A DNA stretch of 64,000 bases. Source: an uncultured bacterium (GTDB taxonomy: Bacteria > Verrucomicrobiota > Verrucomicrobiia > Verrucomicrobiales > Akkermansiaceae). The stretch spans positions 1,871 to 65,870 of the forward strand of contig CAMEZO010000002.1 in NCBI GenBank assembly GCA_945947905.1, written 5' to 3'. The translations under genes were made by a program, and so were the position numbers. This document shows, piece by piece, positions 1-64,000 of this stretch. How positions within the stretch are numbered: the first letter of the stretch is position 1; every line of letters starts with the position of its first letter. The notes below the pieces were generated by a model that saw nothing but the letters and a program-made list of their open reading frames with translations, was not told the DNA's origin and ran no database searches.

Positions 1-311
1 CGCGTAAAGCGGAACCCGTAGCGCAACAGGGCGCGCAGGGCGATGCCGCGGGACTTCATCCACTCAAAGAACTGCGCCGCTTGGGGGGTGAAGCCCTCCA
101 GCTCGACCCCCGTCAGATCGCTCGGCCGGATGATGCGCGGCCGGTGCGCCTCCACCGTGCCGCTGCGGATGCGGCACTGACCCACGCTGTCCATGGGCTC
201 GGACAGCAGGCGGAAGTTGAAATTAGTCTCCCCGAAGCTGTCGATGCGCCGGTCCGGCACATACAGCACACGCGTCTGCTCCAAGGCATACCGGAAGGCG
301 GAGGTGTTCAC
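1..311 (-). CDS. Conserved hypothetical protein (PVC-type), 3' end runs off the window
   Basis: Not in the ORF track. Manual translation from GTG at 311 gives MNTSAFRYALEQTRVLYVPDRRIDSFGETNFNFRLLSEPMDSVGQCRIRSGTVEAHRPRII..., open to position 1 with host-like codon usage. Confidence 0.7.
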   Translation of the reverse strand, partial: MNTSAFRYALEQTRVLYVPDRRIDSFGETNFNFRLLSEPMDSVGQCRIRSGTVEAHRPRIIRPSDLTGVELEGFTPQAAQFFEWMKSRGIALRALLRYGFRFT

Positions 312-330
312 GGCGCGGCGGGGTGTTGAG

Positions 331-367
331 AAAAAAAGCGGCTCCGCCGAGAATCTGGAGGAGCCGC
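331..367 (-). terminator. Intrinsic terminator after acpP
   Basis: On the minus strand GCGGCTCC...GGAGCCGC stem followed by T7. Confidence 0.8.
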
Positions 368-386
368 CCGGAAAAACGATAGCGTG

Positions 387-626
387 TTATGCCTGCTGCT
401 TCTCGATGTAGTCAACCACATCCTTCACCGTCTTGAGCGTCTCGGCGACGTCGTCCGGCACCTCCACGGAGAACTTCTCCTCGAAGGCCATGATGAGCTC
501 CACGTTGTCGAGAGAATCGGCACCGAGGTCCTCGATGAACTTGGCATCGAGAGTCACCTTCTCGGGTTCGACGCTGAGCTGCTCGACGATGATTTCCTTC
601 ACTTGGGATAAGATACTGTCTGACAT
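387..626 (-). CDS. acpP: Acyl carrier protein
   Basis: [17 protein letters not shown]...[20 protein letters not shown] contains the phosphopantetheine-attachment DSL motif; 79 aa from ATG 626. Confidence 0.97.
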
Positions 627-652
627 AAGAGTTATTGCTTTAACCGCAGACG

Positions 653-681
653 AGCATACACTATTCTGGGGAGGATTGCAA
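653..681 (-). promoter_or_regulatory. sigma70-type promoter of acpP
   Basis: TTGCAA-17 nt-TATGCT on the minus strand. Confidence 0.6.
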
Positions 682-709
682 TCAAATTCTTGCATCAGGG
701 CGGAAAAAA

Positions 710-1471
710 TCACGTCAGGGCCTGCGCAGCGAGGGCAATTCCGTTGAAAGTCAGGTAGGGAGCGATGGTAACTTTGCCGCTGAGATGGGGGGCGATGAGC
801 TCGGCATCCCCACCCGTGAGGACGAGCCCGGCCTCTGTGCCGAGCTCCCTGCGGAGGCCGCTGACGATGGAGCTGACCATGCCGGCGAAGCCGAGGTGGA
901 CGCCGATTTGCATGGCCTCCCGCGTGTTGCGGCCGATGGCGTGGGGCGGGCGGGTGAGCGCGATTTGCGGGAGCTGGGCGGTATTGCGGTGCAGGCTGCC
1001 CGCGAGGGTGAGCAGGCCGGGGGAGATGACGCCGCCGATGAAGCAGGCGCGGCGGTTGCGCTCCACGATGACATCGAAGGTGACGGCAGTGCCCAGGTCG
1101 ATGGCAATGCAGGGCAGGGCGTATTCCACGGCCACGGCCAGCGCATTCGCCACGCGGTCCGCCCCCAGGGTGCGCACGCCGGGGTAGTCGAAGTCCAGCG
1201 GCAGGGGGGAGGACGCCGCGCTGAGCACGGTGACGGGGCAGGGGAGCGAGGCTTGCAGCACCTCCAGCGCGCAGGGAACCACGGATGCGATGACGGCGCG
1301 GCGGAAGGACCAGCCGGTGAGCAGGGCCGCGACGGAGGCGGGGGTGATCTCCACCGTGGGGATGGAGCGCATGCTGCCGTGCAGCAGTTGCCCCTCCTGC
1401 ATGAGCAGGAACTTGGTGCGCGTGTTGGAGTTATCGACCAGCAGCGTGCTCTCTAGCGGGGGGCAACTCAT
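710..1471 (-). CDS. coaX: Type III pantothenate kinase
   Basis: [11 protein letters not shown]-terminal motif, [22 protein letters not shown] and LTGGDA motifs. Confidence 0.93.
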
Positions 1472-2562
1472 GAGAAGAAGTGGCGGGTGACCGCGTGGTA
1501 GATGGCAGCGGCGGCCCCGCGGGTGTTGTTGGCGGCCATGGCGGCGCTCATGCTCTGCCAGCGGGCGGCGCCTTCGGCCAACAGGGTGTCGATGGTGTGC
1601 AGCAGGTCGCGCGCGCCGCAGGCGTAGGCTCCCCCGCCGTCCTGCAGCAGCTTTTGCAGGTTTCCCTGCTCTTGGCCGGGGAGGGCGTAGTTGATGATGA
1701 CGGGAAGGTGGCAGGCGTAGGCCTCGAAGACCGTGGCGGCACCGGCTTTGCCGATGTACAGGTGATTGTTGCGGAAGAGAACGTGCATCTCCCGCGTGGC
1801 CGGGAGGATGGTCAGGCGGCCGCTCTGCTCCTCGGCCGAAAGAAGGCGGCGGAAGCGCTCGGCACGTCCCCCGGCGATGAGGGTGATGCGGCAGCCGGGG
1901 TAGGCGGACAGAAGGCTGCGCAGGTCATCCGTCACCCGGCGTGTGCTGTCATAGGCGCCGTAGACGATGCCCAGGTTCTGCGGACTCGGGAGGCTGCGCT
2001 GCTGCGGGGGCGTGAAGGCCCGCCGCACGGGAAACCCGGTGGTGCAGGCGCTCTCGAAGAAGCCGAAACGTTCCTCCATCATGCGGTGGGACTCGGCATC
2101 CGGCAGGCAGACGAGCCGCGCGCGGGATTTGATCCATGGGCGGCTGATTTCGATGGCATCCGTGACGACCATCGTGCAGGGGATGGTGATGCCGGCGTCA
2201 TCGAGCATGTAGGCATACAGCGGGTAGGTGCAGATGATGGCATGCGGGGCATAGGCCCGCACCTCCTCCGCCAAGCGGCGGGTGCAGCCGCGCAGAATCG
2301 GCAGGCGCACGCCCTCCGCCCAGTCTGCGGTGTCCGTCTGGGCATAGGTGACGCGCCACAACCAAGGCATGCGGCGAACGCAGAAGTTGTAGAACATCTG
2401 CGTGGCGCGGAAGACGGTCGGGCTGCTCAGGGCGCAGGGGTCCAGTGTGCGGGTCTGCCAGCCGCGGGCCTCGAACTCCTCGGCTATGGCGGCAGCCGCG
2501 GCATTATGACCTTGCCCGTAGGCAACGGTCAGCAGCAGCAGGCGCTTGGGGGCGGTTTCCAT
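1468..2562 (-). CDS. Monogalactosyldiacylglycerol synthase / UgtP-like glycolipid glycosyltransferase (GT28-like)
   Basis: YGQGHNAAA N-terminal motif, TGFPVR, GKAGAATVFEA and PGQEQGN motifs; stop overlaps the coaX start. Confidence 0.85.
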   Translation of the reverse strand: METAPKRLLLLTVAYGQGHNAAAAAIAEEFEARGWQTRTLDPCALSSPTVFRATQMFYNFCVRRMPWLWRVTYAQTDTADWAEGVRLPILRGCTRRLAEEVRAYAPHAIICTYPLYAYMLDDAGITIPCTMVVTDAIEISRPWIKSRARLVCLPDAESHRMMEERFGFFESACTTGFPVRRAFTPPQQRSLPSPQNLGIVYGAYDSTRRVTDDLRSLLSAYPGCRITLIAGGRAERFRRLLSAEEQSGRLTILPATREMHVLFRNNHLYIGKAGAATVFEAYACHLPVIINYALPGQEQGNLQKLLQDGGGAYACGARDLLHTIDTLLAEGAARWQSMSAAMAANNTRGAAAAIYHAVTRHFFS

Positions 2563-2582
2563 CGTGGCGTGTTTCCTGTGAT

Positions 2583-2611
2583 AAAAAAGGCCCCGGTGGT
2601 GTGCCGGGGCC
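2583..2611 (-). terminator. Intrinsic terminator of the polysaccharide export operon
   Basis: GGCCCCGG-cacacca-CCGGGGCC followed by T6 on the minus strand. Confidence 0.85.
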
Positions 2612-2634
2612 CGAGGTGGGGATGCAGCGGGCGA

Positions 2635-3240
2635 CTACGGGCCGATGCTGCCGGGGCGTCCCTCGTAGATCGGGCGGCGGGGGACGTAGATTTCGTCATC
2701 CGGACGCAGTTTCAGGGCGCGGTCGCGGGCACTGAAGTAGTCGTAAGTGCGGGTCTGCGTGCCGCGGGTCACCTGAATGTAGCGGCTGCCCATGTCCGAG
2801 ATATCACCGCACTCGATGAGGGCCTGCAGCAGGGTGAGGTTCTCGCGGAAGGGAAGGTTCTTCTTGGCTCCCACGTAACCGGTGACCATCACCGTGCGGC
2901 GTACCACACTGCCCTCGTCGGAGTCAATCTGCACCTGCACGATGGGGTCGGAGTAGATTTTCTGCTCCACATACATATCCCGCACCACACGCTCGATGTC
3001 ACGAGCCGTTTTGCCGGAGACCTTGACGCCGCTGCTGAGGTAGGGCAGCTTGATGGTGCCGTCGCCTCGGTTGACGGTGTACTTACCGTTGACGGTGCCC
3101 GCATCTTCGGAGGGCACATTCTTGACGTTGATGATCACATCACCGCCCGGCATGGCACGCACCTCCGTGGAGGTTTGGGCCATGGCCGGCAGCAGCATGA
3201 GCATGACCGCCAAGAGCATCTGTATCAGTTTTGTCTGCAT
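2635..3240 (-). CDS. Polysaccharide export protein (Wza/Poly_export plus SLBB domain)
   Basis: Signal peptide, then PGGDVIINV, YTVNRGDGTIKLPYL, VSGKTARDIE, VMVTGYVG, LTLLQALIECG and LRPDDEIYVP. Start taken at ATG 3240. Confidence 0.85.
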   Translation of the reverse strand: MQTKLIQMLLAVMLMLLPAMAQTSTEVRAMPGGDVIINVKNVPSEDAGTVNGKYTVNRGDGTIKLPYLSSGVKVSGKTARDIERVVRDMYVEQKIYSDPIVQVQIDSDEGSVVRRTVMVTGYVGAKKNLPFRENLTLLQALIECGDISDMGSRYIQVTRGTQTRTYDYFSARDRALKLRPDDEIYVPRRPIYEGRPGSIGP

Positions 3241-3244
3241 AGCT

Positions 3245-5440
3245 TCAGTAGATGTCTCCTTCGTTGTTCTCGGTCGCGGCGATCTCGGGCTTGGGCGCGG
3301 TCTCTGCCTGCTTGGCGGCAGCCTTCGGCTCCTTGCGGCTCTTGTCACCGGAGTAGTAGGAATAGTAGGTGGTGTAGTATTGGTACTGCGTGTCGCTGGA
3401 GATGTCCACGTTGTTCATCACCAGGCCCATGATCTGGCCGCCTGCGTTCTGAATGGTGGTTTTGGCTCGCAGCAGAGCCTTCACGGGCATCTTGCGGGGC
3501 TGCAGCACCAGCAGCGTGGCATCCGCTTTGCTCACCAGCAGGGAGGCATCGCTCACGCCCAGAGCCGGCGGGGAGTCGAACAGCACGTAGTCGAAGCGGG
3601 CCGTCGCTTCCTCGATGAGCTGCGTCATGCGGTGCGAACCCAGCAGGCCGGAGGGGTCCGTCGGGATGGGGCCGGGGGGCAGGATGTACAGGTTCGGTAC
3701 CTTGGTTTTCACCACGACGTCGCGCAACTCCATGTTGGAGGAGAGGTAGTTGCTCAGACCCACGTCGGCAGAAATCTCGGCATAGCGGGCCAAGCGCGGG
3801 CGGCGCATATCGGCGTCCACCATCAGCGTGCTGTAGCCGCCCTGTGCCAGTACGTAGGCCAGGTTGCTCAGCGTGGTCGTCTTACCTTCACCGGCATTGG
3901 CGGAGCAGATGCAGAAGGTCGTGGCCTTGAAGACGCTGCGCTTCAGCTCGATGTTCGTGCGCAGAATGCGGTAGGCCTCGGCATCCGGGCTGTCGCCGTC
4001 CTGCAACATCAGAATGCCGGCATCCTGCGGGATGACACCCAGCACGGGCAGGCCCAAGCGCACCTCGGCGTCCTCCAGGGATTTGATGGAGGTGTCGAAG
4101 TAGTTGAAGGTGAAGGCGGTGATGATGGCCGCGATGAGGCCGATGACGGCACCCACAATGGTGTTCAGGTTTTTGTTGGGGCTGCTCGGGGCGCTGGCCT
4201 CGTAGGGCTGGCTGTGCTGCTTGTAGCAGGGACGCGGCACCTCCAGTCGGGCGCACTCACTCAGGAAGCGGTTGTTGAGCTCATCGTAGCGGGCTTTTTC
4301 GGCCTGGTATTCCTGGATGGCGGTGTTCACGCGGCGGTCGTCCAGCGTTTTCTCGCGCAGGCGGTCGCGGGCTTCGTCGCTGCGCTGGGCCAGCTTGGCC
4401 AGCTCGGACTTCTTGACGTCGATTTGGTCGGCCATGGCATCGCGCATGCCCACCAGCTCGGCGTACAGCTGCTCGCGCGTGGTCTTGTGTTGCTCGTCGA
4501 GGCGCTTGATGTTCGGGTGGTTCTCCCCGTAGCCGCTCAGTAGCTTCTGGTTGCGCTCGTCGATTTCTTTGGTGAATTGCTCGTTCAGGCTGCGCACCTT
4601 GGCAGAGCAGTAGGACTCCGCCGTCAGCAGGCCCGTGCGGGTCACATAGCTCAGCAGATCGTCGTCCTTGAGGTTCTGCAGCTTGCTGATATGAACCGTC
4701 ATCTGGGAAATCTCGTTCTCCAGGCGGCGCTTGTCACCCAGTAACTGGCGCACCTCTTCTTCCTCGGCGTTGGCGGAGATGGCGCCCACGTGGCTGGTGC
4801 CCAGGTTGGAAACAATGTATTTGTTGGAGCGGATGAGCTGGCGGATGACGTCCTCTTTCTTCTCCAGGTCGTCCTGCTTGGCGCGCAGCATCTCCTCCTG
4901 TTTGGCAATGGCCTCGCGGATGAGGGAGTTCTCTTCCTCGTCACGCAGTTCCTTGTAGCATTCCAGAACAGCTTGGCAGATGCGCTTGGCTCGGGCAGCG
5001 ATGCCGTCCGAAACAATCAGGTCAACGATGTTCGTGTTTTTGCGGGGGGAGACGATGATGGAGCCCATCAGCGCGCGGCCTGCCTGCTCCTTCGTTGTAT
5101 GCCATTCCGTGTCCAGCCCCAGTTTGTGCGCCACGGCGGCCAGATTGCGCTCCGAGACGAGAATCTCGAACTGTGTCTGCATGTACGAGCCGTCGCCGGA
5201 AAGTCGGGCACTCACGTTCGGGTCAACGCCGGAGACGCTGAAGAGGTCGCGCGAGGGGATGATCTCGAAGGACATCGAGCTCTTGTACGTCGGTGCCATC
5301 GTGTATGTCATCAGCACGCAGCTGGTGAAAATCAGGATGAACACCAACAGCGCTTCCTTCCAACGGTCTCGGATGACTTGCAGGTAGTCCTGCGCGATCA
5401 GAATGGACTCTTCCTTCCTGTTACCTACGCCTTCTGCCAT
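3245..5440 (-). CDS. wzc: Polysaccharide co-polymerase / BY-kinase (Wzc-like)
   Basis: Two TM segments around a coiled coil, AEAYRILRTN, Walker A AGEGKTT, VDADMRRP, FDSPP and a C-terminal Tyr cluster QYQYYTTYYSYY. Confidence 0.92.
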   Translation of the reverse strand: MAEGVGNRKEESILIAQDYLQVIRDRWKEALLVFILIFTSCVLMTYTMAPTYKSSMSFEIIPSRDLFSVSGVDPNVSARLSGDGSYMQTQFEILVSERNLAAVAHKLGLDTEWHTTKEQAGRALMGSIIVSPRKNTNIVDLIVSDGIAARAKRICQAVLECYKELRDEEENSLIREAIAKQEEMLRAKQDDLEKKEDVIRQLIRSNKYIVSNLGTSHVGAISANAEEEEVRQLLGDKRRLENEISQMTVHISKLQNLKDDDLLSYVTRTGLLTAESYCSAKVRSLNEQFTKEIDERNQKLLSGYGENHPNIKRLDEQHKTTREQLYAELVGMRDAMADQIDVKKSELAKLAQRSDEARDRLREKTLDDRRVNTAIQEYQAEKARYDELNNRFLSECARLEVPRPCYKQHSQPYEASAPSSPNKNLNTIVGAVIGLIAAIITAFTFNYFDTSIKSLEDAEVRLGLPVLGVIPQDAGILMLQDGDSPDAEAYRILRTNIELKRSVFKATTFCICSANAGEGKTTTLSNLAYVLAQGGYSTLMVDADMRRPRLARYAEISADVGLSNYLSSNMELRDVVVKTKVPNLYILPPGPIPTDPSGLLGSHRMTQLIEEATARFDYVLFDSPPALGVSDASLLVSKADATLLVLQPRKMPVKALLRAKTTIQNAGGQIMGLVMNNVDISSDTQYQYYTTYYSYYSGDKSRKEPKAAAKQAETAPKPEIAATENNEGDIY

Positions 5441-5463
5441 ATATGTTTTTTGTTTTCTGTGTA

Positions 5464-5505
5464 GAAAAGAAGTGGCCCCTCCCGCAGGGTGGGGAGAAGC
5501 CACTT
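5464..5505 (-). terminator. Terminator-like hairpin between the beta-barrel gene and wzc
   Basis: AAGTGGCTTCTCCC...GGGAGGGGCCACTT then CTTTTCT on the minus strand. Confidence 0.6.
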
Positions 5506-5524
5506 GTATGGGAAAATCAGTTCA

Positions 5525-6709
5525 TCAGAAGGTGTACGAGACGCCGGCCGAAACCTTGTTGCGGTAGTAGTCACCCGCATCCTTGTTGGCCTGCGTGAAC
5601 GTGTAGTCCATCGACAGCGACCAGTTGCGCGCCACCTTGTAGCTGAGCCCCGCGTGGCACATCCACGTCAGGCGGTTCTGGTTGCCCATACCGCCCGTGC
5701 CGCGGCTGTACTGTGCCAAGTACACCGAACCGCCGAAGTTGAAGGACAGCTCCGGGTGGAACGCGTAGGAGAGGTCGGCACCCAGACGCAGGGTCTGGTC
5801 AGAGCGGAAGTTGAAGCCGCTGTGGTAAGTGTCCACGTTCTCGTTCGTCCAAGAGAGGTAGGTGTTAGCGCTCAGGCCGTCCGAGAGCGTGCGGCGGTAG
5901 CCGGCCGTGATGTGCGGGGAAAGGAAGTTGGTGCCGCTCACGAACTTGATCTGCGTGCCCATCGTCAGGCTGCAGCTGGAGAGCGTGTCAATCGAGTGGT
6001 TGACACCTACCGTCGTGTAGATGCTGTCACTGTCGAAGCCCGTGCGACGGAAGTCGTGGGAGTAGGACAGGCTTACGTTGTAGGAGGTAAGCGGGGTGTC
6101 CTTGTAGCTCAGAGACAGGGAGGTGGAGACATACTGGCGGTTGTCATCCTTGTAGTCACCCTCCGTGTACAGGTTACCGCTGTAGGAGGCACTCGCCGAC
6201 CAGCTGAAGCGGGAGTCGATCGGGCGGCTGTAGCTGTGAGACATGCTCCAGTTCAGCACATCGCCCTGCGAACGGGCAGCAGAAATGCCGCTGGCGTACT
6301 CCGGCTCCGGCTTGTAGTTCAGCGTCAGGGAGGTGTTGTATGTAGCGCCGTCCCCGCAGTTGTGCGTCAAGCCCGCGTTCACGGAGATGTCACCGAACAA
6401 ACGCTGGTCGGAGCTGTTGGCACGCTTGTTGTACAGCGTAGCACCCGTGTGGGCGGAGAAGCGAACCTTGTCCACAGATTCGTAGTCCGCATAGCTGGCG
6501 CTCACACCCAAGTTGGAGAACATGCTGCTCTCCCGGTTCGTGCTGGAGGAGTTGATGTTATCTTCCCAACCCATGCCGACGTTGGCGCTGAAGGTGAGCT
6601 GCTGGGACTCCGTGAGGCCCACGAGCGGGGCGGAGTCAAACAGGGAAACACCCATGGCGCAGGGGGCGAGCAGCGACAGGGCTGCCATCTTAAAGAAAGC
6701 CGATTTCAT
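5525..6709 (-). CDS. Outer-membrane beta-barrel protein linked to polysaccharide export
   Basis: Signal peptide, alternating beta-strand pattern rich in Y/S/G, terminal GVSYTF; directly upstream of wzc. Confidence 0.8.
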   Translation of the reverse strand: MKSAFFKMAALSLLAPCAMGVSLFDSAPLVGLTESQQLTFSANVGMGWEDNINSSSTNRESSMFSNLGVSASYADYESVDKVRFSAHTGATLYNKRANSSDQRLFGDISVNAGLTHNCGDGATYNTSLTLNYKPEPEYASGISAARSQGDVLNWSMSHSYSRPIDSRFSWSASASYSGNLYTEGDYKDDNRQYVSTSLSLSYKDTPLTSYNVSLSYSHDFRRTGFDSDSIYTTVGVNHSIDTLSSCSLTMGTQIKFVSGTNFLSPHITAGYRRTLSDGLSANTYLSWTNENVDTYHSGFNFRSDQTLRLGADLSYAFHPELSFNFGGSVYLAQYSRGTGGMGNQNRLTWMCHAGLSYKVARNWSLSMDYTFTQANKDAGDYYRNKVSAGVSYTF

Positions 6710-6733
6710 GATTCAGATCTGTTCCGGGTTCTA

Positions 6734-7330
6734 TCAGTTCGAGGTGGGCGGAGGGGTGGGGGGCGTCTCCGGGGTGGGAGGCGTGCTCGGCGCAATCTCC
6801 GTGATGCCGCCGGCAAGCTGCTCCGCCGGGCTCGGGGCCGCCGTGCGCACGTTGCGCACGATCGCGTTGTACACGCTGCCCTCAATGTTCTGCACCACAA
6901 TCAGGCGGGCGATGTTCTCCGCCATGCCGCGCAGGTGAGCTTCGTTGTTCGTGCCCGTCGTCGGCGTGTTGCTCGCTGTGCCGCGCGCCGTCGCGTTGCC
7001 CTGTGTGTACTCCTTCGCTACTTTCTCCAACGCAGGCGGCATATACGGGTCCAGCGCCGGCACCGCCAGCAGAATCGCCCGCAAGATCGCGTATACCTCC
7101 GAGGATTTCCAATTCGTGCGCTGCTTCAAAATGCGCTCGAAAACAACGTCGGCCTCTCCCGGGCTCTCCGCCGCGGCAATATAGGCTCCTTGGGTGATTT
7201 TGCTGATGCTCGCCCCCGAATTCGGAAGCGCATCGGCTACCACCTTGTCCAGGCTCGGCCCAACGGCCAGCGCGCTGCCGCAGGCCATAGCTGTCAGCAG
7301 GGCAAGTGATATGCGTGTTGCTCGTTTCAT
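6734..7330 (-). CDS. Secreted hypothetical protein with Pro/Thr-rich C-terminus
   Basis: Signal peptide MKRATRISLALLTAMACGSALA; C-terminus TPPTPETPPTPPPTSN; first gene of the operon. Confidence 0.7.
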   Translation of the reverse strand: MKRATRISLALLTAMACGSALAVGPSLDKVVADALPNSGASISKITQGAYIAAAESPGEADVVFERILKQRTNWKSSEVYAILRAILLAVPALDPYMPPALEKVAKEYTQGNATARGTASNTPTTGTNNEAHLRGMAENIARLIVVQNIEGSVYNAIVRNVRTAAPSPAEQLAGGITEIAPSTPPTPETPPTPPPTSN

Positions 7331-7359
7331 AAACTTGTCTCTTGGGGTTGAAACAGGAG

Positions 7360-7430
7360 AGCGGGTAGCGGGAATCGAACCCGCATGGCCAGCTTGGAAG
7401 GCTGGAGCTTTGCCATTAAGCTATACCCGC
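7360..7430 (-). tRNA. tRNA-Gly (TCC)
   Basis: Cloverleaf GCGGGTA TA GCTT AATGGCA AAGC T CCAGC CTTCCAA GCTGG CCAT GCGGG TTCGATT CCCGC TACCCGC T. U73 discriminator; CCA not encoded. Confidence 0.95.
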
Positions 7431-7441
7431 GTTGCAAAAGC

Positions 7442-7470
7442 AATTTAGCACTTTCTATCCCATGATGCAA
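7442..7470 (-). promoter_or_regulatory. Promoter of tRNA-Gly(TCC)
   Basis: TTGCAT-17 nt-TAAATT. Confidence 0.55.
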
Positions 7471-7508
7471 GCCTTTTTTTCTTTTTTTGTTCTTTTTTCA
7501 ATTTTTTC

Positions 7509-7537
7509 TTGACAATTCACCCCCTCTCCCCTATAAT
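7509..7537 (+). promoter_or_regulatory. Consensus sigma70 promoter of tRNA-Gly(CCC)
   Basis: TTGACA-17 nt-TATAAT, preceded by T-tracts. Confidence 0.9.
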
Positions 7538-7556
7538 TCCCTCGTCACCTTACCAT

Positions 7557-7627
7557 GCGGGCGTCGTTCAATGGTAGGACGTGTGCTTCCCAAGCATGCG
7601 ACACGGGTTCGATTCCCGTCGCCCGTA
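7557..7627 (+). tRNA. tRNA-Gly (CCC), atypical acceptor end
   Basis: GCGGGCG TC GTTC AATGGTA GGAC G TGTGC TTCCCAA GCATG CGAC ACGGG TTCGATT CCCGT CGCCCGT A. G1-U72 and A73; no CCA. Confidence 0.85.
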
Positions 7628-7636
7628 GAAAAATAC

Positions 7637-7672
7637 ATTTCGCCTCGCGGTTTTCAGGCTGCGAGGCGAAAT
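7637..7672 (+). terminator. Stem-loop after tRNA-Gly(CCC)
   Basis: 12-bp perfect inverted repeat ATTTCGCCTCGC / GCGAGGCGAAAT. Confidence 0.65.
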
Positions 7673-7841
7673 CTGTTTCAGTACATGTTGCGATAGGGGT
7701 CGCTCTACCACTTTAACACTGTCGTGAGAAGATATTCCGAGCTTTGCATGAGTTCGCCCGAGATCCGTTCGAATCTGTGTTGATCCGTGGACGAATTCCG
7801 GAATCCCGTTGCATTAAATCAGACCGGGAAGTTCGGGGAGC

Positions 7842-8327
7842 CTACTGCCGCAGGCGGAGGACAAATTGGGCGAGGGCGGCGGCGAGGTCGGTGCAGCCGT
7901 AGTACTCGGCGGAGCCGAGGCGGTCGGCCTGGTTTGCGATGCGGGCGTTGATGCGGCGAATGGCGGGGGCGATATCGCCTTGGAGGCGTGCGAGGTCCTC
8001 CGGGGTGGGGTCGGGCAGGCCGGCGAAGCCCGCGGCCCAGTCATGCAGCTCGCCGGTGAGGCGCACGATAGCCGGCACCGCGGCGGCGGCGGAATCCGCA
8101 TCCTTGACGCCCAGCAGGACGCGGTGCAGCTCGTGTAACTTCTGCACCCCCGCCTGCAGGCGTTCCTCCGCCGCCTTGATTTGCTCCCGGTAAGCCTGAT
8201 CCTGCGCCGCATCGACCTGCTCCTCCTCGGCCGGGAGGTCCGGCAGAGTGGGCAGGGAAGGGAGGGACTCCTGAGCCGCAGCAACGGCGATCCCGAGAGC
8301 AGTCAGAGAAAAGCGCAATAACATCAT
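7842..8327 (-). CDS. Secreted helical hypothetical protein
   Basis: Signal peptide from ATG 8327, which overlaps the upstream stop (ATGA); shares a VK-x-x-DSA motif with its neighbour. Confidence 0.7.
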   Translation of the reverse strand: MMLLRFSLTALGIAVAAAQESLPSLPTLPDLPAEEEQVDAAQDQAYREQIKAAEERLQAGVQKLHELHRVLLGVKDADSAAAAVPAIVRLTGELHDWAAGFAGLPDPTPEDLARLQGDIAPAIRRINARIANQADRLGSAEYYGCTDLAAALAQFVLRLRQ

Positions 8328-8743
8328 GAGGCCAGCAACATGGAAAGCAGTTGGAACGACTTGGCGAACGCCGTCGAGCGGAAGCAATGTGCGGACTGAA
8401 TGCGGAAGATTTCCCCGTATACCTTGCCCCACTTCTCCCGCATCGGGCGCTCGTATTTACTGAGGATGAGCTGCTGCTGCTGCGGGCTGAGGGCCTTGAC
8501 CGCGCTGAGCTCCTTGCTGAGCTTCAGCACCTCCACGGCCTGCAGGCGCAGGGGCTCGGCGGCCTGCTCGGCAGAGTCGCGATTTTTCACCTGTTGCAGG
8601 AGCGGCAGCAGCGTATCCGGCAGGGCCGTGTAGCGCGCAAACGCCGCATCCAGCTCCGGCGGCAGCTCCTCCGCCGCGCAGCAGAGGGGCAGCGCCGCCG
8701 GAAGCAGCGCGAGCATACACAAGGGCATCCCCGGGTGCATCAC
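8324..8743 (-). CDS. Secreted helical hypothetical protein, apparent paralog of 7842..8327
   Basis: LLQQVKNRDSAEQAAEPL versus VLLGVKDADSAAAAVPAI; coupled to both flanking genes by 4-nt overlaps. Confidence 0.7.
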   Translation of the reverse strand: MMHPGMPLCMLALLPAALPLCCAAEELPPELDAAFARYTALPDTLLPLLQQVKNRDSAEQAAEPLRLQAVEVLKLSKELSAVKALSPQQQQLILSKYERPMREKWGKVYGEIFRIQSAHCFRSTAFAKSFQLLSMLLAS

Positions 8744-10269
8744 TCTTCCTCCTCCTTGGCCTTGGCCTCGTTGCGGGCCTTCTCCTCCGCAATCTGGTCC
8801 AGCGTATCCGTTACCCGAGTATCGAGAGCATTCACGGCGCGCTCAAAGTCGCGCTCGCGGGCCTCCAGCTTGTTCTGCACGCGCTGCAGGTTCTGGGTGC
8901 AGCGGCGCAGCTCGGCCTGCATATCCGTCAACTGTTCCGTCATCGGGCGCTTGTACTCCTCCGGCAACTCAAAACGCTTCAGGCGTACGATTTCCTTGGG
9001 AAGCTCGGCATCGCGCAGCATCTGCTCGGCCGCCTCGTACTCACCCGTGCAGAGCTTAGCATGGGCGGCATCGATGAGGGCCCAGTACTCGGTAATCATC
9101 TTGGGTACATCCGGGCGATCCTTGTCCGGCTTTTCTTTCTCCGTGCGGCGGATGGCATCCTTCACCTTGTTAATCGAGGTGGAGAGCATCTTGAGGTTGC
9201 GTGTGCCCGGGGTAAACCACACGGTGGCGATCTGCTCACCTTCCTTGGCCAGCTCCTTCTTCACGCGCTCCAGCTCCGCCTCATCCGCTTCCTCGGCAGC
9301 CTTCCGCTTGGAGGCGTTCATCTTCTCGCGCACCTTGGTCTCCTTGGTCTGCATCTTGGTCCACTTGTCCAACAGGGAGCGGAGGGTCTGGAGATATTGG
9401 TCATAGGCCCGGCCGTATTCCGGCAGACCCTGGTAGCGCTCGCGCAGAATCTCGAACTTATCCAGCCCGCCCACCTTGCGGCTGCCCTTCTTCTGTTTCA
9501 TGTCCGCCTGCATGGCGTTGTAGGCCGCCTTGGCGTCGCGCTCATAGCGGTCACGGTCTTCGGGCTTGATCTTCGTGAGCTGATAACTGCTCTTGGAGAG
9601 AGCCGTGCGGGAGGAATAGAGGTCCTTCACATCGTCGCGCAGCTTCTCGATGCGGGCAAACTCACTCTCCAAGCGTCCCTGCACGCTCTTGCAGCGCGAC
9701 TTGAGGGTGGGGGAGGGGGTGCCCACGGAAGCCAGTTCGGTCTCGATGCTCGCCGCCTTGTCCTTGAGGGACTGCACGGTTTTATCCAGCTCCTCGAGCG
9801 CCTGCACGCCCTCCTTGGAGGAAGCGATAGCAGCGGTGGCGGGGCCGGAGGGCTGCACCTGCTCGGTTTGGGCGGGTTTGGGGGCGTCCTTGTCCTTGGT
9901 GGGATCATAACTCTCCGGGCGGGTGGTGCGCTCCTCCTCTTCGCCGGCGTCCTCATTGGCCTCCTCCTCGGCGGCAGCGGGCTCGGGCTTCGGGGCGGGT
10001 TCCTCCTTGGCGGCGGGTGCCGGTTCCTCCGCCTTCGGCTTTTCTACCAGCTTGCGGAGCAGAATATCCGCCGATTTCACCGTCTTGGTCACCTCCTTGC
10101 CGGAGGGATCCTTACCCCGGAACTTCGTGTCGGTGGAGGACTCGTAAACGATGGTGCAGTCGGTGTACTTGTCGGAATTGGCCAGGGTGATGTCAAACAC
10201 CTGCCTTGCCTGTGCCGCCAGGGCAGACACGGCAAACAGGGCCATACAGAGCAGAGAACTTTTCTTCAT
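8740..10269 (-). CDS. Secreted coiled-coil hypothetical protein
   Basis: Signal peptide MKKSSLLCMALFAVSALAAQA, Glu/Ala/Pro linker, long Lys/Glu-rich helical region. Promoter TTGCAT-17-TACCAT at 10328..10300. Confidence 0.75.
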   Translation of the reverse strand: MKKSSLLCMALFAVSALAAQARQVFDITLANSDKYTDCTIVYESSTDTKFRGKDPSGKEVTKTVKSADILLRKLVEKPKAEEPAPAAKEEPAPKPEPAAAEEEANEDAGEEEERTTRPESYDPTKDKDAPKPAQTEQVQPSGPATAAIASSKEGVQALEELDKTVQSLKDKAASIETELASVGTPSPTLKSRCKSVQGRLESEFARIEKLRDDVKDLYSSRTALSKSSYQLTKIKPEDRDRYERDAKAAYNAMQADMKQKKGSRKVGGLDKFEILRERYQGLPEYGRAYDQYLQTLRSLLDKWTKMQTKETKVREKMNASKRKAAEEADEAELERVKKELAKEGEQIATVWFTPGTRNLKMLSTSINKVKDAIRRTEKEKPDKDRPDVPKMITEYWALIDAAHAKLCTGEYEAAEQMLRDAELPKEIVRLKRFELPEEYKRPMTEQLTDMQAELRRCTQNLQRVQNKLEARERDFERAVNALDTRVTDTLDQIAEEKARNEAKAKEEEE

Positions 10270-10356
10270 GGTAAAAATAAACAGAGATTCGGTAAGCGTA
10301 TGGTAGCAGATGCGCGCCGGAAATGCAACCGAAAAGCGCACGCGGGACGGAAAAAA

Positions 10357-11412
10357 TTATGAGACGGGGCATTCGTTGCGGATAGCCTCGGCGCAGCCGC
10401 GCACCAGGGCCGGGCCGTGGTAGATGAAACCGGTGTAGATCTGCACCAGGGAAGCCCCCGCACGGATCTTCTGCACGGCGTCCTCCGGGCAGGTGATGCC
10501 GCCCACGCCGATGATGGGGATGCCGCTGCCCCGCAGCTCCTGCGCGAAGGCCTCCAGCGTCTCGTTGGCGCGGTTGTAGAGCGGCTTGCCGGAGAGACCG
10601 CCGCTTTCCTTGGCGGCGGGGTGCTCCTCCACCCCTGCGCGCGTGGTGGTGGTGTTGGTGCAGATGAGCCCGTCCAGCTGATACTCCCGGAACACCTGGG
10701 CGAGTGCGTGGATCTGCCCCTCCCCCATATCCGGGGATACCTTCATCACCAGCGGCACCCGGCGCTTGGTGTCCGCCGTTAGGTTGGCCTGCTCGCTCTT
10801 GAGCACGGAGAGCAGATCTGCCGCGGTGTCGGCCTTGGCCAGGTCGCAGAGGTTGGGTACGTTCGGGCAGGAGAAGTTGATGGCGATGTAGTCCGCCACA
10901 TCCCAGGCGGCGCGCATGCAGGCCAGGTAGTCCTTGCGGGCTTCGCTGTTCGGGGTGTCGTGGTTTTTGGAGATATTGACCCCCAGGATGGCGGGGCACT
11001 TGCCCGCGCGGCGCGTGTCGGCGAGGTTCTGCACGCCTTCATCAACGCCGGGGTTGTTGATGCCCATGTGGTTGATAATGGCCTGCTGCGGAATGCAGCG
11101 GAAGAGCCGGGGCTTGGGGTTGCCCGGCTGGGGGCGGGGGGTCAGCGTGCCCACCTCGACAAAGCCGAAGCCGAGTTGCGCGAAGGCCGCGGCCGTGTTG
11201 GCTTCCTTATCCAGCCCGGCGGCCAGCCCCACGCGGTTGGGGAAGCGCAGGCCCATGACGGTAACGGGGTCTTGCACCGGCGGGGGTATCAGCAGCGGCA
11301 GCACGCGCAGGCGCTCGGCGGCCCGCAGGCCCTTCATGGTGAGAATGTGGGCCGTTTCCGGGTCCAGCCGGAAGAGAAAAGACTTGGCGAGTTTGTAGAG
11401 AATGGGATTCAC
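10357..11412 (-). CDS. pyrD: Dihydroorotate dehydrogenase (quinone), class 2
   Basis: DPETAH, GLAAGLDK, GFGFVEVGTLTP, INFSCPN, KVSPD, GGLSG and LVQIYTGFIYHGP motifs. Promoter TTGCAA-17-TATACT at 11483..11455. Confidence 0.96.
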   Translation of the reverse strand: MNPILYKLAKSFLFRLDPETAHILTMKGLRAAERLRVLPLLIPPPVQDPVTVMGLRFPNRVGLAAGLDKEANTAAAFAQLGFGFVEVGTLTPRPQPGNPKPRLFRCIPQQAIINHMGINNPGVDEGVQNLADTRRAGKCPAILGVNISKNHDTPNSEARKDYLACMRAAWDVADYIAINFSCPNVPNLCDLAKADTAADLLSVLKSEQANLTADTKRRVPLVMKVSPDMGEGQIHALAQVFREYQLDGLICTNTTTTRAGVEEHPAAKESGGLSGKPLYNRANETLEAFAQELRGSGIPIIGVGGITCPEDAVQKIRAGASLVQIYTGFIYHGPALVRGCAEAIRNECPVS

Positions 11413-11505
11413 GATGATGCGTTAAGATGTGGGGGTGCCGACACCCCTCTGCGGAGTATACTACAGCGGCGGGCGGATTGCAATACCTAACTTCCTCCCC
11501 GGGGA

Positions 11506-12375
11506 TTATTCCGCCACCACGGTTTGGGTGACGCTGCCGATGGAGGGGCAACCGAACTCGACCACATCCCCGGGGCGCAGGTAGCGCGGGGGCTGCATGC
11601 CCATACCCACGCCCCCGGGGGTGCCGGTGGAGACCACGTCCCCTTCGTTGAGCGTCAGGAATTGAGAGACGTAGGCCACCAGCTCCGCCACGGGCATCAG
11701 CAGTTGCGATGTGTCGGCCTGCTGGCGCAGCTCGCCGTTCACCTTCAGGTACAGTTCCAGCTTGTCCGGGTTCGGCAGCTCATCCTTGGTCACGAACACG
11801 GGGCCGAAGGGGGCGAAGGTGTCGTAGCTTTTCCCCTTGGTCCACTGCCCGCCGTGCTCCAGTTGGTAGGCGCGTTCGGAGTAGTCGCACATGAGGGTGT
11901 AGCCGATGATGGCGCGGCGTGCTTCCTCCGGGGTGGCGCGGTGCAGGGTTGCTCCCAACACGGCGGCCAGCTCTACCTCGTAGTCCAGCTTCTCGGCCCC
12001 TGTCGGGTTCAGCACAAAGGAGAGGTCGGAGCTGATGGCGGACGGTGCCTTGAGGAAGAGGGAGGGCTCGGTGGGCTCGTCGCTGCTGAACTCGCGCGCG
12101 TGCGCGGCGTAGGTTTTACCCAAGCAGGCGATGGTGCAGGGCTGCACATGCAGTGCGCTGCTCGTTACCAGGCCCTCGGGGTCCACGGGTACGCCGTCGG
12201 GGGCTCCTTTGGCGATCCAAGTTTCTATTTCCTTGCGAAGGCGTTTGCCTCCGGGCAGCATGGCCGTCCACAGTTCGGCATCCTTGGCCGTTACATCGAT
12301 GAAGCACCCGCGCTTGGGTACCCAAAGCCCCACGACGCTCTCGCCGTCCTCGTCCGCGTAGTATTGCAGTCTCAT
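11506..12375 (-). CDS. Fumarylacetoacetate hydrolase family protein
   Basis: CLGKTYAAHA, LFLK, LDYEVELA, WTKGKSYDTFAPFGP and TGTPGGVG motifs. Confidence 0.92.
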   Translation of the reverse strand: MRLQYYADEDGESVVGLWVPKRGCFIDVTAKDAELWTAMLPGGKRLRKEIETWIAKGAPDGVPVDPEGLVTSSALHVQPCTIACLGKTYAAHAREFSSDEPTEPSLFLKAPSAISSDLSFVLNPTGAEKLDYEVELAAVLGATLHRATPEEARRAIIGYTLMCDYSERAYQLEHGGQWTKGKSYDTFAPFGPVFVTKDELPNPDKLELYLKVNGELRQQADTSQLLMPVAELVAYVSQFLTLNEGDVVSTGTPGGVGMGMQPPRYLRPGDVVEFGCPSIGSVTQTVVAE

Positions 12376-12394
12376 GGTTGTGTCAAAAATCGTG

Positions 12395-13021
12395 TTACAT
12401 GTCCGAGATGGTGTCCGGTATGTCCTGTATGTACTTGGGCGGCTCCGTGTTGGCGGGGGGAATGGGTGCGGGGGAGGTGCTCTCGCCTTCCTCCGGTTTG
12501 TCTTTCAGTCCGAAGGGATTGCTCACCGGGCCGCTGTTACTGGGGGGAAGGAAGGACGGCGTGTCGGTGGGGGCGTCCGGCAGCAGGGAGGCGATGACCT
12601 CCGGCTTGGCCGGGGCCGTCTGCTCTTCGGGTACCTGCTGGTCCTTGGCCTCCGGCTGCGCAATCTCGCGATACCGGTAGACGCGGTCGCCTCCCACCAC
12701 GGTGCCGCTGCGGACGGTGGCTGCCACGATGCCGCTGCGGGCGTTACGAGAGGCGTTCACCGACAGGTTGCCGATGCGTTCCGTGGAGCCGTTGGCAGGG
12801 TGGGTGATGAGGGTTTCGCCTTCCTCCGGCACCGGGCCGATGATGCGCAGCAGCGCCAAGCCCTTGTCCGGGTACACCTGAAAGACGGAGCCCAGGTACT
12901 GCGGCGGCGGGGTCTTCTTGGTCGCGTTCGCTTTCGTGTCTGTGGGTTTCTGCTGCTGTTGGCAGGCCGTCGACAGCAAAAGCAGCAGGGCTGCGGTCGG
13001 CAGGAGGAGGCACTTCATCAT
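12395..13021 (-). CDS. Hypothetical lipoprotein
   Basis: Lipobox LLLLSTAC, Pro-rich tail. Promoter TTGACT-17-TAGGAT lies 7 nt before ATG 13021. Confidence 0.7.
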   Translation of the reverse strand: MMKCLLLPTAALLLLLSTACQQQQKPTDTKANATKKTPPPQYLGSVFQVYPDKGLALLRIIGPVPEEGETLITHPANGSTERIGNLSVNASRNARSGIVAATVRSGTVVGGDRVYRYREIAQPEAKDQQVPEEQTAPAKPEVIASLLPDAPTDTPSFLPPSNSGPVSNPFGLKDKPEEGESTSPAPIPPANTEPPKYIQDIPDTISDM

Positions 13022-13134
13022 AACCGCCATCCTACACCATTTCCCCGCGTGAGTCAAGGCCACTCTGCGGCACCGCCGCCACGCCGCATGCGTTTTTTCT
13101 TGACATACGCCCTTCCCCGCGTCACAATATCCCC

Positions 13135-13353
13135 ATGCACACCATGCCGGCCGTCTTCACCTCCCCTTGGCAGTGGACCATCCTCCTGCTCGCCTGCCTT
13201 CTTGTCTTCGGCGCCAAACGCCTCCCGGAGATCGCGCGCGCCCTCGGCAGAAGCCTCGCCGAATTCCGTAAGGCTCGCCGCGACTTCGAGGATGAACTCA
13301 CCCGCACCGAGCACCGTGAGGACGATCGGGAGGAAAAGGACGACCGCAGGTGA
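13135..13353 (+). CDS. tatA: Twin-arginine translocase TatA/TatE subunit
   Basis: WQWTILLLACLLVFGAKRLPEIARALGRSLAEFRKA. Promoter TTGACA-17-CACAAT lies 6 nt before the ATG. Confidence 0.93.
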   Translation: MHTMPAVFTSPWQWTILLLACLLVFGAKRLPEIARALGRSLAEFRKARRDFEDELTRTEHREDDREEKDDRR

Positions 13354-13390
13354 GCATGCTCGCCTGCGCCCTATCGGTGACGATGCCGTA

Positions 13391-13821
13391 GAACTACCGA
13401 GCGGATGATGAGAACTACCGGACCCCTCTCCCGGACCGAATAAGAACTACGGAACAGGCCGTTTCAACTACCGAACGGGCTCCGGGAACTACCTTTTCTA
13501 CTACAGCACTTGTTGACAACGGGAGGAGAAAAACCATATGGTACAAACGCTTTGTTGTTTTGAGTTTTCTAACATCCATGCTTTAGTCTCCGATTTTTCC
13601 CCCATGCACACACGCGCGCGTAGCGTATTTTTCAGCCGCAGTGCATGGTCCCCGGTCAATGCCTATATCCCGAAAACCCTTGATATTATTATGAATTCTC
13701 CTTATTATAATAAAATTTTTATATAAAAAAGGTAGTTGAAAAGGGGTGGGTAGTAGTTCAAAAAGGGGTTCCGGTAGTTGTAACGGGGCTTTCAGTAGTT
13801 CAAACGGATCTTTCGGTAGCC
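13391..13821. repeat. Inverted sets of 21-bp-phased iteron-like repeats flanking an AT-rich core (replication-origin-like)
   Basis: AACTAC at 13392, 13413, 13445, 13466, 13487. Its reverse complement GTAGTT at 13732, 13753, 13774, 13795, plus GTAGCC at 13816. AT-rich tract ~13681-13730. Confidence 0.8.
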
Positions 13822-13957
13822 CCTTTTCTTTCGCCGCTGCCAAGACCCGACCGCCCCGGGAAATGAGCTGCACCGGACCTCCCGCCGCCGCGGCTGTCGT
13901 CAGCGAGTAGGGATGAACGCGGAATTTCGGGAATCATCGGAAAGGGCTGATTGTCGC

Positions 13958-15373
13958 CTATTCTCGCCGGATGACGGCGCGGCCGGAGTCGGTGTAGTTG
14001 ACGGACTTGACCTTCTCGAGGTAGCGGAAGATCGCATCGGAGGCGCGGAGGCCGAGGCGGCGGGCGGAGGAGACGGGTAGGCCGGGGGTGACGGCGGCGG
14101 CGTAGTCGTTGGTGACGACGCGGTAGGTTTTGTTCGGGTCGAGGGGCTTACCGTTTTCGGCCCGGATATCGGTGACGGTGAGGTTGAAGGAGGAGTCCAG
14201 GACCCCGGTGTAGGTGATACCCGCTACGCAGGGGGAGCCGTGCCCGTCCGCCTTGGTGAGGGACGTGAGCATCTGCACGAGCTCGGCGGGGCGGAGGCGC
14301 AGCTCGATCAGCTCGTTACCGTAGACATCGAGGCGGTGCACATCTGCTACCGTGATGGGCCCCGCGGGCAGCATGCCGATGCGGATGTTCCCGTAATTCT
14401 GCACGACGATATCAGCCCCGGTCGCATAGCGGATAGCATCCGTCTCCAAGCAGCCGAGCGCCTCCCTGTGAACCATGGGCAGCTCGTTGTGACCGACCAC
14501 GCGCTGCAAAGCCGGTGTCGCGGTGTATTCTGCCACCCGTGCGCAGAGATCGGCATCCGGCGGGTAAAGATCCATGCTGACGGTTTCCGCCTGCTTCGAG
14601 ACCACCTTACCATCTTTCACCTCCAGGGTTATACGCGTGGCATGGGAGGCCCGACCGGCCGTTTGGGTGATGAGCACACCGCCCTCCGAGGTGATGCGGT
14701 TGACAGGCGTGTAACTCCCGCCGCCGACGATGACATCCGCCTCCGGCAAGAGCGCCGCGAGCTTGCGGTCATTGTCAAAACCCAGGTGGGTGAGCAGCAC
14801 GAGCACATCGCACTCGCTGCGGAGCCGGCGGTACTCCGCGGCCACCTGCAACGCGTGCTGAAACACGAGCCCCGGCAGGGAAGCCGAGCGCCCGGCCGGG
14901 AAGCCGCCGCTGCCCACGCAGGTGAGACCCAGCACGCCGATGCGCACCCCCTTGCGCGTGAAAATACGGTAGGGATGCAGGGTCAGCACGCGCTTGGTAT
15001 CCGGTTGCACATTGGCACAGATGAAGGGGAAATGCGCCGCGCGCACATTATCCCGCAGCGCCGGCAGCCCGCCGTCGGCATCGTGCAATCCCAGCCCGCA
15101 GGCATCGAAGCCCAGGCGGTTCATCAGGTCAATGACAGGGCGCCCCGGATGCTTGACGGCATCGCATGCCGGGTGCCCGGTTCGGGTGTCGCCGGCGCAC
15201 AGCAACAACGCGCCGGGGTCGGCGGCCTTGGTTTCCTGCACAAAACTCTGCAAGCGCGGCATCATGTCCAGTGCGGCGTGAATATCATTTGTCCCGATAA
15301 TAGTGATGGTTTCCGCAGGGCAGAAACCCGTGAAGAAGAGCCAAATGGCGGCAAATGCGGCGCGTGCGTTCAT
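13958..15373 (-). CDS. 5'-nucleotidase/UshA-like metallophosphoesterase with degenerate metal site
   Basis: TNDIH, AGD, FICANV, LLTHLG and a C-terminal 5'-nucleotidase domain (YRVVTNDY). GNHE is replaced by GLHD and GGHSH by GGGSY. Confidence 0.8.
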   Translation of the reverse strand: MNARAAFAAIWLFFTGFCPAETITIIGTNDIHAALDMMPRLQSFVQETKAADPGALLLCAGDTRTGHPACDAVKHPGRPVIDLMNRLGFDACGLGLHDADGGLPALRDNVRAAHFPFICANVQPDTKRVLTLHPYRIFTRKGVRIGVLGLTCVGSGGFPAGRSASLPGLVFQHALQVAAEYRRLRSECDVLVLLTHLGFDNDRKLAALLPEADVIVGGGSYTPVNRITSEGGVLITQTAGRASHATRITLEVKDGKVVSKQAETVSMDLYPPDADLCARVAEYTATPALQRVVGHNELPMVHREALGCLETDAIRYATGADIVVQNYGNIRIGMLPAGPITVADVHRLDVYGNELIELRLRPAELVQMLTSLTKADGHGSPCVAGITYTGVLDSSFNLTVTDIRAENGKPLDPNKTYRVVTNDYAAAVTPGLPVSSARRLGLRASDAIFRYLEKVKSVNYTDSGRAVIRRE

Positions 15374-15533
15374 CGTGCGGTCAGTTTAGCATGATTCGGT
15401 AGACGAGCGCAAGCAAAAACGCCCGCCGAGGGAGCAAAAAAACCGAAACTGCGGTCAAAAAAAGCCCCCCTCTGCGTGTCCGCGGTTTTGCAACCTATTG
15501 ACCCGGATACGGGAAAATCGGATGATGAAAGGC

Positions 15534-16763
15534 ATGGCAATACTGATAAACGAATGGGGAACGACGCCCATGCCGCCCGCCGCGCCGCATCTGATGCTGC
15601 AAGGCGTAGCCGGTGTTGACGCCGCCGCCCGCACGCTGGGCAAGGGCCTGACGGATGCCGCCGACGCCGCGGCAGAGTTGGCCGACGAACAGGAACAGGT
15701 AACAGGCACGGGAGAGCTCGCCGGCTTCGCCGCCCGCCTGCACCGCATAGGGCAGGAAACGCGCGAGGAGATGGCCGCCCGCCGCATACGCGACTGGGAT
15801 GCCGCCTGGCAGCAGACCAGCGAGCCCCTGCTGCTGGAGGCCGTCAACGAGCTGCCCGAAAACGTCCGCGACGCCGGCCGCGAGCTGGCCCGCGCCTACA
15901 ATGCGCAGGAGGCCGTGCGCGCCCGCCGGGAATACGAGCTGGGCCGCATCGAAACCGCGCGCATGAGCTGGCAGAACTGCTTGGACAACGCCGTGCAGAG
16001 CGGCGACAGCACCGCCCTGGACGCCTGGCTGCAGGCCGGCCGCGGTGTGTTTGTGGCAGAGGACAGGGTGGAACCCATGCGCCGCGAGCTGCGCAGCCGC
16101 AGTTGCCTGGCACAGTGGCAGCAGCGCCTGCAGCAGGAGCCCCTGGACGCCCTGACCGCCCTGTCCGGGGACGATGCGCGCCCCGAGTGTGCACGGGATG
16201 TCCGCGCCCTGGAGCAAGCCGTCGCCACCGCGCGCCGCAGCGCCTCCGGCTCCCTGGCCCGCCGCTGGCAGCAAGCCCTGGAGCAAGGCCTGGAACCCGA
16301 TGCCGACAGCGTCGCCCGCGCCCGCGCCGCCGGCCTGGTGCCCGCCGCGCCCGAGACCGCCCCGCAGCCCATGACCCCCCGCGAGAAAAGCGAGTGGCTG
16401 GGCCGCATTGATGAGCGAGACGCCGCCGACGAACAGACCCTGCGCCTGCAGATAGCCCTGGCCCCCCTGCCGGTGCAGGAGCGCAGCAGCCTCTTGCAGC
16501 GCATGGACGCCACCTGCGCCATCCCCGCCGATGACCGCCGCCGCGTGAGCCTCGCCCTCCGCCGCCTGTACCGCCGCGGGGTGCTCGGATGCCCCGGGGA
16601 TGCCGCCGCTCACCGCCGCCTGGGCCGTCTGCAGGAGGAGGCACTGCCCATCCTGCAACAGGGCGGGGCCGCCGCCGCAGAGCGCTGGGTCAGCAGACTG
16701 CCCTCCTACAGCGGGCGCTGGGTATGCTACGGCGATATGCAGCAGAAAGGAGTGCAGCGATGA
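15534..16763 (+). CDS. Phage-derived hypothetical protein (internal virion/ejection-protein-like)
   Basis: Ala-rich helical 409-aa ORF; first gene of a coupled operon ending in a terminase. Function inferred from context only. Confidence 0.55.
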   Translation: MAILINEWGTTPMPPAAPHLMLQGVAGVDAAARTLGKGLTDAADAAAELADEQEQVTGTGELAGFAARLHRIGQETREEMAARRIRDWDAAWQQTSEPLLLEAVNELPENVRDAGRELARAYNAQEAVRARREYELGRIETARMSWQNCLDNAVQSGDSTALDAWLQAGRGVFVAEDRVEPMRRELRSRSCLAQWQQRLQQEPLDALTALSGDDARPECARDVRALEQAVATARRSASGSLARRWQQALEQGLEPDADSVARARAAGLVPAAPETAPQPMTPREKSEWLGRIDERDAADEQTLRLQIALAPLPVQERSSLLQRMDATCAIPADDRRRVSLALRRLYRRGVLGCPGDAAAHRRLGRLQEEALPILQQGGAAAAERWVSRLPSYSGRWVCYGDMQQKGVQR

Positions 16764-19700
16764 CGGAGGAGCAGCCCCTTGCCGAGGCCCCGACGGCGGA
16801 GGAGGATCTCTACAGCCGCCCCCGGTCCCATACCCCCGCCGCCGACCCGCAGGCGGCCGAGGCCGATATGCCCGCCACGACGGAGGAGGAGAAGGAGCGC
16901 TACTGGCAGCGCGTGCTGACCGGTAACCCCGAAACCGTGCCCGCCGATGTCATTCGGCAGGCCTGCGCCGATGACCCCGCCGTCCCGGAGGAAGAGAATA
17001 CCTATGACCTCCTCACCGGCATCAACCGCTCCTGGTATGCCGACCACCACCCCGAAGAGAGCCGGGAGGAGCTGCTCCTGCGCTGGGCGGATGTGCGCCG
17101 CTCCCTGGCCGAGGAGCTGAACGTGGCCAACGACGAGCGCGAGGTCTTCACCGCCCTGGCCGACGAAAAGCCGATGGAGGAGCGCCGCCGTCTGGCCCGC
17201 GAGACCTACGGCCGCGCCTACCTGGCCGCTCTGCACGGCGAGGCCCGTCCCGAGCCGTCCCCCGGGGTCAGCCCCGAGGACCGGGAGCACCTGCAGAACA
17301 TCTGCCGCCGCGCCGAGCAGGATGCCGAGGAAAAGATGGCCCGCGTGCGCCCGCTGGTGGATGTGGTGGCCGACGGTATGGACGCCTTCATCGCCACGGA
17401 GCAGGAGGTGGCCCCCCCGCTGAGCCTGCGCGTCTACGGCGACAAGATGCGCCTGATGGAGGCCTGCTACCGCCTGGCCGAGATGCCGCAGGAGGACCGC
17501 GAGCTGCTGTACTATATGGCAGCGGACAAACTGCGGAAGCGCGTGAAGCCCGACTCCGCCGAGCCGGAGGGCTTCCTCTCCGCCGCCGCGCGCGCCTACA
17601 GACGCGGGTTTACGGACATCGGCACGGGGCTGGCGCAGGGCCTGGGGCACATCGGTGTGGCTACGGGGCGCAGGCTGGGCCATTTCCTGGACCTGCCCTC
17701 GGTGAACGCCGCGGCGGATACGGCGGAGGGCGGACTGCGCGTGTTGGATGAGATACGCGAGGCCGCCCAGCAGGATGTGCTGCCGCTGGACCTAGGCGAG
17801 GGGGCCGGCCTGGCAGAGCAGTACTTTGTGGAGGCCATGGGCAATGTGCCCGCCGCCGCTCTGGCCCTGTGCGGGGGCGTGGGCTTCGGGGTGCTGGGGC
17901 TCAGCGGCATGGGGCAGAGCGTGTCCGAGGCCCGCCGCCGCGCGCCGGAGAACAGCCAGGAGCTGCAACTGGCGGCCGGTGCGGTGGGCGGGTGTGTGCA
18001 GGCCGGTATCTGCGCCCTCATGGGCCGGGTGGGCGGCAAGCTGCTGGAGCAGAACCTCACCGCCTTTGCCCGCGCCCACGGACGGGGCATCGGGGCGTAT
18101 TCCCTGGCGGCCCTGCGCACCTCCGGCGGGGTCGCGGCAGAGGGCGGCAAGATGCTTGCAGCCGTCCGCTTGGGGCAGGCGGCGGAGCAGGGGGCGCAGG
18201 AGCTGGCCGCGCAGGCGGAGCAGCGGGCCTCAAATATCAACTGGCAGGAGTTCGGGGACAACCTCACGGACATCGAGGCCAACATGCGGGAGGCCGCCGT
18301 GAACCTGCCCTTCGTGCTCATGGGGGCCGGCAAGGCCTCGCTGCATCACTTCCGCTGCCGCCGCCAGCTTCTGGACCCGCAGGGCGGCGCCGGGGAATGG
18401 GGGCTGAAGCCGGAGGAGCTCGCCCGCATCGCCGCCGAGCCGGATGCCCTGCGCAGCAGCGAGATGATGCGCGAGGCCATCCGCAGGACCCCGCGTTGGA
18501 ACTCCGCGCAGAAGCTGCTGCCGCTGGCACGCCGCGCGCTCAACCTGCTCAATACGCAGCAATTTCGCCCCGCTTACAGCACGGGCGAGCTCTGCGATTT
18601 CTTGGGGATGCCCGCCTCCTTCGGGGAAGGGGTGAACCCCGCCGCCCCGGCGCCGGCGCGCCGCAGTCTGTCCGCCCGCTTGGCGCAGAATGATGAATGG
18701 ACCGCCCTCGCCCGGCCCGGGGAGGCCCTGCACCTTCCCGCCCAACTGCCGCCGCCGGAGAAGCCCCGTGCGTGCGAGGCTGCCGTGAAGCTGGCCGCGG
18801 AGGACCTGCAGATGCTCGCTTACCGCCGTATCCTGGGCGCCCAGGCGGACGGGGAGCTGGCCGCGGGAGAGGCCGCCGCCGGGAAGTCCGAGCTGATGCG
18901 GCGCGAGCTGCCGGATGCCGTGAGCCGCGCGCTGGTGCGCTGTGCGCAGGGGGAGCTGCCCGCCTATGCCCTGCGGGATCTGGAGGGCGAGCTGCTGGGG
19001 GAGCCTTCCGGCTTGCATCCCACCGCCCGCCGCTACCTGCTCCGGCGCATGGCGGCCTACTCGGACTTTGCGGCCACGGGGGCGGAGCCGCAGATGGCCA
19101 AGCAACTGGCCGTGCTGGGCGCGCGCCGCTGGGCGGAGTCGCTCTACTACCTGCTGCCGCGTTGCCCGGCGTTTCAGGAGCTGCTGGTCAGCGGTCGCTC
19201 GCCCGCGCAGGCTTTCGCGGAGCTCTCGCAGCGTTACCTCGGCAGTGCTGCCTGCGAGGTGCCGCCGCCGGCGGAGTCGAATGCCGCCGTCTTTGCGCGC
19301 TATGCCGCGCTGACCGGTAACAAGGTGGAGAGTGCCACGGGGCCGGACGGCGTGACGCGCCTGCGCGCTCGGCGTCCGGATGGTCGCTACACGCCCTGGC
19401 ACAGCACGCAGGAGCAGGTGATGAACGATGTCGCGGGCCACGCAGCGCTGATGTTCGGCGGTTATATGAGCACCGGGGGCATGGCGAACATGCGGCCCCG
19501 CGTCTTCTCCCGCTTCGATCAGCTGGGGGCGCTGGCGGTGCACGACCTGTACGGGGCGTGGTTCGGCAGCGCCACGGGGTGGGTGCCGGGCTTGCAGATC
19601 GAGCGGCTCCGGCACTCCATGCGCGGTGCCTGGCGCGGGGATGGCATCACGCCCGTCCTGCTGAAGGAGGCGCGCGGACCGCAGCAGTACACGGCGGAGC

Positions 19701-21652
19701 TCTATTCCGTCGTCAATCCCGTCTCGATGCTGCAGGCGCGCCTGGCTGCTTACTGGCGCGGGCAGATAGAGGGCGGCCACACCACCGCGGAGCAGGTCAT
19801 GGACTTCCTCGCGGCGCACGACCGCCTCACCCCGGAGGAGCGCGCGTCCACGGAGGCTATCGCGGCCCTCCGTTTCCGGCGCGAGCCGGGGGGACCGCGC
19901 ATCATGCTCCCGCGCGATTTCCCCGGTATGTACAACGAGGTCGCGGGGCGCATGGCGGAGTATATGACGGAGTACCTGGTGCAGAACCCGGACGCCGTGC
20001 CCCTGCCGGGGTCCGTGCGCCGTTGGCTGGATTACGCTCCCTTCATGCCCCCGGAGAAGCCCGCCGGGGTGACGGCCGATCACAGGAGCCGCGAGGTGGG
20101 GGAGAAGATGGAGCTGCTGGGCGTAGACTCCAACCGCCTGGCGGCCCGGAAGGTGCAGGGCTGGGCAGGGCGCGCGGAGGCTCTGCGCCGCGAGGTATCG
20201 GCGGAGGATGCGGCCTTCTTCCGGCAGCATCTGCAGGGGGCGTTCACGCTGCCGCCGGCGCAGCAGCTGGAGCAGGGCTGGGCTTACCGCTTGGGCGGGG
20301 AGCAGGCTGCCATGGCGACGGGCAGTACCCTGCGGCGCTTGCTGACGGACCCGGGGCGGGAGCTGCCCCGCCTCTCGGCGGAGGATTCGGAGCACCTCCT
20401 CCCCATGGCGGAGTCCGTGGTGCGGGCTTTCCCGACGCTCGCCGCAGAGGGCTCCGCACCGCAGGGGGCCGTGGGGCAGGCGCTGGGCAATCTGGCGGCG
20501 GTGCTGGCCGAGCACCCGGAGCTGCATGAGTACGCGCCGGCGCAGGAGCACTTCCGCGTGCACCGTATGCAGGTGCGGGATCTGCCGCCGGCGCAGGACC
20601 CCGGTACCTTCGCTACCTGGGCTACCCGGCCCGCAGGGATGAAGCCCGGTTATGCGCTGGAGGAGAACATTCCCATGCCGGAGTGGATGCGGCAGGACCC
20701 GCGGGCCATCCCGGCGCTTCATACCATGCACGCCCTGCGGATGATGACGGCGGACGGGCCGGTCTATACGCCCATGGGTATCCTGACGCCGCAGGGCTTT
20801 GTGGGCGGGCGCTACGGGCAGAATCCCGCCCCGCTTCGGGGCTGGCGCTCGCGCCCCGCGCTGGAGAATATCCTGCGCATCCTGGATGAGGCGTACGCCA
20901 CCGGCGGCGGGGAGCCCGTGCCCGTCTGCGGAGTGCGGCTGCGGGGGCTTAACCTCGCGGAGCTGGACCTGCGGCCTCTGCGGGACATCACGGTCTACAG
21001 CAGCCCGGAGACTTCGGGCGGTTGCTACCGCTTGATGCCGGGGAACCCGGAGATGCCGTCGCTGAAGGTCGCGGAGCCTTACCTCGTCAAGAGTTTCGAC
21101 GGTATCCTGTGCCGGGGTATCGGCGGCATCCCGGCCAAGGAGCTGCGCGAGTCGGCCCCGGCGCCGGAGTCGTACGCCGTGCCGCTGCGCGGGTTTGTGC
21201 GCACGCGTTTTCAGCCCTGCTCGGAGTACATGGCCTACGAGAATACCCTGGCGGCTACCACCCGCGCGGTGGATGAGATGCTGGCCCTGGGGGAGCGCTG
21301 TTACTTGGCCCCGCCGGATGCCTACCTGCGCTTCGCCTTGCAGGAGGGCATCTGCCGCCTGTGCGAGGATACGGGCTTCTCGTACTTCCTGGAGGGGCAG
21401 GGGGTGCAGGAGCTCTCGCCCGGGCAGGCGCGCGCCGTGGCCTGGGTGCGTACCATGGTGGCGGCTCTCGGCGACCCGTCGGAGGAGTCGTTCAATGCCT
21501 TCGCGCAGGCTTGCCGCAGCATCAGTGCCGATGAGGCGCTGCGGAAGCAGATGGTGGAGGTGTTCAACTGTGAGCGCGACCCCGCAGACCCGCCGCCTCC
21601 GCGTAAGCGTACCCGTAAGAAGAACCCGGATAACATTAACATGCTCTGGTGA
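16760..21652 (+). CDS. Large (1630 aa) phage-derived protein, ejection/DNA-transfer-protein-like
   Basis: ATG 16760 overlaps the upstream stop (ATGA), RBS GAAAGGAG. Central Gly/Ala-rich hydrophobic helices (AALALCGGVGFGVLGLSGMG). No catalytic motif recognised. Confidence 0.6.
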   Translation: MTEEQPLAEAPTAEEDLYSRPRSHTPAADPQAAEADMPATTEEEKERYWQRVLTGNPETVPADVIRQACADDPAVPEEENTYDLLTGINRSWYADHHPEESREELLLRWADVRRSLAEELNVANDEREVFTALADEKPMEERRRLARETYGRAYLAALHGEARPEPSPGVSPEDREHLQNICRRAEQDAEEKMARVRPLVDVVADGMDAFIATEQEVAPPLSLRVYGDKMRLMEACYRLAEMPQEDRELLYYMAADKLRKRVKPDSAEPEGFLSAAARAYRRGFTDIGTGLAQGLGHIGVATGRRLGHFLDLPSVNAAADTAEGGLRVLDEIREAAQQDVLPLDLGEGAGLAEQYFVEAMGNVPAAALALCGGVGFGVLGLSGMGQSVSEARRRAPENSQELQLAAGAVGGCVQAGICALMGRVGGKLLEQNLTAFARAHGRGIGAYSLAALRTSGGVAAEGGKMLAAVRLGQAAEQGAQELAAQAEQRASNINWQEFGDNLTDIEANMREAAVNLPFVLMGAGKASLHHFRCRRQLLDPQGGAGEWGLKPEELARIAAEPDALRSSEMMREAIRRTPRWNSAQKLLPLARRALNLLNTQQFRPAYSTGELCDFLGMPASFGEGVNPAAPAPARRSLSARLAQNDEWTALARPGEALHLPAQLPPPEKPRACEAAVKLAAEDLQMLAYRRILGAQADGELAAGEAAAGKSELMRRELPDAVSRALVRCAQGELPAYALRDLEGELLGEPSGLHPTARRYLLRRMAAYSDFAATGAEPQMAKQLAVLGARRWAESLYYLLPRCPAFQELLVSGRSPAQAFAELSQRYLGSAACEVPPPAESNAAVFARYAALTGNKVESATGPDGVTRLRARRPDGRYTPWHSTQEQVMNDVAGHAALMFGGYMSTGGMANMRPRVFSRFDQLGALAVHDLYGAWFGSATGWVPGLQIERLRHSMRGAWRGDGITPVLLKEARGPQQYTAELYSVVNPVSMLQARLAAYWRGQIEGGHTTAEQVMDFLAAHDRLTPEERASTEAIAALRFRREPGGPRIMLPRDFPGMYNEVAGRMAEYMTEYLVQNPDAVPLPGSVRRWLDYAPFMPPEKPAGVTADHRSREVGEKMELLGVDSNRLAARKVQGWAGRAEALRREVSAEDAAFFRQHLQGAFTLPPAQQLEQGWAYRLGGEQAAMATGSTLRRLLTDPGRELPRLSAEDSEHLLPMAESVVRAFPTLAAEGSAPQGAVGQALGNLAAVLAEHPELHEYAPAQEHFRVHRMQVRDLPPAQDPGTFATWATRPAGMKPGYALEENIPMPEWMRQDPRAIPALHTMHALRMMTADGPVYTPMGILTPQGFVGGRYGQNPAPLRGWRSRPALENILRILDEAYATGGGEPVPVCGVRLRGLNLAELDLRPLRDITVYSSPETSGGCYRLMPGNPEMPSLKVAEPYLVKSFDGILCRGIGGIPAKELRESAPAPESYAVPLRGFVRTRFQPCSEYMAYENTLAATTRAVDEMLALGERCYLAPPDAYLRFALQEGICRLCEDTGFSYFLEGQGVQELSPGQARAVAWVRTMVAALGDPSEESFNAFAQACRSISADEALRKQMVEVFNCERDPADPPPPRKRTRKKNPDNINMLW

Positions 21653-23247
21653 TGGATAAGCGGGCTCCCATTCGCCGCAGGCTGAACTCGCCCCTGTGGC
21701 GGCTCAATCACCTGTATTGGATCGAGAATAAGCAGGGGCAGGTGCAGCGTTTCACCATGAATGCCGCGCAGCTCCGCCTGCATCGCAACCTCTGGTCTCG
21801 CAATGCCGTGCTCAAGGCGCGTCAGTTGGGTATCTCCACCTATGTGGCGCTCTTCATGTTGGATTCCTGCCTCTTCACCCCGGGCTTTCACGCCGGTATC
21901 GTGGATAAAACGCTGCCGGATGCCGAGTTGAAGCTGGAGAAGATCCGCTTTGCCTGGGAGCACCTGGACTACCTGCCGCCGGGGGCGGGGGCGCAGGAGC
22001 GTTCGCTGGCCTACCTGGGCAGGGTGGTGAAGCGGGGCACCGGCCTGCTGCGCAGCGGGGCGGAGGTGCTGCCGGCGGATGCCCGCGAGCGTCTGGCGTT
22101 CTCCAACGGCAGCGATGTGCGCCTGGGTACCACCATGCGCGGCGGTACGCTCAACCTGCTGCATGTCTCGGAGCTGGCCCACACCTCCGTGCACGCCCCG
22201 TGGCGTGCGCGCGAGGTGCTGACGGGCGCGGTGAACAGCGTGCCGCTCTCCGGGCGCGTGATCCTGGAGAGTACGCACGAGGGCGGGCGCTACGGGGTGA
22301 ACTATGAGCTGATGCTGCAGGCGATGGAGAACCGCGCCCACCGGGTGCTCTCGCCGCTGGATTTCCGCTTCTTTTTCTTCGGGTGGTTTGATAACCCGGA
22401 GTACGCTCTGCCCGGGGCGCTGCCGGCGGGGGATGCGCTGCATGCGTACTTCGCCGGGCTGGCGGAGCAGGGGATCTGTCTGTCGCAGGCGCAGCAGGTG
22501 TGGTATGCCCGTATGGCGCGCACTATGGGGGGCGCTATGCGGCAGGAGTACCCTTCCTCGCCGGAGGAGGCGTTCAGCGTCGGTAATGAGGGTGCCATCT
22601 ACGCCGCGCAGCTCATGCGCCTGCGGGAGTCCGGGCGCATCGGGGCGGATTTCGCGGTGCATCCCTTCGCGCCGCTCTACACGGCCTGGGACCTGGGGAT
22701 GAGCGACCACACGGCTATCTGGCTCGTGCAGGCCATCGGGGGGCAGGTCTACTGGCTGCACCACTACGCGGCCAATCAGCTGCCCGTGGAGCACTATGCC
22801 GCCAAGATCCGCGAGTGGGAGCAGTCCTACGGCCGCTGCGAGGCGCACTTCCTGCCGCATGATGCCGCCCACCGCGACCCGCACGGGCAGTCCTATGTGG
22901 AGTGCCTGGCGCGGCTCGGGATCACAGCGGTGCGGGTGGTGCCGCGTACCACGGATGTGTGGCGCGGTATCAATGACCTGCGCCGCCTGCTGGTGAACAG
23001 CTGGTTCCACCGGAACACGTTGGAGGAGCGCTCCGACCCGGCCGGCCGCCGCGTGCCTTCCGGGCTCGCCTGCCTGGAGAATTACCGCACCGCGCCCCCC
23101 TCGCCCTCCGGTTCCTTCCGCGAGGCTCCCCTGCACAATGAGTTCTCCCACAGCGCCGACGCCGCCCGCACCTTCGCCGAGGCCGCCTCCCACGGCCTCC
23201 TCACCCCTCTCTCCTCCCGCCGCCCCTCCCTCGCTCGCATGCAGTGA
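21652..23247 (+). CDS. terL: Phage terminase large subunit
   Basis: RLNHLYWI N-terminus, Walker A LKARQLGIST, Walker B LHVSE, LESTHEG coupling motif, QEYP, nuclease AWDLGMSDHTAIW and HSADAAR. TGATG overlap with the upstream gene. Confidence 0.92.
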   Translation: MDKRAPIRRRLNSPLWRLNHLYWIENKQGQVQRFTMNAAQLRLHRNLWSRNAVLKARQLGISTYVALFMLDSCLFTPGFHAGIVDKTLPDAELKLEKIRFAWEHLDYLPPGAGAQERSLAYLGRVVKRGTGLLRSGAEVLPADARERLAFSNGSDVRLGTTMRGGTLNLLHVSELAHTSVHAPWRAREVLTGAVNSVPLSGRVILESTHEGGRYGVNYELMLQAMENRAHRVLSPLDFRFFFFGWFDNPEYALPGALPAGDALHAYFAGLAEQGICLSQAQQVWYARMARTMGGAMRQEYPSSPEEAFSVGNEGAIYAAQLMRLRESGRIGADFAVHPFAPLYTAWDLGMSDHTAIWLVQAIGGQVYWLHHYAANQLPVEHYAAKIREWEQSYGRCEAHFLPHDAAHRDPHGQSYVECLARLGITAVRVVPRTTDVWRGINDLRRLLVNSWFHRNTLEERSDPAGRRVPSGLACLENYRTAPPSPSGSFREAPLHNEFSHSADAARTFAEAASHGLLTPLSSRRPSLARMQ

Positions 23248-23286
23248 GGGCAGGGGCGCGAGGGCTTAACAGAGAGCGAAAAAAAA

Positions 23287-23669
23287 GCTGACCGCGGAAG
23301 GGAAGGTGCATCAGCAGAGCCGCGCGAGGGCGTATGAGAGACTTCACACCGCCGTGCTGATAGGAACCGAGAAGTTGCTGACCGCGAAAAAACAGACTTC
23401 ACGCCGCTGGGGTGGGAGAGAGCGAGAAGATGCTGACCGCGGAATAAAAGGAATTCTTGGAGAGTCGGTGGCCTGCATAGCTCGGTTCAGACTTCACGCC
23501 GCCGGGGTGGTAGGTCCCTTAGTTATTTTAATAAATAAATGATGCTGCCTACTATGACTTTGCTCTGAAGTCTTGCTGAAGTCCCGAAGGCCAATCAGTC
23601 TCCGAAAATTCCTTTTATTCCGCGGTCCTTTTCCACTCGCCCACGACAGATACAGCGGGATGAAGTCTC
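23287..23669. repeat. Composite palindromic repeat, copy 1 (left arm around the GxxExxY gene)
   Basis: Motif A CAGACTTCAYRCCGC at 23338, 23393, 23488 and inverted at 23655. Motif B GACCGCGGAATAAAAGGAATT at 23432 and inverted at ~23600-23627. Inverted core at 23508-23600. Confidence 0.9.
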
Positions 23670-23695
23670 CCATTCCCTCTGCCCGGCTCCGCTTA

Positions 23696-24127
23696 TTAAG
23701 GATGGGGGATTTGCTCACCGGCCGATTTTGCTGCACCTTTGGTACATACAACACGACGCCATTCGCAACCCCCTTGTTTGCCGAAATTGAACAGAAGCCC
23801 GACCTGTAAGTGACTTGCTTTAAGGTAGTTGTAAACCTGGTTCTTGTGGGCGTCAACGAGTTCAGAGACAGCCTTCAATTCAACAATGATCTTGTCGAAG
23901 CACACGAAATCCGCCTTGAATAAAGGCTCCAGAATGCTATCCTTGTAATGGATTTTCAACAAGGCCTCCCGCTGAAAGGGGATTCCCCTTGCCTTGAATT
24001 CACTGGCAAGCGCATGCTGGTACACAACCTCCGAAAAGCCATGTCCCAAGACTTCATATACCTCAAGAGCAGCCCCTATAATGGCACCGGTCATGCTTGA
24101 ATCAATGATTTTTGAGTACTTCGACAT
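23696..24127 (-). CDS. GxxExxY family protein (PD-(D/E)XK nuclease superfamily)
   Basis: GHGFSEVVYQHAL signature, ADFVCFDKIIVELKA (D...ExK), QVYNYLKA and GLLFNFG. Visibly AT-richer than the host genes. Confidence 0.92.
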   Translation of the reverse strand: MSKYSKIIDSSMTGAIIGAALEVYEVLGHGFSEVVYQHALASEFKARGIPFQREALLKIHYKDSILEPLFKADFVCFDKIIVELKAVSELVDAHKNQVYNYLKASHLQVGLLFNFGKQGGCEWRRVVCTKGAAKSAGEQIPHP

Positions 24128-24242
24128 GCCTCTATCTCATACTACAGTTCATTCCTCAAGTCAAGACCAAACCACCTTATTTCCCCTTTTTTTATCACTT
24201 ACCTACCATGCAGCCCCCTCTCCGCCCGTCTCCTCCAATACG

Positions 24243-24761
24243 GCGGCATGAAGTCTGTACTGAGCTATGCAGGCCACCGACTCTCCAAAAATTCCCTTTA
24301 TTCCGCGGTCATCCTCTTCTCGCTCTCTATTGTCACAGCGGCATGAAGTCTGCACCAAGCTATGCACGGTTCCGATTTTTTCCAAGCTCCCCCTTCATCC
24401 CGCTGTAGCTGTCGTGGGCGAGTGGAAAAGGACCGCGGAATGAAAGGAATTCTCGGAAACTGTCTATCATGCTATTCACAGTCAAGACGTCGGAGCATAT
24501 TCATTGTAGGTAGCTTCGGATTTTAATTAAAACAACTCAGGGACCTACCATCCCTGCGGCATGAAGTCTGCACCGAGCTATGCAGGCCATCGACTCTCCA
24601 AAAATTCCTTTTATTCCGCGGTCATCCTCTTCTCGCTCTCTATTGCCACAGCGGCATGAAGTCTGCAAGGAGCCAAGCATGTCAATCAGTTTCCGTATCC
24701 TTCCTGAAATTCTGCGTTCTGAAAACTTCAGCTCTCTCCCACCCCGGCGGTATGCAGTCTG
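24243..24761. repeat. Composite palindromic repeat, copy 2, plus an inner 95-bp tandem
   Basis: Inverted motif A at 24243, 24338, 24556, 24651, 24747 (95-96-bp steps within each run). Core at 24460-24550. 24393-24665 is the reverse complement of 23393-23665. Confidence 0.9.
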
Positions 24762-24789
24762 TTTTTTTCGGACGTTTTCAGAAATACGC

Positions 24790-24818
24790 TTGACTTTCTA
24801 CCCGTTTGAAGCTACAAT
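24790..24818 (+). promoter_or_regulatory. Promoter of the large PEP-CTERM gene
   Basis: TTGACT-17 nt-TACAAT. Confidence 0.7.
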
Positions 24819-24848
24819 TTCCACGGCCCATTGTGGCCTGATGTCGTC

Positions 24849-27800
24849 ATGAAACTCCGTCTTCCTCTCCTCCTCCGCTTGGCTTTGTTGTCTACTGCTG
24901 CCGCCTACACGCTCGGCAGCGGCTGCCTCTTCGCTGATGATGCGCCCGCCGATGCCGCGCAGGACGACCCCATCGCCGAGGCCGTGGACGAGGAAGAAAG
25001 CGACAGCCCCGCCATCGGCTTCGAGGGCTATACCGAGTCTCAGTTGGTGGATATTCAGTCATCCGACTCCGCAGGCTCCGTCATCCGGCAGATGCTGGAG
25101 AACTCCACCACGGGCGCGGTTGCCAACGTGGGAACCACCTCCTCCACCTCCAACGGCGCCACCACCGCCGCCGAATCCCCCGCGCTCACCCTCACGGCCC
25201 CCGCCGAGCCCGTGACCGACACCTCCCTGACCACCTCCACCCTTTCCGATTCCGCCGGCGAGGGGGCTGTCGCCCCCTTCTTCAGCGCTGAAGAAGCCGC
25301 CGCTCTCGTTGTCGCAAGCCCTGCAACGAGTACACCCTCCCTTAAAAACACCTCAACAGCCACCCTCTCCTCGTCCGACGCATCGGACGAAACTACCTCT
25401 TCCGTGGCTGCTAACGGTGCCTCCTCCTCCATCGCCTCCGTAGGCTCTGCCGGCGGCGCCGGCGCCTCTTCCGGTGGTGGTTCTGCTTCCTACTCCATCA
25501 CCTCCTCGGCCCCCGATAGCTCTTCCTCCCTCGTCATCACCACCCCCACCGACGACACCTCCTCCGACCCCATCGCCGACGACACCTCCTCCGACCCCAT
25601 CGCCGAGGATGTCCTCGAAGACTCCACCACCGAGGACACCACCACCACTTCCACCCTCTCGGATTCTTCTGCCTCCACCCTTGCCGGCACATCCTCTACC
25701 TCCGCCACCATCCGCACCCTCCCGGCGTTGAAACTGCTGGGCGCGACGGAGACATCGACTCAGGGAACAGTTAAGGTTGATGGCGTTGATAGACCATCCG
25801 GTGAAAAATCCGATAAAGGTGTGCAGTTTTTGTATGGCAAGATGGGTGGTAGCGGAGATGATGTCAATATCATTTATTTACATAATGACCCGTCAACCTA
25901 TCCCAGCGTTGTCGAAGTAGACGCTAATTCGTTTTATATTTGCCCGAATAACAAAAGTCCCAAGTTCAGTATAGGGGCTCTCAAAACTGATACCCCTGCG
26001 GCTACTGTTAAAATCCAAAATAACGAGTGGAGCGGGAATGAAAATTCTACGCTGACCCTCACTCTGGATACTCTTTCCGTCAACGGCTCGGCTTCATTGG
26101 AAGTCAACCAGACTCGCACCGGCGCAATTACCGTTTCCATAGGTAAGGTGGCGAATAGCTCAACGGAGTCCACAACGGGTCCTCTTCTCACCAGCGTCAA
26201 AAACTCCGGAACGCTTAATCTGGGTACAAACGCCTCCGGAGAAGGGGAGTCAAAAGTTACAGCGTCGTCCATTTCCATTGGCTCTCTGACGAACAGCGGC
26301 ACGATGACTCTGAATGGAGAGACGACCATTACGGAGAAGCTGACAAACACCGGTACGTTGACGGTAAATAGTGGCGCGACTCTTGTCGGAAAGATTGATT
26401 CAACAGGGACACTGAAGTTGGATGGTGTATGGGATCTTCGCGGTCAAGATAATATGATTAAAGATGGTACCGACCGTCTCGAGACACAGCTTAGAAAGAT
26501 CAATGCGGGTTCCGGAACTGTTAAGGTTAAGGCTGACGGTGCGTATGTTTTCATGCAAGATTATGCCTTGGGTGGACTGTCGCTGGAATTTAGCGGTACC
26601 AGTACCAGTGTCGCTGAGATTAACGGCTATGGATATAAAGACGGTAGTTCCGAGGTCACTGTTGGTGTCGGTTCCCAAGTTAAGACAGGAGGGAATCTGC
26701 GCATTGAATCCAAAGCTACCCTCCTTGTATCCGGAGGAACTGTAAATTGCGGCGGAACCTTGCAGTTAGGGCACGAAGAGACTGGTACAAATGGCAAAAA
26801 TTACGGTCGTTTGACTGTTGCGGAGGGTGGTCACTTGACTGCGGCGAGTATAGGGCAAACGGGAAATCAATATTCCGTGGTCAAGGATGGGAATTTGTTT
26901 ACCATGACAGGAGGAAAATTGACTATTACCTCTGCGATAAATGATGCAATATCGAAGGTTTATACTGTGATTTCCGGGGGTACACTCGATACGTCGCAGG
27001 CCGCTTGGGGAATTAAAGGTAATGGTGACGGGAGTGTGAGTGTGGGCGGTGTAACTGTTTCCGATGCCTATACGACAGAGGAGGGGACGACAGCCTACAG
27101 CCGCAACGCCCTGACATTGACCGGAGCGAACATTACCGGCAACATCAGCTTGGCAGGGAAGGCTGACTTGAACCTGAAGAACGTGACGGTCACCGGGGAG
27201 GATGTCACAGTGGGGGGCGATAACCGAACGATCAGTGTGGCCGAGGGCAGTCTGACTGTTGAGAAGTCTGTTACGACAAAGGGGCTTTTGCAGGTTCAGG
27301 AGAATGCAACCCTGAAACTCAACAACGCGGATACGACGGTGACCACCATCACGAACCGGGACGGTTCTACGGAATCTGCCGCGATTACCGGTGGTAGTGT
27401 GTCGATGACATATGATACTGCTGATAATAAGGGCGTCATCTCCGGGGCGACAATCAGCAATGCTGCAATTGATGTGTCACAGCGGAGTGTGTTGGCGCTT
27501 TCGAACTCTACGCTCGATAGCGGAGTAATTACCCTGAACAGCAATGCTGTGCTCGAGTTGGCCGCTTCAGTCAACGGGACTCTTACCGGTAGTATCGTGT
27601 CTGCTGAAAATGCTACGGAAACGACGCTTCGGGTGAGTGGCTCCGCCGTTGAGACCTTGATCGGGACGGTGAATGTGGCTGCAACGGAGGTTCAATCCGG
27701 TACATTAACCCTGAGCGGCGATAGCATTGCGCACAGCCTGGGGGCTGTGACGGTGGGGAGCAACGCTGCACTGAACGTTGAAGGAAGTTCGCAGACCCTG

Positions 27801-29900
27801 AACTTGAGTGCTGTGGTGCAGAACCAAGGAACCCTGAGCCTCGGTGGTGTTTCTACATTGACATTCACGGTGTCGGATGTGTTCGATAGCTTCTCGTACA
27901 CAGATACAGTAACCGGAGCCGGGGCGAAGAATGGGTTTATCGACCGGTATTGGCTCATTCGGAACAGCGGAAGCGGGACGATGAGTGGACTTGCAGTTTC
28001 GGCGGTGACCGTCAACAGTACTTCCAAGAATGCTATATCTGAAACAACCGGTCTGTATGCCGCAGTGGAGGCAGCAGATCTTGGGTTGACGGATGGTACC
28101 GACCTGAACAACATCTACGTTGTCAACGAGGGCAATGTGGTCTACGATGCAGACTCGAATAGTTCCGGAGCTTCCGCCGTGAAGCAGCTTTGGCTGACGG
28201 GTGGCACGCTGGCATTGGATCAGTCCGATATTAAGTCCGGGGTGGGTGTGCATGTGAAGCAAGACAGCACGGTGAATATCGGAGCTGATCGCACCTTGAC
28301 GGATTCACAGGTGGCCTCTGTTGCGAGCGGGAAAACGCTGACTCTGACGGGTTCGGGAACCTATAGTTTGGCAGTTGATCAAATAGGCGAGACCGCATTG
28401 TTGACATCGGGGGTCGCATTGGCCACGGGTGAAAGCGGTTTCACGGGGACGGTATTGTTGAACAAGGGCACGACCTTGAACGGAACGGATTTGAGCGCGT
28501 TGACCAACGGCAGTTACTCCTCCGTGACAATGAACGGCGTGTCCGGGACGCTGAAATCCGGTGACATCAGCACGAATTTGGTGTTGAAGAACCATGTTGA
28601 TACCGGAAGTGCCGATATTGTAGCTTTGTCGCTCGAAGGAGGTGGAGCGAATATCAATTTCAACGGGGCTATCAGCGGTACCGGAGAGATGAAGATCGCT
28701 CCGAGCGATGCCGCCGCCGAGAATACTCTTATTTTCTCCGGTGATGTAAGCGGATGGACGGGTAAGTTGGAGGTATTCAAAGGTATAGCGAACGTGACAT
28801 TTACCGGAGAGGCCAAGGAGATCAATGCCTACGTTGCTGATACGTTTAGTGATTCTGTGCTGAATATGGTAGTCGATGCCTCGGAGGGCAGGAGTTTCAC
28901 TCAGGGCATTTCGGCGGATACCTTGCGGTTGACAAATGGAACGGAAGGCAAGGTTGTCGATGTGTCAGGTGGTTCCTATATTGTTTCTGCGAAGACAGAC
29001 CTGACAGAGAGTAATGTCATTCTGCAAGTCAAAGGAACAGGGTCTGAGGATAGTAATCTGTATAGCTCTCTTACAGAGTTGGCCTCTGATGGTTCCTCCG
29101 GCATTAATATCTCCGATAGTGAAAAGACTTTGACGAAGATTCGGACTAATACACAAGATGCTTCAAGCTCCGGAAACGCAACTCTTTCATCCTGCACGTT
29201 TACTTATAATAATTCCACCGCAAAGATCTCGGGATCTACCATCGACCGGGCGGTCATTGATGTGGTGAACGGCAGCACCTTGGAATTGAGCGGTGTGGTG
29301 CTCACGAATTCCTGTTGGGTGCGTGATGATGACGCGAGTACCCCGGCGCCTACCGGGAAATTGGTTTTAGACGGGGTGGAGCTGCAGATGGCTAAGGGGA
29401 CCGCGAGCACGGAGGATGGCTCGGGGGTGGCCCTGACGCTCACCGGCGGCACGACGGCAGCTAAGAATGCTGATGGTTCGGCGAAGACGCTTACCGGAAA
29501 GGTCTATGTGATGGATCTCACCCAGATCTCCGATTTTGCCACTATCTCGGGCAGCGGGAATGGGCTGACCCTGAACTTCGATACATACGGGAATGGCTTT
29601 GCAGAGCTTTATGAGACCCTGAAGGGCTATGATTATGTCGCTGTGAAGTTCAGCGATGATGTGCTCTCGGTAGACTTCGAGACCCTGAAAGTGACCTCAA
29701 AGATTACAAACGGCCAGAATGCCGAGGCAACATCGCAGGGCTACTATTACAATAACAACGGCGCCAGCGGTGTGGTGGTTTACTTCGATGCTATCGCTCT
29801 GCCGGAGCCGACGACGAGCACTCTGGGCCTGCTGGCCTTGGCGGCCCTCTGCGCACGGCGCCGTCGCTCCCGCACCCGCGCGCACGCCGAGCATGCATAG
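24849..29900 (+). CDS. Large PEP-CTERM surface protein (Ser/Thr-rich linker plus beta-helix-like passenger), 1683 aa
   Basis: Leader MKLRLPLLLRLALLS, S/T/D-rich stalk, Gly/Thr/Ser beta-rich repeats, C-terminal LPEPTTSTLGLLALAALCARRRR. Confidence 0.88.
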   Translation: MKLRLPLLLRLALLSTAAAYTLGSGCLFADDAPADAAQDDPIAEAVDEEESDSPAIGFEGYTESQLVDIQSSDSAGSVIRQMLENSTTGAVANVGTTSSTSNGATTAAESPALTLTAPAEPVTDTSLTTSTLSDSAGEGAVAPFFSAEEAAALVVASPATSTPSLKNTSTATLSSSDASDETTSSVAANGASSSIASVGSAGGAGASSGGGSASYSITSSAPDSSSSLVITTPTDDTSSDPIADDTSSDPIAEDVLEDSTTEDTTTTSTLSDSSASTLAGTSSTSATIRTLPALKLLGATETSTQGTVKVDGVDRPSGEKSDKGVQFLYGKMGGSGDDVNIIYLHNDPSTYPSVVEVDANSFYICPNNKSPKFSIGALKTDTPAATVKIQNNEWSGNENSTLTLTLDTLSVNGSASLEVNQTRTGAITVSIGKVANSSTESTTGPLLTSVKNSGTLNLGTNASGEGESKVTASSISIGSLTNSGTMTLNGETTITEKLTNTGTLTVNSGATLVGKIDSTGTLKLDGVWDLRGQDNMIKDGTDRLETQLRKINAGSGTVKVKADGAYVFMQDYALGGLSLEFSGTSTSVAEINGYGYKDGSSEVTVGVGSQVKTGGNLRIESKATLLVSGGTVNCGGTLQLGHEETGTNGKNYGRLTVAEGGHLTAASIGQTGNQYSVVKDGNLFTMTGGKLTITSAINDAISKVYTVISGGTLDTSQAAWGIKGNGDGSVSVGGVTVSDAYTTEEGTTAYSRNALTLTGANITGNISLAGKADLNLKNVTVTGEDVTVGGDNRTISVAEGSLTVEKSVTTKGLLQVQENATLKLNNADTTVTTITNRDGSTESAAITGGSVSMTYDTADNKGVISGATISNAAIDVSQRSVLALSNSTLDSGVITLNSNAVLELAASVNGTLTGSIVSAENATETTLRVSGSAVETLIGTVNVAATEVQSGTLTLSGDSIAHSLGAVTVGSNAALNVEGSSQTLNLSAVVQNQGTLSLGGVSTLTFTVSDVFDSFSYTDTVTGAGAKNGFIDRYWLIRNSGSGTMSGLAVSAVTVNSTSKNAISETTGLYAAVEAADLGLTDGTDLNNIYVVNEGNVVYDADSNSSGASAVKQLWLTGGTLALDQSDIKSGVGVHVKQDSTVNIGADRTLTDSQVASVASGKTLTLTGSGTYSLAVDQIGETALLTSGVALATGESGFTGTVLLNKGTTLNGTDLSALTNGSYSSVTMNGVSGTLKSGDISTNLVLKNHVDTGSADIVALSLEGGGANINFNGAISGTGEMKIAPSDAAAENTLIFSGDVSGWTGKLEVFKGIANVTFTGEAKEINAYVADTFSDSVLNMVVDASEGRSFTQGISADTLRLTNGTEGKVVDVSGGSYIVSAKTDLTESNVILQVKGTGSEDSNLYSSLTELASDGSSGINISDSEKTLTKIRTNTQDASSSGNATLSSCTFTYNNSTAKISGSTIDRAVIDVVNGSTLELSGVVLTNSCWVRDDDASTPAPTGKLVLDGVELQMAKGTASTEDGSGVALTLTGGTTAAKNADGSAKTLTGKVYVMDLTQISDFATISGSGNGLTLNFDTYGNGFAELYETLKGYDYVAVKFSDDVLSVDFETLKVTSKITNGQNAEATSQGYYYNNNGASGVVVYFDAIALPEPTTSTLGLLALAALCARRRRSRTRAHAEHA
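25549..25602 (+). repeat. 27-bp in-frame tandem duplication in the stalk
   Basis: CCGACGACACCTCCTCCGACCCCATCG x2 (DDTSSDPIA x2). Confidence 0.9.
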
Positions 29901-30375
29901 CCTTGAGCAGACTTCACACCGCTGTGGTAGAAGCTCCCGAGAAGTTTCTGATCGCGGAATAAAGGGAATTTTCGGAGAGGGAGAGGCATGCATAGCCTTG
30001 AGCAGACTTCATACCGCCGTAGTGGGAGAACCCGAGAGGTTGCTGACCGCGGAATAAAAGGAATTTTCGGAGACTGTATATCATGCTGCTCTCAGTCAAG
30101 ACGTCAGAGCATATTCATTGTAGGTAGCTTCAGAATTTTATTAAAATAACCAAGGAGCCTACCACCCCGGCGGCATGCAGTCTGTACCAAGCCAAGCATA
30201 CCACCGACTCTCCAAAAATTCCTTTTATTCCGCGGTCCTCCAACTCCCGCTTCCAACCATCCCGGCGGCATGCAGTCTGCATCGCGCTAAGCACGCTGTC
30301 AACTCTCCCAAAAATTCTTTTTATTCCGCGGTCCTTTAACTCCCGCTTCCTACCACCCCGGCGGCATGAAGTCTG
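29891..30375. repeat. Composite palindromic repeat, copy 3
   Basis: Motif A at 29908 and 30003, motif B at ~29948 and 30042, core at 30072-30164, inverted motif A at 30170, 30265, 30361 (95/96-bp steps). Confidence 0.9.
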
Positions 30376-30430
30376 CCACCCCTTTGCTCCTTCTGCGTTC
30401 GGTTTTTGAGGGGGCGGTGGAGATTTTCTC

Positions 30431-30459
30431 TTTACAGCGAGGCGGGGCGGGGGTATAAT
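30431..30459 (+). promoter_or_regulatory. Promoter of sulP
   Basis: TTTACA-17 nt-TATAAT. Confidence 0.75.
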
Positions 30460-30478
30460 GCGGGTCTGACGCACAGCC

Positions 30479-32188
30479 ATGCATTATCCCAGCCTCATCA
30501 GCACGCTCAAGAACTACGACAAGAAGAAATTTACTGCGGATTTAACGGCCGGGATCACGGTAGGCGTGGTAGCGCTGCCGCTGGCGATAGCCTTTGCGAT
30601 TGCCTGCGGCGTGAAAGAAATCACCCCCGCCTCCGGCCTGATCACGGCGGTGGTGGCCGGCTTCATGATCTCCCTGTTAGGCGGAAGCAAGTTCCAGATC
30701 GGCGGCCCGACGGGCGCCTTCGTGGTCCTGATCGCCGGCGTTGCGGGCAGCTACGGCATCCAAGGCCTGATCCTCTGCACCCTGATGGCAGGCATCTTCC
30801 TCATCCTCTTCGGCCTGGCGCGATTGGGCGCCCTCATCAAATACATCCCGTACCCCGTCACGACCGGCTTCACCTCCGGCATCGCCGTCACGATCCTGAC
30901 CACCCAGGTACGCGACCTGCTGGGCCTGACGATCGAAGGCGAGATACCCGCCGCCTTCATCCCCCGCTGGGGATGTTATTTAGAAAACCTCGGCAGCATC
31001 AACCCCTGGGCGGTCGGCCTCTCCGCGCTGACCCTGGCCGTCATCCTCCTGACCCGCCGCCTGTTCCCGCGCGCCCCCTTCATGCTCGTGGGCATGCTGG
31101 TCGCCACCGCCCTCTGCGCCTGCTTCGACCTCCCCGTCGAGACCATCCAATCCCGCTTCGGCGAGCTGCCCACGGGCCTCCCCGAGCTGCGGATGCCCGA
31201 GTTTGAATGGGCCGCGCTGCCCGCCCTGGTCAAGCCCGCCTTCATCATCGCCCTGCTCGCCGCCATCGAATCCCTGCTCAGCGCCAGCGTGGCGGACGGC
31301 ATGACCGGCAGCCGCCACCACCCGAACACCGAACTCATCGCCCAAGGCGCGGGCAACATCGCCTCCGCCCTCTTCGGCGGCATCCCCGCCACCGGTGCGA
31401 TTGCCCGCACCGCCACCAACATCCGCGCCGGCGCCAAGAGCCCCGTCTCCGGCCTGGTGCACGCCGTCACCCTGCTGCTCATCCTCCTGCTCGCCGGCCG
31501 CTACGCCGGCATGGTACCGCTCGCCGCGCTGGGGAGCATCCTGCTGCTGGTATGTTGGAACATGGCGGAAGTCGACACCTTCCTGCACCTGCTGAAAGGC
31601 CCGCGCCGGGATGCTGCGGTGCTCTGCATCACCTTCATCCTCACCGTGCTGGTCGACCTGGTGGTGGCCGTGGAAGTCGGCGTGGTGCTGGCGTCCCTCC
31701 TCTTCATCGGCCGCATGGCACAGATCAGCAACGTGGCCTCCATCAGCGCCGAGATCATGGGCGAAGACCCCGACGAGATACCCGCCCGCTCCCGCTACCT
31801 GCGCTATGTGCCGGATAACGTTGAAATCTTCGACGTGCAAGGCCCCTTCTTCTTCGGCGCGGTGGAGCAGTTCAAGGACATCGTCTTCAAGACCCTGGAG
31901 CACAACATCGAATACGTGTTACTGCGCCTGCGCCTGGTTCCCGCGCTGGATGCCACGGGCCTGCATGTGCTTGAGGACTTCCTGGAGTACTGCCACCGGC
32001 ACAACATCACCCTGCTGCTCTGCGGTGTGCAACCCCAGCCGATGAAAGTCATCAACCGCGACTTCCCCTTCCTGAACGACCTGCACAAAGAAAACATCTG
32101 TGAAGACATCGACGCCGCCCTGGCCCGCATTCAGGAGCTGGAGACGCAGAAGATGCTCGTGCATCTGCACGCCCCCGCCGAGCCCTGA
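30479..32188 (+). CDS. SulP/SLC26 family anion or dicarboxylate transporter with STAS domain
   Basis: DLTAGITVGVVALPLAIAFA, GGSKFQIGGPTGAF, ESLLSA, GGIPATGAIART and a C-terminal STAS (FFFGA, LDATG). Confidence 0.93.
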   Translation: MHYPSLISTLKNYDKKKFTADLTAGITVGVVALPLAIAFAIACGVKEITPASGLITAVVAGFMISLLGGSKFQIGGPTGAFVVLIAGVAGSYGIQGLILCTLMAGIFLILFGLARLGALIKYIPYPVTTGFTSGIAVTILTTQVRDLLGLTIEGEIPAAFIPRWGCYLENLGSINPWAVGLSALTLAVILLTRRLFPRAPFMLVGMLVATALCACFDLPVETIQSRFGELPTGLPELRMPEFEWAALPALVKPAFIIALLAAIESLLSASVADGMTGSRHHPNTELIAQGAGNIASALFGGIPATGAIARTATNIRAGAKSPVSGLVHAVTLLLILLLAGRYAGMVPLAALGSILLLVCWNMAEVDTFLHLLKGPRRDAAVLCITFILTVLVDLVVAVEVGVVLASLLFIGRMAQISNVASISAEIMGEDPDEIPARSRYLRYVPDNVEIFDVQGPFFFGAVEQFKDIVFKTLEHNIEYVLLRLRLVPALDATGLHVLEDFLEYCHRHNITLLLCGVQPQPMKVINRDFPFLNDLHKENICEDIDAALARIQELETQKMLVHLHAPAEP

Positions 32189-32257
32189 GTGCGCGCCGGC
32201 ACAATATGTCCGGGATTTTGCTTGCACCCGGCGCGGCGGCGTGCTACAATGCGCCCC

Positions 32258-32782
32258 ATGAAGAGCGGCGCGATAGGAATACTGATGATGACCCTGACGC
32301 TGGCGACAGCCCCGGCGGTGATGGGGCAGAGTGCTGACCTGGTGGGCGGGGCCCGCGACAGTGTGCGCGTGATGCGGCACCCCAACGGTGCGCGGTCCAT
32401 CTACAGCCGGCAGAGCAACATGAAAGGCATGCGCTGCAGCACCTACCAATCCGACGGACGCCTGGTAGCGGTGAACGACTACATCGAAGGCCGCAACGGC
32501 GAGCTGGTAGCCTGCAACATCTACGACCACACCAAGCGCAACATCATCTACCGCGTGGCCTACGGCTATGACTCCTCCGCCAAGCTGATCGAGGAACGCA
32601 TGTACACCAACCCCGAGGGTAAGTTGGTGCAGCGCGTAATCTATAAATACGACGCAGACGGCAAGCGCTCCAAACCCATTATCGTCTCCCTGAACCCCGC
32701 TGCCGCCAAGAAAGCCATAGCCCCCACCATGAGCGGCGAGGTGGAGAGCATGCACCGCCAACTCAAAAACGGCAAACGCTGA
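32258..32782 (+). CDS. Secreted hypothetical protein with YD-like beta repeats
   Basis: Signal peptide; YGYDSSAK and YKYDADGK. Promoter TTGCAC-17-TACAAT lies 7 nt before ATG 32258. Confidence 0.65.
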   Translation: MKSGAIGILMMTLTLATAPAVMGQSADLVGGARDSVRVMRHPNGARSIYSRQSNMKGMRCSTYQSDGRLVAVNDYIEGRNGELVACNIYDHTKRNIIYRVAYGYDSSAKLIEERMYTNPEGKLVQRVIYKYDADGKRSKPIIVSLNPAAAKKAIAPTMSGEVESMHRQLKNGKR

Positions 32783-32788
32783 ACGAAG

Positions 32789-33082
32789 ATGGAAACATTC
32801 TCCTGGCAGGACCGCGATGAAAGCGGCAACAAAGTCATCTACGAGGCCGCCTACTTCGGCGGCTGGTGGCAGCTCACCGTAGCGCCCAAGGTCGGGCGCT
32901 CCCAACGCGACGAGGTCGAATTCGTGCCCGCCGAGTTTACCCCGGAGATATGGCAGGCCCTGCGCGACCTGCTGTGGCGCAAGTACCAACGCCGCCGCGT
33001 CTCCTGGGACCTGGTGCAGCATGTGGACGACATCCTGGCCGGCAAGGCCGTGAACGAACGCAGAGACAGGAGGCACAAATGA
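32789..33082 (+). CDS. Hypothetical protein
   Basis: 97-aa Trp-rich ORF with host codon usage, coupled to mazG. Confidence 0.7.
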   Translation: METFSWQDRDESGNKVIYEAAYFGGWWQLTVAPKVGRSQRDEVEFVPAEFTPEIWQALRDLLWRKYQRRRVSWDLVQHVDDILAGKAVNERRDRRHK

Positions 33083-33900
33083 CGGAAGACGAAATGATCA
33101 ACTGCCGCGAACCCGAGCGGCAGGTAGAGCGCGCGGTGGCCATCATGCACCGCCTGCGGCAACCCGGCGGCTGCCCCTGGGACGCCGAGCAGACCCACGA
33201 AAGCATCCTGACCAACCTGGTGGAAGAATGCTACGAGTGCATCGATGCCCTCCGCGAGCGCGACTGGGCGCATGTGCGCGAGGAGCTGGGCGATGTGCTG
33301 CTGCAGGTGATTTTCCACGCCGAGCTGACGCAGGAAAACCCCGAGGCCGCCTTCGGCCTGAACGAGATCGCCTGCGAGCTCTCCGATAAGCTGGTGCGGC
33401 GGCATCCCCATGTGTTCGGGAACGCCGATGCCAAGGACACCGACGCCGTGCTGACGCAGTGGGACCGCATCAAACGCCGCGAGCATGCCAACGAGGACAA
33501 GCCCTACCTGCAGGACTGTGGCAAGGGGCTGCCCGCGCTGATGAAGGCCTACAAGCTCACCAAAAAAGTGGCCAAAGTGGGCTTCGACTGGCCCACGGAC
33601 GACGGCGTGGTGGACAAGATACGCGAGGAGACCGCCGAGGTGCAGGAGGCCCTGGCCCTGCCTGCGGGGCATCCGCATGTGGAGGAGGAGCTGGGCGACC
33701 TGCTCTTCGTGGTCGTGAACCTCTGCCGCCGCCGCGGGGTGAACCCCGAGATGGCCCTGGCCGCCGCGAATGCCAAGTTCGAGCGCCGCTTCAACCGCCT
33801 GGAGCAGATCGTGAAAGGGCAGGGGATGAGCCTGGCCGAGGCCTCCGCCGAGCAGATGGAAGCGGCCTGGCAGCAATGCAAGCGCGAGGAAAAGCCATGA
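33079..33900 (+). CDS. mazG: Nucleoside triphosphate pyrophosphohydrolase
   Basis: LRQPGGCPWDAEQTHES, EELGDVLLQVIFHA, KLVRRHPHVF, GFDW and a second EELGDLLF motif. Start ATG 33079. Confidence 0.95.
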   Translation: MTEDEMINCREPERQVERAVAIMHRLRQPGGCPWDAEQTHESILTNLVEECYECIDALRERDWAHVREELGDVLLQVIFHAELTQENPEAAFGLNEIACELSDKLVRRHPHVFGNADAKDTDAVLTQWDRIKRREHANEDKPYLQDCGKGLPALMKAYKLTKKVAKVGFDWPTDDGVVDKIREETAEVQEALALPAGHPHVEEELGDLLFVVVNLCRRRGVNPEMALAAANAKFERRFNRLEQIVKGQGMSLAEASAEQMEAAWQQCKREEKP

Positions 33901-34817
33901 GCCGCCCGCCGCTCCGCCGTTTGCTGCTCCCCGCCGCGGGCCTGCTGGCTGCGGCCTGCACCACCGTGCACACCGAGGAGGTGCAGCTGCGCGCCGGCTC
34001 TACCCCCGCCGCTATGAACGCCCCGGAGGGCAACCCCTTGCTCGTCAACCGGCAGGATGCCGACGCCATCAACTACAACGTCTCGACCTCCGAGGAGCTG
34101 GAGCAGATCGACAACGGCGCGGAGGGCGAGGTCTACTTCACCGACCCGACCAACCCGGACAAGGTGATCGAGGGCATCGAAGCCGCCTTCGCCGCCCGCC
34201 GCAGCGGCAACGGCTGGCTGGAGGACTACGCTGCCGCCACGCGCCTGAGCCGCCGCAAGCAGCGTCCCCTGCTCATCTGGTTCCATGATTCCGTGCTGAG
34301 CCCCAAGAGCAAGCAACTGGGCGCGGCCCTGCTGAACACCGCCAAGTTCAACACCTGGTGCAACGACCGCATCATCCGCCTGAAGCTGGACAGCGGCGCC
34401 GAGGTGGAGGGCAACGGCAAGACACCCAAGTACAGCCGCAGCCGCATCCGCAACCTGGCCCGCAGCTACGGGCTTACCAAGACGCCCGCCCTGGCCGTCA
34501 TCGCGCCGAACGGTAAGCTCATCGCCTCCGTGAACGGCTTCGACGGTTTTCAGGAGACCGTGCAGGAGACCATCGAAAAGGGGGTGGAGGACGGCTACAA
34601 GGAGATAGCCGCCGCCCGCAAGCGACTGGAGGCCAAGGGCTACCGCGACTGGAGCACCGCCGATGCCAAGATGGAGACCTTCGCCAAGTTCCATCGCTAC
34701 GATTCGGGCAGCGGTAACGTCTACCTCAAACAGCCGGGGGGCAAGATTACCCGGGTGAAGCTGGACCGCCTCCGCCAGCCGGATATCGACTTTGTGGAGG
34801 CGCAGAACAAGCACTGA
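33897..34817 (+). CDS. Lipoprotein with thioredoxin-like fold and C-terminal SHD1-like domain
   Basis: Lipobox LLAAAC; WLEDY...PLLIWF; RSYGLTKTPAL; C-terminal YRDWST...VYLK...VKLDRL. Confidence 0.7.
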   Translation: MSRPPLRRLLLPAAGLLAAACTTVHTEEVQLRAGSTPAAMNAPEGNPLLVNRQDADAINYNVSTSEELEQIDNGAEGEVYFTDPTNPDKVIEGIEAAFAARRSGNGWLEDYAAATRLSRRKQRPLLIWFHDSVLSPKSKQLGAALLNTAKFNTWCNDRIIRLKLDSGAEVEGNGKTPKYSRSRIRNLARSYGLTKTPALAVIAPNGKLIASVNGFDGFQETVQETIEKGVEDGYKEIAAARKRLEAKGYRDWSTADAKMETFAKFHRYDSGSGNVYLKQPGGKITRVKLDRLRQPDIDFVEAQNKH

Positions 34818-34820
34818 CCC

Positions 34821-35456
34821 ATGAAAGCCACCGGCAAATCCGACCGCACCAAGGCGCAGATGATGCGCGCCGCCATCCGTGTGTTCACCCGCCTGGGCTA
34901 TGAGGGGGCCACCGTGCGCGATATCGCCGGGGAGGCGGGGGTGAACATCGGGCTCATCCGCTACCACTTCGGGCACAAGGCGGACATCTACCGCGACACC
35001 CTGGCCTATGTCTCCGAGCAGTATAACGAGGTGTGCCTGGGCGCCCTGCACGCCGCCGCCCCGAGCGGTGACCCGGAGGAAATCATCTACGCCTGGCTCG
35101 CCGCCCCCATCATCGGTTGGCAGGATGCTACCGTGGCCACGGGCGAGGAGGTGCTGCGCTTCCTGAACCGCATGGGCTACGAGGACCCCGAGCTGACGCG
35201 CGAGGTGTACGAATCCCACTTCTCCTACGCCGAGCGCGAGTGGCAGGACACCCTGCGCGCCTTCTTCCCCCGCATGACACGCGGGGACTGGCTGTGGTGC
35301 CTCACGGCCCTGCGCGGCATGTACTTCAACGTGGTGGCGCACGATGACTTCACTCTGTGGGGCCTGCCCGCCGTACAAGCCCGCGAAGCCGCCGTCCGCC
35401 GCCTGGCCGGCGACGCCGTAACCCTCCTACGCGCCTACGCCGGCGGGGCAGAGTAG
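34821..35456 (+). CDS. TetR/AcrR family transcriptional regulator
   Basis: AAIRVFTRLGYEGATVRDIAGEAGVNIGLIRYHFGHK helix-turn-helix. Confidence 0.92.
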   Translation: MKATGKSDRTKAQMMRAAIRVFTRLGYEGATVRDIAGEAGVNIGLIRYHFGHKADIYRDTLAYVSEQYNEVCLGALHAAAPSGDPEEIIYAWLAAPIIGWQDATVATGEEVLRFLNRMGYEDPELTREVYESHFSYAEREWQDTLRAFFPRMTRGDWLWCLTALRGMYFNVVAHDDFTLWGLPAVQAREAAVRRLAGDAVTLLRAYAGGAE

Positions 35457-35525
35457 GGGGCAAATGCGCCCGGCGGGAATTTTTGCTGGACAAGTCGTGC
35501 GGTGGGGAGTATACTGGGCACGCGT

Positions 35526-36167
35526 ATGAATCCCCCCGCCATAGCCATAGACGGACCGGCCGCCTCCGGCAAATCCACCGTTGCCAAGTTGATTGCCCGC
35601 GAGCTGGGCTACACCTTCATCAACACCGGCGCCATGTACCGTGCGGTGACTTGGTATGTGCTGCAACAGGGCGTTGACCCCGCCGATACTGCCGCCGTGG
35701 AGGCCCTGCTGGGGGACATCCCGCTCTCCTTCGGCAAGGACGGGGCTGTCTCCACCGTGATGTGCCGCGGGCAGGTGCTGGGCGCGGAGCTGACGGAGCA
35801 GGCCGTGAACGAGCGCGTCTCTGCCGTGGCGGCCATCCCCGCCGTGCGTGAATTGCTGGTGCGCAAGCAGCGGGAGTATAACACCGCCGAGCCCGTGGTG
35901 ATGGAGGGGCGGGACATCGGCACCGTGGTGTTCCCGAACACGCCGTTCAAGTATTTTGTCACCGCCTCGGAGGAGGTGCGCGCCGCCCGCCGCGCCGCCC
36001 AGGGCATCACCGATTCCATCGCCGAGCGCGACCGCAAGGACAGCAGCCGCGCCTGCGCCCCCCTGACCAAGGCCGAGGATGCCACCTTGGTCGATACCTC
36101 GGACATGAGCATTGAGCAGGTGGTGGCCTTCATCACGGCTGATATTCGCGCCAAACTGGCCCGCTGA
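35526..36167 (+). CDS. cmk: Cytidylate kinase
   Basis: IAIDGPAASGKST, NTGAMYRA, VMEGRDIGTVVFP. Confidence 0.96.
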   Translation: MNPPAIAIDGPAASGKSTVAKLIARELGYTFINTGAMYRAVTWYVLQQGVDPADTAAVEALLGDIPLSFGKDGAVSTVMCRGQVLGAELTEQAVNERVSAVAAIPAVRELLVRKQREYNTAEPVVMEGRDIGTVVFPNTPFKYFVTASEEVRAARRAAQGITDSIAERDRKDSSRACAPLTKAEDATLVDTSDMSIEQVVAFITADIRAKLAR

Positions 36168-36187
36168 ACTTTTTTCTATACGATACC

Positions 36188-36820
36188 ATGAACCTTTTGG
36201 ACTCCCCCTTCGGCTACGCGGTCTGCAGCAACCTGATGCGCGGCATTGCCCAATCTCTCTTCTCCCTTAAAGTGATCGGCCGGGAGAAACTCATCGACGA
36301 CGGTCCCTGTGTGGTGGTGGCGAACCACCAGAGCTTTCTGGACCCGCCCATGATCGGCTGCCTGTTTTATAACCCTATCTATTATCTGGCACGCAAGCAG
36401 CTCTTCAACAACCCGCTTTTCGGAGCGCTGATCCGCAGCTGCAACGCCTTCCCCGTGAACCAGGAGGAGGCGGACCCCGGCAGCCTGCTGAAGCTGATGC
36501 GCCTGGTGCGCGGCGGCAACCGGGTGCTGCTCTTCCCGGAGGGCGGTCGCACCCGCACAGGGGATTTCCAAGAGCCGATGAACGGTATCGGTCTCATTCT
36601 CAGCAAACTGGCAACCGTGCCCGTGCAGCCCATCCGCATTCACGGCGCTTATGAGGCCTGGCCCATCCACGGCCGCCTGCGCTTCCGCCCCGTGACCATC
36701 TCGGTGGGCGATCCCATCCCCTTCACCCCGGCGGAGCTGCGTGTGCGCGGTCGCGCGGCCCAGCATGCCTTGGCGCAAAAGGTGATGGCGGCGATACGCG
36801 CGCTGCCCGTCACGGCCTGA
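36188..36820 (+). CDS. plsC: 1-acyl-sn-glycerol-3-phosphate acyltransferase
   Basis: ANHQSFLDP (HX4D) and FPEGGRT motifs. Confidence 0.9.
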   Translation: MNLLDSPFGYAVCSNLMRGIAQSLFSLKVIGREKLIDDGPCVVVANHQSFLDPPMIGCLFYNPIYYLARKQLFNNPLFGALIRSCNAFPVNQEEADPGSLLKLMRLVRGGNRVLLFPEGGRTRTGDFQEPMNGIGLILSKLATVPVQPIRIHGAYEAWPIHGRLRFRPVTISVGDPIPFTPAELRVRGRAAQHALAQKVMAAIRALPVTA

Positions 36821-36822
36821 CC

Positions 36823-37878
36823 ATGCTGAACGTCCTGCGCCTCCGCAGCTTCCGCTGCTACAGCACCCTCCGCTGGGAAATCCCGCCGGAGGGCGCTCTG
36901 CTGGTGGGCGCCAATGCGCAGGGCAAGACGAGCCTGATGGAGGCGCTGTGCCTGGTGCTCACGCTGCACTCCCCGCGTACCAATCGGCCGGACCACTTAG
37001 CGCAGCACGGGGCGGAGAGCTTCGGGATTGTGTTAGAGTCCGATGACTCCACGCGTCGCCTGCTGTGGGAGGAACGCAAGCTGCGCATGAGCCTGGACGG
37101 CATGCCCGTGAACGAGGGCGCGGACTATGTGGCCGATGCGCCGCCCGTGGCTTGGCTGGGGAACCGGGACATCGCCCTGGTGACCGGTCCGGCGGAGGAG
37201 CGGCGGCAGTACCTGGACTTTGTGGGCACGCAGTGGCACCCGGCCTACCGCAACGCCCTGCGCCTCTACCGCCGCGCGCTGAAGGCCCGCAACGCGCTGC
37301 TCCGCAATCCCCGCTGCACCCCCGCCGCGCTGGCGGGCTACGATGAGCAACTGGTGCGCCACGGCTCGCTGATCATGCAGATGCGCAGCCGCCTGCTGGA
37401 GCTGCTGCAGCCGCACATTGCCGCCTGCCATGCGGACATCTGCGGGGAGCGCCGCGAGCCCGTGGGCCTGGCCTACATGCCCTCCGCCGCGCAGCCCCTG
37501 CGGGAGGCTCTGGCCGCCGCTGCGGAGGCCGATGCGCGCGTGGGCTACACCACCGTGGGCCCGCATCGGGATGACTTTGCCCTGACCATCCACGGCGCTG
37601 CTGCCGCCGATTTCGCTTCCGAGGGCCAGCAGCGCACTCTCGCCACCGCCCTGGTGCTCGCCCAGGCCTACCTACTGCAGGTGGAGACCGGCCGCGCCCC
37701 TCTGCTGCTCATCGATGACATCTTCGGCGAGCTGGATCCCCCCCGCCGCCGCGCCTTGCTCCGCTCCCTCCCCGCAGAGTCACAGGTGATTATCACCACC
37801 ACCCACCTCGACTGGCTGGGCCGCGAAACCCCGCCCCTCCCCGTCCAACACCTCCGCCCCGGCGGGATTATGGTTTAG
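36823..37878 (+). CDS. recF: DNA replication/repair protein RecF
   Basis: FRCY, GANAQGKTS, ERRQYLD, TVGPHRDD, SEGQQR, LLLIDDIFGELD. Confidence 0.95.
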   Translation: MLNVLRLRSFRCYSTLRWEIPPEGALLVGANAQGKTSLMEALCLVLTLHSPRTNRPDHLAQHGAESFGIVLESDDSTRRLLWEERKLRMSLDGMPVNEGADYVADAPPVAWLGNRDIALVTGPAEERRQYLDFVGTQWHPAYRNALRLYRRALKARNALLRNPRCTPAALAGYDEQLVRHGSLIMQMRSRLLELLQPHIAACHADICGERREPVGLAYMPSAAQPLREALAAAAEADARVGYTTVGPHRDDFALTIHGAAAADFASEGQQRTLATALVLAQAYLLQVETGRAPLLLIDDIFGELDPPRRRALLRSLPAESQVIITTTHLDWLGRETPPLPVQHLRPGGIMV

Positions 37879-38507
37879 GGGTGGCCTTTGAGGTCTTGGA
37901 AAACTGCGCGGAGGGCGGCGGGATTCTTGCGACCGGGGGAGAGCTCCACGCCGCTGTTGAGGTCGATGCCGTCCGGGTGGCAGAGGGAGAGGAGACGGGG
38001 AAGATTGGCGGGAGAAAGACCGCCGGCGAGGAACCAAGGGTGCGGGAAACGGAGGCGGTCGAGTGCGGTAACATCAAGGCAGCGACCCAAGCCGCCGGAA
38101 GCTGCGGCGCTGCCGGCATCCAACAGGTAATAGGCACAGAACGGGGCCCACGCGTCAATCTGCGCTTGCAGAGTCTCGGGGGATGTCTTCTCCGGCCAGA
38201 GAACGCGGATGATGCGCTCCGGCCCCAGAGCGGCGGCGTCCTGCGTGCTGTAGGGGCCGTGCAGCTGTAACAGGTCCAGACGAGCGGTGCGGGCGATCTC
38301 CGCTATCTCCCGCACCTCGGTTCGCACGAAAACGCCCACGCGTCGGCAGGGGCCGCTTGGGATGGCCGCCGCCTGTTGTGGCGTTACGAAACGAGGGCTG
38401 GAGGGGTGGAAGATGAAGCCCAGCAAATCCGCCCCGCAAGCCGCTGCCACAGCGGCGTCCTCGGCGTTGGTCTGCCCGCAGACTTTCACCAGGAGATGTA
38501 GGCTCAT
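37875..38507 (-). CDS. trpF: Phosphoribosylanthranilate isomerase
   Basis: VKVCGQT, GFIFHPSSPR, LQLHG, LAGGLSP, DLNSGVE. Confidence 0.93.
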   Translation of the reverse strand: MSLHLLVKVCGQTNAEDAAVAAACGADLLGFIFHPSSPRFVTPQQAAAIPSGPCRRVGVFVRTEVREIAEIARTARLDLLQLHGPYSTQDAAALGPERIIRVLWPEKTSPETLQAQIDAWAPFCAYYLLDAGSAAASGGLGRCLDVTALDRLRFPHPWFLAGGLSPANLPRLLSLCHPDGIDLNSGVELSPGRKNPAALRAVFQDLKGHP

Positions 38508-39271
38508 GGCAACAATAGGTGATGCAGCATCTCATCCGGCGCAGGACTGCGCATGAGGGCCGTGCCGATCAGCGCTGCCCGAAAGCCCGCTGCTCCCGCC
38601 TGCTGCAAATGTTCGCGCGCGCTCATGGCACTGGCTGCTATGCAGCATTCCCCGGGCAGGCAGTGCGCCGCCATCCGCAGGCAGGCCTCGCGGTCCGTGC
38701 GAAAGGTCTCGAGGTTGCGGGCGTTGATTTGCAGGATACGCGCCCCCGACTCCCGAGCGAGGTCCAGCTCGGCCTCGGTAAACACTTCCACCACGGCATG
38801 AATTCCCTGTGATTCCGCTAACAAACGCAGATCGCGCAACTGAGCGGCATCCGGGGTGAGGGCCACGATGAGCAGCAGGGCCGAGGCAGGCGTGGCGAAG
38901 GTCTCGCGCACCTGCAACTCGTGGAAGATGAAGTCCTTGCGAAGCAAAGGCAGCCCCACCCCCGCCGCCGCTGTCAGGTCTGCGGTGCTGCCGCAGAAGT
39001 AGCACTGCTCGGTCAGCACGCTCATGCAGGTAGCCCCGCCGGAGGCGTACAAACGAGCGGCCTCCTGCGGGGTGCGAGTGTTGTTAATCACACCCTCGGA
39101 AGGCGAGCTTCGCTTGAACTCCGCAATGACGTGCAGCGGGGCCCCGGCGCGGGGAGCGGCCCGCAGTGCGGCCTCGAAATCCGGGCGCGGGGCCGCCAAC
39201 GGAGCCGGCATGACGCGACGCAGGGCAGCCAGCTCTTCCTGCTTGGCATCGATGAAGCGTTGCAGGTTCAT
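38504..39271 (-). CDS. trpC: Indole-3-glycerol phosphate synthase
   Basis: IAEFKRSSPSEG, SVLTE, LLRKDFI, INARNL. Confidence 0.95.
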   Translation of the reverse strand: MNLQRFIDAKQEELAALRRVMPAPLAAPRPDFEAALRAAPRAGAPLHVIAEFKRSSPSEGVINNTRTPQEAARLYASGGATCMSVLTEQCYFCGSTADLTAAAGVGLPLLRKDFIFHELQVRETFATPASALLLIVALTPDAAQLRDLRLLAESQGIHAVVEVFTEAELDLARESGARILQINARNLETFRTDREACLRMAAHCLPGECCIAASAMSAREHLQQAGAAGFRAALIGTALMRSPAPDEMLHHLLLP

Positions 39272-40281
39272 AACTCCGCAAAATGTTGCAGCACGGGCAG
39301 AGCCACGGCATCCGCTACAGCGCGACGAGCCTTATCGGCGCAGTCCCTGAGGCTTGTCTCAGGCTCCAACAAATGGAGTGCTGTCGCTGCATTCAGAACC
39401 ACCATGTCCCGCATGGCCGGCGACCCCTCCCCGTGCAGCAGGTCGCGCACCGCTGCGCGCGCTTCCTCGGTGGTCGACACGGTCAGGGCAGCCTCGCCGC
39501 CGGCGGGCGGGGTGAATCCCAACTCGGCGGGGTCGAAGTCCGCTTTTCGCACCTTCCCGTTCTCTACCAAACGAGCCTGAACGGGCCCGAAAGTCGTGGC
39601 CTCATCGTAGCCGCCCGCTCCGTGCAGCACCAGGGCGCGCCGGTAGCCGCAGCGTGCGAGCACCGCCGCGATGCTGTCCAACATGGAGGGCTTGGCCACG
39701 CCCATCATCAGGAAATCTGGGCGCGCAGGGTTGATCATGGGCCCCAGGACATTGAAGAGGGTCCGCACGCCGAGTTGTTTGCGAATCGGCACAATGGCAC
39801 GGAAACCGGGGTGGAAGTTCGGGGCCAGACAGAACGCGAAGCCGGTCTTCTCCATACTGCGCCGCACGCCCTCGGCATCCAACCCAAGGGGATAGCCCAC
39901 GGACTCCAGCGCATCCGCCGCGCCCGAGGTGGAGGAAACGGCGCGGTTGCCGTGCTTGCATACCTTATAACCCAGTCCCGCCACGATGAGCGCGGTCACC
40001 GTGGAGCAGTTGAAGCTGTTTTTGCCGTCGCCGCCCGTGCCGACGATGTCGATGCAGCCCGCAGGCAGCCCCTTCACCGGCACCGCGCGGCTCAGACAAC
40101 TCTGCACGGCGGCTGTCAATTCGGTAGGCGTCTCACCCTTCACGCGAAGCAGGAGCAGGAAGGCCCCCGCCACCGCCGGCGGCAACTTGCCGTCCATCAG
40201 CTCCGCCATGCCGTAGGTGGCTTCCTCTGCCGTCAGGTCGATGCCCTCGGCCAGTTTGTCGATAATTGCAGTGATGTTCAT
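39268..40281 (-). CDS. trpD: Anthranilate phosphoribosyltransferase
   Basis: DIVGTGGDG, KHGNRAVSSTSGAAD, RTLFNVLGP, GYDE. Confidence 0.96.
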   Translation of the reverse strand: MNITAIIDKLAEGIDLTAEEATYGMAELMDGKLPPAVAGAFLLLLRVKGETPTELTAAVQSCLSRAVPVKGLPAGCIDIVGTGGDGKNSFNCSTVTALIVAGLGYKVCKHGNRAVSSTSGAADALESVGYPLGLDAEGVRRSMEKTGFAFCLAPNFHPGFRAIVPIRKQLGVRTLFNVLGPMINPARPDFLMMGVAKPSMLDSIAAVLARCGYRRALVLHGAGGYDEATTFGPVQARLVENGKVRKADFDPAELGFTPPAGGEAALTVSTTEEARAAVRDLLHGEGSPAMRDMVVLNAATALHLLEPETSLRDCADKARRAVADAVALPVLQHFAEL

Positions 40282-40284
40282 GTT

Positions 40285-40857
40285 TCAGAGAATGTTTTTC
40301 GGAAAATTAGCAATCAAATCCAGCCCGTTTTCGGTCAGAATGGACTCCGGGTGATACTGCACGCCCACCCAGGGGCGATCGCGGAAGCGCATGCTCATCA
40401 CCTCCCCGTCCTCGTCCCGGGCGGTCACCTCCAGCAGCGGATGGTCCTCCGGCACCTTCACCACGAGCGAATGATAACGCCCGATGGTCATCGGCGACGG
40501 AATACCCGCATACAGCCCCGTCCCGGGGTGCTCGATGCTGCTGGTCTTACCGTGCATCACCCGCGGCCCCCGCACCACGGGACAGCCCGCAAAGGCGCCG
40601 AGGCACTGGTGTCCCAGGCACACCCCCAGCACGGGGATATGCTTCGGCAGCCGCGCCAGGAACTCAAGGCAGTACCCGGCGTGCTCCGGGTTACTCGGCC
40701 CCGGGGAAAGCACCACGGCCTCCGGCTCCGGCGAGGTAGCCAGCCCCGGCACGCGTGGGTCATCATTGGTCAGCACCGTGGGCTTGCGTCCCGTGCGGAT
40801 GAAATACTGTACGATGTTATAGGAGAAAGAATCGTAATTGTCGATAAATAAAAACAT
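40285..40857 (-). CDS. trpG: Anthranilate synthase component II (glutamine amidotransferase)
   Basis: IDNYDSFSYN, SPGP, LGVCLGHQ, RYHSL, VQYHPES. Confidence 0.95.
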   Translation of the reverse strand: MFLFIDNYDSFSYNIVQYFIRTGRKPTVLTNDDPRVPGLATSPEPEAVVLSPGPSNPEHAGYCLEFLARLPKHIPVLGVCLGHQCLGAFAGCPVVRGPRVMHGKTSSIEHPGTGLYAGIPSPMTIGRYHSLVVKVPEDHPLLEVTARDEDGEVMSMRFRDRPWVGVQYHPESILTENGLDLIANFPKNIL

Positions 40858-40869
40858 GGCGTAAAAAGG

Positions 40870-42261
40870 TTAGATATGATCCTCGGCGAGAATAGCATCC
40901 ACGATGCGCCCCTTGTTGCGGCACTCGAGCCACTCCTGCTCCGGTACAGAGTCATAGACCAGCCCGGCTCCCGTCTGCCAGTAGAGGCGGCCATCGCGCT
41001 TCCAGAGCGAGCGGATGGTGATACCGGTGTCCAAATGCACGGCATCTTTATCCAGCCCGAACCAGCCGATGCAGCCGGCGTAGGGCCCGCGGGGCACTTC
41101 CTCGATCTCGTGGATAATCTGCATGGCCCGCACCTTGGGGGCGCCGCTCACCGTGCCGGCGGGAAAGGTCGAGGCGAGCAGGTCCCAGCCGTCGTACTCG
41201 GGGGAGAGGTCGGCAGAGATGCGGCTGGTCATGTGCATCACATGCGAGAAGCGCTCTACGTCCATCAGCCGCTCCACCTTTACGCTGCCGCCCTGTGCCA
41301 CGCGCCCCAAGTCGTTGCGGCCCAGGTCCACCAGCATCACATGCTCGGCGCGCTCCTTGGGGCTGGCGGTCATCTCCGCCGCCAGGGCGAGGTCTTCCGC
41401 TTCATCCCGCCCGCGGCGTCGGGTGCCGGCAATGGGGGAGAGCAGCAGGCGGTTGTCCGTGCAGCGCACCATCACCTCCGGCGAGGCCCCGAGCAGCTCC
41501 AGGTCATCGAAGGCCATGCAGAACATGTAGGGCGAGGGATTCAGGCGGCGCAGGCGGCGGTAGAGGGTGAAGGCGTCGCCCTCGAACTCGGTGCTGCACT
41601 GCGAGGCGCCTACCACCTGAATGGCCTCGCCCTCGTGCAGCATGGTGCGCACCTTCTCCACGCAGCGGCAGTAGGCCTCGGCAGAGGGTCGGTAGCTCAC
41701 CTCCCCCGTGCGGCAGGGCGTGGGGTGCGTATCGCGCAGCGGCGGCAGGCAATCCAGACGCCTCGGGGTGCCGATGCTGAGGTGGTAGAGGCGGTTGTAC
41801 AGGTGGTCGAAGAGGGCAATGGTAGCAGGCAGCACCAGTCGGCACTCTGCGGAGGCGGGGTCGATGGTCTCGGCCATTTTCGGCTGAAACACCGCCACCA
41901 TCTCGTAGCCCCAGTAGCCGTACAGCGCGCGGGTGATAGGCGGCAGCCCCGGTTTGTCCTGCACCAGGTTCAGCATGGCGGTGGCGGCGCGCATCCCTGC
42001 GATGTAGGGCATGCCGTCGCAGGCCTTCAGCGGCTCCAGCTCCGGACTGTGCGTCTGCACCGCCAGTCTCCCGCCGCGGCAGGAGAACTCGGCCAGGAAG
42101 TCCGTGGCGATCACGCTGTACCGTCCCCGGCGTCCGTCCACCTCCGCGCTTTCCAGCAGCAGGGCGTTCGGATTCGCCTGCCGCAGTTGCATGAAGAGCC
42201 GGATCGGGGTCTGCGTGTCGCCGTCCGGCACGGTATCGCATTGCTGATGTAATTGAATCAT
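40870..42261 (-). CDS. trpE: Anthranilate synthase component I
   Basis: LLESAE, NPSPYM, GASPE, PIAGTRRRG, AEHVMLVDLGRND, FPAGTVSGAPK. Start ATG 42261. Confidence 0.95.
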   Translation of the reverse strand: MIQLHQQCDTVPDGDTQTPIRLFMQLRQANPNALLLESAEVDGRRGRYSVIATDFLAEFSCRGGRLAVQTHSPELEPLKACDGMPYIAGMRAATAMLNLVQDKPGLPPITRALYGYWGYEMVAVFQPKMAETIDPASAECRLVLPATIALFDHLYNRLYHLSIGTPRRLDCLPPLRDTHPTPCRTGEVSYRPSAEAYCRCVEKVRTMLHEGEAIQVVGASQCSTEFEGDAFTLYRRLRRLNPSPYMFCMAFDDLELLGASPEVMVRCTDNRLLLSPIAGTRRRGRDEAEDLALAAEMTASPKERAEHVMLVDLGRNDLGRVAQGGSVKVERLMDVERFSHVMHMTSRISADLSPEYDGWDLLASTFPAGTVSGAPKVRAMQIIHEIEEVPRGPYAGCIGWFGLDKDAVHLDTGITIRSLWKRDGRLYWQTGAGLVYDSVPEQEWLECRNKGRIVDAILAEDHI

Positions 42262-42295
42262 ATAGTTTGAATAGGAATTAGAAAAAGGGAGAAAT

Positions 42296-42330
42296 AAAAA
42301 AGCCTCGGCATCCGTTCGGGAAGCCAAGGC
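42296..42330 (-). terminator. trp attenuator terminator
   Basis: GCCTTGGC-TTCCCGAACGGAT-GCCGAGGC-TTTTTT between the leader peptide and trpE. Confidence 0.85.
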
Positions 42331-42377
42331 AACCGACAGCCGTTCGCTGTTCTTGTCACTCAGAAAAGAACTTCCCG

Positions 42378-42455
42378 TTACCACCATGTGCTGCGCCAAA
42401 GCCAAGCTCCCATCTGCTCGGCTGCCTTATCGCGCGTGTGGTTCAAGAAAGTCAT
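42378..42455 (-). CDS. trpL: trp operon leader peptide (25 aa, 4 Trp)
   Basis: MTFLNHTRDKAAEQMGAWLWRSTWW*. Promoter TTGCAA-16-TAAAAT ends 7 nt before this ATG; alternative start at 42464. Confidence 0.85.
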   Translation of the reverse strand: MTFLNHTRDKAAEQMGAWLWRSTWW

Positions 42456-42587
42456 CGCCGTCATTTTAGTCCTCTTCCCCGCCATTGCAAGAAAAAAATG
42501 CGGCAGCGAGGTGATTTTTTTGCCCTGAGGGTGCTTTATCGTCTTATCATTCATTCGGTACAAGAGTTTTTTCTCCCCTTGAGAACG

Positions 42588-42621
42588 AAAAGACCGCCCT
42601 TCCGGTGGGGAAGGACGGCCT
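42588..42621 (-). terminator. Intrinsic terminator of the AP2-like gene
   Basis: AGGCCGTCCTTCC-ccacc-GGAAGGGCGGTCT then TTT on the minus strand. Confidence 0.75.
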
Positions 42622-42644
42622 CAAAAACGATGTGTCAATGAATA

Positions 42645-43046
42645 TTAGGCCTGGGGCTCCTCGGCGGGAGCGGCAGATGCCTCGGCGGCCTTAACGGCCT
42701 CCTCCTGCTTGAGGAGCTTGCGACGCTTGCGCATGTAAGCGGCGCGCTTGGGGTTCTTGACGGGGCGCTTGACCTTGGTCTCACGCTGCCACTTGCGAAG
42801 GCAACGACCGACGTTGTCCGTGTTAGCCAAGTCGGCCAAGATGGCGTCGCGCATGGCAACGGCAGCGCGAAGGCTCTCCACGGGGGAGTTGTCGTGCATG
42901 CTGTCAGCCACGTAACGGATGAACTGGTATCCCCGGCGGGAGATACAAACGCGCCAGCCGTGGAAGTACTTGCCCTCCGTCTCGTACCGAGTCAGGTTGC
43001 GAAGCGTGGTTCCGGGGGGCAGGCTTGTCAGGTATTGTTCGTTCAT
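42645..43046 (-). CDS. AP2-like DNA-binding domain protein with basic tail
   Basis: GWRVCISRRG...RYVAD...SLRAAVAMRD resembles bacterial AP2 domains; Lys/Arg-rich C-terminus. Start taken at ATG 43046. Confidence 0.55.
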   Translation of the reverse strand: MNEQYLTSLPPGTTLRNLTRYETEGKYFHGWRVCISRRGYQFIRYVADSMHDNSPVESLRAAVAMRDAILADLANTDNVGRCLRKWQRETKVKRPVKNPKRAAYMRKRRKLLKQEEAVKAAEASAAPAEEPQA

Positions 43047-43360
43047 GATGTATGTTTGTTGTGTGGAAGAAACATGATTTGCACAGATCAACGTAAGTTG
43101 TTGACCCAAGGAGAAAGCCGTTCTACTTCGTGCAAAAGCATACCCTTATAATAACGATAAAATTTTGAATGTCAACGAAGAAAATGCGTGCTGTCGCAAT
43201 TTTTTTCGTTTTTTTGCCTCTCTGAGCCGTTATTATAATGTACCCCTATGAGAAATTGGCCCGTTTCGACCGAAAAAAGGGCCGTTTCGGGTGCAAAGCG
43301 GGAATACTCCCGTCATTTGACACGCAAAACGGCCCGAAACGGAGTGCGTTATTTCCTTAC

Positions 43361-44833
43361 TTATTCACCGTTGTGCACAGGCGATTCCGGCTCCGGGGTA
43401 TCGGAAGGCGCCTCGGCGGACGGAGCGGCCTGCTTGGGCTTGGAAGGGGCCTTCCCGGAGCGTTGTTTGCGGCGGGGGAGGCGCTCACGGGTGGGTGCAG
43501 GCGGCGCGGCCTCGCCCTTGGGGTACCAGAGGGTATTGTCGTTCATGACCACCAGGAAGCCCTGCTCGAGCAGCCAGATGAGGTCCGCAGCGTAGGGCGC
43601 GAAAGCCTGTGTGGATTCCTCTGTGCCCGCGGCGGTGCCGGAGAGGGCCGCAAACATGGCATCCACGCGCTCCCCGGAGTGCTCCTTAGCCCAAGCCACA
43701 ATGGCCGACATGCGGTCGGCGAGGGTGGTATCCGCCGGGATGGCGCGCACGCGGCTGGGGCCGGTGTAGTGGTTGCCCTGCCACTTGAAGATGGGCATAT
43801 GCGTGCGGGCCATGCCGTGGCAGAGGTTGGGGATGAGGATCTGCGGGTGCTCGCGGGTGCGAGAGGCTTGGGTGTAGAGGTGCGCCTCCAGACCGGGGGA
43901 GAGGAGCGCTGCCGGCGTGGCGCCGTTCACGAAGACCTTGTCCACGACCTCGTAGGCGTCGGTGTAGTGGTTGGCCAGGAAGTCGGCCTGCACGTCCTTG
44001 AGGCTCTCCAGGGGAGTCTCGGCAGCCCCTTCCCGGGTGGGACGCCAAACGTTCTTGGTGCTGACCTGCTGCAGCCACTGTGCGACGACCTCCTCACCCT
44101 TCTCGGTAACGATGCTGTTCTTGAAGGCATCCAGCGGCATGCGGGAGTATTTGGTGCGGTAGAGCTGCATGAGGGCCGCCTGGTGGCCATGCCAGCTGTT
44201 CGGGCCGATGAGCTCGCCGCCCAGGCTGCACTTGGCAATGGCGGAGAAAGCGCCCTTGGGAGGATCTGCCTGCAGCTGCTCCGTCGTGTAAAATTCGGAG
44301 AACCAGGGGGCCTTCGGCAGGTAGTCCAAGGCCTCCTCCTGCGTCAGCCAGCAGGCGCCGTCGCCTTTCTTGGAGTGGATGAGCATGGGGCCGTTATCCA
44401 GCCGCATGAAGACGAGGTCATAGCGATCCTTGCCGGCCATGATGAAGCTCGCTACGCTGAGGAGCGGGAAGGCGCGCTTGTGCTCCTGCACCTCCTTGGC
44501 GAAGACCTCGAGGCTGCTGTTGGTGGGGCGAAGTTCCACGCGGAAGCCCTCCGCCGGTTTGACCGTGCGGCGTGCCGGGCGCCTGTCTTCCCTCCGGGGG
44601 CGCCGCTCGCCGCGGTCTGCGCCGCTGCGTCGCTCACCGACCGGTGCTGCGCCGTCGCGTCCGGGCCGACGCCCGGGGCCGCCGGGGCGGTTACCCCTGC
44701 GTTCGCCTCCTTTGCGGGGCTCTCGGGGTTCGCGGTATGTTATCGGTGTGGTCGGTGCTCCCTCCTTGGCCCAGTCCGGCGCAAAGCGGAAATCTGTCAA
44801 ATCCGAAAGGTCAAATTGCGGTTTTTCACCCAT
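43361..44833 (-). CDS. Conserved hypothetical protein
   Basis: 490-aa ORF with an Arg/Gly/Pro-rich N-terminal region and host codon usage; no family recognised. Confidence 0.75.
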   Translation of the reverse strand: MGEKPQFDLSDLTDFRFAPDWAKEGAPTTPITYREPREPRKGGERRGNRPGGPGRRPGRDGAAPVGERRSGADRGERRPRREDRRPARRTVKPAEGFRVELRPTNSSLEVFAKEVQEHKRAFPLLSVASFIMAGKDRYDLVFMRLDNGPMLIHSKKGDGACWLTQEEALDYLPKAPWFSEFYTTEQLQADPPKGAFSAIAKCSLGGELIGPNSWHGHQAALMQLYRTKYSRMPLDAFKNSIVTEKGEEVVAQWLQQVSTKNVWRPTREGAAETPLESLKDVQADFLANHYTDAYEVVDKVFVNGATPAALLSPGLEAHLYTQASRTREHPQILIPNLCHGMARTHMPIFKWQGNHYTGPSRVRAIPADTTLADRMSAIVAWAKEHSGERVDAMFAALSGTAAGTEESTQAFAPYAADLIWLLEQGFLVVMNDNTLWYPKGEAAPPAPTRERLPRRKQRSGKAPSKPKQAAPSAEAPSDTPEPESPVHNGE

Positions 44834-44950
44834 GTTGAATATCGTTAAGCTCGCCTATAGCCTACCCCGAAAAAGGCGGTTTGGCAATACTATTTTGCGG
44901 CCCGGACGCAAAAAAAGCGGATTTTCGGGCATTTCTGCGGGCCTGCGGGG

Positions 44951-46576
44951 CTATTCCTCGGTGAATTCCACGCCCAGCAGGCAGATGTCATCATCCTGTC
45001 CGGGCTTGCCGGCGTAGGAGTGCATGGCGTTCAGGGAAGTCTCGATGACCTGCTTGATGCCGTCGGGCGGGTTGTCCTGCAAGATGCGGAGGAGGCGGTC
45101 GACCCCCAGCTCATCGCCGTTGGTGTCGCGGGCCTCGGTCAGGCCATCGGTGAAGAGCATGAGCTTCATACCCGGCTCGAGCTTCTGCTCACTCTCCCGG
45201 AAGTTGGTGTGGGGCAGCAGGCCCAGGGCAGGGGACCGGGGAATGACGGGCTGGTGGGCTTTGCCGTCTGCGGTGATGATGATGGGGGCGGGATGACCGG
45301 CCCCGGAGAGGGTGAGGCGTTTGCGCTCCAAGTCCAGGTAAACGTAGAAGGCGGAGGCAAACATAGAGATGTTGGCCTGGGTGAAGATGCGGTTGAGTTG
45401 GTAGTTGAGGGAGTTGAGCAGCAGGCCCGGTGTGTCTGCCAAGTTGGCTACCTGTTCCGTGAGTCCCCGCAGCATGGAGACGATGAGGGCGGCGTGCACC
45501 CCGTGCCCCATCACATCGCAGATGAGCATGCCGAGGCCGCTGTCCCCCACGGGGAAGACGGCATAGCAGTCTCCCGCCACGCCGTCGCAGGGCATGTAGA
45601 CATGGTGGAAGTGCGCGCGGCTGGTCTTGCCGTCCTTGCGCACGCAGATGCGGTCCGGAATGCTGCGGGGCTGCAGGGCCAGCTGAATTTCCCTCGCCAG
45701 GCTGATCTCGTTTTCGAGGACGTCCGTGCGCTCGCGCAGTTCCTCGGCCGCGCGCTGGTAGCGGTGGCGGGATTCGATAAGCTCCGTGACGTCTGAGGAG
45801 ATGCCGACGATGCCTTTGATGCGGCCGGCGGAGTCATACCACGGGAACTTGGAGACGCGGCTCCACGAGTCCGCCCCGCCTTTCCACGTCTCGTGGTGGA
45901 TGCGGTTGGTGATGGGTTTGCCGGTCTGCATGATTTGCAGCTCCTCCCGGCGGGCAATGTCGCTCATCTCGCCGGAGAAGAAGTTGTCGTCCCGGCACCC
46001 GATGAGGTCGGCGGGGGTGGGGACGCCCATTTTGCGGGCTGTGGCTTCGTTGGCGATGACGAAGCGTGACTCCCGGCTCTTGAAGTAGATATTGTCCGGC
46101 AGGTGGTTGATGAGGGTGCGGAAGAGGTCGCGCTCCTCCATGGCGTGCCAGTCGGCCATCTTGCGGCGCGTGATGTCGACCCACACGCCCACCAGGCAGT
46201 CACTGCCGTCCTCGGCGTTTTTCTCCAGCAGACCGTTGACGCGTACCCAGCGCCAGCCGCGGGAGTTCTGGTTGAGCAGCCGCACCTCCACACGCAACGG
46301 GTTCATCGTGGGGCGGTCGATGTAGTGCTGCACGGTGGAGAGGAAGAACTTGCGGTCCTCCTCATGGATGCAGATGTCGGCCTCCGTGAAGATGTTGGGC
46401 GCAATGTCGTGGATGGGCATGCCCAGCATGTGCATGCACTGCTCCGTGTAGTAAATCTGGTTGTTCGTCAGGTTCCAGCAGTAGACACCCTCTTCCGCCG
46501 CCTTCAGAGCTTTCCTCAGAAGACGCCACCCGAAGACCCCGGGGGCTGTGCGCGTCACTTTGCCGTCGTCTTTCAT
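44951..46576 (-). CDS. PAS-PAS-PP2C (SpoIIE/RsbU-type) phosphatase
   Basis: Two PAS/PAC regions; AREIQLAL, VAGDCY, CDVMGHG, FTDGLTE, DDICLL. Start ATG 46576. Confidence 0.9.
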   Translation of the reverse strand: MKDDGKVTRTAPGVFGWRLLRKALKAAEEGVYCWNLTNNQIYYTEQCMHMLGMPIHDIAPNIFTEADICIHEEDRKFFLSTVQHYIDRPTMNPLRVEVRLLNQNSRGWRWVRVNGLLEKNAEDGSDCLVGVWVDITRRKMADWHAMEERDLFRTLINHLPDNIYFKSRESRFVIANEATARKMGVPTPADLIGCRDDNFFSGEMSDIARREELQIMQTGKPITNRIHHETWKGGADSWSRVSKFPWYDSAGRIKGIVGISSDVTELIESRHRYQRAAEELRERTDVLENEISLAREIQLALQPRSIPDRICVRKDGKTSRAHFHHVYMPCDGVAGDCYAVFPVGDSGLGMLICDVMGHGVHAALIVSMLRGLTEQVANLADTPGLLLNSLNYQLNRIFTQANISMFASAFYVYLDLERKRLTLSGAGHPAPIIITADGKAHQPVIPRSPALGLLPHTNFRESEQKLEPGMKLMLFTDGLTEARDTNGDELGVDRLLRILQDNPPDGIKQVIETSLNAMHSYAGKPGQDDDICLLGVEFTEE

Positions 46577-46768
46577 CCGTATTCCCCCAGTATACACCAT
46601 CCCCACCGCCTTTCAAGCAGAAAATGCGGAAATCAGAAAGAAAATCTCACCCCAAAGGCGTATGCCGAGCGGGGATGGGCTTACAGAGTCCGGGATATAG
46701 AATGAGACAAAATGTGGACAATTGAATAAGAAATGTAGACCTTTTGTCCCCATCATCCCCCGAAACAA

Positions 46769-46802
46769 CGCCGCCGAGCTCGGCTTGCGGAACTCGGCGG
46801 CG
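46769..46802 (-). terminator. Stem-loop after the M42 peptidase gene
   Basis: CGCCGCCGAG / CTCGGCGGCG 10-bp inverted repeat. Confidence 0.55.
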
Positions 46803-46824
46803 GGGGAAGAGAGGTGAGGGGACC

Positions 46825-47901
46825 TCAGCTCAGGGAGCGGGTCTTCTGCTGCCAAGACCAGTCCCAGCGGGTGAGGTTGGTGAAGCAGGCAGCCAGCATG
46901 TCCACGGAGGCTTGGATGTCCGACTTGTTGGCCATCTCGATGCTCTGGTGGACGTTGCGCACGGGGATGGAAACGGCTCCGGTGACAGCGCCGCCGGCGG
47001 TGAATTTCTGCATGGCACCGGCGTCCGTGCCGCCTGCCGCGAGCAGCTCGAGCTGGTAGGGGATGTCCTTCTCCTTGCCCAGGGCGGTCATGTACTTGAC
47101 CATGCGGCTGTCTGTTACCAGAGTTCCGTCGTACACCTTCACGGCCGTACCCTTGCCCAGCACGGTGCATTTATCATGCGCGCCGGAGCCGGGGGTGTCG
47201 AAGGCGATGGTGGTGTCCAGCGCAAAGGCGAAGTCGGGTTGAATCTTGAGCGTAGCGGCGTGGGCACCGCGCAGGCCGACCTCCTCCTGCACCGTGAAGA
47301 CGGCGTAGAGGTCGTAGTCCGGCAGGTCACCCTTGCTGCGGATGTCGCGCACGGCCTCGATGAGCATGTAGCAGCCGCCGCGGTTGTCGATGCTCTTCAC
47401 GTTCAGGCAGTCGCCCATCTCCACCAAGTCACCGATGCGGGTGATCGCATCGCCGATGGAGACGTATTTTTCGACCTCCTCCTTGGGCAGGCCCAAGTCG
47501 ACCACGTAGTCCGTGAGGGCCGGCATTTTGGTGCGCTCCTCCGGGGTCATCACATGGATGGGCTTCACCCCCATGCAGCCGGGCAGGTCCTTGCTGCCGT
47601 GCACGGTTACGCGCTGGGCGGTCAGGGTCTTGGGGTCAAATCCGCCCAGGGGGAGGATGCGGATGAATCCGTTGTCATCGATGTGGCGCACGATGAAGCC
47701 GATTTCGTCCATGTGGGCGGCGCACATGATCTTCTTGTCGGAGCTCTTGCCCTTAATGAGGCAGGTGACGTTACCGATGTTGTCTACCTCCACGCTGTCG
47801 GCCAGCGGGGTCATCTCGCGCAGGATGAGGTTGCGGATGCCGTACTCGAAGCCCGGGGCGCCGGAGGCCTCGCACAATTCCTTGAAGAGTTGAATGTTCA
47901 T
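46825..47901 (-). CDS. M42 family metallo-aminopeptidase
   Basis: AAHMDEIGFIV, LGGFDP, SIDNRGG, TVQEEVGLRGA, GGTDAG. Promoter TTGCCA-17-TATAAA lies 7 nt before ATG 47901. Confidence 0.92.
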   Translation of the reverse strand: MNIQLFKELCEASGAPGFEYGIRNLILREMTPLADSVEVDNIGNVTCLIKGKSSDKKIMCAAHMDEIGFIVRHIDDNGFIRILPLGGFDPKTLTAQRVTVHGSKDLPGCMGVKPIHVMTPEERTKMPALTDYVVDLGLPKEEVEKYVSIGDAITRIGDLVEMGDCLNVKSIDNRGGCYMLIEAVRDIRSKGDLPDYDLYAVFTVQEEVGLRGAHAATLKIQPDFAFALDTTIAFDTPGSGAHDKCTVLGKGTAVKVYDGTLVTDSRMVKYMTALGKEKDIPYQLELLAAGGTDAGAMQKFTAGGAVTGAVSIPVRNVHQSIEMANKSDIQASVDMLAACFTNLTRWDWSWQQKTRSLS

Positions 47902-48003
47902 CGAGCTCTTTATACTCCTTTTCCGGCGGAATGGCAAGGCGAAATCGGGGATGCAGGCGTAATTTTTGCTTGACTCGGCGGGCGGGTTTGCTATGCTGGG
48001 AGC

Positions 48004-50301
48004 ATGACTAAACCAGCCATGCTAGCGCTTGCCGTTGCACTCGCTGCTGCTCCCGTGCCGGGGCAGCAGCCGTTGCAGAAGATCGCGGATTCCCTCGAGG
48101 TGACCTCGCCCGCCCCCGGTGCAAAGACCTTGCAACTGCCCAAGGCGCAGAACGCCAAGGTGGAGTTCCTGTGCGCGGACTACGAGCAGATTGTGGACAA
48201 GAAGGGCAACATCAAGGCCGATGCGCTCCTCAGTGAGGTGCCGGTGAACGTGGCCTTCAAGGTGACGGGCGCGGATGGTAAGAGCGTCATCAGCAAGGAT
48301 TACGAGCTGAAACTGCAGCCTGCCGATGCGGCGCTGCAGGGGAATGCCAAGCCCGTGGTGGTGCCGGCTTTGTTGGAGTGGCGCGGAGGCGAGGGGAACT
48401 TCACCTTCGGCAACAGCATTGTCGCTCCCAAGGAGCTGGCGGAGGTGTTCAGCAGCGAGTTCGGTGCCGTTGTGGGGCGCCCCGTTTCCGTGAAGAATAA
48501 GGCGGGGAAGGGGAGCATTTTGTTCTCGGTGGACAAGGCATTGGATGCGGAGTGCTACACGCTGGATATTCGTCCGGAGGGTGTTGTGGTGAAGGGCGGT
48601 GACCGGGCCGGTCTGGTGTGGGGTGCCCGCAGTCTCATGCAGATTCTTCGACAAACAGGTGGCACCGTTCCCTGCGGACGGGCGGCGGATATGCCGCGTT
48701 TCCGGGTTCGCGGTTTCATGTTGGATGTGGCCCGCACGCCCATTACGCTTGAGGCGATCAAGGACATCATCCGCATGATGTCGTGGTTCAAGATGAATGA
48801 CCTGCATTTGCACCTGAGTGATAACTATATCTTCCACGAGCAGTATGTGGACGAGGGTAAGGACCCCTTCAAGGAGAGCTACGCGGCGTTCCGCTTGGAG
48901 TCGAATGTGGTCGGCCCCAACGGGCACAAACTGACGGCGCAGGATGTTTTCTATACCAAGAAGGAGTTCATGGAGCTGGTGCAGTTCGCCAAGCTGCGCG
49001 GTGTGAACATCGTGCCGGAGTTCGATGTGCCCGGGCACGCGCTGGCCTTCACCCGTGTGCGTCCGGATCTCATTTATCAGGGTCCGATGAATCATTTCGA
49101 GAAGCGCCGCTGCGAGATGCTGGATGCTTCGTCCGATGAGACGCTGCGCTTCGTGAACAGCGTGTTCGATGAGTTCCTGAACAAGGACGCCAAGCTCGGC
49201 AAGGCGGTGTTCGGGGATTGCAAGGTGGTGCATGTGGGGGCGGATGAGTTCTTCGGCGCGGCGGAGGATTATCGCCGTTTCGCGGACGGCTTGCTCAAGC
49301 ATGTGCTCGCCAAGCACCACACGCCGCGCATCTGGGGCAGCCTGAATACCAAGAAGGGTAAGACGCCCGTGCAGGCTAAGGGGGTGCAGATGAACCTGTG
49401 GAACGGTGGCTGGGCTAAGGCTTGGGATTCCGTGGAGCAGGGCTATGATGTGATTAACACCAATGACGGGCACCTCTACATTGTGCCCTTTGCGCCCTAC
49501 TACCGCATGGATAAGAATCACAAGTGGGTGTATAACCACTGGTTGCCCAACCGCATCGGCAACGAGACGCTGCCTGCCGGGCATCCGCAGTTGATCGGTG
49601 CGACTTTCGCTGTGTGGAATGATATGACGGACCGCAAGCACACGGGCTACGGGGCCTATGACCTCTGGAAGACCATCAGTGAGTCCTCTGATATCGTTTC
49701 GCAGAAGATGTGGGGGACGACGTCGGTGCCGCGTGATTTTGAGGCTCATCGCGCGCTGATTGAGAAGCTCGGTTTTGCTCCGCAGTGCAACCCGCTTTAT
49801 CTCCCGAAGGAGTACAAGCCCATCGAGGCGAAGGTGACTTCCGTGCCTTACCGGCTCAATCGCCCCGCGCTCGGGCCGAATTACGAGCTTACCATGGAGG
49901 TGGAGCTGAAGGATAACAAGACGGCCGGGCAGGAGCTGCTCAGCGGGAGCTCCGGTCGCTTGTTGGCGGTGAACAGCCGCGGGCATGTGGGCTTTGTGCG
50001 CGATGATACCATGGAGTTCGATTTCGGGGTGGCTCTGCCCGTCGGTAAGAAGGTGAAGCTGCAGCTCATCGGCACGCCGGGTTCCACGCGCCTGTTCATT
50101 GACGGGCAGGAGGCGAAGGATGTCTCGCTGGTGTCTTTCCACGATAACAAGGCGGATCTCTGTTCCACCTTTATTCTGCCGCTCAACACCATCGGCATGA
50201 ACCTGCGCGGTACGGTGTCTTCCTTCCGCGTTGTGCCCTCCAAGCCCGGTGAGAACGCAGCGGCGGGTATCATCAAGGAGGGACAGGCTACTCAACTTTA
50301 A
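48004..50301 (+). CDS. GH20 beta-N-acetylhexosaminidase
   Basis: Signal peptide; D-x-PRFRVRGFMLDVAR, IVPEFDVPGH, catalytic HVGADE, FAVWND. Confidence 0.93.
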   Translation: MTKPAMLALAVALAAAPVPGQQPLQKIADSLEVTSPAPGAKTLQLPKAQNAKVEFLCADYEQIVDKKGNIKADALLSEVPVNVAFKVTGADGKSVISKDYELKLQPADAALQGNAKPVVVPALLEWRGGEGNFTFGNSIVAPKELAEVFSSEFGAVVGRPVSVKNKAGKGSILFSVDKALDAECYTLDIRPEGVVVKGGDRAGLVWGARSLMQILRQTGGTVPCGRAADMPRFRVRGFMLDVARTPITLEAIKDIIRMMSWFKMNDLHLHLSDNYIFHEQYVDEGKDPFKESYAAFRLESNVVGPNGHKLTAQDVFYTKKEFMELVQFAKLRGVNIVPEFDVPGHALAFTRVRPDLIYQGPMNHFEKRRCEMLDASSDETLRFVNSVFDEFLNKDAKLGKAVFGDCKVVHVGADEFFGAAEDYRRFADGLLKHVLAKHHTPRIWGSLNTKKGKTPVQAKGVQMNLWNGGWAKAWDSVEQGYDVINTNDGHLYIVPFAPYYRMDKNHKWVYNHWLPNRIGNETLPAGHPQLIGATFAVWNDMTDRKHTGYGAYDLWKTISESSDIVSQKMWGTTSVPRDFEAHRALIEKLGFAPQCNPLYLPKEYKPIEAKVTSVPYRLNRPALGPNYELTMEVELKDNKTAGQELLSGSSGRLLAVNSRGHVGFVRDDTMEFDFGVALPVGKKVKLQLIGTPGSTRLFIDGQEAKDVSLVSFHDNKADLCSTFILPLNTIGMNLRGTVSSFRVVPSKPGENAAAGIIKEGQATQL

Positions 50302-50308
50302 CCCGACT

Positions 50309-50647
50309 ATGGACGCTGACGAGGAGTTCCGTCTCGGTGCCGAGTGCTTCCGTTCAGGTCAGGCCGCGGCCGGCGCAGATCACCTGCGCCGTGCCGCCTT
50401 CGCCGGGCATCCGGATGCGCAGAATCAGCTGGCCCGCATCTACTTTGCCCAAACCAAATCGCGCCGGGACCTGGCCTCCCTTGAGTCCGCCGCCCAAGCC
50501 GGCGACCACGTCGCGCTCTTCGTCCTCGCTATGTGCCTCATCCAAGGCACTATCATCGACAAAGACACCGACAAGGCCCTCGCCGCCCTCCGCCTCGCCG
50601 CCGACCGCGGCAACCTCATGGCCGCCTCTATGCTCGCGCATTCCTGA
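50309..50647 (+). CDS. Sel1-repeat protein
   Basis: AAFAGHPDAQNQLA, AAQAGDHVALFVLA, AADRGNLMA repeats. Confidence 0.75.
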   Translation: MDADEEFRLGAECFRSGQAAAGADHLRRAAFAGHPDAQNQLARIYFAQTKSRRDLASLESAAQAGDHVALFVLAMCLIQGTIIDKDTDKALAALRLAADRGNLMAASMLAHS

Positions 50648-50648
50648 G

Positions 50649-50676
50649 CCCCCTACCGGGAGATACCGGTAGGGGG
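50649..50676. terminator. Hairpin between convergent genes
   Basis: 11-bp perfect stem CCCCCTACCGG / CCGGTAGGGGG. Confidence 0.65.
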
Positions 50677-50714
50677 GGGCATTGCGGGACTCTCTTCCTT
50701 TGTATTACCCTTCT

Positions 50715-53417
50715 TCAGTGTTGCACACTCCTCCTGCGGCGGCGGTATGCTGTCCCGAGGAGGGAGATCAGCGCAAGTATGGCGGTTGATGGCTCCGGAA
50801 CGATGGTGAGCGAGCCGCTGAGTACAAGTGTATTGCCGCTTACCGAATAGACTGCGTTGTTGACCGTTATGCTCCAATCGGATACGATATCCGGGTTAAA
50901 CAGGCCTTCTGTTTCATCCGTCAGGGTGAATGTTGTGTTCTGCAACAGGGTGGCTAAGACGTCGCTGCTGAGAGCCTCGTACCCGGCCCCCCCGGTAATC
51001 AGTGTCAGAGAGAAATCTTGAGACGTATGGAGCAGGTTGATATCCAGCATGTTCCCTCCCAAGGCAATGACGATCTTTGCCCCGTCTTGAATGGTCAGAG
51101 TGCCCGAATTCAGAGTGATCTGGGAGTAGGTGTTGCTGGCCCAGCCGACGTTGCTGCCGGAGGAGGGAGTATCCAGCCCGTCAACGCTAAATACGGTAGT
51201 AGAACCTGCCTGTAGCTCCAGGCTCTCATAGTTCGGGCAGCCGGGGGAATTCCCCACCACAAGCTGGCCTCCGCTTTGTATCTGCACCTTGCCCGCGACT
51301 GTGCCGCTACCGGAGAAGGTGCCGAGTACATCGACCAAGCTCACTGTCACATTTCCATCATTCGAAAGTACACTGTCGCTCACGACACGCAGTACTCCAT
51401 CGTCTGATTCCGGGGTGACTTTGATGCTGCTGCCTGCACTCAGGCGGCTCGTCTCATGGCTGATGGTTTCCAGCGCTGCCCCTTTCCACTCTAAGGTGCT
51501 GCTGCTTCCTTCCTGCAGGGCAACTCGAGCCTCCGTCTCTTTTGAATTGTTGACATAGGTGCCGATGGTACCCACGGTGCACTCTTCGGTGCCCTGTTCT
51601 ACCGTCATGCTACCTCCGCTCAGGGCAATGTTCTCACTTCCTGTTTTCTTGTTCAGCTGGTCTGTGCTCAGGCCTAAGGTGATGTTCTCGCCGATCTCGT
51701 GGCGGTAAGAGAAGGTGTAATTTGCGTGGTCAGATGTCAGCCCGATCCCGTTACGCAGCGCCGTGTTGATGCTAGCCAAATCCGTTTGACTCAAATACTG
51801 CATGCTGTCTTTGCCCACCAGCAGTGTCCCGAGGGTGATGACTCCGCTATCGGCGGTCGCCTCGCTACCGTAGGCGGCACCATAGACGGCATTCATGGAG
51901 CTTAAGCCTGTTTGCAGGTCGATCGTCATTTCCGGTGGGGTGGTTGTCTCCTGCGCGGTGCGTCCGGAAATACTTGCCGAGCCGGTTTGAAATTCTGCGC
52001 CGCCGTATAACACGATTGTTCCGGTTTCTCCGTCTCCGCCGCTGTACTGAATTGTCCCGTGATTCACTACCGGGCTGCCGGAGTAGATCTCACAGGATTT
52101 TGCAGTGAGGGTTGATGTGTCATCGATAGTCAGAGATGCTCCTCCATAGATAGCAATGCCTTCAGTAGCTACAATCCCTGAACCATTCGATAGTGATGTG
52201 GTAGCAGAATTCAAGTATACAGCTGCACTCTTGAGAAACGAATGGTCGGTTGCTGTTACGTTAGCCCCATTGTATATTTTCAACTGGCTGTCTGCCTGAA
52301 TAAGCCCATTCGTCGATACAACAATCTCCGGTTTAAAACCAGCATTACCGAAATAGATGGTCTCAGTGGCGTGTAATTTTGCCCCGTTTGAGACGGTAAG
52401 TGAACCTGTTGCATCTTCCCGTCCCTCCACTGGTGTTCCCACTGCAAAGTATAAGGTTCCGTTGATTTCATAGGTGGAGGCATTCCCTTCTGTATCTGTG
52501 CCATCTATCAGCATGTTGACATGTGTGTCTGCATAATATGCGGCATAGACAGTAGTTCTTACGGTGTCAGTGCCGGCGCGCATGATAGCACCATCTGTGA
52601 TATTGATATGGTTTTGGGATGACCCGACCCATCCCCATATGACATAGTTGGGGGAATCAACCGAGACTGAAGTAAACTCTGACCCGGTGCCAGTTACATT
52701 GAGTGTTAAGTTTCCGGCGTAAATCCCCATACCGAGATTAAGTTTAGAGCCACTTTCTACACTGATCTCTGCGGAGCTGAGGACGTTTCCACTTGGTGCC
52801 GTATCACATTGGAATCCCCCGTTCGCTATGCTGTACTCGCGATAGAGTGTGTCGCCCTCCACTCCCTGATATGTTCCGCAAACATGCCCTGAGGTGTTTG
52901 AGTCCTGCGGAAGCGTGGCATATGAAATTGAGCCGGCAAAAAGGCAGTGATAGACGTAGAGTTCAGACTTGTTCTTCAAAACCAGCTTGCCGTCACCATC
53001 CCGACCTCCTACAACCAAGGAATTGGAATAGCCCCTACCTGTTGAAGTCGGTCCTGTTTGTTTGTAAGTGGCATTGTCGAGCTCAAGGCATGCGTTCACG
53101 CCGCCTATGGTCAGGTTCGGACCATCTCTGTAGGTGTCATTGGTAATGTGGTAGTTTGTGAGCTGCATCGTGCCCTCCCGCACCACAAGGGAGTAGAGCA
53201 TGGCTGCATCTCGATTCACGACAAGGGTCCCCTGTCCATCTTTGACGATAACAGTCTGACTCTTATCCGTATTTTCGGTTCCCAAATTGCCCGTAAAGGT
53301 TTCCGTGCCGGTTGAGACCGTGATGATCTCCTCCGGGCGCATGGCATCGTATGCCCACAAGCTACTCTGGGCGGCAAGTATCCCCAGCACAGCCGCGATA
53401 AACAGATTCCTTTTCAT
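50715..53417 (-). CDS. PEP-CTERM surface protein with autotransporter-associated beta-strand repeat, 900 aa
   Basis: Signal peptide MKRNLFIAAVLG, KDGQGTLVV repeat, GNSPG motif, C-terminal VPEPSTAILALISLLGTAYRRRRR. Confidence 0.88.
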   Translation of the reverse strand: MKRNLFIAAVLGILAAQSSLWAYDAMRPEEIITVSTGTETFTGNLGTENTDKSQTVIVKDGQGTLVVNRDAAMLYSLVVREGTMQLTNYHITNDTYRDGPNLTIGGVNACLELDNATYKQTGPTSTGRGYSNSLVVGGRDGDGKLVLKNKSELYVYHCLFAGSISYATLPQDSNTSGHVCGTYQGVEGDTLYREYSIANGGFQCDTAPSGNVLSSAEISVESGSKLNLGMGIYAGNLTLNVTGTGSEFTSVSVDSPNYVIWGWVGSSQNHINITDGAIMRAGTDTVRTTVYAAYYADTHVNMLIDGTDTEGNASTYEINGTLYFAVGTPVEGREDATGSLTVSNGAKLHATETIYFGNAGFKPEIVVSTNGLIQADSQLKIYNGANVTATDHSFLKSAAVYLNSATTSLSNGSGIVATEGIAIYGGASLTIDDTSTLTAKSCEIYSGSPVVNHGTIQYSGGDGETGTIVLYGGAEFQTGSASISGRTAQETTTPPEMTIDLQTGLSSMNAVYGAAYGSEATADSGVITLGTLLVGKDSMQYLSQTDLASINTALRNGIGLTSDHANYTFSYRHEIGENITLGLSTDQLNKKTGSENIALSGGSMTVEQGTEECTVGTIGTYVNNSKETEARVALQEGSSSTLEWKGAALETISHETSRLSAGSSIKVTPESDDGVLRVVSDSVLSNDGNVTVSLVDVLGTFSGSGTVAGKVQIQSGGQLVVGNSPGCPNYESLELQAGSTTVFSVDGLDTPSSGSNVGWASNTYSQITLNSGTLTIQDGAKIVIALGGNMLDINLLHTSQDFSLTLITGGAGYEALSSDVLATLLQNTTFTLTDETEGLFNPDIVSDWSITVNNAVYSVSGNTLVLSGSLTIVPEPSTAILALISLLGTAYRRRRRSVQH

Positions 53418-53662
53418 CAAATTGAGTGTACGGCATTTTGAATGCTGTAGCAAGCCAAAAATGCGGATTTCCCTCATTTTTTCAGCACTTTTTTCTGGCC
53501 TTCTGCCGAAAAAAAAGGAGAGGGCAAAAACACCCAAATTCAACGCAACTCGTTGAGCATCAACGAGTTATATGCCCTATGCATTCTGAATGCTGTAGGC
53601 ACGCTCCCTCCGTCGCATTCCAAGTGAGGTGCCTTATCGGAGGAATGCCTCACCCGATGGAA

Positions 53663-55221
53663 TTAGCCCTTCTTCCACATGAGCATAATTCGTCTGGGGT
53701 CACTGGGATTCTTTACAGAGGATATGCAATGGTAGCCGCTTTCACGAAGAAGAATAGCGCTTCTTCTATCAGCTTTCATGGTAGCAAAGCACCCTTCTTC
53801 CAGTTCTGGCTTCCCCCACCACTGAGATTCGATAACATAGTCCGGTATGCGCCGGGCTATTGCTCGTGCCGGTGCATCGGTAGGGGGAGCACCGTTCAGT
53901 GAACACCATTCCGGGATGGCCGGTAGCGCACGGCTCTTGAGTCCGAATCCTTCGTCAAGGTGGCCTATATACAGAATTTTTGATTCGGGGTGTTGCGCCA
54001 GTTCCCGTTCAATAAAAGCCACATCAGGCGCCGGTTTGCTTGTGATTCTGTACAAGTTGAGTTTGTGCCAATTTCCGCAGAACTGAATGGAACACAGCGC
54101 AATGATTCCCATGGCTATTCCCGTGGTTCCCCAACGCGGAGCGTGTGCCCATTGATTCAGAAGCGCGGTGCAGGGGATGATGACAAGGGGTGAAATCATG
54201 AGTAAATAATATCCATATTGGCCGGCTGCATTCGGAATATAAACAGAGGCCACCAACAGTAACAAACTGCTGCGCATAAAGAGTCGACATTCGCCTTTCA
54301 GGGGAAGCGCAGCTATTGAGGAAATAATGATGATAGTCATGGTAGCGCCTACCCATTGCAGGCTCAGCCCGAAGAGACGAATGAGATTCACGAATGAAAC
54401 AATGCTGCCCTGGTATGAGTTATAGGTGCTGAAATTAAGAGTGAAATAGACTCGAATGAAGTCATCCCAGATTCCTGTCGCAGAGAAATAGATACAAAAG
54501 GGCAAAGCCCATAATGCTGCACCTATGCAGAAGGCGGTGCAGTAACAAAGTAGCAACACTGCGTTTCTGCTTGTTCGTATGATATGTATGAAGATGAGAG
54601 CAGAAAGTGCGAGCGGGAACAGAATGTTGTTGTATTTAATGAGCATGCAAATGGAGAAGCAGGAACCTGCTGCAATTCCCGTTATGATAAAATCAGCAAA
54701 ACGAACCTTTCCCGCGATGACTGTGCGAATGAAATGATAAAGGCAAATAGCAGTGGGAACCATCATGATGATTTCCGACTGATTGCCGCCGCCGAACATG
54801 AGCGGATTGACCACATAAAGCAAGATCAATGCCGGGGCTAACATCGACTTCGTGGATGAGTGCAAAAATAATAGGGCTGTTCTGTACGAATAGAATAGCG
54901 TGATACTTACAAACAACGCATGGATAAGGTAGACAACGTACGGATTGCCGGGACTGATGAGGTACGCAAATGCGTAAACGGCCATCAGAAGCGGGCCTTT
55001 CACATCTACGATATCAACATATGGGAGATTTCCGTCTGCCCATACTTTTCCCAACATGTAGAACATGGCTTGGTCACAGCCGAAAATATGGGAAAAGATG
55101 GGAGAAAATGTATTGCAGAAAAACAGGGTAGCATACGAGAAAAGACAACAGAGCAAGAAGGCTCGGACTAATGAAATCTCGGATTTCTTATGCTGGGCTG
55201 GGCTGGGCTGGGCTGGGTCAT
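53663..55221 (-). CDS. GT-C fold membrane glycosyltransferase, frameshifted at a pentanucleotide tract (apparently phase-OFF)
   Basis: DQAMFYMLG...PYVDIVDVKGPLL, GGNQSE, multiple TM helices. Natural ATG 55221 overlaps the upstream stop but is out of frame with the 53663..55156 ORF unless the repeat number is 4 or 7. Confidence 0.75.
55192..55216 (-). repeat. (CCAGC)5 simple sequence repeat
   Basis: (GCTGG)5 on the plus strand; on the coding strand it begins 2 nt after the ATG at 55221. Confidence 0.92.
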
Positions 55222-56363
55222 TGTTTGCTATCCGTTATAGTGTGCATGCAGTTTTCCTTCCCCCGGAAGGTTTGGCCGTTGAGGGCGGGGAGGAAGAGGT
55301 GAGATGGGATGTGGGAGAGGCGGAGGGCGGCGGTGAGGTCGTCGAGGGTTTCTTGGTAGCCTTCGTTGGCGAGTTGCCAGGTGCCGAAGTGGCAGGCGAG
55401 GGCAAGGCGGGGAGAGAGGGTGCGGAAGCAGTCGACGGCTTCGTAGGGGCCCATGTGGTTATTTTTGATCCAGTCCGGGCGGTAGGCGCCGATGGGGATG
55501 AGCGCGAGGTCCGGGGAGCCGAGGCGTCGGCGGATGTCCGCGAAACAGGGGGAGGCTGCGGAGTCACCGACGTAGTAGAGGGAAGGCCCGCCGGGGGAGG
55601 TGAGGTAGAGTCCGCCCCAGAGGGAGCGTCGGGCGTCGGCGGAACCCTTGTAGCGGTTGCTCCAGTGGTGGGCCGGGGTGAGGGTGTAGGTGATACCGTT
55701 ATAGGTATGCGACTGCCACCAATCCAGCTCGATGCAGCGGACTGGGCCGCAGTGGTAGCGCAGCAGGCTCTTCAGGCCGAGCGGAACGATGTAGAGTGGG
55801 TTATCCCGCTTCGTGAGACGGCGCAGGGTGTCGGTATCGAAATGGTCGTAGTGGTCGTGCGACAGGAAGCATACATCGATGCGGGGTAGGGCGTCCCACT
55901 CAATCCCGACGGGTCGGCAGCGCTTCGGTCCCGCGAACTGGACAGGGGAGGTGTAGTCGCTCCAGACGGGATCCGTCAGGATATTCTGCCCGGCGGTGCG
56001 GAGGAGAAAAGTCGAGTGGTTGACGAGCGTGGCCTCCCACTCCTCACCCTCCACGCGCGGGGCAAGCTGCGGGCTGTGCTCATTGAGATCCGTGCGCGGA
56101 TACTCGCCCCGAGTGGGGCGGTCGGCCAGCCATTTGCTCCAGCTTGCATGCAGCTTGGCAGCGGGGCGTCCGTTGTGGAAACGCTCCCCGTCGAAGTGGT
56201 CGGAGACAGGCCCGCTCCACGAACCCGGGCGGCAAATGAGCCTCGGCAGGGCTGCATCCACGAGCAGGCAGACCGCCGCCAAGCTGATGAGCGCAGCGAC
56301 GACCTTCAGCAGGCCAATGGCCAAGCGGCGGCACAGCGTGCGCGGTTGCTCGGTGGGTTGCAT
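55218..56363 (-). CDS. MBL-fold metallo-hydrolase (NAPE-PLD/RomA-like)
   Basis: NHSTF, LTDPVWS, SHDHYDH, PAHHWS, YVGDS, IPIGAY, HFGTW. Promoter TTGCCA-17-TACAAA lies 6 nt before the ATG. Confidence 0.9.
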   Translation of the reverse strand: MQPTEQPRTLCRRLAIGLLKVVAALISLAAVCLLVDAALPRLICRPGSWSGPVSDHFDGERFHNGRPAAKLHASWSKWLADRPTRGEYPRTDLNEHSPQLAPRVEGEEWEATLVNHSTFLLRTAGQNILTDPVWSDYTSPVQFAGPKRCRPVGIEWDALPRIDVCFLSHDHYDHFDTDTLRRLTKRDNPLYIVPLGLKSLLRYHCGPVRCIELDWWQSHTYNGITYTLTPAHHWSNRYKGSADARRSLWGGLYLTSPGGPSLYYVGDSAASPCFADIRRRLGSPDLALIPIGAYRPDWIKNNHMGPYEAVDCFRTLSPRLALACHFGTWQLANEGYQETLDDLTAALRLSHIPSHLFLPALNGQTFRGKENCMHTITDSKQ

Positions 56364-56445
56364 GAGTCATTTGTAGCATAATCGGCGACGTTTGGCAAGC
56401 AAAATACGTTGGACACGGCGCGTCGGATGGTGTATGATGGTGCCC

Positions 56446-57174
56446 ATGAAAGTACAATGGACATTCCATGAGCTGCCGGAGTGCGACTCCACCTTCCTCG
56501 AGGCCCGCCGGCTGCCCGCTTGGTCGGCGGTGAACGCTATCACGCAGCATCGGGGAAGGGGGCGCTTCAACCGCACCTGGTTCGGTGAACCCGGTGGCCT
56601 GTGGATTTGCTATAACGTGCCCTTGGACGTTGAGAGCGAGCGCAACTGGGGCCTGCTCCCCTTGGTGGCGGGCGCGGCGATGATGCAGGCCCTGTCCCCC
56701 TATGGTATCCCCGGGCTGCGCCTGCGCTGGCCGAACGACGTGATGGTCGGCCGCGGAAAATTAGCAGGTATCTTGGTGGAACGGCCCGCGCTCCGTATGG
56801 CCTCGATCGGCATCGGTGTCAACATTGCCAACGACGTCGCAGGACTTGCCGGGCGTACGCAGGATGTCGCCGTGCGCCTGGCTGATTTGGTGACGCATTG
56901 CCCGAGTGTGCATGCCTTCCGCGCCGAACTGGCGGAGCACCTCGCCGAGGTCTTTACCGCCTTCTGCGAGCGCGGACTCGCCGCCGTTACCCCGCTGCTG
57001 GAGGCCGCTTGGGATCGCAGCGTTGTGTCCGAGGTCGAGACCGACACCGCCCGCTACCGGGGTCTGTTTGCCGGCATCGCCGAAGACGGCTCCCCCCTCC
57101 TGCGGCAGTCGGACGGCAGCATCCTCACCATCCCCGGCATCACTGTCAATCGCCTCACCGAGCCGCAGGCGTGA
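56446..57174 (+). CDS. birA: Biotin--protein ligase (no N-terminal HTH)
   Basis: CDST, QHRGRGRFNRTW, RWPND, KLAGILVE, IGIGVN. Promoter TGGACA-17-TATGAT lies 7 nt before ATG 56446. Confidence 0.9.
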   Translation: MKVQWTFHELPECDSTFLEARRLPAWSAVNAITQHRGRGRFNRTWFGEPGGLWICYNVPLDVESERNWGLLPLVAGAAMMQALSPYGIPGLRLRWPNDVMVGRGKLAGILVERPALRMASIGIGVNIANDVAGLAGRTQDVAVRLADLVTHCPSVHAFRAELAEHLAEVFTAFCERGLAAVTPLLEAAWDRSVVSEVETDTARYRGLFAGIAEDGSPLLRQSDGSILTIPGITVNRLTEPQA

Positions 57175-58720
57175 GCTGGCTCGTGTCCTCTTGGAGACCG
57201 GATTTCTTCCATGCAGAGATGATGGAATTGCTGCCGTTAGGGCATTTCGCACTTGCGAAGCAATAATATCCGCTTTCCTTTAGTATTTCATCTTTTATAT
57301 TCTCTGCTCCTTGAATCTTACGATAGGGATCTTCACAGACAAAGACATAATCGGGAACTCCTTTGTTAAGGGATTTTTGTAAATCCTTGGACGTCACTTT
57401 GAGCCCATTAAGCCTACACCATGTGGGTACAGCCGGTAATGACGATCCCCTAAGTCCTAATCCTATGTCCAATGTGTCAACATACATAATCCTCGATTCC
57501 GGGTGTTCGAGTAGCTCCTGCTCAAGTAATTTGATGTCCTGAGGTGTGTGATGAAATATGGATAGATTGTTTTTTGCCAGCCAGTTTCCGGAAAACTGAA
57601 CAGTCATGAGCGCATTAACGAACAGAAGAAGCAATGTGGATGCGAAATGTAGTGTAGGAGAACAACGTAGAACGAGGTAGATCAACGGAAAAATTATCGG
57701 TGGGCACGTCATCAGGTAGTAGTAGTGATAATAATTTCCACCTTGGTTCGATATGTACAACGATACAATCAATAGTGAAAAGAGTAAGCTGGGGGCCTTA
57801 TTCGCAGAAGATCGGAATACGGTTGTGTGAAGAGCGAGTATAGAAGTAATTAGTGTAATCGAGCTGGCGTGTTTGACGAAAAGTATGGACGAAACTATTA
57901 GCCGTGAAGAATTTAGGAGCCCTCCACGAGATGCAGAATATGTCTCAAAATTCAGTTTGAAATAAACGTTAATAAAATCATCCCAAGTTTTCGAACATGT
58001 TAAATATATGATGAAAGGTGTTAAGAGTAATAGAGATGATACTATGAAATAGCAAAGATAATGTCTGAGGTATATGGAAAAATCTCGCTTGAGAAGAGAG
58101 AAAACCAGCATGAAAAGGGTTAGTGTGCTGGGGAAGACGATGTTGTTGTATTTAATCAGGAAGCAGATAGCAAAGCATGAACCTGCTGCGATTCCCAAAG
58201 AGCGGTACTTCCTCTTCTCTTCTCGATTTGTGTAAAAAAAACATGTAGTATAGTAAATACATATGGAAACCGGGAGCATCATAATGATCTCCGATTGGTT
58301 TCCTCCGTGATAATACCAGGGGGCGCAGATACAAGGCAGGACTAAGGCGGCGGCCAAGATTGCTTGGTACGTATTTTGTAGAAATAGACTTGACGTTTTG
58401 TATGAGAAGAAGAGAGTACCCGCAGTAAACAGAGAGTTGAAGACATACACCATGCATGGATTCCCCGGACTCGTCAAATAGATGAGTGCGTATATGGCGA
58501 TCAAGAGGGGCCCCTTTACATCAATGATGTCTGCATATGGAAGATAACCTGCACACCAGGCTCTCCCGAGCATATAGAACATGCAAGGGTCCGGTTCAAA
58601 GAGGTGTGAAAAAAGGGGGGAAAATCGGTTGCAAAACAGCAGTGTGGCAAGAGTGTAGAGAACAAATCCGAAGAAGATAAGTACTTGCATACGCCAAGAA
58701 CTAGCATTTGTCTTAATCAT
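57155..58720 (-). CDS. GT-C fold membrane glycosyltransferase, paralog of 53663..55221
   Basis: DPCMFYMLG...PYADIIDVKGPLL, GGNQSEIIMM, KYNNI-x-FP. Promoter TTGACT-17-TATAAG at 58794..58766. AT-rich. Confidence 0.8.
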   Translation of the reverse strand: MIKTNASSWRMQVLIFFGFVLYTLATLLFCNRFSPLFSHLFEPDPCMFYMLGRAWCAGYLPYADIIDVKGPLLIAIYALIYLTSPGNPCMVYVFNSLFTAGTLFFSYKTSSLFLQNTYQAILAAALVLPCICAPWYYHGGNQSEIIMMLPVSICIYYTTCFFYTNREEKRKYRSLGIAAGSCFAICFLIKYNNIVFPSTLTLFMLVFSLLKRDFSIYLRHYLCYFIVSSLLLLTPFIIYLTCSKTWDDFINVYFKLNFETYSASRGGLLNSSRLIVSSILFVKHASSITLITSILALHTTVFRSSANKAPSLLFSLLIVSLYISNQGGNYYHYYYLMTCPPIIFPLIYLVLRCSPTLHFASTLLLLFVNALMTVQFSGNWLAKNNLSIFHHTPQDIKLLEQELLEHPESRIMYVDTLDIGLGLRGSSLPAVPTWCRLNGLKVTSKDLQKSLNKGVPDYVFVCEDPYRKIQGAENIKDEILKESGYYCFASAKCPNGSNSIISAWKKSGLQEDTSQLTPAAR

Positions 58721-58821
58721 TGGATGATGTCGAGAGATTAAATGATGAACAACTGTGAATGATTTCCTTATAATAGTAATGTGCAGGAAAGTCAAGACAA
58801 ATCATCCGTCGTTGGCCGTAT

Positions 58822-60291
58822 TTAGCTACAAATTTTCTGCCGGCGCAGCAGGAGCAGGGCGGCAGCGCCGGCGGCCAAGATGATGCCGGCCCGGGTTCCG
58901 ACGGCGGAGGGAAGCTCGATGCCGCAGTCCTTCGAGACGAGCAGGTAGGCCGTGCAGACCACCGTCATGAAGAGTGCGGGTATCAGCGCCGGCCAGAAGC
59001 AGCGACCGTTGCGGCGCAGGAAGACCGTAATCATCCAAAGCGTGATGCACGAAAGCGCCTGGTTACTCCAGCCGAAGTAACGCCACAGCAGGCTGAAATC
59101 AATTTGCGAAATAATAATCACGGCCGCAAAGAGGGGCAGGGCGATCGAGAGGCGAGTCCAGGGAGAGTTCTGCCGCAGCCGCAGCGTATCCGCCAGCATC
59201 AGGCGGCAACTGCGCATGGCCGTGTCCCCGGACGTGATGGGCAAGATGGTTACCCCCAGCACGGCCAACACCGTTCCGAAGCCCCCCATGAGCGTATCAC
59301 ATGCCGAGGTTACCGCCGTGGCCGGGGAGGCCAGGGTGAGCTGCATGAACGAGAGCGCTCCGCCCTCTGCGCCGAGCACGGGCCCATCCGCCCCCATGGC
59401 GTAAGACGTCAGCGTGTCACGCAGCGAGAGCCCCACGCAGGCCCAGATGAGCGCCACCGCCCCCTCACAAATCATGGCACCGTAGAAAATGCGGCGCATC
59501 TCCTTCGGACGACGGGTGCAACGCACCATCAGCGGGCTCTGCGTAGCGTGAAATCCCGAGATAGCCCCGCAGGCAATCGTCACGAAAATCATGGGCCAGA
59601 TATCCACCCCTTTGGGATGCACATTTGCTGTTATGTCGAGATTCGGCAGGACAGGAATGCCGCTGAGAGGCAGCCCGATGAGCAGCCCTAAAGCCATGAC
59701 CACAAAGAGGGCCCCGAAGACGGGGTACACCCGCCCGATGATGGTGTTGATGGGCAGAATCGTCGCTGCAAAATAGTAGCCCAAAATAATCACGCACCAC
59801 CAGGTAACGGAAAGCCCCGGGCAGAGGCTGTGCAGCATACCCGCCGGGCCCTTGGTGAACACCACCCCTACCAGCACCAGCAGCAGCACACACACACAGC
59901 GCAACGCGTACAGTGCCGGCCTGCCCAGGTAGCGACCGATGGTTTCCGGCAGGTTCTCCCCGTCATGCCGGGCGGAGATGAGCGCGGCGTAGAAGTCATG
60001 CAGCGCCCCGGCAAAAATGCAGCCCAGCACAATCCACAGCAGACAGGCAGGCCCGAACAGGCACCCCGCCAAGGCCCCGAACACCGGGCCCAGCCCCGCG
60101 ATGTTCAGGAGCTGAATCAGAAAAATCTTCCACCACGGCAGCGGCGCGTAATCAACTCCGTCTGCACGGGATATGCAAGGCATCACCTTCTCATAATCAA
60201 CCCCGAACAGCTTCTCCGCCAAGCGACCGTAGACCACATAACCGGCACCCAAGAGCAGGAGACAGAGGAAAAAAACAGATAAGCCCGACAT
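58822..60291 (-). CDS. cstA: Carbon starvation CstA family transporter
   Basis: IQLLNIAGLGPVFGA, GALHD, IACGAISGFHATQSP, ITSGDTA, WRYFGWSNQ. Confidence 0.93.
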   Translation of the reverse strand: MSGLSVFFLCLLLLGAGYVVYGRLAEKLFGVDYEKVMPCISRADGVDYAPLPWWKIFLIQLLNIAGLGPVFGALAGCLFGPACLLWIVLGCIFAGALHDFYAALISARHDGENLPETIGRYLGRPALYALRCVCVLLLVLVGVVFTKGPAGMLHSLCPGLSVTWWCVIILGYYFAATILPINTIIGRVYPVFGALFVVMALGLLIGLPLSGIPVLPNLDITANVHPKGVDIWPMIFVTIACGAISGFHATQSPLMVRCTRRPKEMRRIFYGAMICEGAVALIWACVGLSLRDTLTSYAMGADGPVLGAEGGALSFMQLTLASPATAVTSACDTLMGGFGTVLAVLGVTILPITSGDTAMRSCRLMLADTLRLRQNSPWTRLSIALPLFAAVIIISQIDFSLLWRYFGWSNQALSCITLWMITVFLRRNGRCFWPALIPALFMTVVCTAYLLVSKDCGIELPSAVGTRAGIILAAGAAALLLLRRQKICS

Positions 60292-60332
60292 AGCGGGGGA
60301 AAGGGTACACCCGCCGCGCGTTATTTGCAAGG

Positions 60333-60860
60333 CTAAAATGTGTCCGCCCCCGCGCCGATGGAAGGCTGCCAAGCCCGGAAGTCCTCCAGCATCTCCTCCG
60401 AGAAATCCCCGCGCACCAGCAGAGAAAGCGGCAGCGGCGGCAGCCCGGGGTGGTAGGGCGGTTGCGTATGCGCGCAGGGCAGCAGACGGTAGCCCGCATG
60501 CTCATAGAAGCGCAACCTGCGCGCCGTGGCGTCATCGCATACCGGCTCAATCTCCAGCACAACGGGCAGGGGAGACAGCAGCTCCAGCACCGCCGTGCCC
60601 AGCCCCTGCCCCCTCCGCGAGGGATGCACGGCCAAGTGCTCAAGGTAGACATAACCCGGGCGCACCCAGTAAAAGAGCAGGGCCACAGCCTGCCCGTCCT
60701 GCTCCACCCGCATGCAGCGGAAAGCCTCATCGCTCATGGCACGCTGCTGCCAATCCGCATCGTGCCGCTCCTCCCATGGGAAGCTCGACTCGTATAACTG
60801 CCACAGCTCCGCAAAGAGAGGATCCTGCGGCTCCGTGAGGCGGCGCGTCGTCAGGTTCAT
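60333..60860 (-). CDS. GNAT family N-acetyltransferase
   Basis: LYESSFP, YLEHLAVHPSRRGQGLGT, RRLRFYEHAGY. Confidence 0.88.
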   Translation of the reverse strand: MNLTTRRLTEPQDPLFAELWQLYESSFPWEERHDADWQQRAMSDEAFRCMRVEQDGQAVALLFYWVRPGYVYLEHLAVHPSRRGQGLGTAVLELLSPLPVVLEIEPVCDDATARRLRFYEHAGYRLLPCAHTQPPYHPGLPPLPLSLLVRGDFSEEMLEDFRAWQPSIGAGADTF

Positions 60861-62611
60861 TCAAACAAGGTTGGGTAAGAACGCAGTGCCAGCTCCTTGG
60901 AGAGCTTGCGGATGGTCCGGCTGTCCTCCGCTGCCAGAGCCTTCTCCGCCATGCGGCGGCATTCCTCGTAGTTCAGGTGACGGACAGCATAGCGCACGGC
61001 AGGCAGCAGGTGCGTGCCCACGGAAAGCTCACTTGCGCCCAGACCCACCAGCAGCGGCGTCAGCGTCAGGTCCGCCCCCATCTCACCGCAAATGGCCGTG
61101 GGAATCCCCGCGGACATCGTGCCGTGCATGAGCCGGATGACCCCCGGATGCGTGGTGCGGAACATGGAAGCCACGCGGTAGTTCACGCGGTCCACCGCGA
61201 TGGTGTACTGCGTCAGGTCATTGGTGCCGATGGAGAAGAAGTCCACATACTTGGCCAAGATGTCCGCCATCACCGCCGCCCCCGGCACCTCGATCATGAT
61301 GCCCACGCGCATCTTTTCATCGAAAGGCAGCCCCTCCGCGCGCAGCTCATTGCGGCACTCCTCCAGCAGGCTGCGCGCATCCAACACCTCCGTCAGACCG
61401 GACACCATGGGGAACATCACCCCCACCTTGCCGTGGGCCGAGGCTCGGAGAATGGCGCGCAGCTGCTCCTTGAACATCTGCGGGCGGCTGAGCGAGACGC
61501 GGATGCCGCGCCAGCCGAGGAAAGGGTTGGCCTCCTTCTCCCCCACAGGTTCGCAGGGCAGCTTATCGCCCCCCGCATCCAGCGTGCGGAAGATGACCTC
61601 ATGCGGGGCGCAGTTCTCCACCAGCTTGCGGTAGTGGGCGTACTGCTCCTCCTCGCCGGGGATTTCCCGGTTCTCGCCCAGCAGGAAAAACTCCGTGCGG
61701 TATAGGCCCACGCCCTCCGCACCACTGCGGCGTATGGCATCGGACTCGTGGGTAAACTCCACGTTCGCCGCCAGGCGGATCCGGTGCCCGTCCAGCGTCT
61801 CTGCCGGCAGGTCGCGCAGCTCCTCCAAACTCTCGTAGGCCCGCTGCTTCTCCGTGCGCATCCGGCGGTAGCGCTCCTCCGTCTCAGCGGTCGGGTTGAT
61901 GATCACCAACCCATTGAAGCCATCCACAATGGCACTCTGCCCCATGCGGGACTCCAACATGAGGTTCGGCACGGCCACCACGGCCGGCAGCCCGAGCGAG
62001 CGGGAGAGAATCGCCGTGTGCGACACCGCAGAACCCACCTCCGTCACGAACCCGATGATATTTCGGCTGTCCAAGTCTGCCGTGTCACTCGGTGCCAGGT
62101 CATAAGCCACCAGTACGCGGCGCTCCCCCGTGTCCTCCTCTTCCTCGGTGCGGGTGACGGGCTCCATGTTGCGCAGCACGCGGCGCATCACGTCCTCCAT
62201 GTCCGCGATACGGGAGCGCAGATAGGGGTCGTCTACCTTCCGCATGGTGCCGATGAAATTCATCACCACGGAGTAGTACACCGCCTCGATGTTTTGGCCG
62301 CGCTTGGGCAGCTCGGCCTGCAGCCGCTTCATGATGAGGCGGTCGCGCACGAAGAGCAGGTGGGCATCGAAGATGGCCGCCTCCGTCTCGCCGGAGAGCT
62401 CCTGCACACGCTCCTTCAGCCGCTCCAGCTCCTTCTCTGTCTTGTCCAGCGCTGCCTCCAGACGCTGCCATTCTGCGGGCAGGGCTTCCTGTGCCACACG
62501 ACGCACGGGCGGGGCCGCGTTCTTGGCGGTCTCCACCAGCATGGTGCCCATGGCAATGCCCGGGGACACGGGCATGCCCTGCAGGATGTGCTCGAAATGC
62601 TCCTCTGTCAT
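60857..62611 (-). CDS. ptsI: PEP-protein phosphotransferase (PTS enzyme I)
   Basis: IFDAH, SHTAIL (phospho-His), GVGLYRTEF, RTLDAGGDK, NPFLGWRGIR, FSIGTNDL, CGEM. Confidence 0.96.
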   Translation of the reverse strand: MTEEHFEHILQGMPVSPGIAMGTMLVETAKNAAPPVRRVAQEALPAEWQRLEAALDKTEKELERLKERVQELSGETEAAIFDAHLLFVRDRLIMKRLQAELPKRGQNIEAVYYSVVMNFIGTMRKVDDPYLRSRIADMEDVMRRVLRNMEPVTRTEEEEDTGERRVLVAYDLAPSDTADLDSRNIIGFVTEVGSAVSHTAILSRSLGLPAVVAVPNLMLESRMGQSAIVDGFNGLVIINPTAETEERYRRMRTEKQRAYESLEELRDLPAETLDGHRIRLAANVEFTHESDAIRRSGAEGVGLYRTEFFLLGENREIPGEEEQYAHYRKLVENCAPHEVIFRTLDAGGDKLPCEPVGEKEANPFLGWRGIRVSLSRPQMFKEQLRAILRASAHGKVGVMFPMVSGLTEVLDARSLLEECRNELRAEGLPFDEKMRVGIMIEVPGAAVMADILAKYVDFFSIGTNDLTQYTIAVDRVNYRVASMFRTTHPGVIRLMHGTMSAGIPTAICGEMGADLTLTPLLVGLGASELSVGTHLLPAVRYAVRHLNYEECRRMAEKALAAEDSRTIRKLSKELALRSYPTLFE

Positions 62612-62650
62612 ACCTGTCGCGGCGGGGTGGGGGGCAGAAGCACCCGGGCA

Positions 62651-62917
62651 TCAGGCCTCGCCGAACTTGGAGTCCACCAAGGCCTCCAGCGCCTCCATGG
62701 CCTCGGCCTCATCCGGGCCGTCCGTCGTTACGGTGATGGTCGAGCCGCAGCCTACGGCCAGCATCATCAGGCACATGATGCTCTTGCCGTCCACGGCCTC
62801 ACCGTCCCGCTCCACGGTCACATCGGCCTCGAAGCGTGCCGCCTCACGGACGAACTTGGCCGCCGGGCGGGCGTGGATTCCCAATTTGTTCAAAACGGTG
62901 ATCTGTTTTGTTATCAT
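62651..62917 (-). CDS. ptsH: Phosphocarrier protein HPr
   Basis: GIHARPAAKFV (His15) and DGKSIM (Ser46). Start ATG 62917. Confidence 0.96.
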   Translation of the reverse strand: MITKQITVLNKLGIHARPAAKFVREAARFEADVTVERDGEAVDGKSIMCLMMLAVGCGSTITVTTDGPDEAEAMEALEALVDSKFGEA

Positions 62918-63017
62918 AATTCGCTCAATCTGTTTGAAGTCTGTTTTGACGAGTATTATACCCTTTTCCGCGCGCAATGCGAGCTTTTTTTGCGCTAGCG
63001 GCGAAAAAAGGGCTGTT

Positions 63018-63707
63018 TCATGCCTTCTTCAGCCAGATTTTCGCCTGAAGGGCGGCTGCGGCCGCTGCCATCTCCGCCTTGTGCTTGCTGGGGGCCACGG
63101 CGCTGCCCAGCTCGCGCCCGTGCCACAGGGCGTGCCCGCAGAAGGGACCCTCCGGGTGTTTGGGGTCCGCAGGTTCCACCGTATAGACGGGCGGGGTGTT
63201 GTCGATGCTTTGCAAAATCTCCAGCAGGGCCCCCTTATAGTTTACATCCATGTATTGCCGCGCGTTGGTAATACTTGTCTGCATCAGGCGCAGGGCCACC
63301 TTGCGCGCGGCGTTGTAGTTGGAGTCCATCATCACGGCGCCGATCACGCTTTCGAAGGTATTGGCCATGATGGACATTGTGGTGCGCCCGCCGGTCTTTT
63401 CCAGTTGCGGGCTCATGTTCAGTTGCTCACACCAGCCCAGCTCCCGGCACAGCCCTGCCAAATGCTGGCGGCTCACGATGCCGGAGCGCAGCTTTGTCAG
63501 CTCTCCCTCATCGCTCTGCGGAAACTGCGTGAACAGCTCGCGGCTCACCACCAGCTCCAGCACCGCATCCCCCAGATACTCCAGCCGTTCGTATGCCAAG
63601 CCCGCTGCCCGCCGCTGGCTGTAGCTGGGGTGCGTCAAGGCCTGCTGCAGCCACACTTTGTCCGTGAATACATACCCCAAACTTTCTTCGATCAATGCTA
63701 TATCCAT
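63018..63707 (-). CDS. rnc: Ribonuclease III
   Basis: QALTHPS, ERLEYLGDAVL, EGELTKLR, FESVIGA and a C-terminal dsRBD. Confidence 0.96.
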   Translation of the reverse strand: MDIALIEESLGYVFTDKVWLQQALTHPSYSQRRAAGLAYERLEYLGDAVLELVVSRELFTQFPQSDEGELTKLRSGIVSRQHLAGLCRELGWCEQLNMSPQLEKTGGRTTMSIMANTFESVIGAVMMDSNYNAARKVALRLMQTSITNARQYMDVNYKGALLEILQSIDNTPPVYTVEPADPKHPEGPFCGHALWHGRELGSAVAPSKHKAEMAAAAAALQAKIWLKKA

Positions 63708-63801
63708 GCTTGCCCCCTATCGTACACCATACCCGCCCCCGACGCAAGCGAAATCGACCGGACTTCTCACAGTTAGGAACCGGGTAATCGGGGAAACCGG
63801 C

Positions 63802-63831
63802 TTGACTTTTCTCCCGAAAATGTGATATAAT
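63802..63831 (+). promoter_or_regulatory. Promoter of the RhuM-like gene
   Basis: TTGACT-18-TATAAT with an extended TG. Confidence 0.7.
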
Positions 63832-63846
63832 ACTGACACGAACGTT

Positions 63847-64000
63847 ATGAAGAACCAAATTTCCATCCGCAGTTCCGCGGCAGAATATCTGACCTACATC
63901 GCCGGCGTGGGTGAGGCTGCCGAGCAGTTCGAGGTTCGATATGAGGACGAGAATATCTGGCTGACGCAGAAGATGCTGGGCGAACTTTACGGTGTGGAGA
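63847..64000 (+). CDS. Virulence RhuM family protein, 5' fragment
   Basis: Manual translation MKNQISIRSSAAEYLTYIAGVGEAAEQFEVRYEDENIWLTQKMLGELYGVE matches the RhuM N-terminal pattern (SSAAEYLT...ENIWLTQK). Confidence 0.8.
   Translation, partial: MKNQISIRSSAAEYLTYIAGVGEAAEQFEVRYEDENIWLTQKMLGELYGVE

Follow-up and report, generated by a model that had tools for sequence, protein, structure and literature searches.

Opposed 21-bp-phased repeat arrays after tatA in an Akkermansia-like bacterium: a possible copy of a dispersed mosaic intergenic element

The repeat-bearing DNA that follows tatA in the 64-kb stretch analysed here (the window) is tentatively read, with a confidence somewhat short of even, as a copy of a mosaic intergenic element, dispersed and lineage-restricted, whose phased arrays would be bound by a protein supplied in trans. 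The element encodes nothing conserved and sits at the 3' ends of genes. The first-pass annotation had described the locus as an orphan replication origin of the phage or PICI type; that it is a one-off origin of phage type with a link to the terminase-like genes nearby is improbable. The architecture is that of a textbook origin, which is insufficient for calling an origin, and the reading was shifted by strain comparison and copy counting.

Arrays, core and flanking modules

The boundaries of the element are taken as 13345 to about 13925 of the window (~580 bp). It lies between tatA (+ strand, 13135-13353) and a 5'-nucleotidase-family gene (- strand, 13958-15373), which are convergent and separated by 604 bp, in agreement with the annotated gap of about 600 bp. 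The modules follow each other in the order hairpin, inverted array, promoter-like block, purine-pyrimidine hairpin with T-run, AT-rich promoter-like core, 21-bp array, tail and REP-like unit (Table 1).

Table 1 Modules of the element and their positions in the window
Feature	Position	Strand	Remarks
Left end, hairpin with 10-bp stem CGCAGGTGAG-CATG-CTCGCCTGCG	13345..13368	+	Overlaps the tatA stop codon
Left array	13390..13507	-	Five units, core GGTAGTTC on the - strand; degenerate CTACTAC at 13499
Promoter-like P1, TTGACA-18-TATGGT	13513..13542	+	In a block common to many variants
Central segment	13543..13600		Strains carry one of two allelic forms; X5, X6, X9 and X12 have loose ends at 13542
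Alternating purine-pyrimidine (CA/CG)n tract, then T5	13603..13632	+	Window version shortened by a 19-bp deletion; length polymorphic
Conserved core	13658..13730	+	Block CCTATATCCCGAAAACCCTTGAT at 13662-13684; P2 TTGATA-17-TATTAT at 13680-13708; 90% A+T tract at 13681-13730
Right array	13731..13821	+	Four 21-bp units (GGTAGTTGAAAAGGGG type) and a partial fifth
Tail (CCCTTTTCTTTCGCCGCTGCCAAGA...)	13822..13874	+	Kept after the array in both lineages
Partial copy of ~95-bp REP-like repeat family	13875..13925	+	Right flanks of the strains diverge here

The repeats are present as first annotated: AACTAC occurs five times, at 13392, 13413, 13445, 13466 and 13487 (steps of 21, 32, 21 and 21 bp), and is faced by GTAGTT at 13732, 13753, 13774 and 13795 in exact 21-bp steps, with a degenerate fifth unit, GGTAGCC, at 13815. 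GTAGTT has 25 matches in the window against 8.4 +/- 3.1 expected, nine of which fall within the 410 bp of the arrays and are fully separated by strand. Each array occupies one face of the helix (resultant length 0.99 and 1.00 at a 10.5-bp period; P = 2e-5 and < 1e-5 by Monte-Carlo). The conserved core comprises 9 bp (C-GGTAGTT-S). The 12-bp spacers of the left array are mutually unrelated, and the units of the right array are alike over about 15 bp; that the cores are kept amid unrelated left-array spacers argues for selection on motif and phase, not for recent duplication. The innermost cores of the two arrays are 245 bp apart, and neither array is terminal, with 45 bp outside the left one and about 100 bp outside the right one.

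The phasing is intact in every relative examined, and array length shifts by whole 21-bp units. The right array has 3.5 units in strains L132, L133 and L140, 4.5 in the window and 5.5 in L131 and L139. The left array has a constant number of units in six strains, and most strains carry mutations in some of its cores; most have AGAGCTACC as the outermost core, and L132 has GGAACTGCC as the innermost. Array types differ by lineage (GGTAGTT versus GGTATGTC). The annotated iteron reading thus stands as far as the behaviour of the repeats is concerned: phase is kept, length changes by whole units, and a lineage-specific unit adjoins a fixed AT-rich core.

The tract annotated as almost pure A/T is the most AT-rich 50 bp in the 64 kb and also the least stable (-48 kcal/mol versus a mean of -77.5 +/- 6.2). 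It does lie between the arrays; it is, however, not central, since it abuts the right array. In the 1.2-kb region scanned, four sigma-70-like promoter matches were found versus 0.3 expected. The core blocks are invariant between the window lineage and a second lineage (the SFDX01 type, see below) despite their different arrays. The segment at ~13458-13530 has two to four times the depth of its flanks in X5 and X9. The window's only alternating purine-pyrimidine run of at least 16 bp is at 13603-13622 (CATGCACACACGCGCGCGTA); in other strains this tract is a terminator-like hairpin (-19.2 kcal/mol, z = -4.65 in L129), and the window version is unstable as a hairpin (z = +1.6). No IHF consensus occurs within the element.

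The left boundary is placed by two observations: tatA of element-free relatives departs from the window at 13346-13349, and copies with another left flank match from 13345 on. The RNA fold of 13340-13400 has an energy of -24.5 kcal/mol (z = -3.3). At the right end, BLAST support for the REP-like partial copy is weak (E = 0.04 versus copies at 24.2-24.8 kb); copies of the ~95-bp family are paired in inverted orientation about AT-rich centres, with GGTAG/CCTACC motifs. A PD-(D/E)XK_3 gene at 23696-24127 is bracketed by REP-like inverted repeats. Protein-coding readings were rejected: neither strand's 54-aa ORF is conserved, the minus-strand one losing its start and gaining a stop in L131, and nothing in the window corresponds to the (MSEEALG)n frame of the SFDX01 type.

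Copies and flanks in close relatives

The clean evidence on copy number comes from X31 and X32, two metagenomes dominated by one relative in which tatA, on a contig of 25.5 kb (depth 32.7 and 54.5), is element-free. In X31, three contigs (10.5, 5.7 and 16.3 kb; depth 34.3, 34.0 and 33.7) end in array and tail, each with another flank, and the core block of this relative is found on contigs of 3.6, 0.49 and 11.2 kb (depth 29.9, 46.9 and 31.6) with differing upstream sequence. A close relative thus has at least three array/tail ends and at least three cores at single-copy depth, the flanks of which are all different: the element is dispersed. A single locus is not borne out, as this relative lacks the element after tatA and has it at three or more other sites. 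Equal depth in a metagenome is strong evidence for one genome and not proof of it, and the further copies are known from contig ends, depths and 30-nt loose ends, with no second copy read at full length. The variant of this relative has a promoter-like AT-rich core near-identical to that of the window and a 21-bp unit of GGTATGTCAGAGGAG, repeated six or eight times. Module content varies as well: arrays have 3.5-8 units, one segment like the left arm occurs solo, and one copy has a partial core. Depth ratios of the left-arm variants are near 1 in X1, X3, X4 and X26; in X5, X6 and X9 they are uneven (0.5-1.8), so those copies are polymorphic or derive partly from sister strains.

The hosts of the related copies are closely related Akkermansia-like bacteria of the pig gut, and the location of the element differs between close relatives. 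Strains with an identical TatA keep it after tatA, with three different right flanks and 3.5-5.5 right-array units. Its right neighbour is a lipase gene in L131 and a pair encoding a 140-aa protein and an AAA-ATPase in L139, and both strains part from the window in the REP-like unit; L004, the nucleotidase of which is 99% identical, matches the window to 13918 only and continues into a different REP-like copy. In relatives whose TatA is 93-94% identical, tatA is not followed by the element. A clean empty site was not found, the post-tatA sequence of these element-free relatives being missing from the whole window, nor was a target-site duplication. The right-flank changes could be explained by recombination between REP-like units alone. 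Five right-hand contexts are known (5'-nucleotidase, lipase, the 140-aa/AAA-ATPase pair, glgP and phoU), all of them chromosomal genes, four housekeeping and one possibly defence-related, and the right-hand neighbour is on the opposite strand, convergent with the element, in all five.

The glgP and phoU contexts belong to the metagenome-assembled genome SFDX01. Its core (140 bp at 82-83% identity to the window, with invariant blocks of 22-23 nt) is followed by six or eight units of GGTATGTCAGAGGAG (+6). The two contigs share exactly their first 99 nt, as at a branch of a de Bruijn graph (assumed k of 99), so that, taken alone, they could be strain variants. In relatives with 90% identical GlgP, glgP is followed by ftsK with no element; no full-length copy of the SFDX01 type was found by way of the glgP neighbour, the closest recorded proteins being about 90% identical and their loci element-free. 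Beyond four chance matches, SFDX01 is the sole match of the core 20-mer among GTDB species genomes, and the core 22-mer is absent from JGI metagenomes and IMG/VR.

Comparison of the upstream region of the core with the tail gave no terminal inverted repeats above shuffled controls. An invertible promoter (inverton) found no support: compared with the element or its SFDX01-type counterpart, the contigs of 18 DNA or unlabelled and five RNA-type runs, which can miss rare forms, gave no strand-changing joints, and the segment between the inverted repeats was not seen in both orientations in those 23 runs.

The first-pass annotation had placed the locus 1.7 kb from a terminase operon and had drawn an analogy with gene transfer agents. 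The distance is right for the start of a three-gene cluster and wrong for the TerL-like gene itself, which lies at 21649-23247. Because the identical-TatA strains show three different right flanks after the element, the lipase gene and the 140-aa/AAA-ATPase pair among them, the proximity of the cluster is strain-specific, and the proposed tie and analogy fall with it. The element is not functionally tied to the TerL-like cluster, which is conserved at another location in an 85% relative and has no PADLOC or NCBIfam match.

Possible roles of the arrays

In the reading that we favour, a 9-bp core every two helical turns on one face would be the site of a sequence-specific DNA-binding protein encoded elsewhere. 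With protein bound cooperatively to the two opposed arrays, the DNA of the region that melts most readily would be enclosed on both sides, and the family would be spread or maintained through this complex as cis substrate, by transposition, recombination or local replication. The strictly conserved P2 would point outward, in each of the five contexts towards the 3' end of a convergent gene, so that the element may also act on its neighbours.

The reading closest to the first annotation is an iteron-type, theta-replicating origin of the plasmid, phage or PICI style with an initiator encoded elsewhere, the copies forming a family of orphan origins or being relics of integrated replicons; we regard it as rather unlikely. 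The window's least stable DNA lies between two opposed sets of short repeats, each in helical phase, the unit sequence depends on the lineage and the unit number varies as in iterons, and 21 bp is a spacing typical of plasmid iterons. The genes of such a system are, however, absent: the annotated lack of rep, primase and integrase genes in the window is confirmed and extends to helicase, transposase and dnaA, and rep, primase and helicase genes are likewise absent beside all five contexts. As no cognate gene is nearby, the element may be a cis site served in trans, in line with the annotated cis origin served in trans. It is, however, multi-copy, with at least three copies in one chromosome. 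The annotation was also right that there are no DnaA boxes (none in the element at 0-1 mismatches). The AT tract is conserved base for base and includes a promoter match, which is more than plain AT-richness. The coverage peak that the annotation expected of an active origin was not seen: contig depth in uninduced gut metagenomes is flat 1-2 kb either side (5.8 versus 5.3 in X1) and is raised over the element itself only, where several variants pile up. BLAST against plasmids (PLSDB) and phages (INPHARED, IMG/VR) returned no similar DNA, and these collections gave no iteron arrays of this kind. A loose array pattern (three GTAGTT at 21-bp steps) has more than 120 matches in IMG/VR and a stricter form 30; the latter were rejected as iteron relatives, all being low-GC and resembling coding seven-codon repeats. 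The SFDX01-type array pattern has no match in IMG/VR. A full-text literature search for Akkermansia together with iterons or miniature inverted-repeat elements gave nothing relevant.

A family of small non-coding RNA genes is an unlikely explanation, if less so than an iteron origin. Transcription from P2 would give an RNA made up of 21-nt repeats, which might act as an RNA-binding-protein sponge, and transcription from P1 a second RNA of ~90 nt with its end at the purine-pyrimidine hairpin and T5. The promoter-like sites fall exactly in the two most conserved blocks, with -35 and -10 hexamers invariant between the lineages, and the core-array-tail module is multi-copy and lies between gene ends, like sRNA paralogues; the arrays are unstructured as RNA (z = -1.5 and +2.5), metatranscriptome-derived contigs cover the element at depth 2-6 and a neighbouring gene at 0, and L129 and L131 have a terminator-like hairpin with T5. 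The RNA contigs, however, run across P2 and upstream of it with no discrete transcription start, at depths no higher than those of tatA or glgP. The hairpin is present in some copies only, and the SFDX01 type has no conserved terminator after the array. Neither a conserved secondary structure (alifold -10.6 kcal/mol over 181 columns) nor a match in Rfam, at gathering or permissive thresholds, was found; a lineage-dependent motif is unexpected for a conserved RNA-binding protein, and the inverted left array is left unexplained.

That the arrays are a fixed operator or activator array for a host transcription factor at local promoters, for example by looping repression between them and with no mobility, appears very improbable. 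A 9-bp direct repeat per 21 bp is the geometry of LytTR-type and winged-helix regulators, and the arrays are about -55 to -160 from P1 (left) and +15 to +105 from P2 (right). Yet host regulons hold their motif between sister species and here the motif changes, close relatives lack the locus here and have it at other places, and both neighbours converge on the element, which leaves no regulated gene downstream. Least credible of all is a pac- or cos-like packaging site used by the TerL-like machine nearby, or the origin or terminus of the chromosome. It would draw on the nearness of the TerL-like gene in the window strain, on tatA being convergent with dnaA in more distant Akkermansia and on gene orientation, which diverges around 13-15 kb, and the P1 pac site does have hexamer clusters either side of its cleavage region. 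Against it stand the strain-specific nearness of TerL and the copy number. The GC skew has the same, positive sign left and right of the element (+0.126 at 12-13 kb, +0.075 at 14-15 kb), so there is no skew switch; together with the lack of DnaA boxes and of dnaA in the window, and the absence after tatA in the relatives with 93-94% identical TatA, this rejects the chromosomal oriC that the annotation had wished to see excluded.

A more specific proposal, which we hold to be unlikely, is a new kind of non-autonomous element, in which a subfamily-specific 21-bp "address" array would be read by a matching initiator or recombinase encoded elsewhere, perhaps a REP-associated nuclease, and an invariant promoter and melting core would be shared; the copies would then be satellites scattered through the chromosome, modules of switchable specificity that serve replication or mobilisation.

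The dispersed mosaic element of our preferred reading breaks assemblies and marks gene-order differences between strains of Akkermansia-like bacteria, intensively studied gut symbionts, and with a strong, strictly conserved outward promoter-like site at the ends of its neighbours it probably affects local expression as well as the plasticity of the genome. The arrays, whose sequence changes against a constant phase and a constant adjoining core, constitute a natural experiment in the co-evolution of a protein and its DNA sites. If they recruit a replication or recombination protein, core and array could serve as a genetic tool in a group that has few.

Comparison with known systems

In SaPI origins an AT-rich region is flanked by short iterons, six to twelve in all with a minimum of two per side, which point in opposite directions on the two sides, and SaPI/PICI origins sit immediately downstream of rep inside the island (PMC9371898). 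The element shares the two opposed sets of short iterons (5 and 4.5 cores, strand-separated) with an AT-rich region between them, as the iteron-origin reading has it. It differs from these origins, which are amplified on induction and bound by a cognate Rep, in being multi-copy, in its off-centre AT tract, in the distance between its innermost cores and in its unamplified flanks. The annotated PICI-type origin is not supported by the surroundings: the element lies among chromosomal genes in five contexts, here tatA and the 5'-nucleotidase gene, and not beside rep in an island that has int and regulatory genes.

Iteron loci of plasmids (RK2 oriV, P1 incC/incA, R6K gamma) have a period of 17-22 bp, an AT-rich region beside the iterons and extra clusters in opposite orientation, and iteron specificity differs between related replicons. 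Repeat period, adjoining AT-rich region, opposed clusters and lineage-specific unit are thus common to both, whereas the element is chromosomal and repeated, has neither DnaA boxes nor a rep gene, and shows no PLSDB similarity. In iteron theta origins of plasmids and phages the initiator is encoded by the replicon itself, as a rule beside the origin, and DnaA boxes are frequent. In Tn7 and Mu, the ends carry several transposase sites of 20-22 bp, direct within an end and inverted between ends, one end being contiguous and the other gapped; the arrays follow the same arrangement, and the gap resembles the 32-bp step, but they are internal, and neither TG...CA termini nor a target duplication is definable. 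The centromere parC of R1 has 5 + 5 repeats round a promoter; unlike the opposed arrays, its repeats are direct and are followed by par genes.

Like a MITE, the element is short (~580 bp), has no conserved ORF, shows at least three ends and cores with different flanks and is present or absent after tatA; unlike a MITE, it has no terminal inverted repeats at the ends of its core-array-tail module, no target-site duplication and no empty/filled pair. With BOX of Streptococcus pneumoniae (boxA-boxB(n)-boxC) and the Correia elements of Neisseria it shares the build of a modular intergenic repeat with variable tandem units like boxB, and Correia elements also carry promoters acting on neighbouring genes. 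It differs from both in that its 21-bp units, with a 9-bp core on one helical face, read as an array of protein sites and not as an RNA stem, and in having no detected terminal inverted repeats. The BIME/RIP elements of Escherichia coli and the RAYT-mobilised REPINs have no sequence similarity to it, as far as proteobacterial families are concerned, and no RAYT gene was seen; the element is also far larger, has 21-bp-phased arrays and a complete promoter-like core, and was seen in few copies, not in hundreds. What it has in common with them is a non-coding, dispersed nature, a place at gene 3' ends or between convergent genes, modules in alternating orientation round a short AT-rich centre, an association with assembly breaks and flank changes, and an end in, and a position among, ~95-bp REP-like copies. 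As in the BIME, REPIN and BOX mosaic repeats, dispersed extragenic modules occur here in varying combinations and numbers.

Anatomy of the element between tatA and the nucleotidase gene

The element (window 13345 to about 13925) comprises, from left to right, an array of short repeats, a promoter-like site (P1), a purine-pyrimidine tract, an AT-rich core holding a second promoter-like site (P2), an opposed array, a tail and a REP-like unit. Matches to the array hexamer number 25 across the window (8.4 ± 3.1 expected), and nine of these lie in the element, the left ones all on the minus strand and the right ones all on the plus strand. Each array occupies one helical face (resultant 0.99 for the left and 1.00 for the right, P ≤ 2e-5), and conservation in the left array is limited to a 9-bp core, its 12-bp spacers being unrelated. 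The 50 bp at 13681-13730 are the least stable and most AT-rich in the 64 kb; they abut the right array and are thus off-centre between the arrays. P1 and P2 are sigma-70-like matches, of which the scanned 1.2-kb region contains four against 0.3 expected. The phased opposed arrays and AT-rich tract described in the first-pass annotation are borne out in coordinates, hexamer count, helical phase and stability.

Features of the element and its surroundings (window coordinates)
Feature	Position	Strand	Remarks
tatA	13135-13353	+	PF02416, 3.8e-19
Intergenic gap	13354-13957		604 bp, between convergent tatA and 5'-nucleotidase-family genes
Left array, AACTAC starts	13392, 13413, 13445, 13466, 13487	-	core on - strand
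P1	13513-13542	+	sigma-70-like
Alternating purine-pyrimidine run	13603-13622		only run of at least 16 bp in the window
P2	13680-13708	+	sigma-70-like
Right array, GTAGTT starts	13732, 13753, 13774, 13795	+	plus degenerate GGTAGCC starting at 13815
5'-nucleotidase-family gene	13958-15373	-	PF02872, 2.3e-22
Three-gene "terminase operon" cluster	15498-23247		421-aa ORF, 1687-aa ORF, 532-aa TerL-like protein
REP-like family, about 95 bp	23280-23670, 24229-24770, 29890-30380; partial copy 13875-13925		CAGACTTCAyrCCGCyG...GCTGACCGCGGAATAAAAGGAATTTTCGGAGA
PD-(D/E)XK_3 nuclease-family gene	23696-24127	-	PF13366, 4e-39

The closest proteins come from Akkermansia and Akkermansiaceae MAGs, and DNA of the window occurs in pig-gut and faecal metagenomes. 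The gene scan covered every GC3-favoured ORF from about 100 aa upwards and the long ORFs of low-GC islands. Those with matches are ordinary chromosomal genes, including dihydroorotate dehydrogenase, FAA-family hydrolase, SulP, cytidylate kinase, recF, trp genes and RNase III; rep, primase, helicase, integrase, transposase and dnaA were absent among the scanned ORFs of the 64-kb window.

Position and copies of the element in strains and relatives

Ten contigs encode an identical TatA, and the element follows tatA in every one that reaches far enough. All these strains have five left-array units, some with mutated cores; right-array units number 3.5, 4.5 or 5.5, and the length of the purine-pyrimidine tract differs. 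On the right, some strains have the nucleotidase gene, L131 has a lipase gene together with REP-like repeats, and L139 (7272-8417) has a 140-aa gene with an AAA_15/AAA_21 ATPase, which could, at a guess from their domains, be a defence-type pair. One strain, whose nucleotidase gene is 99% identical, leaves the match to the window at 13918 and enters a copy of the ~95-bp repeat, which indicates that the right boundary of the element sits within a recombination-prone repeat.

In relatives with 93-94% identical TatA, homology ends at 13346-13349, in the last codon, and the sequence that follows is unrelated. As post-tatA sequence of element-free relatives was found nowhere in the window, the difference is not a simple insertion. 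Element-free post-tatA DNA remains variable: L155 (2434-2780) and L151 (1228-1609) have a strong promoter-like site and, after it, non-coding DNA with repeated GATTTAG/AATTTAG, and L150 (1737-2124) has an Rhs/YD-like ORF preceded by the palindrome TGGATAACAATTTATCCA, which contains TTATCCACA. In more distant Akkermansia, whose TatA is 61-63% identical, tatA and dnaA converge across a gap of just 25-53 bp (L141 4001-5660; L145 4001-5703), with ordinary TGTTCCACA-type DnaA boxes upstream of dnaA and no similarity to the element at these loci; this neighbourhood has been lost from the lineage of the window. The element itself was rejected as oriC, since it holds no DnaA box and GC skew is positive on either side.

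When one genome per GTDB species was scanned with the core 20-mer, the sole relevant match was MAG SFDX01, in which the purine-pyrimidine tract and core recur on two contigs and the core blocks CCTATATCCCGAAAACCCTTGAT and GAATTCTCCTTATTATAATAAAA are invariant. The array unit differs: its 21 bp are GGTATGTCAGAGGAG and six further, variable bases, and 6 or 8 such units precede a conserved tail. One copy flanks the 3' end of glgP and the other that of phoU; relatives with 90% identical GlgP have ftsK after glgP, without the element. The arrays look to be under selection, because motif and phase are kept amid unrelated spacers and phase is kept while unit number and sequence change.

Copy number is shown most clearly by two metagenomes (X31, X32) dominated by one close relative, whose tatA (97% identical over 13250-13346) lies on a 25.5-kb contig with the element-free sequence after it. 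In X31, array and tail terminate three long contigs of equal depth with three different flanks (10.5, 5.7 and 16.3 kb at 34.3, 34.0 and 33.7), and the core block lies on three contigs (depths 29.9, 46.9 and 31.6), each differing in what stands upstream. A separate 902-nt contig has a left-arm-like segment with AACTACC-type units. In samples with the species of the window, the left arm is also found under a second left-flank type, the sequence being common from 13345 on, and the element has 3-10 times the depth of its level flanks. The different flanks of array/tail and core contigs, together with the changed sites, indicate a dispersed family with a few copies per genome, at different sites in close relatives.

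The REP-like units occur in tandem and as inverted pairs around short AT-rich centres with GGTAG/CCTACC motifs; contigs of other strains break within them, and strain flanks diverge there. A 183-nt inverted repeat of such units (23393-23575 / 24483-24665, 85% complementary) brackets the PD-(D/E)XK_3 gene in an arrangement like that of an IS or RAYT gene (23393-24665). REP-like clusters also lie on both sides of a low-GC island (49-60% GC) holding a second giant ORF (24831-29900, 1689 aa) without family match.

Candidate functions and known systems

Several readings were rejected: a coding element (its short ORFs are not conserved), recorded plasmid or phage DNA (no similar record), an inverton (strand-changing joints reported in none of the runs compared with the element) and a classical MITE (terminal inverted repeats, target duplication and clean empty site all not found). 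Low-GC viral contigs from IMG/VR (L028, L167, L173, L178, L184; about 29% GC), caught solely through the shared hexamer, are unrelated; their 3 or 4 GGTAGTTCAAAAAATGAAC units, three in 21-bp steps, look like coding GSSKNEP repeats.

Motif differences between sister lineages beside an invariant core are a usual trait of selfish cis sites whose own protein co-evolves with them (e.g. iterons, centromere repeats, transposon ends) and not of host regulons. From the array pattern, which is the signature of a cooperative protein-binding platform, we infer protein binding. The anatomy of the element, the way it is conserved, its copy number and its changes of position were observed. We tentatively favour, without calling it probable, the reading that the locus is a single member of a dispersed family of mosaic intergenic elements with arrays read by a protein made elsewhere; the grounds are the several copies, the variable location, the position at 3' ends of genes and the REP-like repeats in which the locus is embedded. 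This protein, which may act in replication, transposition, recombination or only regulation, is predicted to bind the arrays, and the complex would serve as substrate when the family spreads. A serious rival, a small-RNA gene family, we consider unlikely. RNA-library contigs (metatranscriptome/cDNA), which carry no strand information and possibly some DNA carry-over, reach depth 2-6 over the left array, the centre, the core and the first array units, about as deep as tatA and glgP or shallower; in one sample a neighbouring gene had depth 0. They cross P2, so no discrete start is visible there. The purine-pyrimidine tract plus T5 folds into a terminator-like hairpin in L129 (z = -4.65) and L131, crippled in the window by a 19-bp deletion. 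The arrays are unstructured as RNA, and a known RNA family and a conserved RNA structure were rejected, with no match to the former and none found of the latter.

The first-pass annotation had proposed a phage/PICI-type origin, linked to the terminase operon by analogy with gene transfer agents. We keep an origin as a minority reading of low probability. Large-terminase resemblance is confined to the last gene of the cluster (phrog_2, 2.6e-20; also phrog_26724 and phrog_2472); Pfam, PADLOC and NCBIfam gave no match for any of its three genes, the 1687-aa ORF has about 72% GC and no family match, and no portal or capsid genes were seen. In an 85% relative (L001), too, the first two genes of the cluster adjoin the nucleotidase gene. 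Strains with identical TatA differ in the right flank, and the strain with the 99% identical nucleotidase parts from the window at 13918, which indicates that closeness of the element to the TerL-like gene is strain-specific; GTA-like run-off from the cluster is thus not supported.

The element resembles SaPI origins in having opposed iterons around an AT-rich region, but their defining position is directly after rep, inside an island (PMC9371898), a position that the element does not share, which leaves the PICI link unsupported. It is like iteron plasmids in repeat period and AT tract, but differs from them in DnaA boxes, initiator gene and single-replicon context. With BIME, REPIN, BOX and Correia-type repeats it shares a dispersed, modular and extragenic nature; among these, the combination of phased site arrays and a full promoter core is new.

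Follow-up and report, generated by a model that had tools for sequence, protein, structure and literature searches.

A terminase operon maintained across Akkermansia, a candidate part of a scattered, podovirus-like particle system

The gene transfer agent of Rhodobacter capsulatus (RcGTA) is siphovirus-like, with its TerL, portal and capsid genes together in one ~15 kb cluster. PBSX of Bacillus subtilis, a defective prophage that forms particles, is encoded by one contiguous myovirus-like cluster and is strain- or species-restricted. T7-like and HTVC-type podoviruses carry large helical internal virion proteins within the structural module, and the genes of the HTVC-type phages form one uninterrupted block of about 20 kb. 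For the polyvalent proteins, packaging into phage heads followed by injection has been predicted (Iyer et al. 2017, PMC5512222).

Here we analysed a three-gene operon, A-B-TerL, in a 64-kb stretch of Akkermansiaceae DNA (the window). As in the multi-locus gene transfer agents (GTAs; RcGTA and its relatives), phage-derived head and packaging genes are fixed in the host lineage, are passed on vertically under purifying selection, have a host-like composition and occupy more than one chromosomal site without an integrase or replication module. In contrast to RcGTA, the Akkermansia lineage appears podovirus-like (T7-type portal, tubular proteins), TerL lies apart from portal and capsid, no portal was found in the clade of the window, and A and B show hypervariability. 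With the Pelagibacter phage HTVC100P (MW273924), the lineage shares homologous capsid-assembly protein, MCP, tubular A and tubular B, a portal of the T7-type head-tail connector family (PF12236 in the chromosomal cassettes described below, an annotated connector in HTVC100P), and the gene order portal, small gene, scaffold. The large helical proteins A and B also recall those of the podovirus structural module, although they have no detectable similarity to phage internal virion proteins, and the Akkermansia genes are scattered among host genes instead of being contiguous. Like PBSX, the set is chromosomal and phage-derived and may package host DNA without the ability to propagate, whereas its genes are dispersed and genus-wide.

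The three same-strand ORFs described in a first-pass annotation of this DNA were borne out by ORF and sequence reading, as was their coupling through an ATGA overlap (16760–16763) at the A/B junction and a TGATG overlap (21650–21654) at the B/TerL junction (Table 1). The promoter proposed in the same annotation fared less well: it is the sole sigma-70-like match in 15200–24000, where shuffled sequence yields 0.8 ± 0.8, and its −10 hexamer overlaps alternative in-frame ATGs of A at 15522 and 15525. An upstream start at one of these would be consistent with the longer N-termini of some of the 12 A homologues aligned. Nor did the module prove to be just as GC-rich as the housekeeping genes, its GC content of 0.705 lying 7–8 points above the 0.62–0.64 of the window's housekeeping stretches.

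Table 1. Features of the A-B-TerL operon (positions in the window)
Feature	Positions	Strand	Basis
Promoter-like TTGACC-17-GATGAT	15498..15526	+	Proposed by the first-pass annotation; unsupported
Gene A, 409 aa; start possibly ATG 15522 or 15525	15534..16763	+	ORF; alignment of 12 homologues
RBS for B, AAAGGAG	16746..16752	+	7 nt 5′ of ATG in ATGA overlap; read directly
Gene B, 1630 aa, giant, Ala/Leu/Arg/Gly-rich, mainly helical	16760..21652	+	ORF
B residues 42-725, homologous to giant polyvalent N-termini	16883..18934	+	hhalign A2 vs A6
B, two Gly-rich hydrophobic segments, aa 356-385 and 402-422	17825..18025	+	Kyte-Doolittle scan
Gene C, large terminase TerL, 531 aa (532 from GTG 21649)	21652..23247	+	ORF, PHROG, motifs; overlaps B stop
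TerL ATPase half: KARQLGIST, LLHVSE, EST	21670..22284	+	phrog_26724 E 5e-40, residues 8-212
TerL RNase H-like nuclease half: WDLGMSDHT, LPHD, SHSADA	22288..23187	+	phrog_2472 E 2e-36, residues 214-513

No tRNA or tRNA target, att-like repeat, terminal repeat, integrase or replication gene was found at the operon borders, and the contiguous structural and lysis genes which, with an integrase and att repeats, define an integrated prophage were likewise not seen at the locus. Candidate att-like repeats at the borders were rejected as chance-level matches, all of them inside coding sequence. We compared the window with the ORFs of loci L081–L164, whose neighbouring genes include portals and capsids (two phage records, L081–L082; two Akkermansia contigs, L083–L084; 80 IMG/VR viral contigs, L085–L164). 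Matches were confined to the TerL region, in line with the earlier claim that no further structural gene, integrase or att site is visible in the 64 kb. Two matches just 5′ of TerL originated from the Akkermansia contig L084.

The operon is inherited vertically in about 80 species and embedded in housekeeping DNA. We found A-B-TerL intact in about 80 species-level Akkermansia/Akkermansiaceae genomes, including nearly every Akkermansia species examined, and the triad is intact at about 77 of 80 loci, the exceptions being cut contigs and one split B. The module is single-copy and, in the window as elsewhere, on contigs of up to about 300 kb, is flanked by ordinary metabolic and housekeeping genes (5′-nucleotidase, DHODH, SulP, rpsO-pnp, grpE-dnaJ, hisD, ABC-F). 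Its chromosomal position varies between clades and is stable inside each clade, the NJ tree of TerL agrees with the grouping by flank synteny, and module GC tracks flank GC (r = 0.70, range 0.42–0.71). In close pairs, dN/dS was 0.03–0.12 for TerL, 0.10–0.21 for A and 0.10–0.26 for B; between the window and L002, A and B gave 0.16 and 0.31, the latter being the overall maximum. Furthermore, pig-gut metatranscriptome contigs cover all three genes at a depth similar to that of the neighbouring genes. Synteny, inheritance and dN/dS, which the first-pass annotation had proposed for examination, thus sustain its picture of a maintained, ameliorated phage module, and the lineage-wide vertical inheritance, purifying selection and host-like composition looked for in a GTA are all present. 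Neither of the outcomes named as contradicting that picture was seen: the cluster is not strain-specific with neutral dN/dS, and the flanking housekeeping genes are not those of a normal prophage whose remainder had been separated.

Divergence is far quicker in A and B than in TerL, even at synonymous sites. The elevated divergence is confined exactly to these two genes, identity jumping back to 98% at the B/TerL junction, and A-B blocks appear to have been swapped between lineages.

TerL is, to judge from its motifs, a catalytically intact phage large terminase under strong purifying selection. It matched phrog_2 at E 2.6e-20 and annotated phage terminases at 36% identity (tblastn, E 1e-69), with at most 37% identity to cultured phages and 47–48% to three uncultured viral contigs. 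The score against Pfam Terminase_6C, 19.2 bits, lies under the gathering cut-off of 22.6, and is outweighed by the PHROG matches (E 1e-20 to 1e-40) together with the tblastn match. Both the ATPase motifs and the acidic residues of the RNase H-like nuclease expected of a phage TerL are present. Indeed, as previously claimed, KARQLGIST (Walker A-like), HVSE (Walker B), EST (coupling) and the nuclease motifs WDLGxSDxT, PHD and SHSADA are invariant in the Akkermansia and phage TerLs; the invariant alignment columns include K55, A56, R57, Q58, G60, T63, H171, S173, E174, E206, S207 and T208 in the ATPase half, and D347, G349, D352, P402, H403, D404 and D503 in the nuclease half. The Walker A stretch aligns weakly (E 0.5) with SRQLGKTT of T4 gp17, the Lys of GKT being replaced by Ile in TerL and by Phe in both annotated phage TerLs aligned (Cimandef, PS-1).

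Sequence and profile searches of Pfam, PHROG, NCBIfam, PADLOC and PDB returned no match for A and no family match for B. An alignment of 12 homologues of A shows Trp residues that never vary, together with the motifs RIDER and GCPGD, and the AlphaFold2 model of A (pLDDT 81) is all-helical. The fold of A had no match in PDB, and a model of B aa 431–1630 (pLDDT 77) none of significance in PDB or BFVD, so that the structure and profile searches recommended at first pass gave no fold assignment for either protein. The top BFVD matches of the B model (E 0.25–2) were phage proteins described as 'large polyvalent protein associated', which we regard as a lead only.

B retains its start M1 across 18 homologues and measures 1650–2195 aa in other species. 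Its N-terminal region aligned with giant verrucomicrobial proteins at an hhalign probability of 99.9% (E 1e-33, 788 columns), and an HMM search recovered ~35 such proteins of 2–3.7 k aa, the homology covering their N-terminal ~700 aa. Of the three giants scanned, two have polyvalent-protein domains that pass the Pfam cut-off (LPD37 in P0272, ART-PolyVal in P0273), while PRTase matches in P0273 and P0274 were below it. B is thus homologous to bona fide polyvalent proteins and, like them, is tied to the terminase-portal class of phages and evolves rapidly (PMC5512222), but the two or more effector or enzymatic domains of such proteins were not found in B by Pfam, PHROG, NCBIfam or fold searches, and its C-terminal ~900 residues are lineage-specific. 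A in turn gave a weak profile match (53%, E 1.4e-4) to a 700–800 aa protein encoded 5′ of the giant polyvalent genes. Unlike the module, the giants sit in small integrase-plus-helicase elements, adjoining integrase, primosomal and DnaB genes instead of a terminase, and no TerL was found within 10 kb of such genes in Luteolibacter and Verrucomicrobiaceae. The best-conserved part of B is its pair of Gly-rich hydrophobic segments, with invariant GGxGFG and AGxxGGxxQxxI columns, which probably form a membrane hairpin.

B had been likened at first pass to the ejection proteins of podoviruses, a guess with which the podovirus-like lineage and the polyvalent homology of B agree. A likeness of A and B to known internal virion proteins, however, did not materialize: the A and B profiles gave hhalign probabilities below 1% against the internal-virion block gp44–gp47 of HTVC100P (gp46 annotated hypothetical), and nothing resembling T7 gp14-16-like internal virion or ejection proteins emerged from PHROG, BFVD or PDB. 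Since internal virion families are notoriously divergent, A and B could still be their functional analogues. No relatives of A and B were found in IMG/VR. The large protein encoded directly 5′ of TerL in L085 and L087 was considered as a B homologue and rejected, being a phrog_376 tail protein dissimilar to B.

Other phage-type structural genes lie at separate loci, as the idea of genes dispersed over several sites had anticipated. A locus comprising tubular A, portal, a 93-aa gene and a scaffold-like gene occurs in 11 Akkermansia genomes, and four of these, all MAGs, have a TerL locus of this family as well, a link resting on MAG binning; A and B lie 5′ of TerL in three of the four, while the contig of the remaining one stops about 1 kb 5′ of TerL. 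No portal, scaffold or tubular A locus was found in the window's large clade by a search that reached 33%-identity portals in other phyla. In a search for the portal of the window's species, the contigs of four runs were compared with L188, and a single 524-bp contig matched, in one run. A lone MCP gene (32% identity to a phage MCP, E 8e-48) is present on the A-B-TerL contig of three species of the window's larger clade (L011, L015, L038), and in some species lies 7–8 kb from TerL. Two species share its protein at 100% identity, with differences of 5–8% between them in the genes beside it. It is again lone in L207 and L213, the two of 15 metagenome loci with a full 10 kb on both sides, and no other phage-derived gene was found around MCP on any of the 15. 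In three runs, the depth of an MCP-bearing contig matches that of the window contig (24.2/24.9, 21.8/22.8 and 19.8/23.7). The search for portal, capsid and small terminase genes advised by the first-pass annotation succeeded for the first two in related genomes, but gave no portal in the window's clade and no small terminase. No tubular B, fibre or lysis gene could be tied to the Akkermansia set either, and MCP/TerL and portal/TerL pairs were seen, never capsid, portal and terminase in any one genome.

Sister chromosomal cassettes, whose TerL is 52–56% identical, encode tubular B, tubular A, a T7-type portal (PF12236) and TerL, and the same TerL lineage also occurs on a genuine phage contig and in a prophage that looks intact (L173, L199). 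By this company, the TerL lineage is podovirus-like, one that goes with tail tubular proteins and portals of the T7 type. A search for hosts of the L085-type phage TerL found no close match among the genome representatives.

The retention of the operon among ordinary genes, together with lone capsid and portal genes elsewhere, argues for a piece of a scattered, domesticated particle system and not for a dying prophage. The best explanation, which we hold with about even confidence, is that the operon is the packaging and probable ejection module of an ancient domesticated podovirus-like element, GTA-like, whose other structural genes lie at separate sites. The scattered genes would still cooperate to assemble phage-like heads, which TerL would fill with DNA via the portal; A and B would be packed in the head and, on delivery, form or accompany a trans-envelope channel, the Gly-rich hairpin of B inserting into the membrane. 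The whole would amount to a gene-transfer-agent-like particle system, in which conflict with recipient-cell barriers may be what makes A and B turn over so fast and in cassette fashion. Against it stand the missing portal in searches of the window's clade, the lack of viral homology or fold matches for A and B, the integrase-plus-helicase elements without terminase that house the giant B relatives, and the hypervariability of A and B, which is unusual for GTA genes.

The same hypervariability could be read otherwise. A divergence confined to two genes is an arms-race signature typical of defence and counter-defence specificity genes, and a co-opted terminase with a non-particle role, in which TerL would be an ATPase-nuclease effector and A and B membrane-anchored specificity or sensor parts, is an explanation that we consider unlikely. 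Such a system might, for example, protect against phages by cutting or mis-packaging the DNA of sister-lineage podoviruses, or by hijacking their procapsids; genuine phages and a prophage related to the module exist for the same host group (L085–L087, L173, L199), and the portal locus is undetected in most species retaining A-B-TerL. However, none of A, B and C matched a PADLOC-DB 2.0 defence family at E ≤ 0.1, conserved lone capsid and portal genes are ill-suited to a pure defence role, and the relatives of B serve mobile elements in offence rather than hosts as sensors (PMC5512222).

Those mobile relatives, in small integrase-bearing elements, also bring to mind a minimal mobile element or phage satellite, in which A-B-TerL would move, borrow helper capsids and redirect packaging through TerL. 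The variation of genomic position by clade and the apparent exchange of A-B blocks across lineages fit this reading, which we consider highly improbable, as the borders lack an integrase, replication gene, terminal repeats and tRNA target, the module is single-copy and absent from IMG/VR, its position is clade-stable with a TerL tree that follows the clades, and its GC is ameliorated to each host. A functionless, decaying prophage remnant, or a normal prophage split by rearrangement or assembly, would explain why just three phage-derived genes occur in the window and why Terminase_6C falls under its threshold; it is scarcely tenable given frames that are unbroken, save for one split B, across about 80 species, dN/dS far from neutral (0.03–0.26 in close pairs, at most 0.31), invariant catalytic motifs, coverage by metatranscriptome contigs, and the same arrangement beside housekeeping genes on contigs of up to about 300 kb.

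Returning to the domesticated particle system, its GTA reading receives circumstantial support from purified mouse-gut particles, in which, of the contigs showing a transduction pattern, those from Verrucomicrobia were over-represented 3.5-fold (PMC7667829, a paper that also discusses PBSX). In its boldest form, which we advance tentatively and think somewhat doubtful, Akkermansia, including the human-gut species, would carry the first podovirus-type multi-locus GTA, or a broader DNA and protein delivery particle, in Verrucomicrobia: TerL would pack host DNA into heads built from the lone capsid protein, and a hypervariable, polyvalent-like giant and its partner would be injected into recipients. 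In the literature searched on Akkermansia with terminase, GTA or capsid, we found no description of the module.

Akkermansia ranks among the foremost commensals of the gut and has been put forward as a live biotherapeutic. If the interpretation is true, the operon would give the genus a means of exchanging genes, or of interfering with phages, that had gone unrecognised, with consequences for strain stability and safety assessment, and would carry domesticated-virus biology into a new phylum and a podovirus architecture. The pairing of a frozen TerL and capsid with a fast, cassette-like A-B pair offers a tractable case for the evolution of injected proteins under conflict.

Judged from its sequence matches, gene C is a real large terminase (TerL). 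It matched PHROG families (phrog_2, E = 2.6e-20; N-terminal half, E = 5e-40; C-terminal half, E = 2e-36), and the Pfam Terminase_6C match fell slightly under the cut-off. A tblastn search against phage genomes returned 619 records, the top ones at 36-37% identity (E = 1e-69), many of which are annotated as terminase large subunits (Ralstonia Cimandef/GP4 group, Pseudomonas PS-1, Stx2 phages and pelagiphages). Both phage records examined, Cimandef and PS-1, have structural genes 3' of TerL, among them a major capsid gene and, in Cimandef, an annotated portal. The Walker A/B, coupling and nuclease motifs, described as retained in the first-pass annotation, indeed each prove invariant when the Akkermansia family is compared with the phage enzymes (KARQxG(I/F)(S/T)T, hhHVSE, EST, WDxGxxDxT, PHD and SHxADA). 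Among PDB sequences, only T4 gp17 matched, weakly and over the Walker A stretch. Insertions of the TerL family are shared by the closest viral contigs (L085-L088, 39-48% identity), and L085, in which a scan detected a capsid and a tail gene, is a genuine phage contig.

The operon is wholly occupied by the three ORFs, which lie on the same strand. Both overlaps by which they had been proposed to be coupled were read in the sequence: ATGA at the A/B junction, with AAAGGAG 5' of it, and TGATG at the B/C junction. The candidate promoter upstream of A fared less well; it is the sole sigma-70-like site within 15200-24000, as compared with 0.8 +/- 0.8 sites in shuffled sequence, and its -10 hexamer overlaps in-frame ATG codons at 15522 and 15525, which would lengthen A N-terminally, in line with the longer N-termini of some homologues. 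Nor does the module equal the housekeeping genes in GC, as had been read, since it is richer (0.705) than the housekeeping stretches of the window (0.62-0.64). The operon lies among ordinary genes, those for 5'-nucleotidase, FAA hydrolase, dihydroorotate dehydrogenase and a SulP transporter, and a search of the borders for tRNA, integrase and flanking repeats found none. When ORFs from portal/capsid-containing neighbourhoods of two phage records, two Akkermansia contigs and 80 IMG/VR viral contigs (L081-L164) were compared with the window, matches were confined to the TerL region, two just upstream of TerL deriving from the Akkermansia contig L084.

Coordinates of the features in the window and on related contigs
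Sequence	Feature	Coordinates	Strand	Description
Window	Operon	15534-23247	+	A, B and C
Window	Gene A	15534-16763	+	409 aa ORF
Window	Gene B	16760-21652	+	1630 aa ORF
Window	Gene C (TerL)	ATG 21652 to 23247	+	531 aa; 532 aa if GTG 21649
Window	Repeat copies	23280-24770; 29947-30240		~60-180 nt, direct and inverted
Window	Nuclease gene	23696-24127	-	143 aa
Window	Large-protein gene	24831-29900	+	1689 aa
Window	tRNA-Gly pair	7359-7430; 7556-7628	-; +	TCC; CCC
L165	Giant element	7539-17398		upstream replication-initiation or helicase-loader genes
L166	Giant element	2966-12042		upstream replication-initiation or helicase-loader genes
L168	Giant element	2785-16729		upstream integrase, primosomal protein, DnaB helicase
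L174	Sister cassette	1567-11653
L175	Sister cassette	1252-11689
L176	Sister cassette	2338-11653
L199	Prophage	8121-21454		podovirus type

Elsewhere in the window, dense copies of a repeat (motifs CAGACTTCACGCCGC..GGGGTGG and GCTGACCGCGGAAtaAAAGGAATT; 10 motif matches against 0.06 expected) flank two AT-richer accessory genes on either side. The repeat looks like a MITE/REP-like dispersed element, and its copy number varies, since one metatranscriptome contig omits 23263-23394. The low-GC nuclease gene (PD-(D/E)XK, PDDEXK_3, GxxExxY type, E = 4e-39) is enclosed by inverted repeats of 183 nt with 85% complementarity, with which it may form a small mobile cassette. The 1689-aa protein is Ser/Thr/Gly-rich, is encoded at lower GC (~0.53), and has a signal peptide-like start and a PEP-CTERM-like C-terminal anchor (PEPTTSTLGLLALAALCARRRR). 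Pfam gave no match for it, and the 97%-related MAG L001 only a partial one of 41%, so it appears to be a variable surface protein. The divergent tRNA-Gly genes, ~125 nt apart, are unrelated to the operon.

When one genome per GTDB species was scanned, 91 TerL relatives were obtained, the best 80 of which (57-97% identity) belong to Akkermansia, Akkermansiaceae or Verrucomicrobiales MAGs, one being labelled merely 'uncultured bacterium'. Wherever the contig extends far enough, A, B and TerL lie intact next to each other, A coding for ~400-450 aa and B for 1650-2195 aa; the only interrupted copy among ~77 is L072 (CAYJJA010000024.1), in which B is broken into ORFs of 361 and 1372 aa, either as a pseudogene or by an assembly error. 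A, B and C alone are common to every locus, and the flanks, made up of metabolic genes (histidine phosphatase, GlcNAc 2-epimerase, DHDPS-family lyase, ABC-F, histidinol dehydrogenase, rpsO-pnp and grpE-dnaJ), are stable inside a clade and different between clades. The groups defined by these flanks were recovered in a neighbour-joining tree of TerL, and the GC of the module tracks that of the host (0.42-0.71, r = 0.70). Furthermore, in close species pairs, the dN/dS of TerL was 0.03-0.12, as low as that of the housekeeping genes beside it, with A at 0.10-0.21 and B at 0.10-0.26; between the window and the related locus L002, it was 0.16 for TerL and 0.31 for B. Pig-gut metatranscriptome contigs span A, B and C at about the depth of their neighbours, with DNA carry-over possible, and the 90%-identity cluster of TerL contains 1473 sequences, including a RefSeq protein from the cultured species A. 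massiliensis. With clade-stable flanks, a congruent TerL tree and close-pair dN/dS of 0.03-0.26, the synteny, inheritance and selection analysis proposed in the first-pass annotation shows a genus-wide and vertically inherited triad. The opposite outcome named there, a strain-specific, decaying prophage under neutral dN/dS, is excluded by the spread of the 80 best relatives across the genus, dN/dS of at most 0.31, and the synteny, tree, GC, metatranscriptome and cluster data, taken together.

Neither A nor B matched curated families or solved structures. The confident, all-helical model of A (pLDDT 81) gave no match in a fold search, and that of B aa 431-1630 (pLDDT 77), which combines helices with small beta domains, had no significant match in PDB or BFVD. 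Two hydrophobic segments rich in glycine (aa 356-385 and 402-422) lie in the most conserved region of B. When 1.8 billion representative proteins were searched with a profile of B aa 280-640, 119 were retrieved, comprising the Akkermansia type and ~35 giants of 2000-3700 aa (E = 1e-18 to 1e-4), and profile-profile comparison aligned B aa 42-725 to giant aa 144-855 (probability 99.9%, E = 1e-33). Two of the three giants scanned have polyvalent-protein domains above the Pfam cut-off (LPD37 in P0272 and ART-PolyVal in P0273), and phosphoribosyltransferase matches under the cut-off were also found in two of the three. Iyer et al. (PMC5512222) portray polyvalent proteins as weapons that terminase-portal phages and conjugative elements probably package and inject, and mention verrucomicrobial (pro)phage examples. 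The giants sit in small integrated elements of Luteolibacter, Verrucomicrobiaceae and Akkermansiaceae MAGs; in L165, L166 and L168, a 700-800 aa protein with weak similarity to A (hhalign 53%, E = 1.4e-4) is followed by a polyvalent-type giant of 2300-2500 aa. No terminase was found near the giants in elements of this type, and no transfer or capsid genes within 10 kb of them.

Turnover is far faster in A and B than in TerL. Inside one clade, A and B are ~57% identical, as against ~90% for TerL and the flanking proteins. In the close pairs L005/L012, L039/L040, L041/L042 and L017/L018, dS is 3-10 times as high in A and B as in the neighbouring TerL and flanks (in L005/L012, B has 1.56, TerL 0.17 and the flanks 0.03-0.45), while dN/dS is still 0.1-0.2. 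Sliding identity delimits the divergent block to A and B, with break points at the gene borders and 98% identity regained at the B/TerL junction, which points to cassette-like exchange of alleles, or to long persistence of old balanced alleles. The pattern is as expected of proteins in conflict.

TerL homologues of 52-56% identity were found in ~10 kb chromosomal cassettes with host genes on both sides (L174-L176), and the same cassette occurs in L178 (Verrucomicrobiales), whose contig stops before TerL. Tail tubular B (E = 1e-38 to pelagiphage tubular B) comes first, followed by tubular A (E = 1e-20), small genes and, in some cassettes, an M15 peptidase; next are a T7-type portal (PF12236), two further small genes and TerL. 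The capsid gene is missing, and OTCase and SodA flank one side in two of the cassettes. This conserved sister-lineage arrangement may be independent, or an intermediate stage of the same domestication. Further TerL homologues occur on a phage-like contig that also carries a portal (PF12236), a scaffold-like gene and other genes (L173, 49%), and in A-B-TerL form adjoining grpE-dnaJ (L177, 56%). A portal-profile scan of the genome collection detected a second locus in 11 Akkermansia/Akkermansiaceae genomes. One strand of it encodes tubular A; the opposite strand has small genes, a portal (54-63% identity), a 93-aa gene and a ~293-aa capsid-assembly-like gene. TerL is absent from this locus. Four of these MAGs (JAVXPO01, JAUNER01, CAYQNL01 and DKPP01/UBA7331) also hold a TerL locus of this family on a separate contig, with A and B upstream in three; in JAVXPO01, the contig stops ~1 kb upstream of TerL, and neither A nor B was detected on that stretch. 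The same scan reached 33%-identity portals in other phyla, and gave no match from the large clade that includes the window. An Akkermansia MAG with a domesticated portal locus (L179) also carries an intact-looking podovirus-type prophage (L199, CAYVAI010000007.1), encoding TerL, portal, M15 peptidase, scaffold, capsid and tubular B. Its products are 25-49% identical to the chromosomal or sister-cassette counterparts (TerL 49% and major capsid protein 37% to those of Akkermansia; portal 36%), and it belongs to the same lineage.

Local tblastn with phage capsid queries detected a 302-aa capsid gene, which in L015 and L011 lies 7-8 kb downstream of TerL and in L038 sits at the end of the contig. 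Its product shares 32% identity with the L085 capsid (E = 8e-48) and 34% with that of the Pelagibacter phage HTVC100P, and its neighbours had no similarity to the phage-derived proteins tested. In two species whose adjacent genes differ by 5-8%, the capsid protein is 100% identical, and the gene has two nucleotide changes, both at third positions. Fifteen metagenome contigs carry the gene (67-100% identity), and portal, scaffold, tubular gene, TerL, A and B were absent from them, the full 10 kb on both sides being present only in L207 and L213. In three runs with the window's species, a contig with a diverged copy of the gene matched the window contig in depth (24.2/24.9, 21.8/22.8 and 19.8/23.7), so the window's organism probably carries the capsid gene elsewhere in its genome. 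A like search for its portal matched a single 524-bp contig, in one of four runs. The proposed search of the rest of the genome for portal and capsid found, in related genomes, a separate portal locus (11 genomes) and a lone capsid gene.

The simplest account of the operon is a domesticated, scattered podovirus-like element. An ancient element of this kind would have been domesticated in Akkermansiaceae and its genes dispersed by rearrangement, A-B-TerL representing the packaging enzyme with two proteins of the packaged-and-ejected kind. From the joint conservation of TerL, capsid and portal, we infer that the scattered parts may still build DNA-filled particles like those of gene-transfer agents (GTAs), which fits the 3.5-fold over-representation of Verrucomicrobia contigs among transduction-pattern contigs in purified mouse-gut particles (PMC7667829). 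The main rival would give the operon a co-opted, particle-independent role, such as packaging interference or defence against related phages; it would suit the hypervariability of A-B and the portal missing from most species, but leaves the frozen lone capsid gene unexplained. The literature searched contained no description of the A-B-TerL module. The module is best filed with domesticated, GTA-like phage remnants, in this case of podovirus origin, multi-locus and in a new phylum.

Follow-up and report, generated by a model that had tools for sequence, protein, structure and literature searches.

Genes and repeats at the locus

The window, i.e. the whole stretch of 64,000 nt of DNA that was analysed, carries between a terL-like gene and a PEP-CTERM gene a small GxxExxY gene that is enclosed by two copies of a palindromic element and accompanied by further repeat units, some of them degenerate (Table 1). 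A gene-less copy of the element, which the initial annotation had placed 5.2 kb away, is indeed found there as part of a cluster.

Table 1. Features of the GxxExxY locus and of the neighbouring gene-less cluster (window coordinates)
Feature	Position	Strand	Basis
Degenerate repeat units, just 3' of the terL-like gene	23282..23392	+	repeat families D6, D9
Motif-like GACCGCGGAAGGGAAGG at 23282-23306 and further unit at 23339-23395	within 23282..23392	+	
Arm 1, one copy of the ~275-bp palindromic element; core minus, i.e. in the sense of the GxxExxY gene	23393..23691	-	
GxxExxY gene, 143 aa	23696..24127	-	TIGR04256, PF13366 profiles
Candidate sigma-70-type promoter of the GxxExxY gene	24136..24164	-	direct reading of the sequence
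Two extra repeat units, minus orientation, between the GxxExxY promoter and arm 2	24200..24392	-	
Arm 2, second copy of the palindromic element; core in plus orientation	24393..24665	+	
One further degenerate unit, immediately preceding the PEP-CTERM promoter	24666..24770	-	D4; match 24747-24761
Gene-less repeat cluster between the PEP-CTERM gene and a SulP transporter gene	29891..30376	+	repeat search, motif matches, blastn

Arm 2, compared with the window by blastn, matched 23665-23393 at 83.6% over 274 nt (E 4e-79), so that 23393-23665 and 24393-24665 are ~84% reverse-complementary over 273 nt, much as first described. A repeat search of the window resolved this similarity into two inverted pairs, I2 (23393-23575 / 24483-24665; 183 nt, 85%) and I7 (23596-23665 / 24393-24462; 70 nt, 94%), the latter being the inner match of 66 in 70 nt that had already been noted. 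Because each 275-bp arm is itself palindromic (I9, I12), the two can also be aligned as direct repeats (61%; D1). With up to three mismatches the core 21-mer GACCGCGGAATAAAAGGAATT occurs nine times in the window and never in 100 shuffles, and CAGACTTCATGCCGC is present 13 times against 0.28 expected, far above chance in either case; all matches of both are confined to 23.3-24.8 kb and 29.9-30.4 kb. Sub-repeat arms lie at 23435-23455 and 23607-23627 in arm 1, whose outer end (23670-23691) stops 8 nt short of the GxxExxY stop codon, and at 24431-24451 and 24603-24623 in arm 2. The two extra units between the arms, likewise as annotated, have unit ends at 24243-24257 and 24338-24352 and a sub-repeat arm at 24290-24310, and the region upstream of the gene can be aligned to the core of the element and to part of its R unit. 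The degenerate units behind the terL-like gene recur in the related loci L130 and L131, a promoter-like site of the PEP-CTERM gene is located at 24790-24818, and the gene-less cluster comprises one full element (~30003-30279; arms 30045-30065 and 30217-30237) and additional units at 29950-29970 and 30313-30333.

The GxxExxY gene is the only credible gene between the arms and, in keeping with its earlier description as intact and AT-richer, has a GC content of 47.5% compared with 61.5% for the window. Its product matches TIGR04256 (134.2 bits, cut-off 35; E 2.6e-39; profile positions 2-116 of 116) and PF13366 (PDDEXK_3; 134 bits, cut-off 22; E 4e-39). The motifs G30-F-S-E33-V-V-Y36, D73 and E83-L-K85 are invariant in an alignment of 18 homologues and Q97xxxY101 is also present, leaving the E, D, ExK and QxxxY set intact. 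An AF2 model (pLDDT 84.8, pTM 0.78) has a restriction-endonuclease-like alpha/beta fold, for which the best Foldseek matches are Cas4 SSO0001, LHK-Exo, lambda exonuclease and RecE (top structures 4ic1, 3syy, 3sm4 and 3h4r; E 1.5e-4 to 9e-3, with TM-scores of only ~0.45-0.53). As judged from these profiles, motifs and the modelled fold, the protein is a PD-(D/E)XK nuclease of the RecB/Cas4-like type. A sequence search returned no solved structure, and neither PADLOC (known defence families) nor PHROGs gave a match. The family is large (27,410 clusters at 50% identity); in agreement with the initial annotation, no function assigned to it was found in the searched literature, and searches by family name and motif string retrieved no earlier description of a gene-repeat element.

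The candidate promoter, too, is present as proposed, with TTGACT (24159-24164, minus strand), a 17-nt spacer and TATGAG (24136-24141), and it is kept in the related loci L023, L046 and L047; a consensus promoter scanner omits it because its -10 hexamer does not have T at position 6. GAGG stands just 5' of the ATG.

A palindromic element in about 50 copies

The arms of the window are two of ~50 copies of a ~275-bp palindromic intergenic element in a gut Akkermansia-like genome; the sister genome carries at least 40. The search of the core against other genomes, which the initial annotation had put forward, is informative here: among 185,579 species representatives, the exact core 21-mer was found at 42 loci of a single genome (SFDX01) and otherwise only as three single stray matches. 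These 42 loci hold at least 43 element matches of at least 150 nt, and only one of them, the ortholog L023, has a GxxExxY gene. In metagenomes, word depth on the arm is ~40-55x single-copy depth, whereas the gene is at single-copy read depth. In 30 of 50 pairs the two arm motifs stand 171-173 nt apart, and a more distant homologue of the gene (66% identical; L049) is flanked by homologous but diverged elements whose arms read GACGCGGAATTTTCGGAATTTCGGGAA.

What is conserved in such an element, its sequence or its ability to pair? Across 38 aligned copies the mean identity of the element is 74%, and a 25-bp arm composed of three 9-nt GGAAT sub-repeats shows next to no variation on either side. 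No compensatory changes were found in the stem of these copies, which, taken together with the near-invariant arms, indicates conservation of the sequence rather than of pairing, and RNAalifold recovered only the invariant stem, with no covariation. One-sided stem changes in the aligned copies are nevertheless biased to the G.U type (21 versus ~7), and this bias hints at a single-stranded or RNA-level role. Rfam searches revealed no family in the window at 22.5-31 kb (E up to 1) or, at gathering thresholds, in 10 homologue loci. Repeat words are present in a pig-gut metatranscriptome; the metatranscriptome and RNA-seq contigs are too sparse to go beyond the presence of these words and of a relative of the gene.

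Target-site duplications, envisaged in the initial annotation, were not detected just outside 17 element ends, where the inverted repeat instead runs on for ~20 nt. An apparent 16-20-nt direct repeat around the cassette of the window was rejected as such a duplication, since it is the outer L-arm sequence of the element, and no tRNA genes were found as a source of flanking direct repeats. In the sister genome the neighbours of the elements are ordinary genes such as rplI, and because genes of this sort also lie between element pairs, the elements are not cassette borders and the idea of a 'cargo cassette' was discarded.

Strain variation at the locus

Among related strains the gene may be flipped and accompanied by a single element, arm 2 may be absent, or a different island may occupy the site. 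The GxxExxY gene is co-oriented with terL in L023, L047 and L048 but runs against it in the window and in the X1/X3 contigs; flipped junctions were found in L046 and in one X2 contig, and the crossover of the inversion falls in the 94%-identical inner 70 nt. The X1/X3 contigs join 24403 to 24651 and hence lack arm 2, L130 has an integrase island at the same place, and in L046 another gene is inserted into the element core. Relatives with the flipped gene possess a single element, and on one side close relatives carry either one element or none. The two-arm layout is therefore strain-specific, and the 275-bp arm pair is not a conserved or defining feature. Of the invertible or excisable cassette suggested originally, the occurrence of both orientations among strains holds, but the arms as its fixed borders do not. 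Inversion needs no dedicated enzyme, because inverted homologies of 70-270 nt suffice for ordinary recombination. Recombination between copies in opposite orientation and with neighbouring units has probably flipped, duplicated or deleted parts of the cassette among strains, the two 275-bp arms being element copies that came to lie opposite each other by chance.

GxxExxY genes and their flanks in other bacteria

Whether other GxxExxY genes also have inverted arms, a question raised by the initial annotation, was addressed in a survey of 80 metagenome loci that are redundant and mostly from gut Bacteroidales. Inverted repeats flank 10 of 54 GxxExxY genes versus one of 87 shifted controls, direct repeats of at least 40 bits flank 25 of 54 versus four of 87, and the inverted-repeat bracket score of GxxExxY genes exceeds that of 196 other ORFs of the same loci (Mann-Whitney p = 5e-12). 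At least three copies of one pentamer occur in 104 of 155 GxxExxY flanks but in only 53 of 337 flanks of other genes, these being taken at least 600 nt away (Fisher p = 6e-29). The enriched arms consist of three sub-repeats with the core CGAAT, CGGAT or CAGAT, and subclades of the GxxExxY protein track the pentamer type. The sub-repeat cores are common to the arms, and the spacers between them differ mostly by transversions and are not complementary, a combination that fits an array of protein sites rather than a hairpin.

In many loci the ORF begins or ends within 0-10 nt of the arms; in the window, unlike in this tight Bacteroidales layout, the GGAAT arms are ~110-180 nt from the ORF and the gene has a promoter of its own. 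The ORF lies exactly between inverted sub-repeat arms (L-gene-R) in 16 loci, and R-gene-L (nine loci) and L-gene-L (11 loci) arrangements occur as well; since it occupies different junctions, there is no single insertion point of the kind expected for a strict homing site. Flanking arms were also seen in Treponema, Bernardetia, Fusobacteria and Gemmatirosa plasmid copies, and the gene is found with arms of this architecture in Verrucomicrobiota, Bacteroidota, Spirochaetota and Gemmatimonadota. When six distant plasmid homologues were put to a crude 6-mer enrichment test, only Prevotella nigrescens gave a clearly positive result, and the cross-phylum claim therefore rests on individual inverted and direct repeats. 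The placement of GxxExxY genes within lineage-specific palindromic repeats is non-random, both in the window and in many unrelated bacteria.

Gene-less forms of these structures are abundant and lie close to the genes. Fifty-five distinct gene-less hairpins were counted, and some of them (L070, L086, L142-146) retain the first 13-15 nt of the ORF. Presence/absence alleles, another expectation of the initial annotation, exist at one orthologous Prevotella capsule site, which is occupied by a gene with CGAAT arms, by a gene with CGGAT arms or by a CAGAT hairpin that lacks the gene but retains a remnant of the ORF. CGAACAC...GTGTTCG bounds each of the three forms; the site is filled in L147-156 and L064 and gene-less in L142-146. 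As the gene-less allele keeps a 15-nt remnant of the ORF, it is a deletion derivative and not a naive target. The gene-less hairpin copies of L086 have 20-30 nt of outside flank in common with the capsule site and may for this reason be segmental duplicates rather than independent insertions, so that independent transposition of a 74-nt mini-hairpin is not supported.

A proposed two-part selfish element and its alternatives

What, then, brings a small nuclease gene and these palindromes together? Because relatives of the gene elsewhere are flanked by the same kind of repeat, gene and repeats are probably one selfish element, and we put the probability that the locus represents a widespread two-part element of this type, nuclease gene plus palindrome, at roughly one half. 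The nuclease-plus-repeat system of the initial annotation survives in that GxxExxY genes are embedded in repeats here and elsewhere, but not in its arm pair, which is just two of the ~50 dispersed copies. The first part would be a minimal RecB/Cas4-like PD-(D/E)XK nuclease gene and the second a palindromic DNA with paired inverted arms, each of three sub-repeats 9-10 nt apart, whose core would be GGAAT in the Akkermansia-like genome and CGAAT, CGGAT or CAGAT in Bacteroidales. The element would have multiplied to ~50 mostly gene-less intergenic copies, with a single gene copy within a cluster. Judging from sequence arrangement, the nuclease may act on the repeats: it could bind the sub-repeat arrays, probably as a dimer on two inverted arms, and cut at or near the dyad, after which recombinational repair from another copy would copy the gene, or internally deleted gene-less derivatives, into other palindromes. 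Such spread would follow a homing-like or REPIN-like logic. Several points count against this reading. Given one gene and ~50 gene-less copies, cutting, if any, should be rare or tolerated; the association could reflect shared ancestry of the gene and its flanks; and the varied junctions of the ORF, the looser layout of the window, the redundancy of the surveyed loci, the G.U bias and the target-site duplications looked for in vain do not favour it either. Considerably more tentative is the extension that GxxExxY proteins in general may be the enzymes of an unrecognised, multi-phylum class of selfish elements, in which the nuclease, encoded by the only gene of the palindrome, recognises the arms of three sub-repeats, cuts the palindrome and spreads itself and its gene-less derivatives by recombinational repair, thereby seeding REP-like families in Bacteroidota, Verrucomicrobiota and other phyla.

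Could the two partners simply share a location? Host recombination, a transposase elsewhere or another such factor might move or maintain the REP/MITE-like repeats, with GxxExxY being an unrelated accessory gene, e.g. a defence or toxin-like nuclease, found in the same recombination-prone spots and exchanged with its flanks. We consider this unlikely, if by no means far-fetched. In its favour are the ordinary genes such as rplI that the elements flank, the presence of the GxxExxY gene in only one of 43 element-bearing loci, the hairpins beside some control ORFs and the 16% of other-gene flanks that are pentamer-rich, and the rearrangement hotspot that the integrase island of L130 and the inserted gene of L046 reveal; the AT-richness of the gene and its nearest relatives in Bacteroidales moreover suggest horizontal transfer. 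Mere co-location is, however, hard to reconcile with an enrichment of ~11-fold relative to the flanks of other genes at these loci, with ORF and arm juxtaposed to within a few nucleotides in many lineages, with gene-less hairpins that carry ORF termini, and with one arm architecture accompanying the gene in four phyla, and a defence role gains nothing from the comparison with known defence families. An RNA-level or regulatory role, in which the palindromes serve as terminators, insulators, mRNA-stabilising 3' hairpins or RNase III sites, the ORF is expressed from or processed out of the hairpin, and the nuclease targets RNA or has nothing to do with repeat spread, appears somewhat less likely still. 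REP elements and rRNA intervening sequences are examples of palindromes that act as such RNA or DNA signals, and a similar layout is found where an ORF occupies the loop of a 23S rRNA intervening sequence. Here, the fold and motifs of DNA nucleases of the RecB/Cas4/lambda-exonuclease group, the failure to match any Rfam family, the lack of covariation, the conservation of the arms in sequence and the non-complementary sub-repeat spacers all speak against it. Its best arguments are that Bacteroidales hairpins begin directly after host stop codons and surround an ORF with no separate promoter, that most of the one-sided changes in the stem would permit G.U pairs in one orientation, that the elements 3' of the GxxExxY and PEP-CTERM genes have the sense of the respective gene, and that each core has a terminator-like stem followed by a T-rich run; the metatranscriptomic repeat words point the same way but are thin evidence that could be DNA carry-over.

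The two orientations seen among strains, with the crossover in the inner 70 nt, might also be read as a programmed switch, the arms being recombination sites of a phase-variable cassette whose orientation controls the giant PEP-CTERM surface protein or the nuclease. This we regard as very improbable: the promoter travels with the GxxExxY gene and the promoter-like site of the PEP-CTERM gene is outside the arms, Pfam/NCBIfam profiles detected no recombinase among the neighbours at 16.6-32.2 kb, and no sample showed mixed orientations among the assembled Logan contigs, which break at repeats. Relatives with the flipped gene could, in addition, not flip back in the same way, having only one element.

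The association of gene and repeats matters beyond this locus. GxxExxY (PDDEXK_3) is a very large and routinely annotated family, for which nesting in sub-repeat arrays offers a concrete, testable substrate, and the nesting of the gene together with gene-less derivatives suggests an origin for abundant intergenic palindromes in gut Bacteroidales and the Akkermansia lineage. The repeats also break assemblies, as contigs end at them, and drive strain-level rearrangements beside surface-protein and capsule genes. Should the nuclease indeed act on the repeats, it would represent a second, mechanistically different solution to the RAYT/REPIN lifestyle and could be a source of programmable, long-site DNA recognition.

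Comparison with known systems

Fold and catalytic set (E, D, ExK, QxxxY) are those of Cas4, RecB and lambda exonuclease, but GxxExxY proteins are much smaller (~125 aa core), have no Fe-S cluster cysteines in conserved alignment columns and occur outside CRISPR or recombination-operon contexts. The ORFs of 23S rRNA intervening sequences encode four-helix-bundle proteins of the S23p family (TIGR02436) and lie inside rRNA genes, from which they are excised by RNase III. Here, too, a small ORF sits in the loop of a long inverted repeat and ORF-less stem-loops are found elsewhere, yet the sites are intergenic and the protein has a nuclease fold. MITEs and their parent insertion sequences resemble the present element in their terminal inverted repeats and in their abundant short, intergenic, non-autonomous copies, some of which keep the termini of the coding element; in contrast to them, it lacks a DDE, HUH or serine/tyrosine transposase and shows no target-site duplication, and its spread looks recombinational rather than cut-and-paste.

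Homing endonuclease genes offer a further comparison, and one such enzyme, I-Ssp6803I, is of the PD-(D/E)XK class. As with those genes, a small nuclease ORF can be located at the centre of a symmetric DNA site, here a putative recognition site, which it splits into two half-sites; a single orthologous position has both filled and gene-less forms; and flanks may be co-copied. However, no intron or intein is involved here, the putative target is an intergenic palindrome present in multiple copies, the ORF occurs at junctions of more than one type, and the gene-less allele examined contains ORF remnants instead of being a pristine target.

RAYTs are REP-associated tyrosine transposases, i.e. IS200/IS605-like HUH Y1 enzymes. 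The RAYT and REP-REPIN systems, reportedly the subject of work by Nunvar in 2010 and by Bertels and Rainey in 2011, are the analogy drawn in the initial annotation, and it is an apt one as regards layout, with one gene among numerous gene-less copies. Both kinds of system have a single-copy enzyme gene among, and often inverted-flanked by, lineage-specific short palindromic intergenic repeats, of which tens to hundreds of gene-less copies exist in tandem or mosaic clusters; flanking of the gene by its own repeat family is seen in the window, in L023, L047 and L049 and, statistically, across the family. The two also differ. The enzyme is of the PD-(D/E)XK, RecB/Cas4-like type and not HUH, its only Pfam/NCBIfam matches being PD-(D/E)XK families; the arms are built of three sub-repeats at helical spacing, whereas a REP is a single GC-rich hairpin whose 5' tetranucleotide is conserved; the element of the Akkermansia lineage is ~275 bp long with an oriented core; and some of the gene-less copies look as if they had arisen from the gene-bearing form by internal deletion.

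The locus and its gene

The initial annotation had placed a GxxExxY gene in the loop of ~275-bp inverted repeats, and both repeat and gene stand. BLAST within the window aligned arm 2 with the reverse strand of arm 1 (24393-24665 against 23665-23393) at 83.6% identity over 274 nt (E 4e-79), and a repeat finder returned the match in two pieces, 183 nt at 85% and an inner 70 nt at 94%, the latter reproducing the 66/70 match already noted. The segment 23393-24665 is flanked by a terL-like gene and a 1,689-aa gene, and the arms enclose a single credible gene, as described an intact, AT-richer GxxExxY gene (GC 47.5% vs 61.5% for the window). The gene-less copy noted 5.2 kb away proved to be a cluster that includes a third full element. 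The suggested promoter is present and conserved in related strains, but its -10 hexamer, TATGAG, was rejected by a consensus promoter scanner.

Features of the GxxExxY locus and its surroundings
Feature	Position	Strand	Remarks
Terminase-large-subunit-like (terL-like) gene	21649-23247		phrog_2 and Terminase_6C matches
Arm 1	23393-23665
GxxExxY gene, 143 aa	23696-24127	minus	TIGR04256 and PF13366 (PDDEXK_3) matches, full profile length
Promoter-like TTGACT-17-TATGAG	24164-24136	minus	same in related strains
Arm 2	24393-24665
1,689-aa gene	24831-29900		weak PEP-CTERM motif at its end
Third full element	~30003-30279		inside cluster 29891-30376

Without exception, 18 homologues share E33 (in GxxExxY), D73, E83-x-K85 and Q97xxxY101, which correspond to the RecB/Cas4/lambda-exonuclease motif set; judged from the sequence, the catalytic motifs are intact. 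A confident AlphaFold2 model (pLDDT 85) has Cas4 SSO0001, LHK-Exo, lambda exonuclease and RecE as its nearest PDB structures; a search of solved structures by sequence detected none for this protein, nor did it match PADLOC or PHROG families. The family comprises 27,410 clusters at 50% identity, and the literature searched on GxxExxY gives its function as unknown or mentions it only in passing.

As to the neighbourhood, 16589-23247 holds a 1,687-aa ORF without any family match followed by the terL-like gene; since homologues of the terL-like protein (60-83% identity) are widespread among Akkermansia contigs, this stretch may be a conserved module of prophage origin or of GTA-like type, not an active phage. 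The giant, PEP-CTERM-tailed protein is serine/threonine-rich, its gene has a GC content of 49-60%, below its surroundings, and repeat clusters (23280-24770 and 29891-30376) bracket it on both sides. All of 23.3-30.4 kb may have been acquired as one island.

A dispersed palindromic element

Each arm is palindromic on its own, a ~95-nt unit being followed by an oriented, AT-rich core and by the unit in reverse; single and tandem units are also present around the arms. When GACCGCGGAATRAARGGAATT was scanned against one genome per species (185,579 species), 42 of the 45 loci fell in one genome, SFDX01, which is labelled as an Akkermansia muciniphila MAG and is a sister of the window's genome, not its source (95% identity over 18788-23275). 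In most loci a plus and a minus motif form a pair 171-174 nt apart, and BLAST counted at least 43 elements of at least 150 nt in the sampled loci of SFDX01. In pig-gut and faecal metagenomes holding this sequence, the assembler's word depth on the arm is 40-55x that of flanking single-copy DNA, and the GxxExxY gene has single-copy depth. What lies between neighbouring elements is ordinary coding sequence, for ribosomal protein L9 for example, which makes the element a REP/BIME-like intergenic repeat family. The arms are not a dedicated pair framing the gene; they are two copies of a dispersed family of ~50.

Across 38 aligned copies, mean column identity is 74%, with a near-invariant 25-bp stretch, GACCGCGGAAT.AAAGGAATTTT.GGA, and its inverted partner; the stretch can be read as three 9-nt sub-repeats (CGCGGAATA, AAAGGAATT and TTCGGAGAC). 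The inverted ends run ~20 nt beyond those first assigned, and the outer end of arm 1 lies 8 nt short of the GxxExxY stop codon.

Repeats around GxxExxY genes elsewhere

That other GxxExxY genes would also carry flanking arms was borne out among 80 metagenome loci with homologues of 45-63% identity, a partly redundant and taxonomically narrow set, mostly of gut Bacteroidales. Direct repeats of at least 40 bits between the 500-nt sides were found at 25 of 54 GxxExxY genes vs 4 of 87 control positions shifted by 2 kb, and inverted repeats at 10/54 vs 1/87; the inverted-repeat bracket score was higher for 76 GxxExxY ORFs than for 196 other ORFs of the same loci (p = 5e-12). At least three copies of one pentamer (CGAAT, CGGAT, CAGAT or GGAAT) occurred in 104 of 155 GxxExxY flanks of 150 nt, as against 53 of 337 flanks of control genes 600 nt or more distant (p = 6e-29). 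Sub-repeat arms are therefore enriched around GxxExxY genes family-wide.

Many inspected flanks read CGAACACGAATnnnnCGAATnnnACGAAT-ATG...stop-ATTCGnnnATTCGnnnnATTCGTGTTCG, the ORF filling the gap between two inverted arms of three sub-repeats each. With L and R for the two arms, 16 loci are arranged L-gene-R, nine R-gene-L (two complete hairpin elements around the gene) and 11 L-gene-L-core-R. The sub-repeat cores are common to both arms and the inter-core spacers differ, mostly by transversions; it is an array of short, helically spaced sites that is conserved, rather than base pairing. Particular pentamers go with protein subclades, a match that shared ancestry could also cause. On another Verrucomicrobia-like contig, a 66%-identical homologue has on either side an element of clear homology to those of the window, with arms diverged to GACGCGGAATTTTCGGAATTTCGGGAA. 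Plasmid-borne homologues (34-54% identity) from Treponema, Bernardetia, a fusobacterium and Gemmatirosa are likewise flanked by such arms, either inverted or direct, although a crude k-mer test backs just some of these cases and cross-phylum examples are few. Many GxxExxY loci are set in polysaccharide-biosynthesis clusters. Locus L082 has a second, divergent family ORF of 130 aa (3534-3926; GPGLLESAYE...IIELKAV) 1.3 kb from the first, indicating that several paralogues can sit close together in one genome.

The loci also include 55 distinct gene-less hairpins of at most 140 nt, and some of these derivatives retain ORF termini. At locus L070, ATGATAGTCTATA, the ORF's first 13 nt, is joined to the next arm in two copies, and in the 74-nt hairpin of L086 and L142-146 the loop reads ATGTTTTATTATAAG+TATAA, the start of an MFYYK... 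ORF. A Prevotella capsule site, with a 423/427-aa epimerase on one side and an Epimerase_2 gene on the other, exists in three alternative forms in closely related strains: L147-156 carry a GxxExxY gene whose arms are of the CGAAT type, L064, L066 and L067 a different GxxExxY allele whose arms are CGGAT, and L142-146 no gene, just the 74-nt CAGAT hairpin and its ORF remnant. CGAACAC...GTGTTCG bounds all three, immediately after the epimerase stop codon, which indicates that gene-bearing and gene-less forms are one element family and that the latter owe their origin at least in part to internal deletion. The L086 hairpin copies have 20-30 nt of outside flank in common with the capsule site, which fits recombinational copying better than cut-and-paste.

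Strain variation of the cassette

In the sister genome and two metagenome contigs (L023, L047, L048), the gene is reversed relative to the window, in the same sense as terL, with one unit upstream and one full element downstream. L046, a Logan contig whose GxxExxY protein is identical to that of the window, and a contig of sequencing run X2 join the 3' end of the gene to arm-2-type sequence, i.e. a flipped state with its crossover within the inner 70 nt of 94% identity; contigs of runs X1 and X3 keep the window's orientation and lack the arm 2 core. Contig L130, 97% identical to window 17652-23514, passes from arm 1's ATTCCGCGGT directly into a different island (L130:6100-9314) with a 192-aa ORF, a 227-aa Phage_integrase ORF and a proline-rich repetitive stretch; the two ORFs probably represent a single tyrosine recombinase that has been split, a GxxExxY gene is absent within 3.2 kb, and the conserved ATTCCGCGGT motif may be an attachment point. 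In L133, an 83% terL relative, other genes come after terL, and both repeats and GxxExxY gene are absent there. The conserved module is promoter-gene-element, orientation and neighbours vary among strains, and the two-arm layout is strain-specific.

Two further junctions were seen. L046 (770-910) departs from the element after GGATTTTAATTA, in the core downstream of the gene, and runs on into TTGACT-17-TATAAT and a new ORF (MIAENEYISLKGMSREQRDALRESFLRAYA...), suggesting that another gene was inserted at the palindrome's AT-rich centre, TTAATTAA, in that strain. In an RNA-seq contig ('organism B', run X23), 24778-24839 in reverse complement is fused to 23284-23386, with ~87% identity; it would represent another flank arrangement, with the cassette missing or the whole block inverted, and is too short and divergent to be interpreted.

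What links the nuclease to the repeats?

The initial annotation also proposed that the GxxExxY protein may be the nuclease that spreads or maintains the repeats. The family-wide association and the gene-less derivatives favour this idea, and its action on the repeats can be envisaged as follows: the nuclease would recognise arrays of sub-repeats and cut near the dyad, whereupon recombinational repair would spread the gene and its derivatives. We give this reading a probability of roughly 0.5. Gene and repeats could instead merely share recombination-prone intergenic DNA, a passive co-location that we think unlikely in view of the same association.

Hairpins with an RNA-level or regulatory role would suit the G.U-biased stem changes and the terminator-like stem (GGGAcctaccaTCCC-type) with T-rich run in each element core (23504-23528(+), 24556-24528(-)), which, relative to the core orientation of the copy alignment (A2), is found on the opposite strand and could let elements terminate transcription one way. 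RNAalifold on the element alignment predicted the 25-bp stem alone, with no compensatory changes, and we consider such a role distinctly improbable. The flipped state seen among strains agrees with the invertible cassette once suggested; ordinary recombination between inverted copies is enough for these differences, and a programmed switch seems very improbable.

Comparison with known systems

In layout the nearest counterpart is RAYT/REPIN, as anticipated, yet an HUH enzyme defines that family, and the enzyme here is PD-(D/E)XK. With homing endonucleases it has in common the logic of an ORF that splits a symmetric site; unlike theirs, the insertion of GxxExxY elements is not confined to one point, and a pristine empty target has yet to be found. 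Target-site duplications and a transposase are absent, in contrast to IS/MITE pairs. On these comparisons we would class the GxxExxY element as a variant of the enzyme-plus-palindromic-repeat selfish systems; that it forms a class of its own is less likely, but well conceivable.
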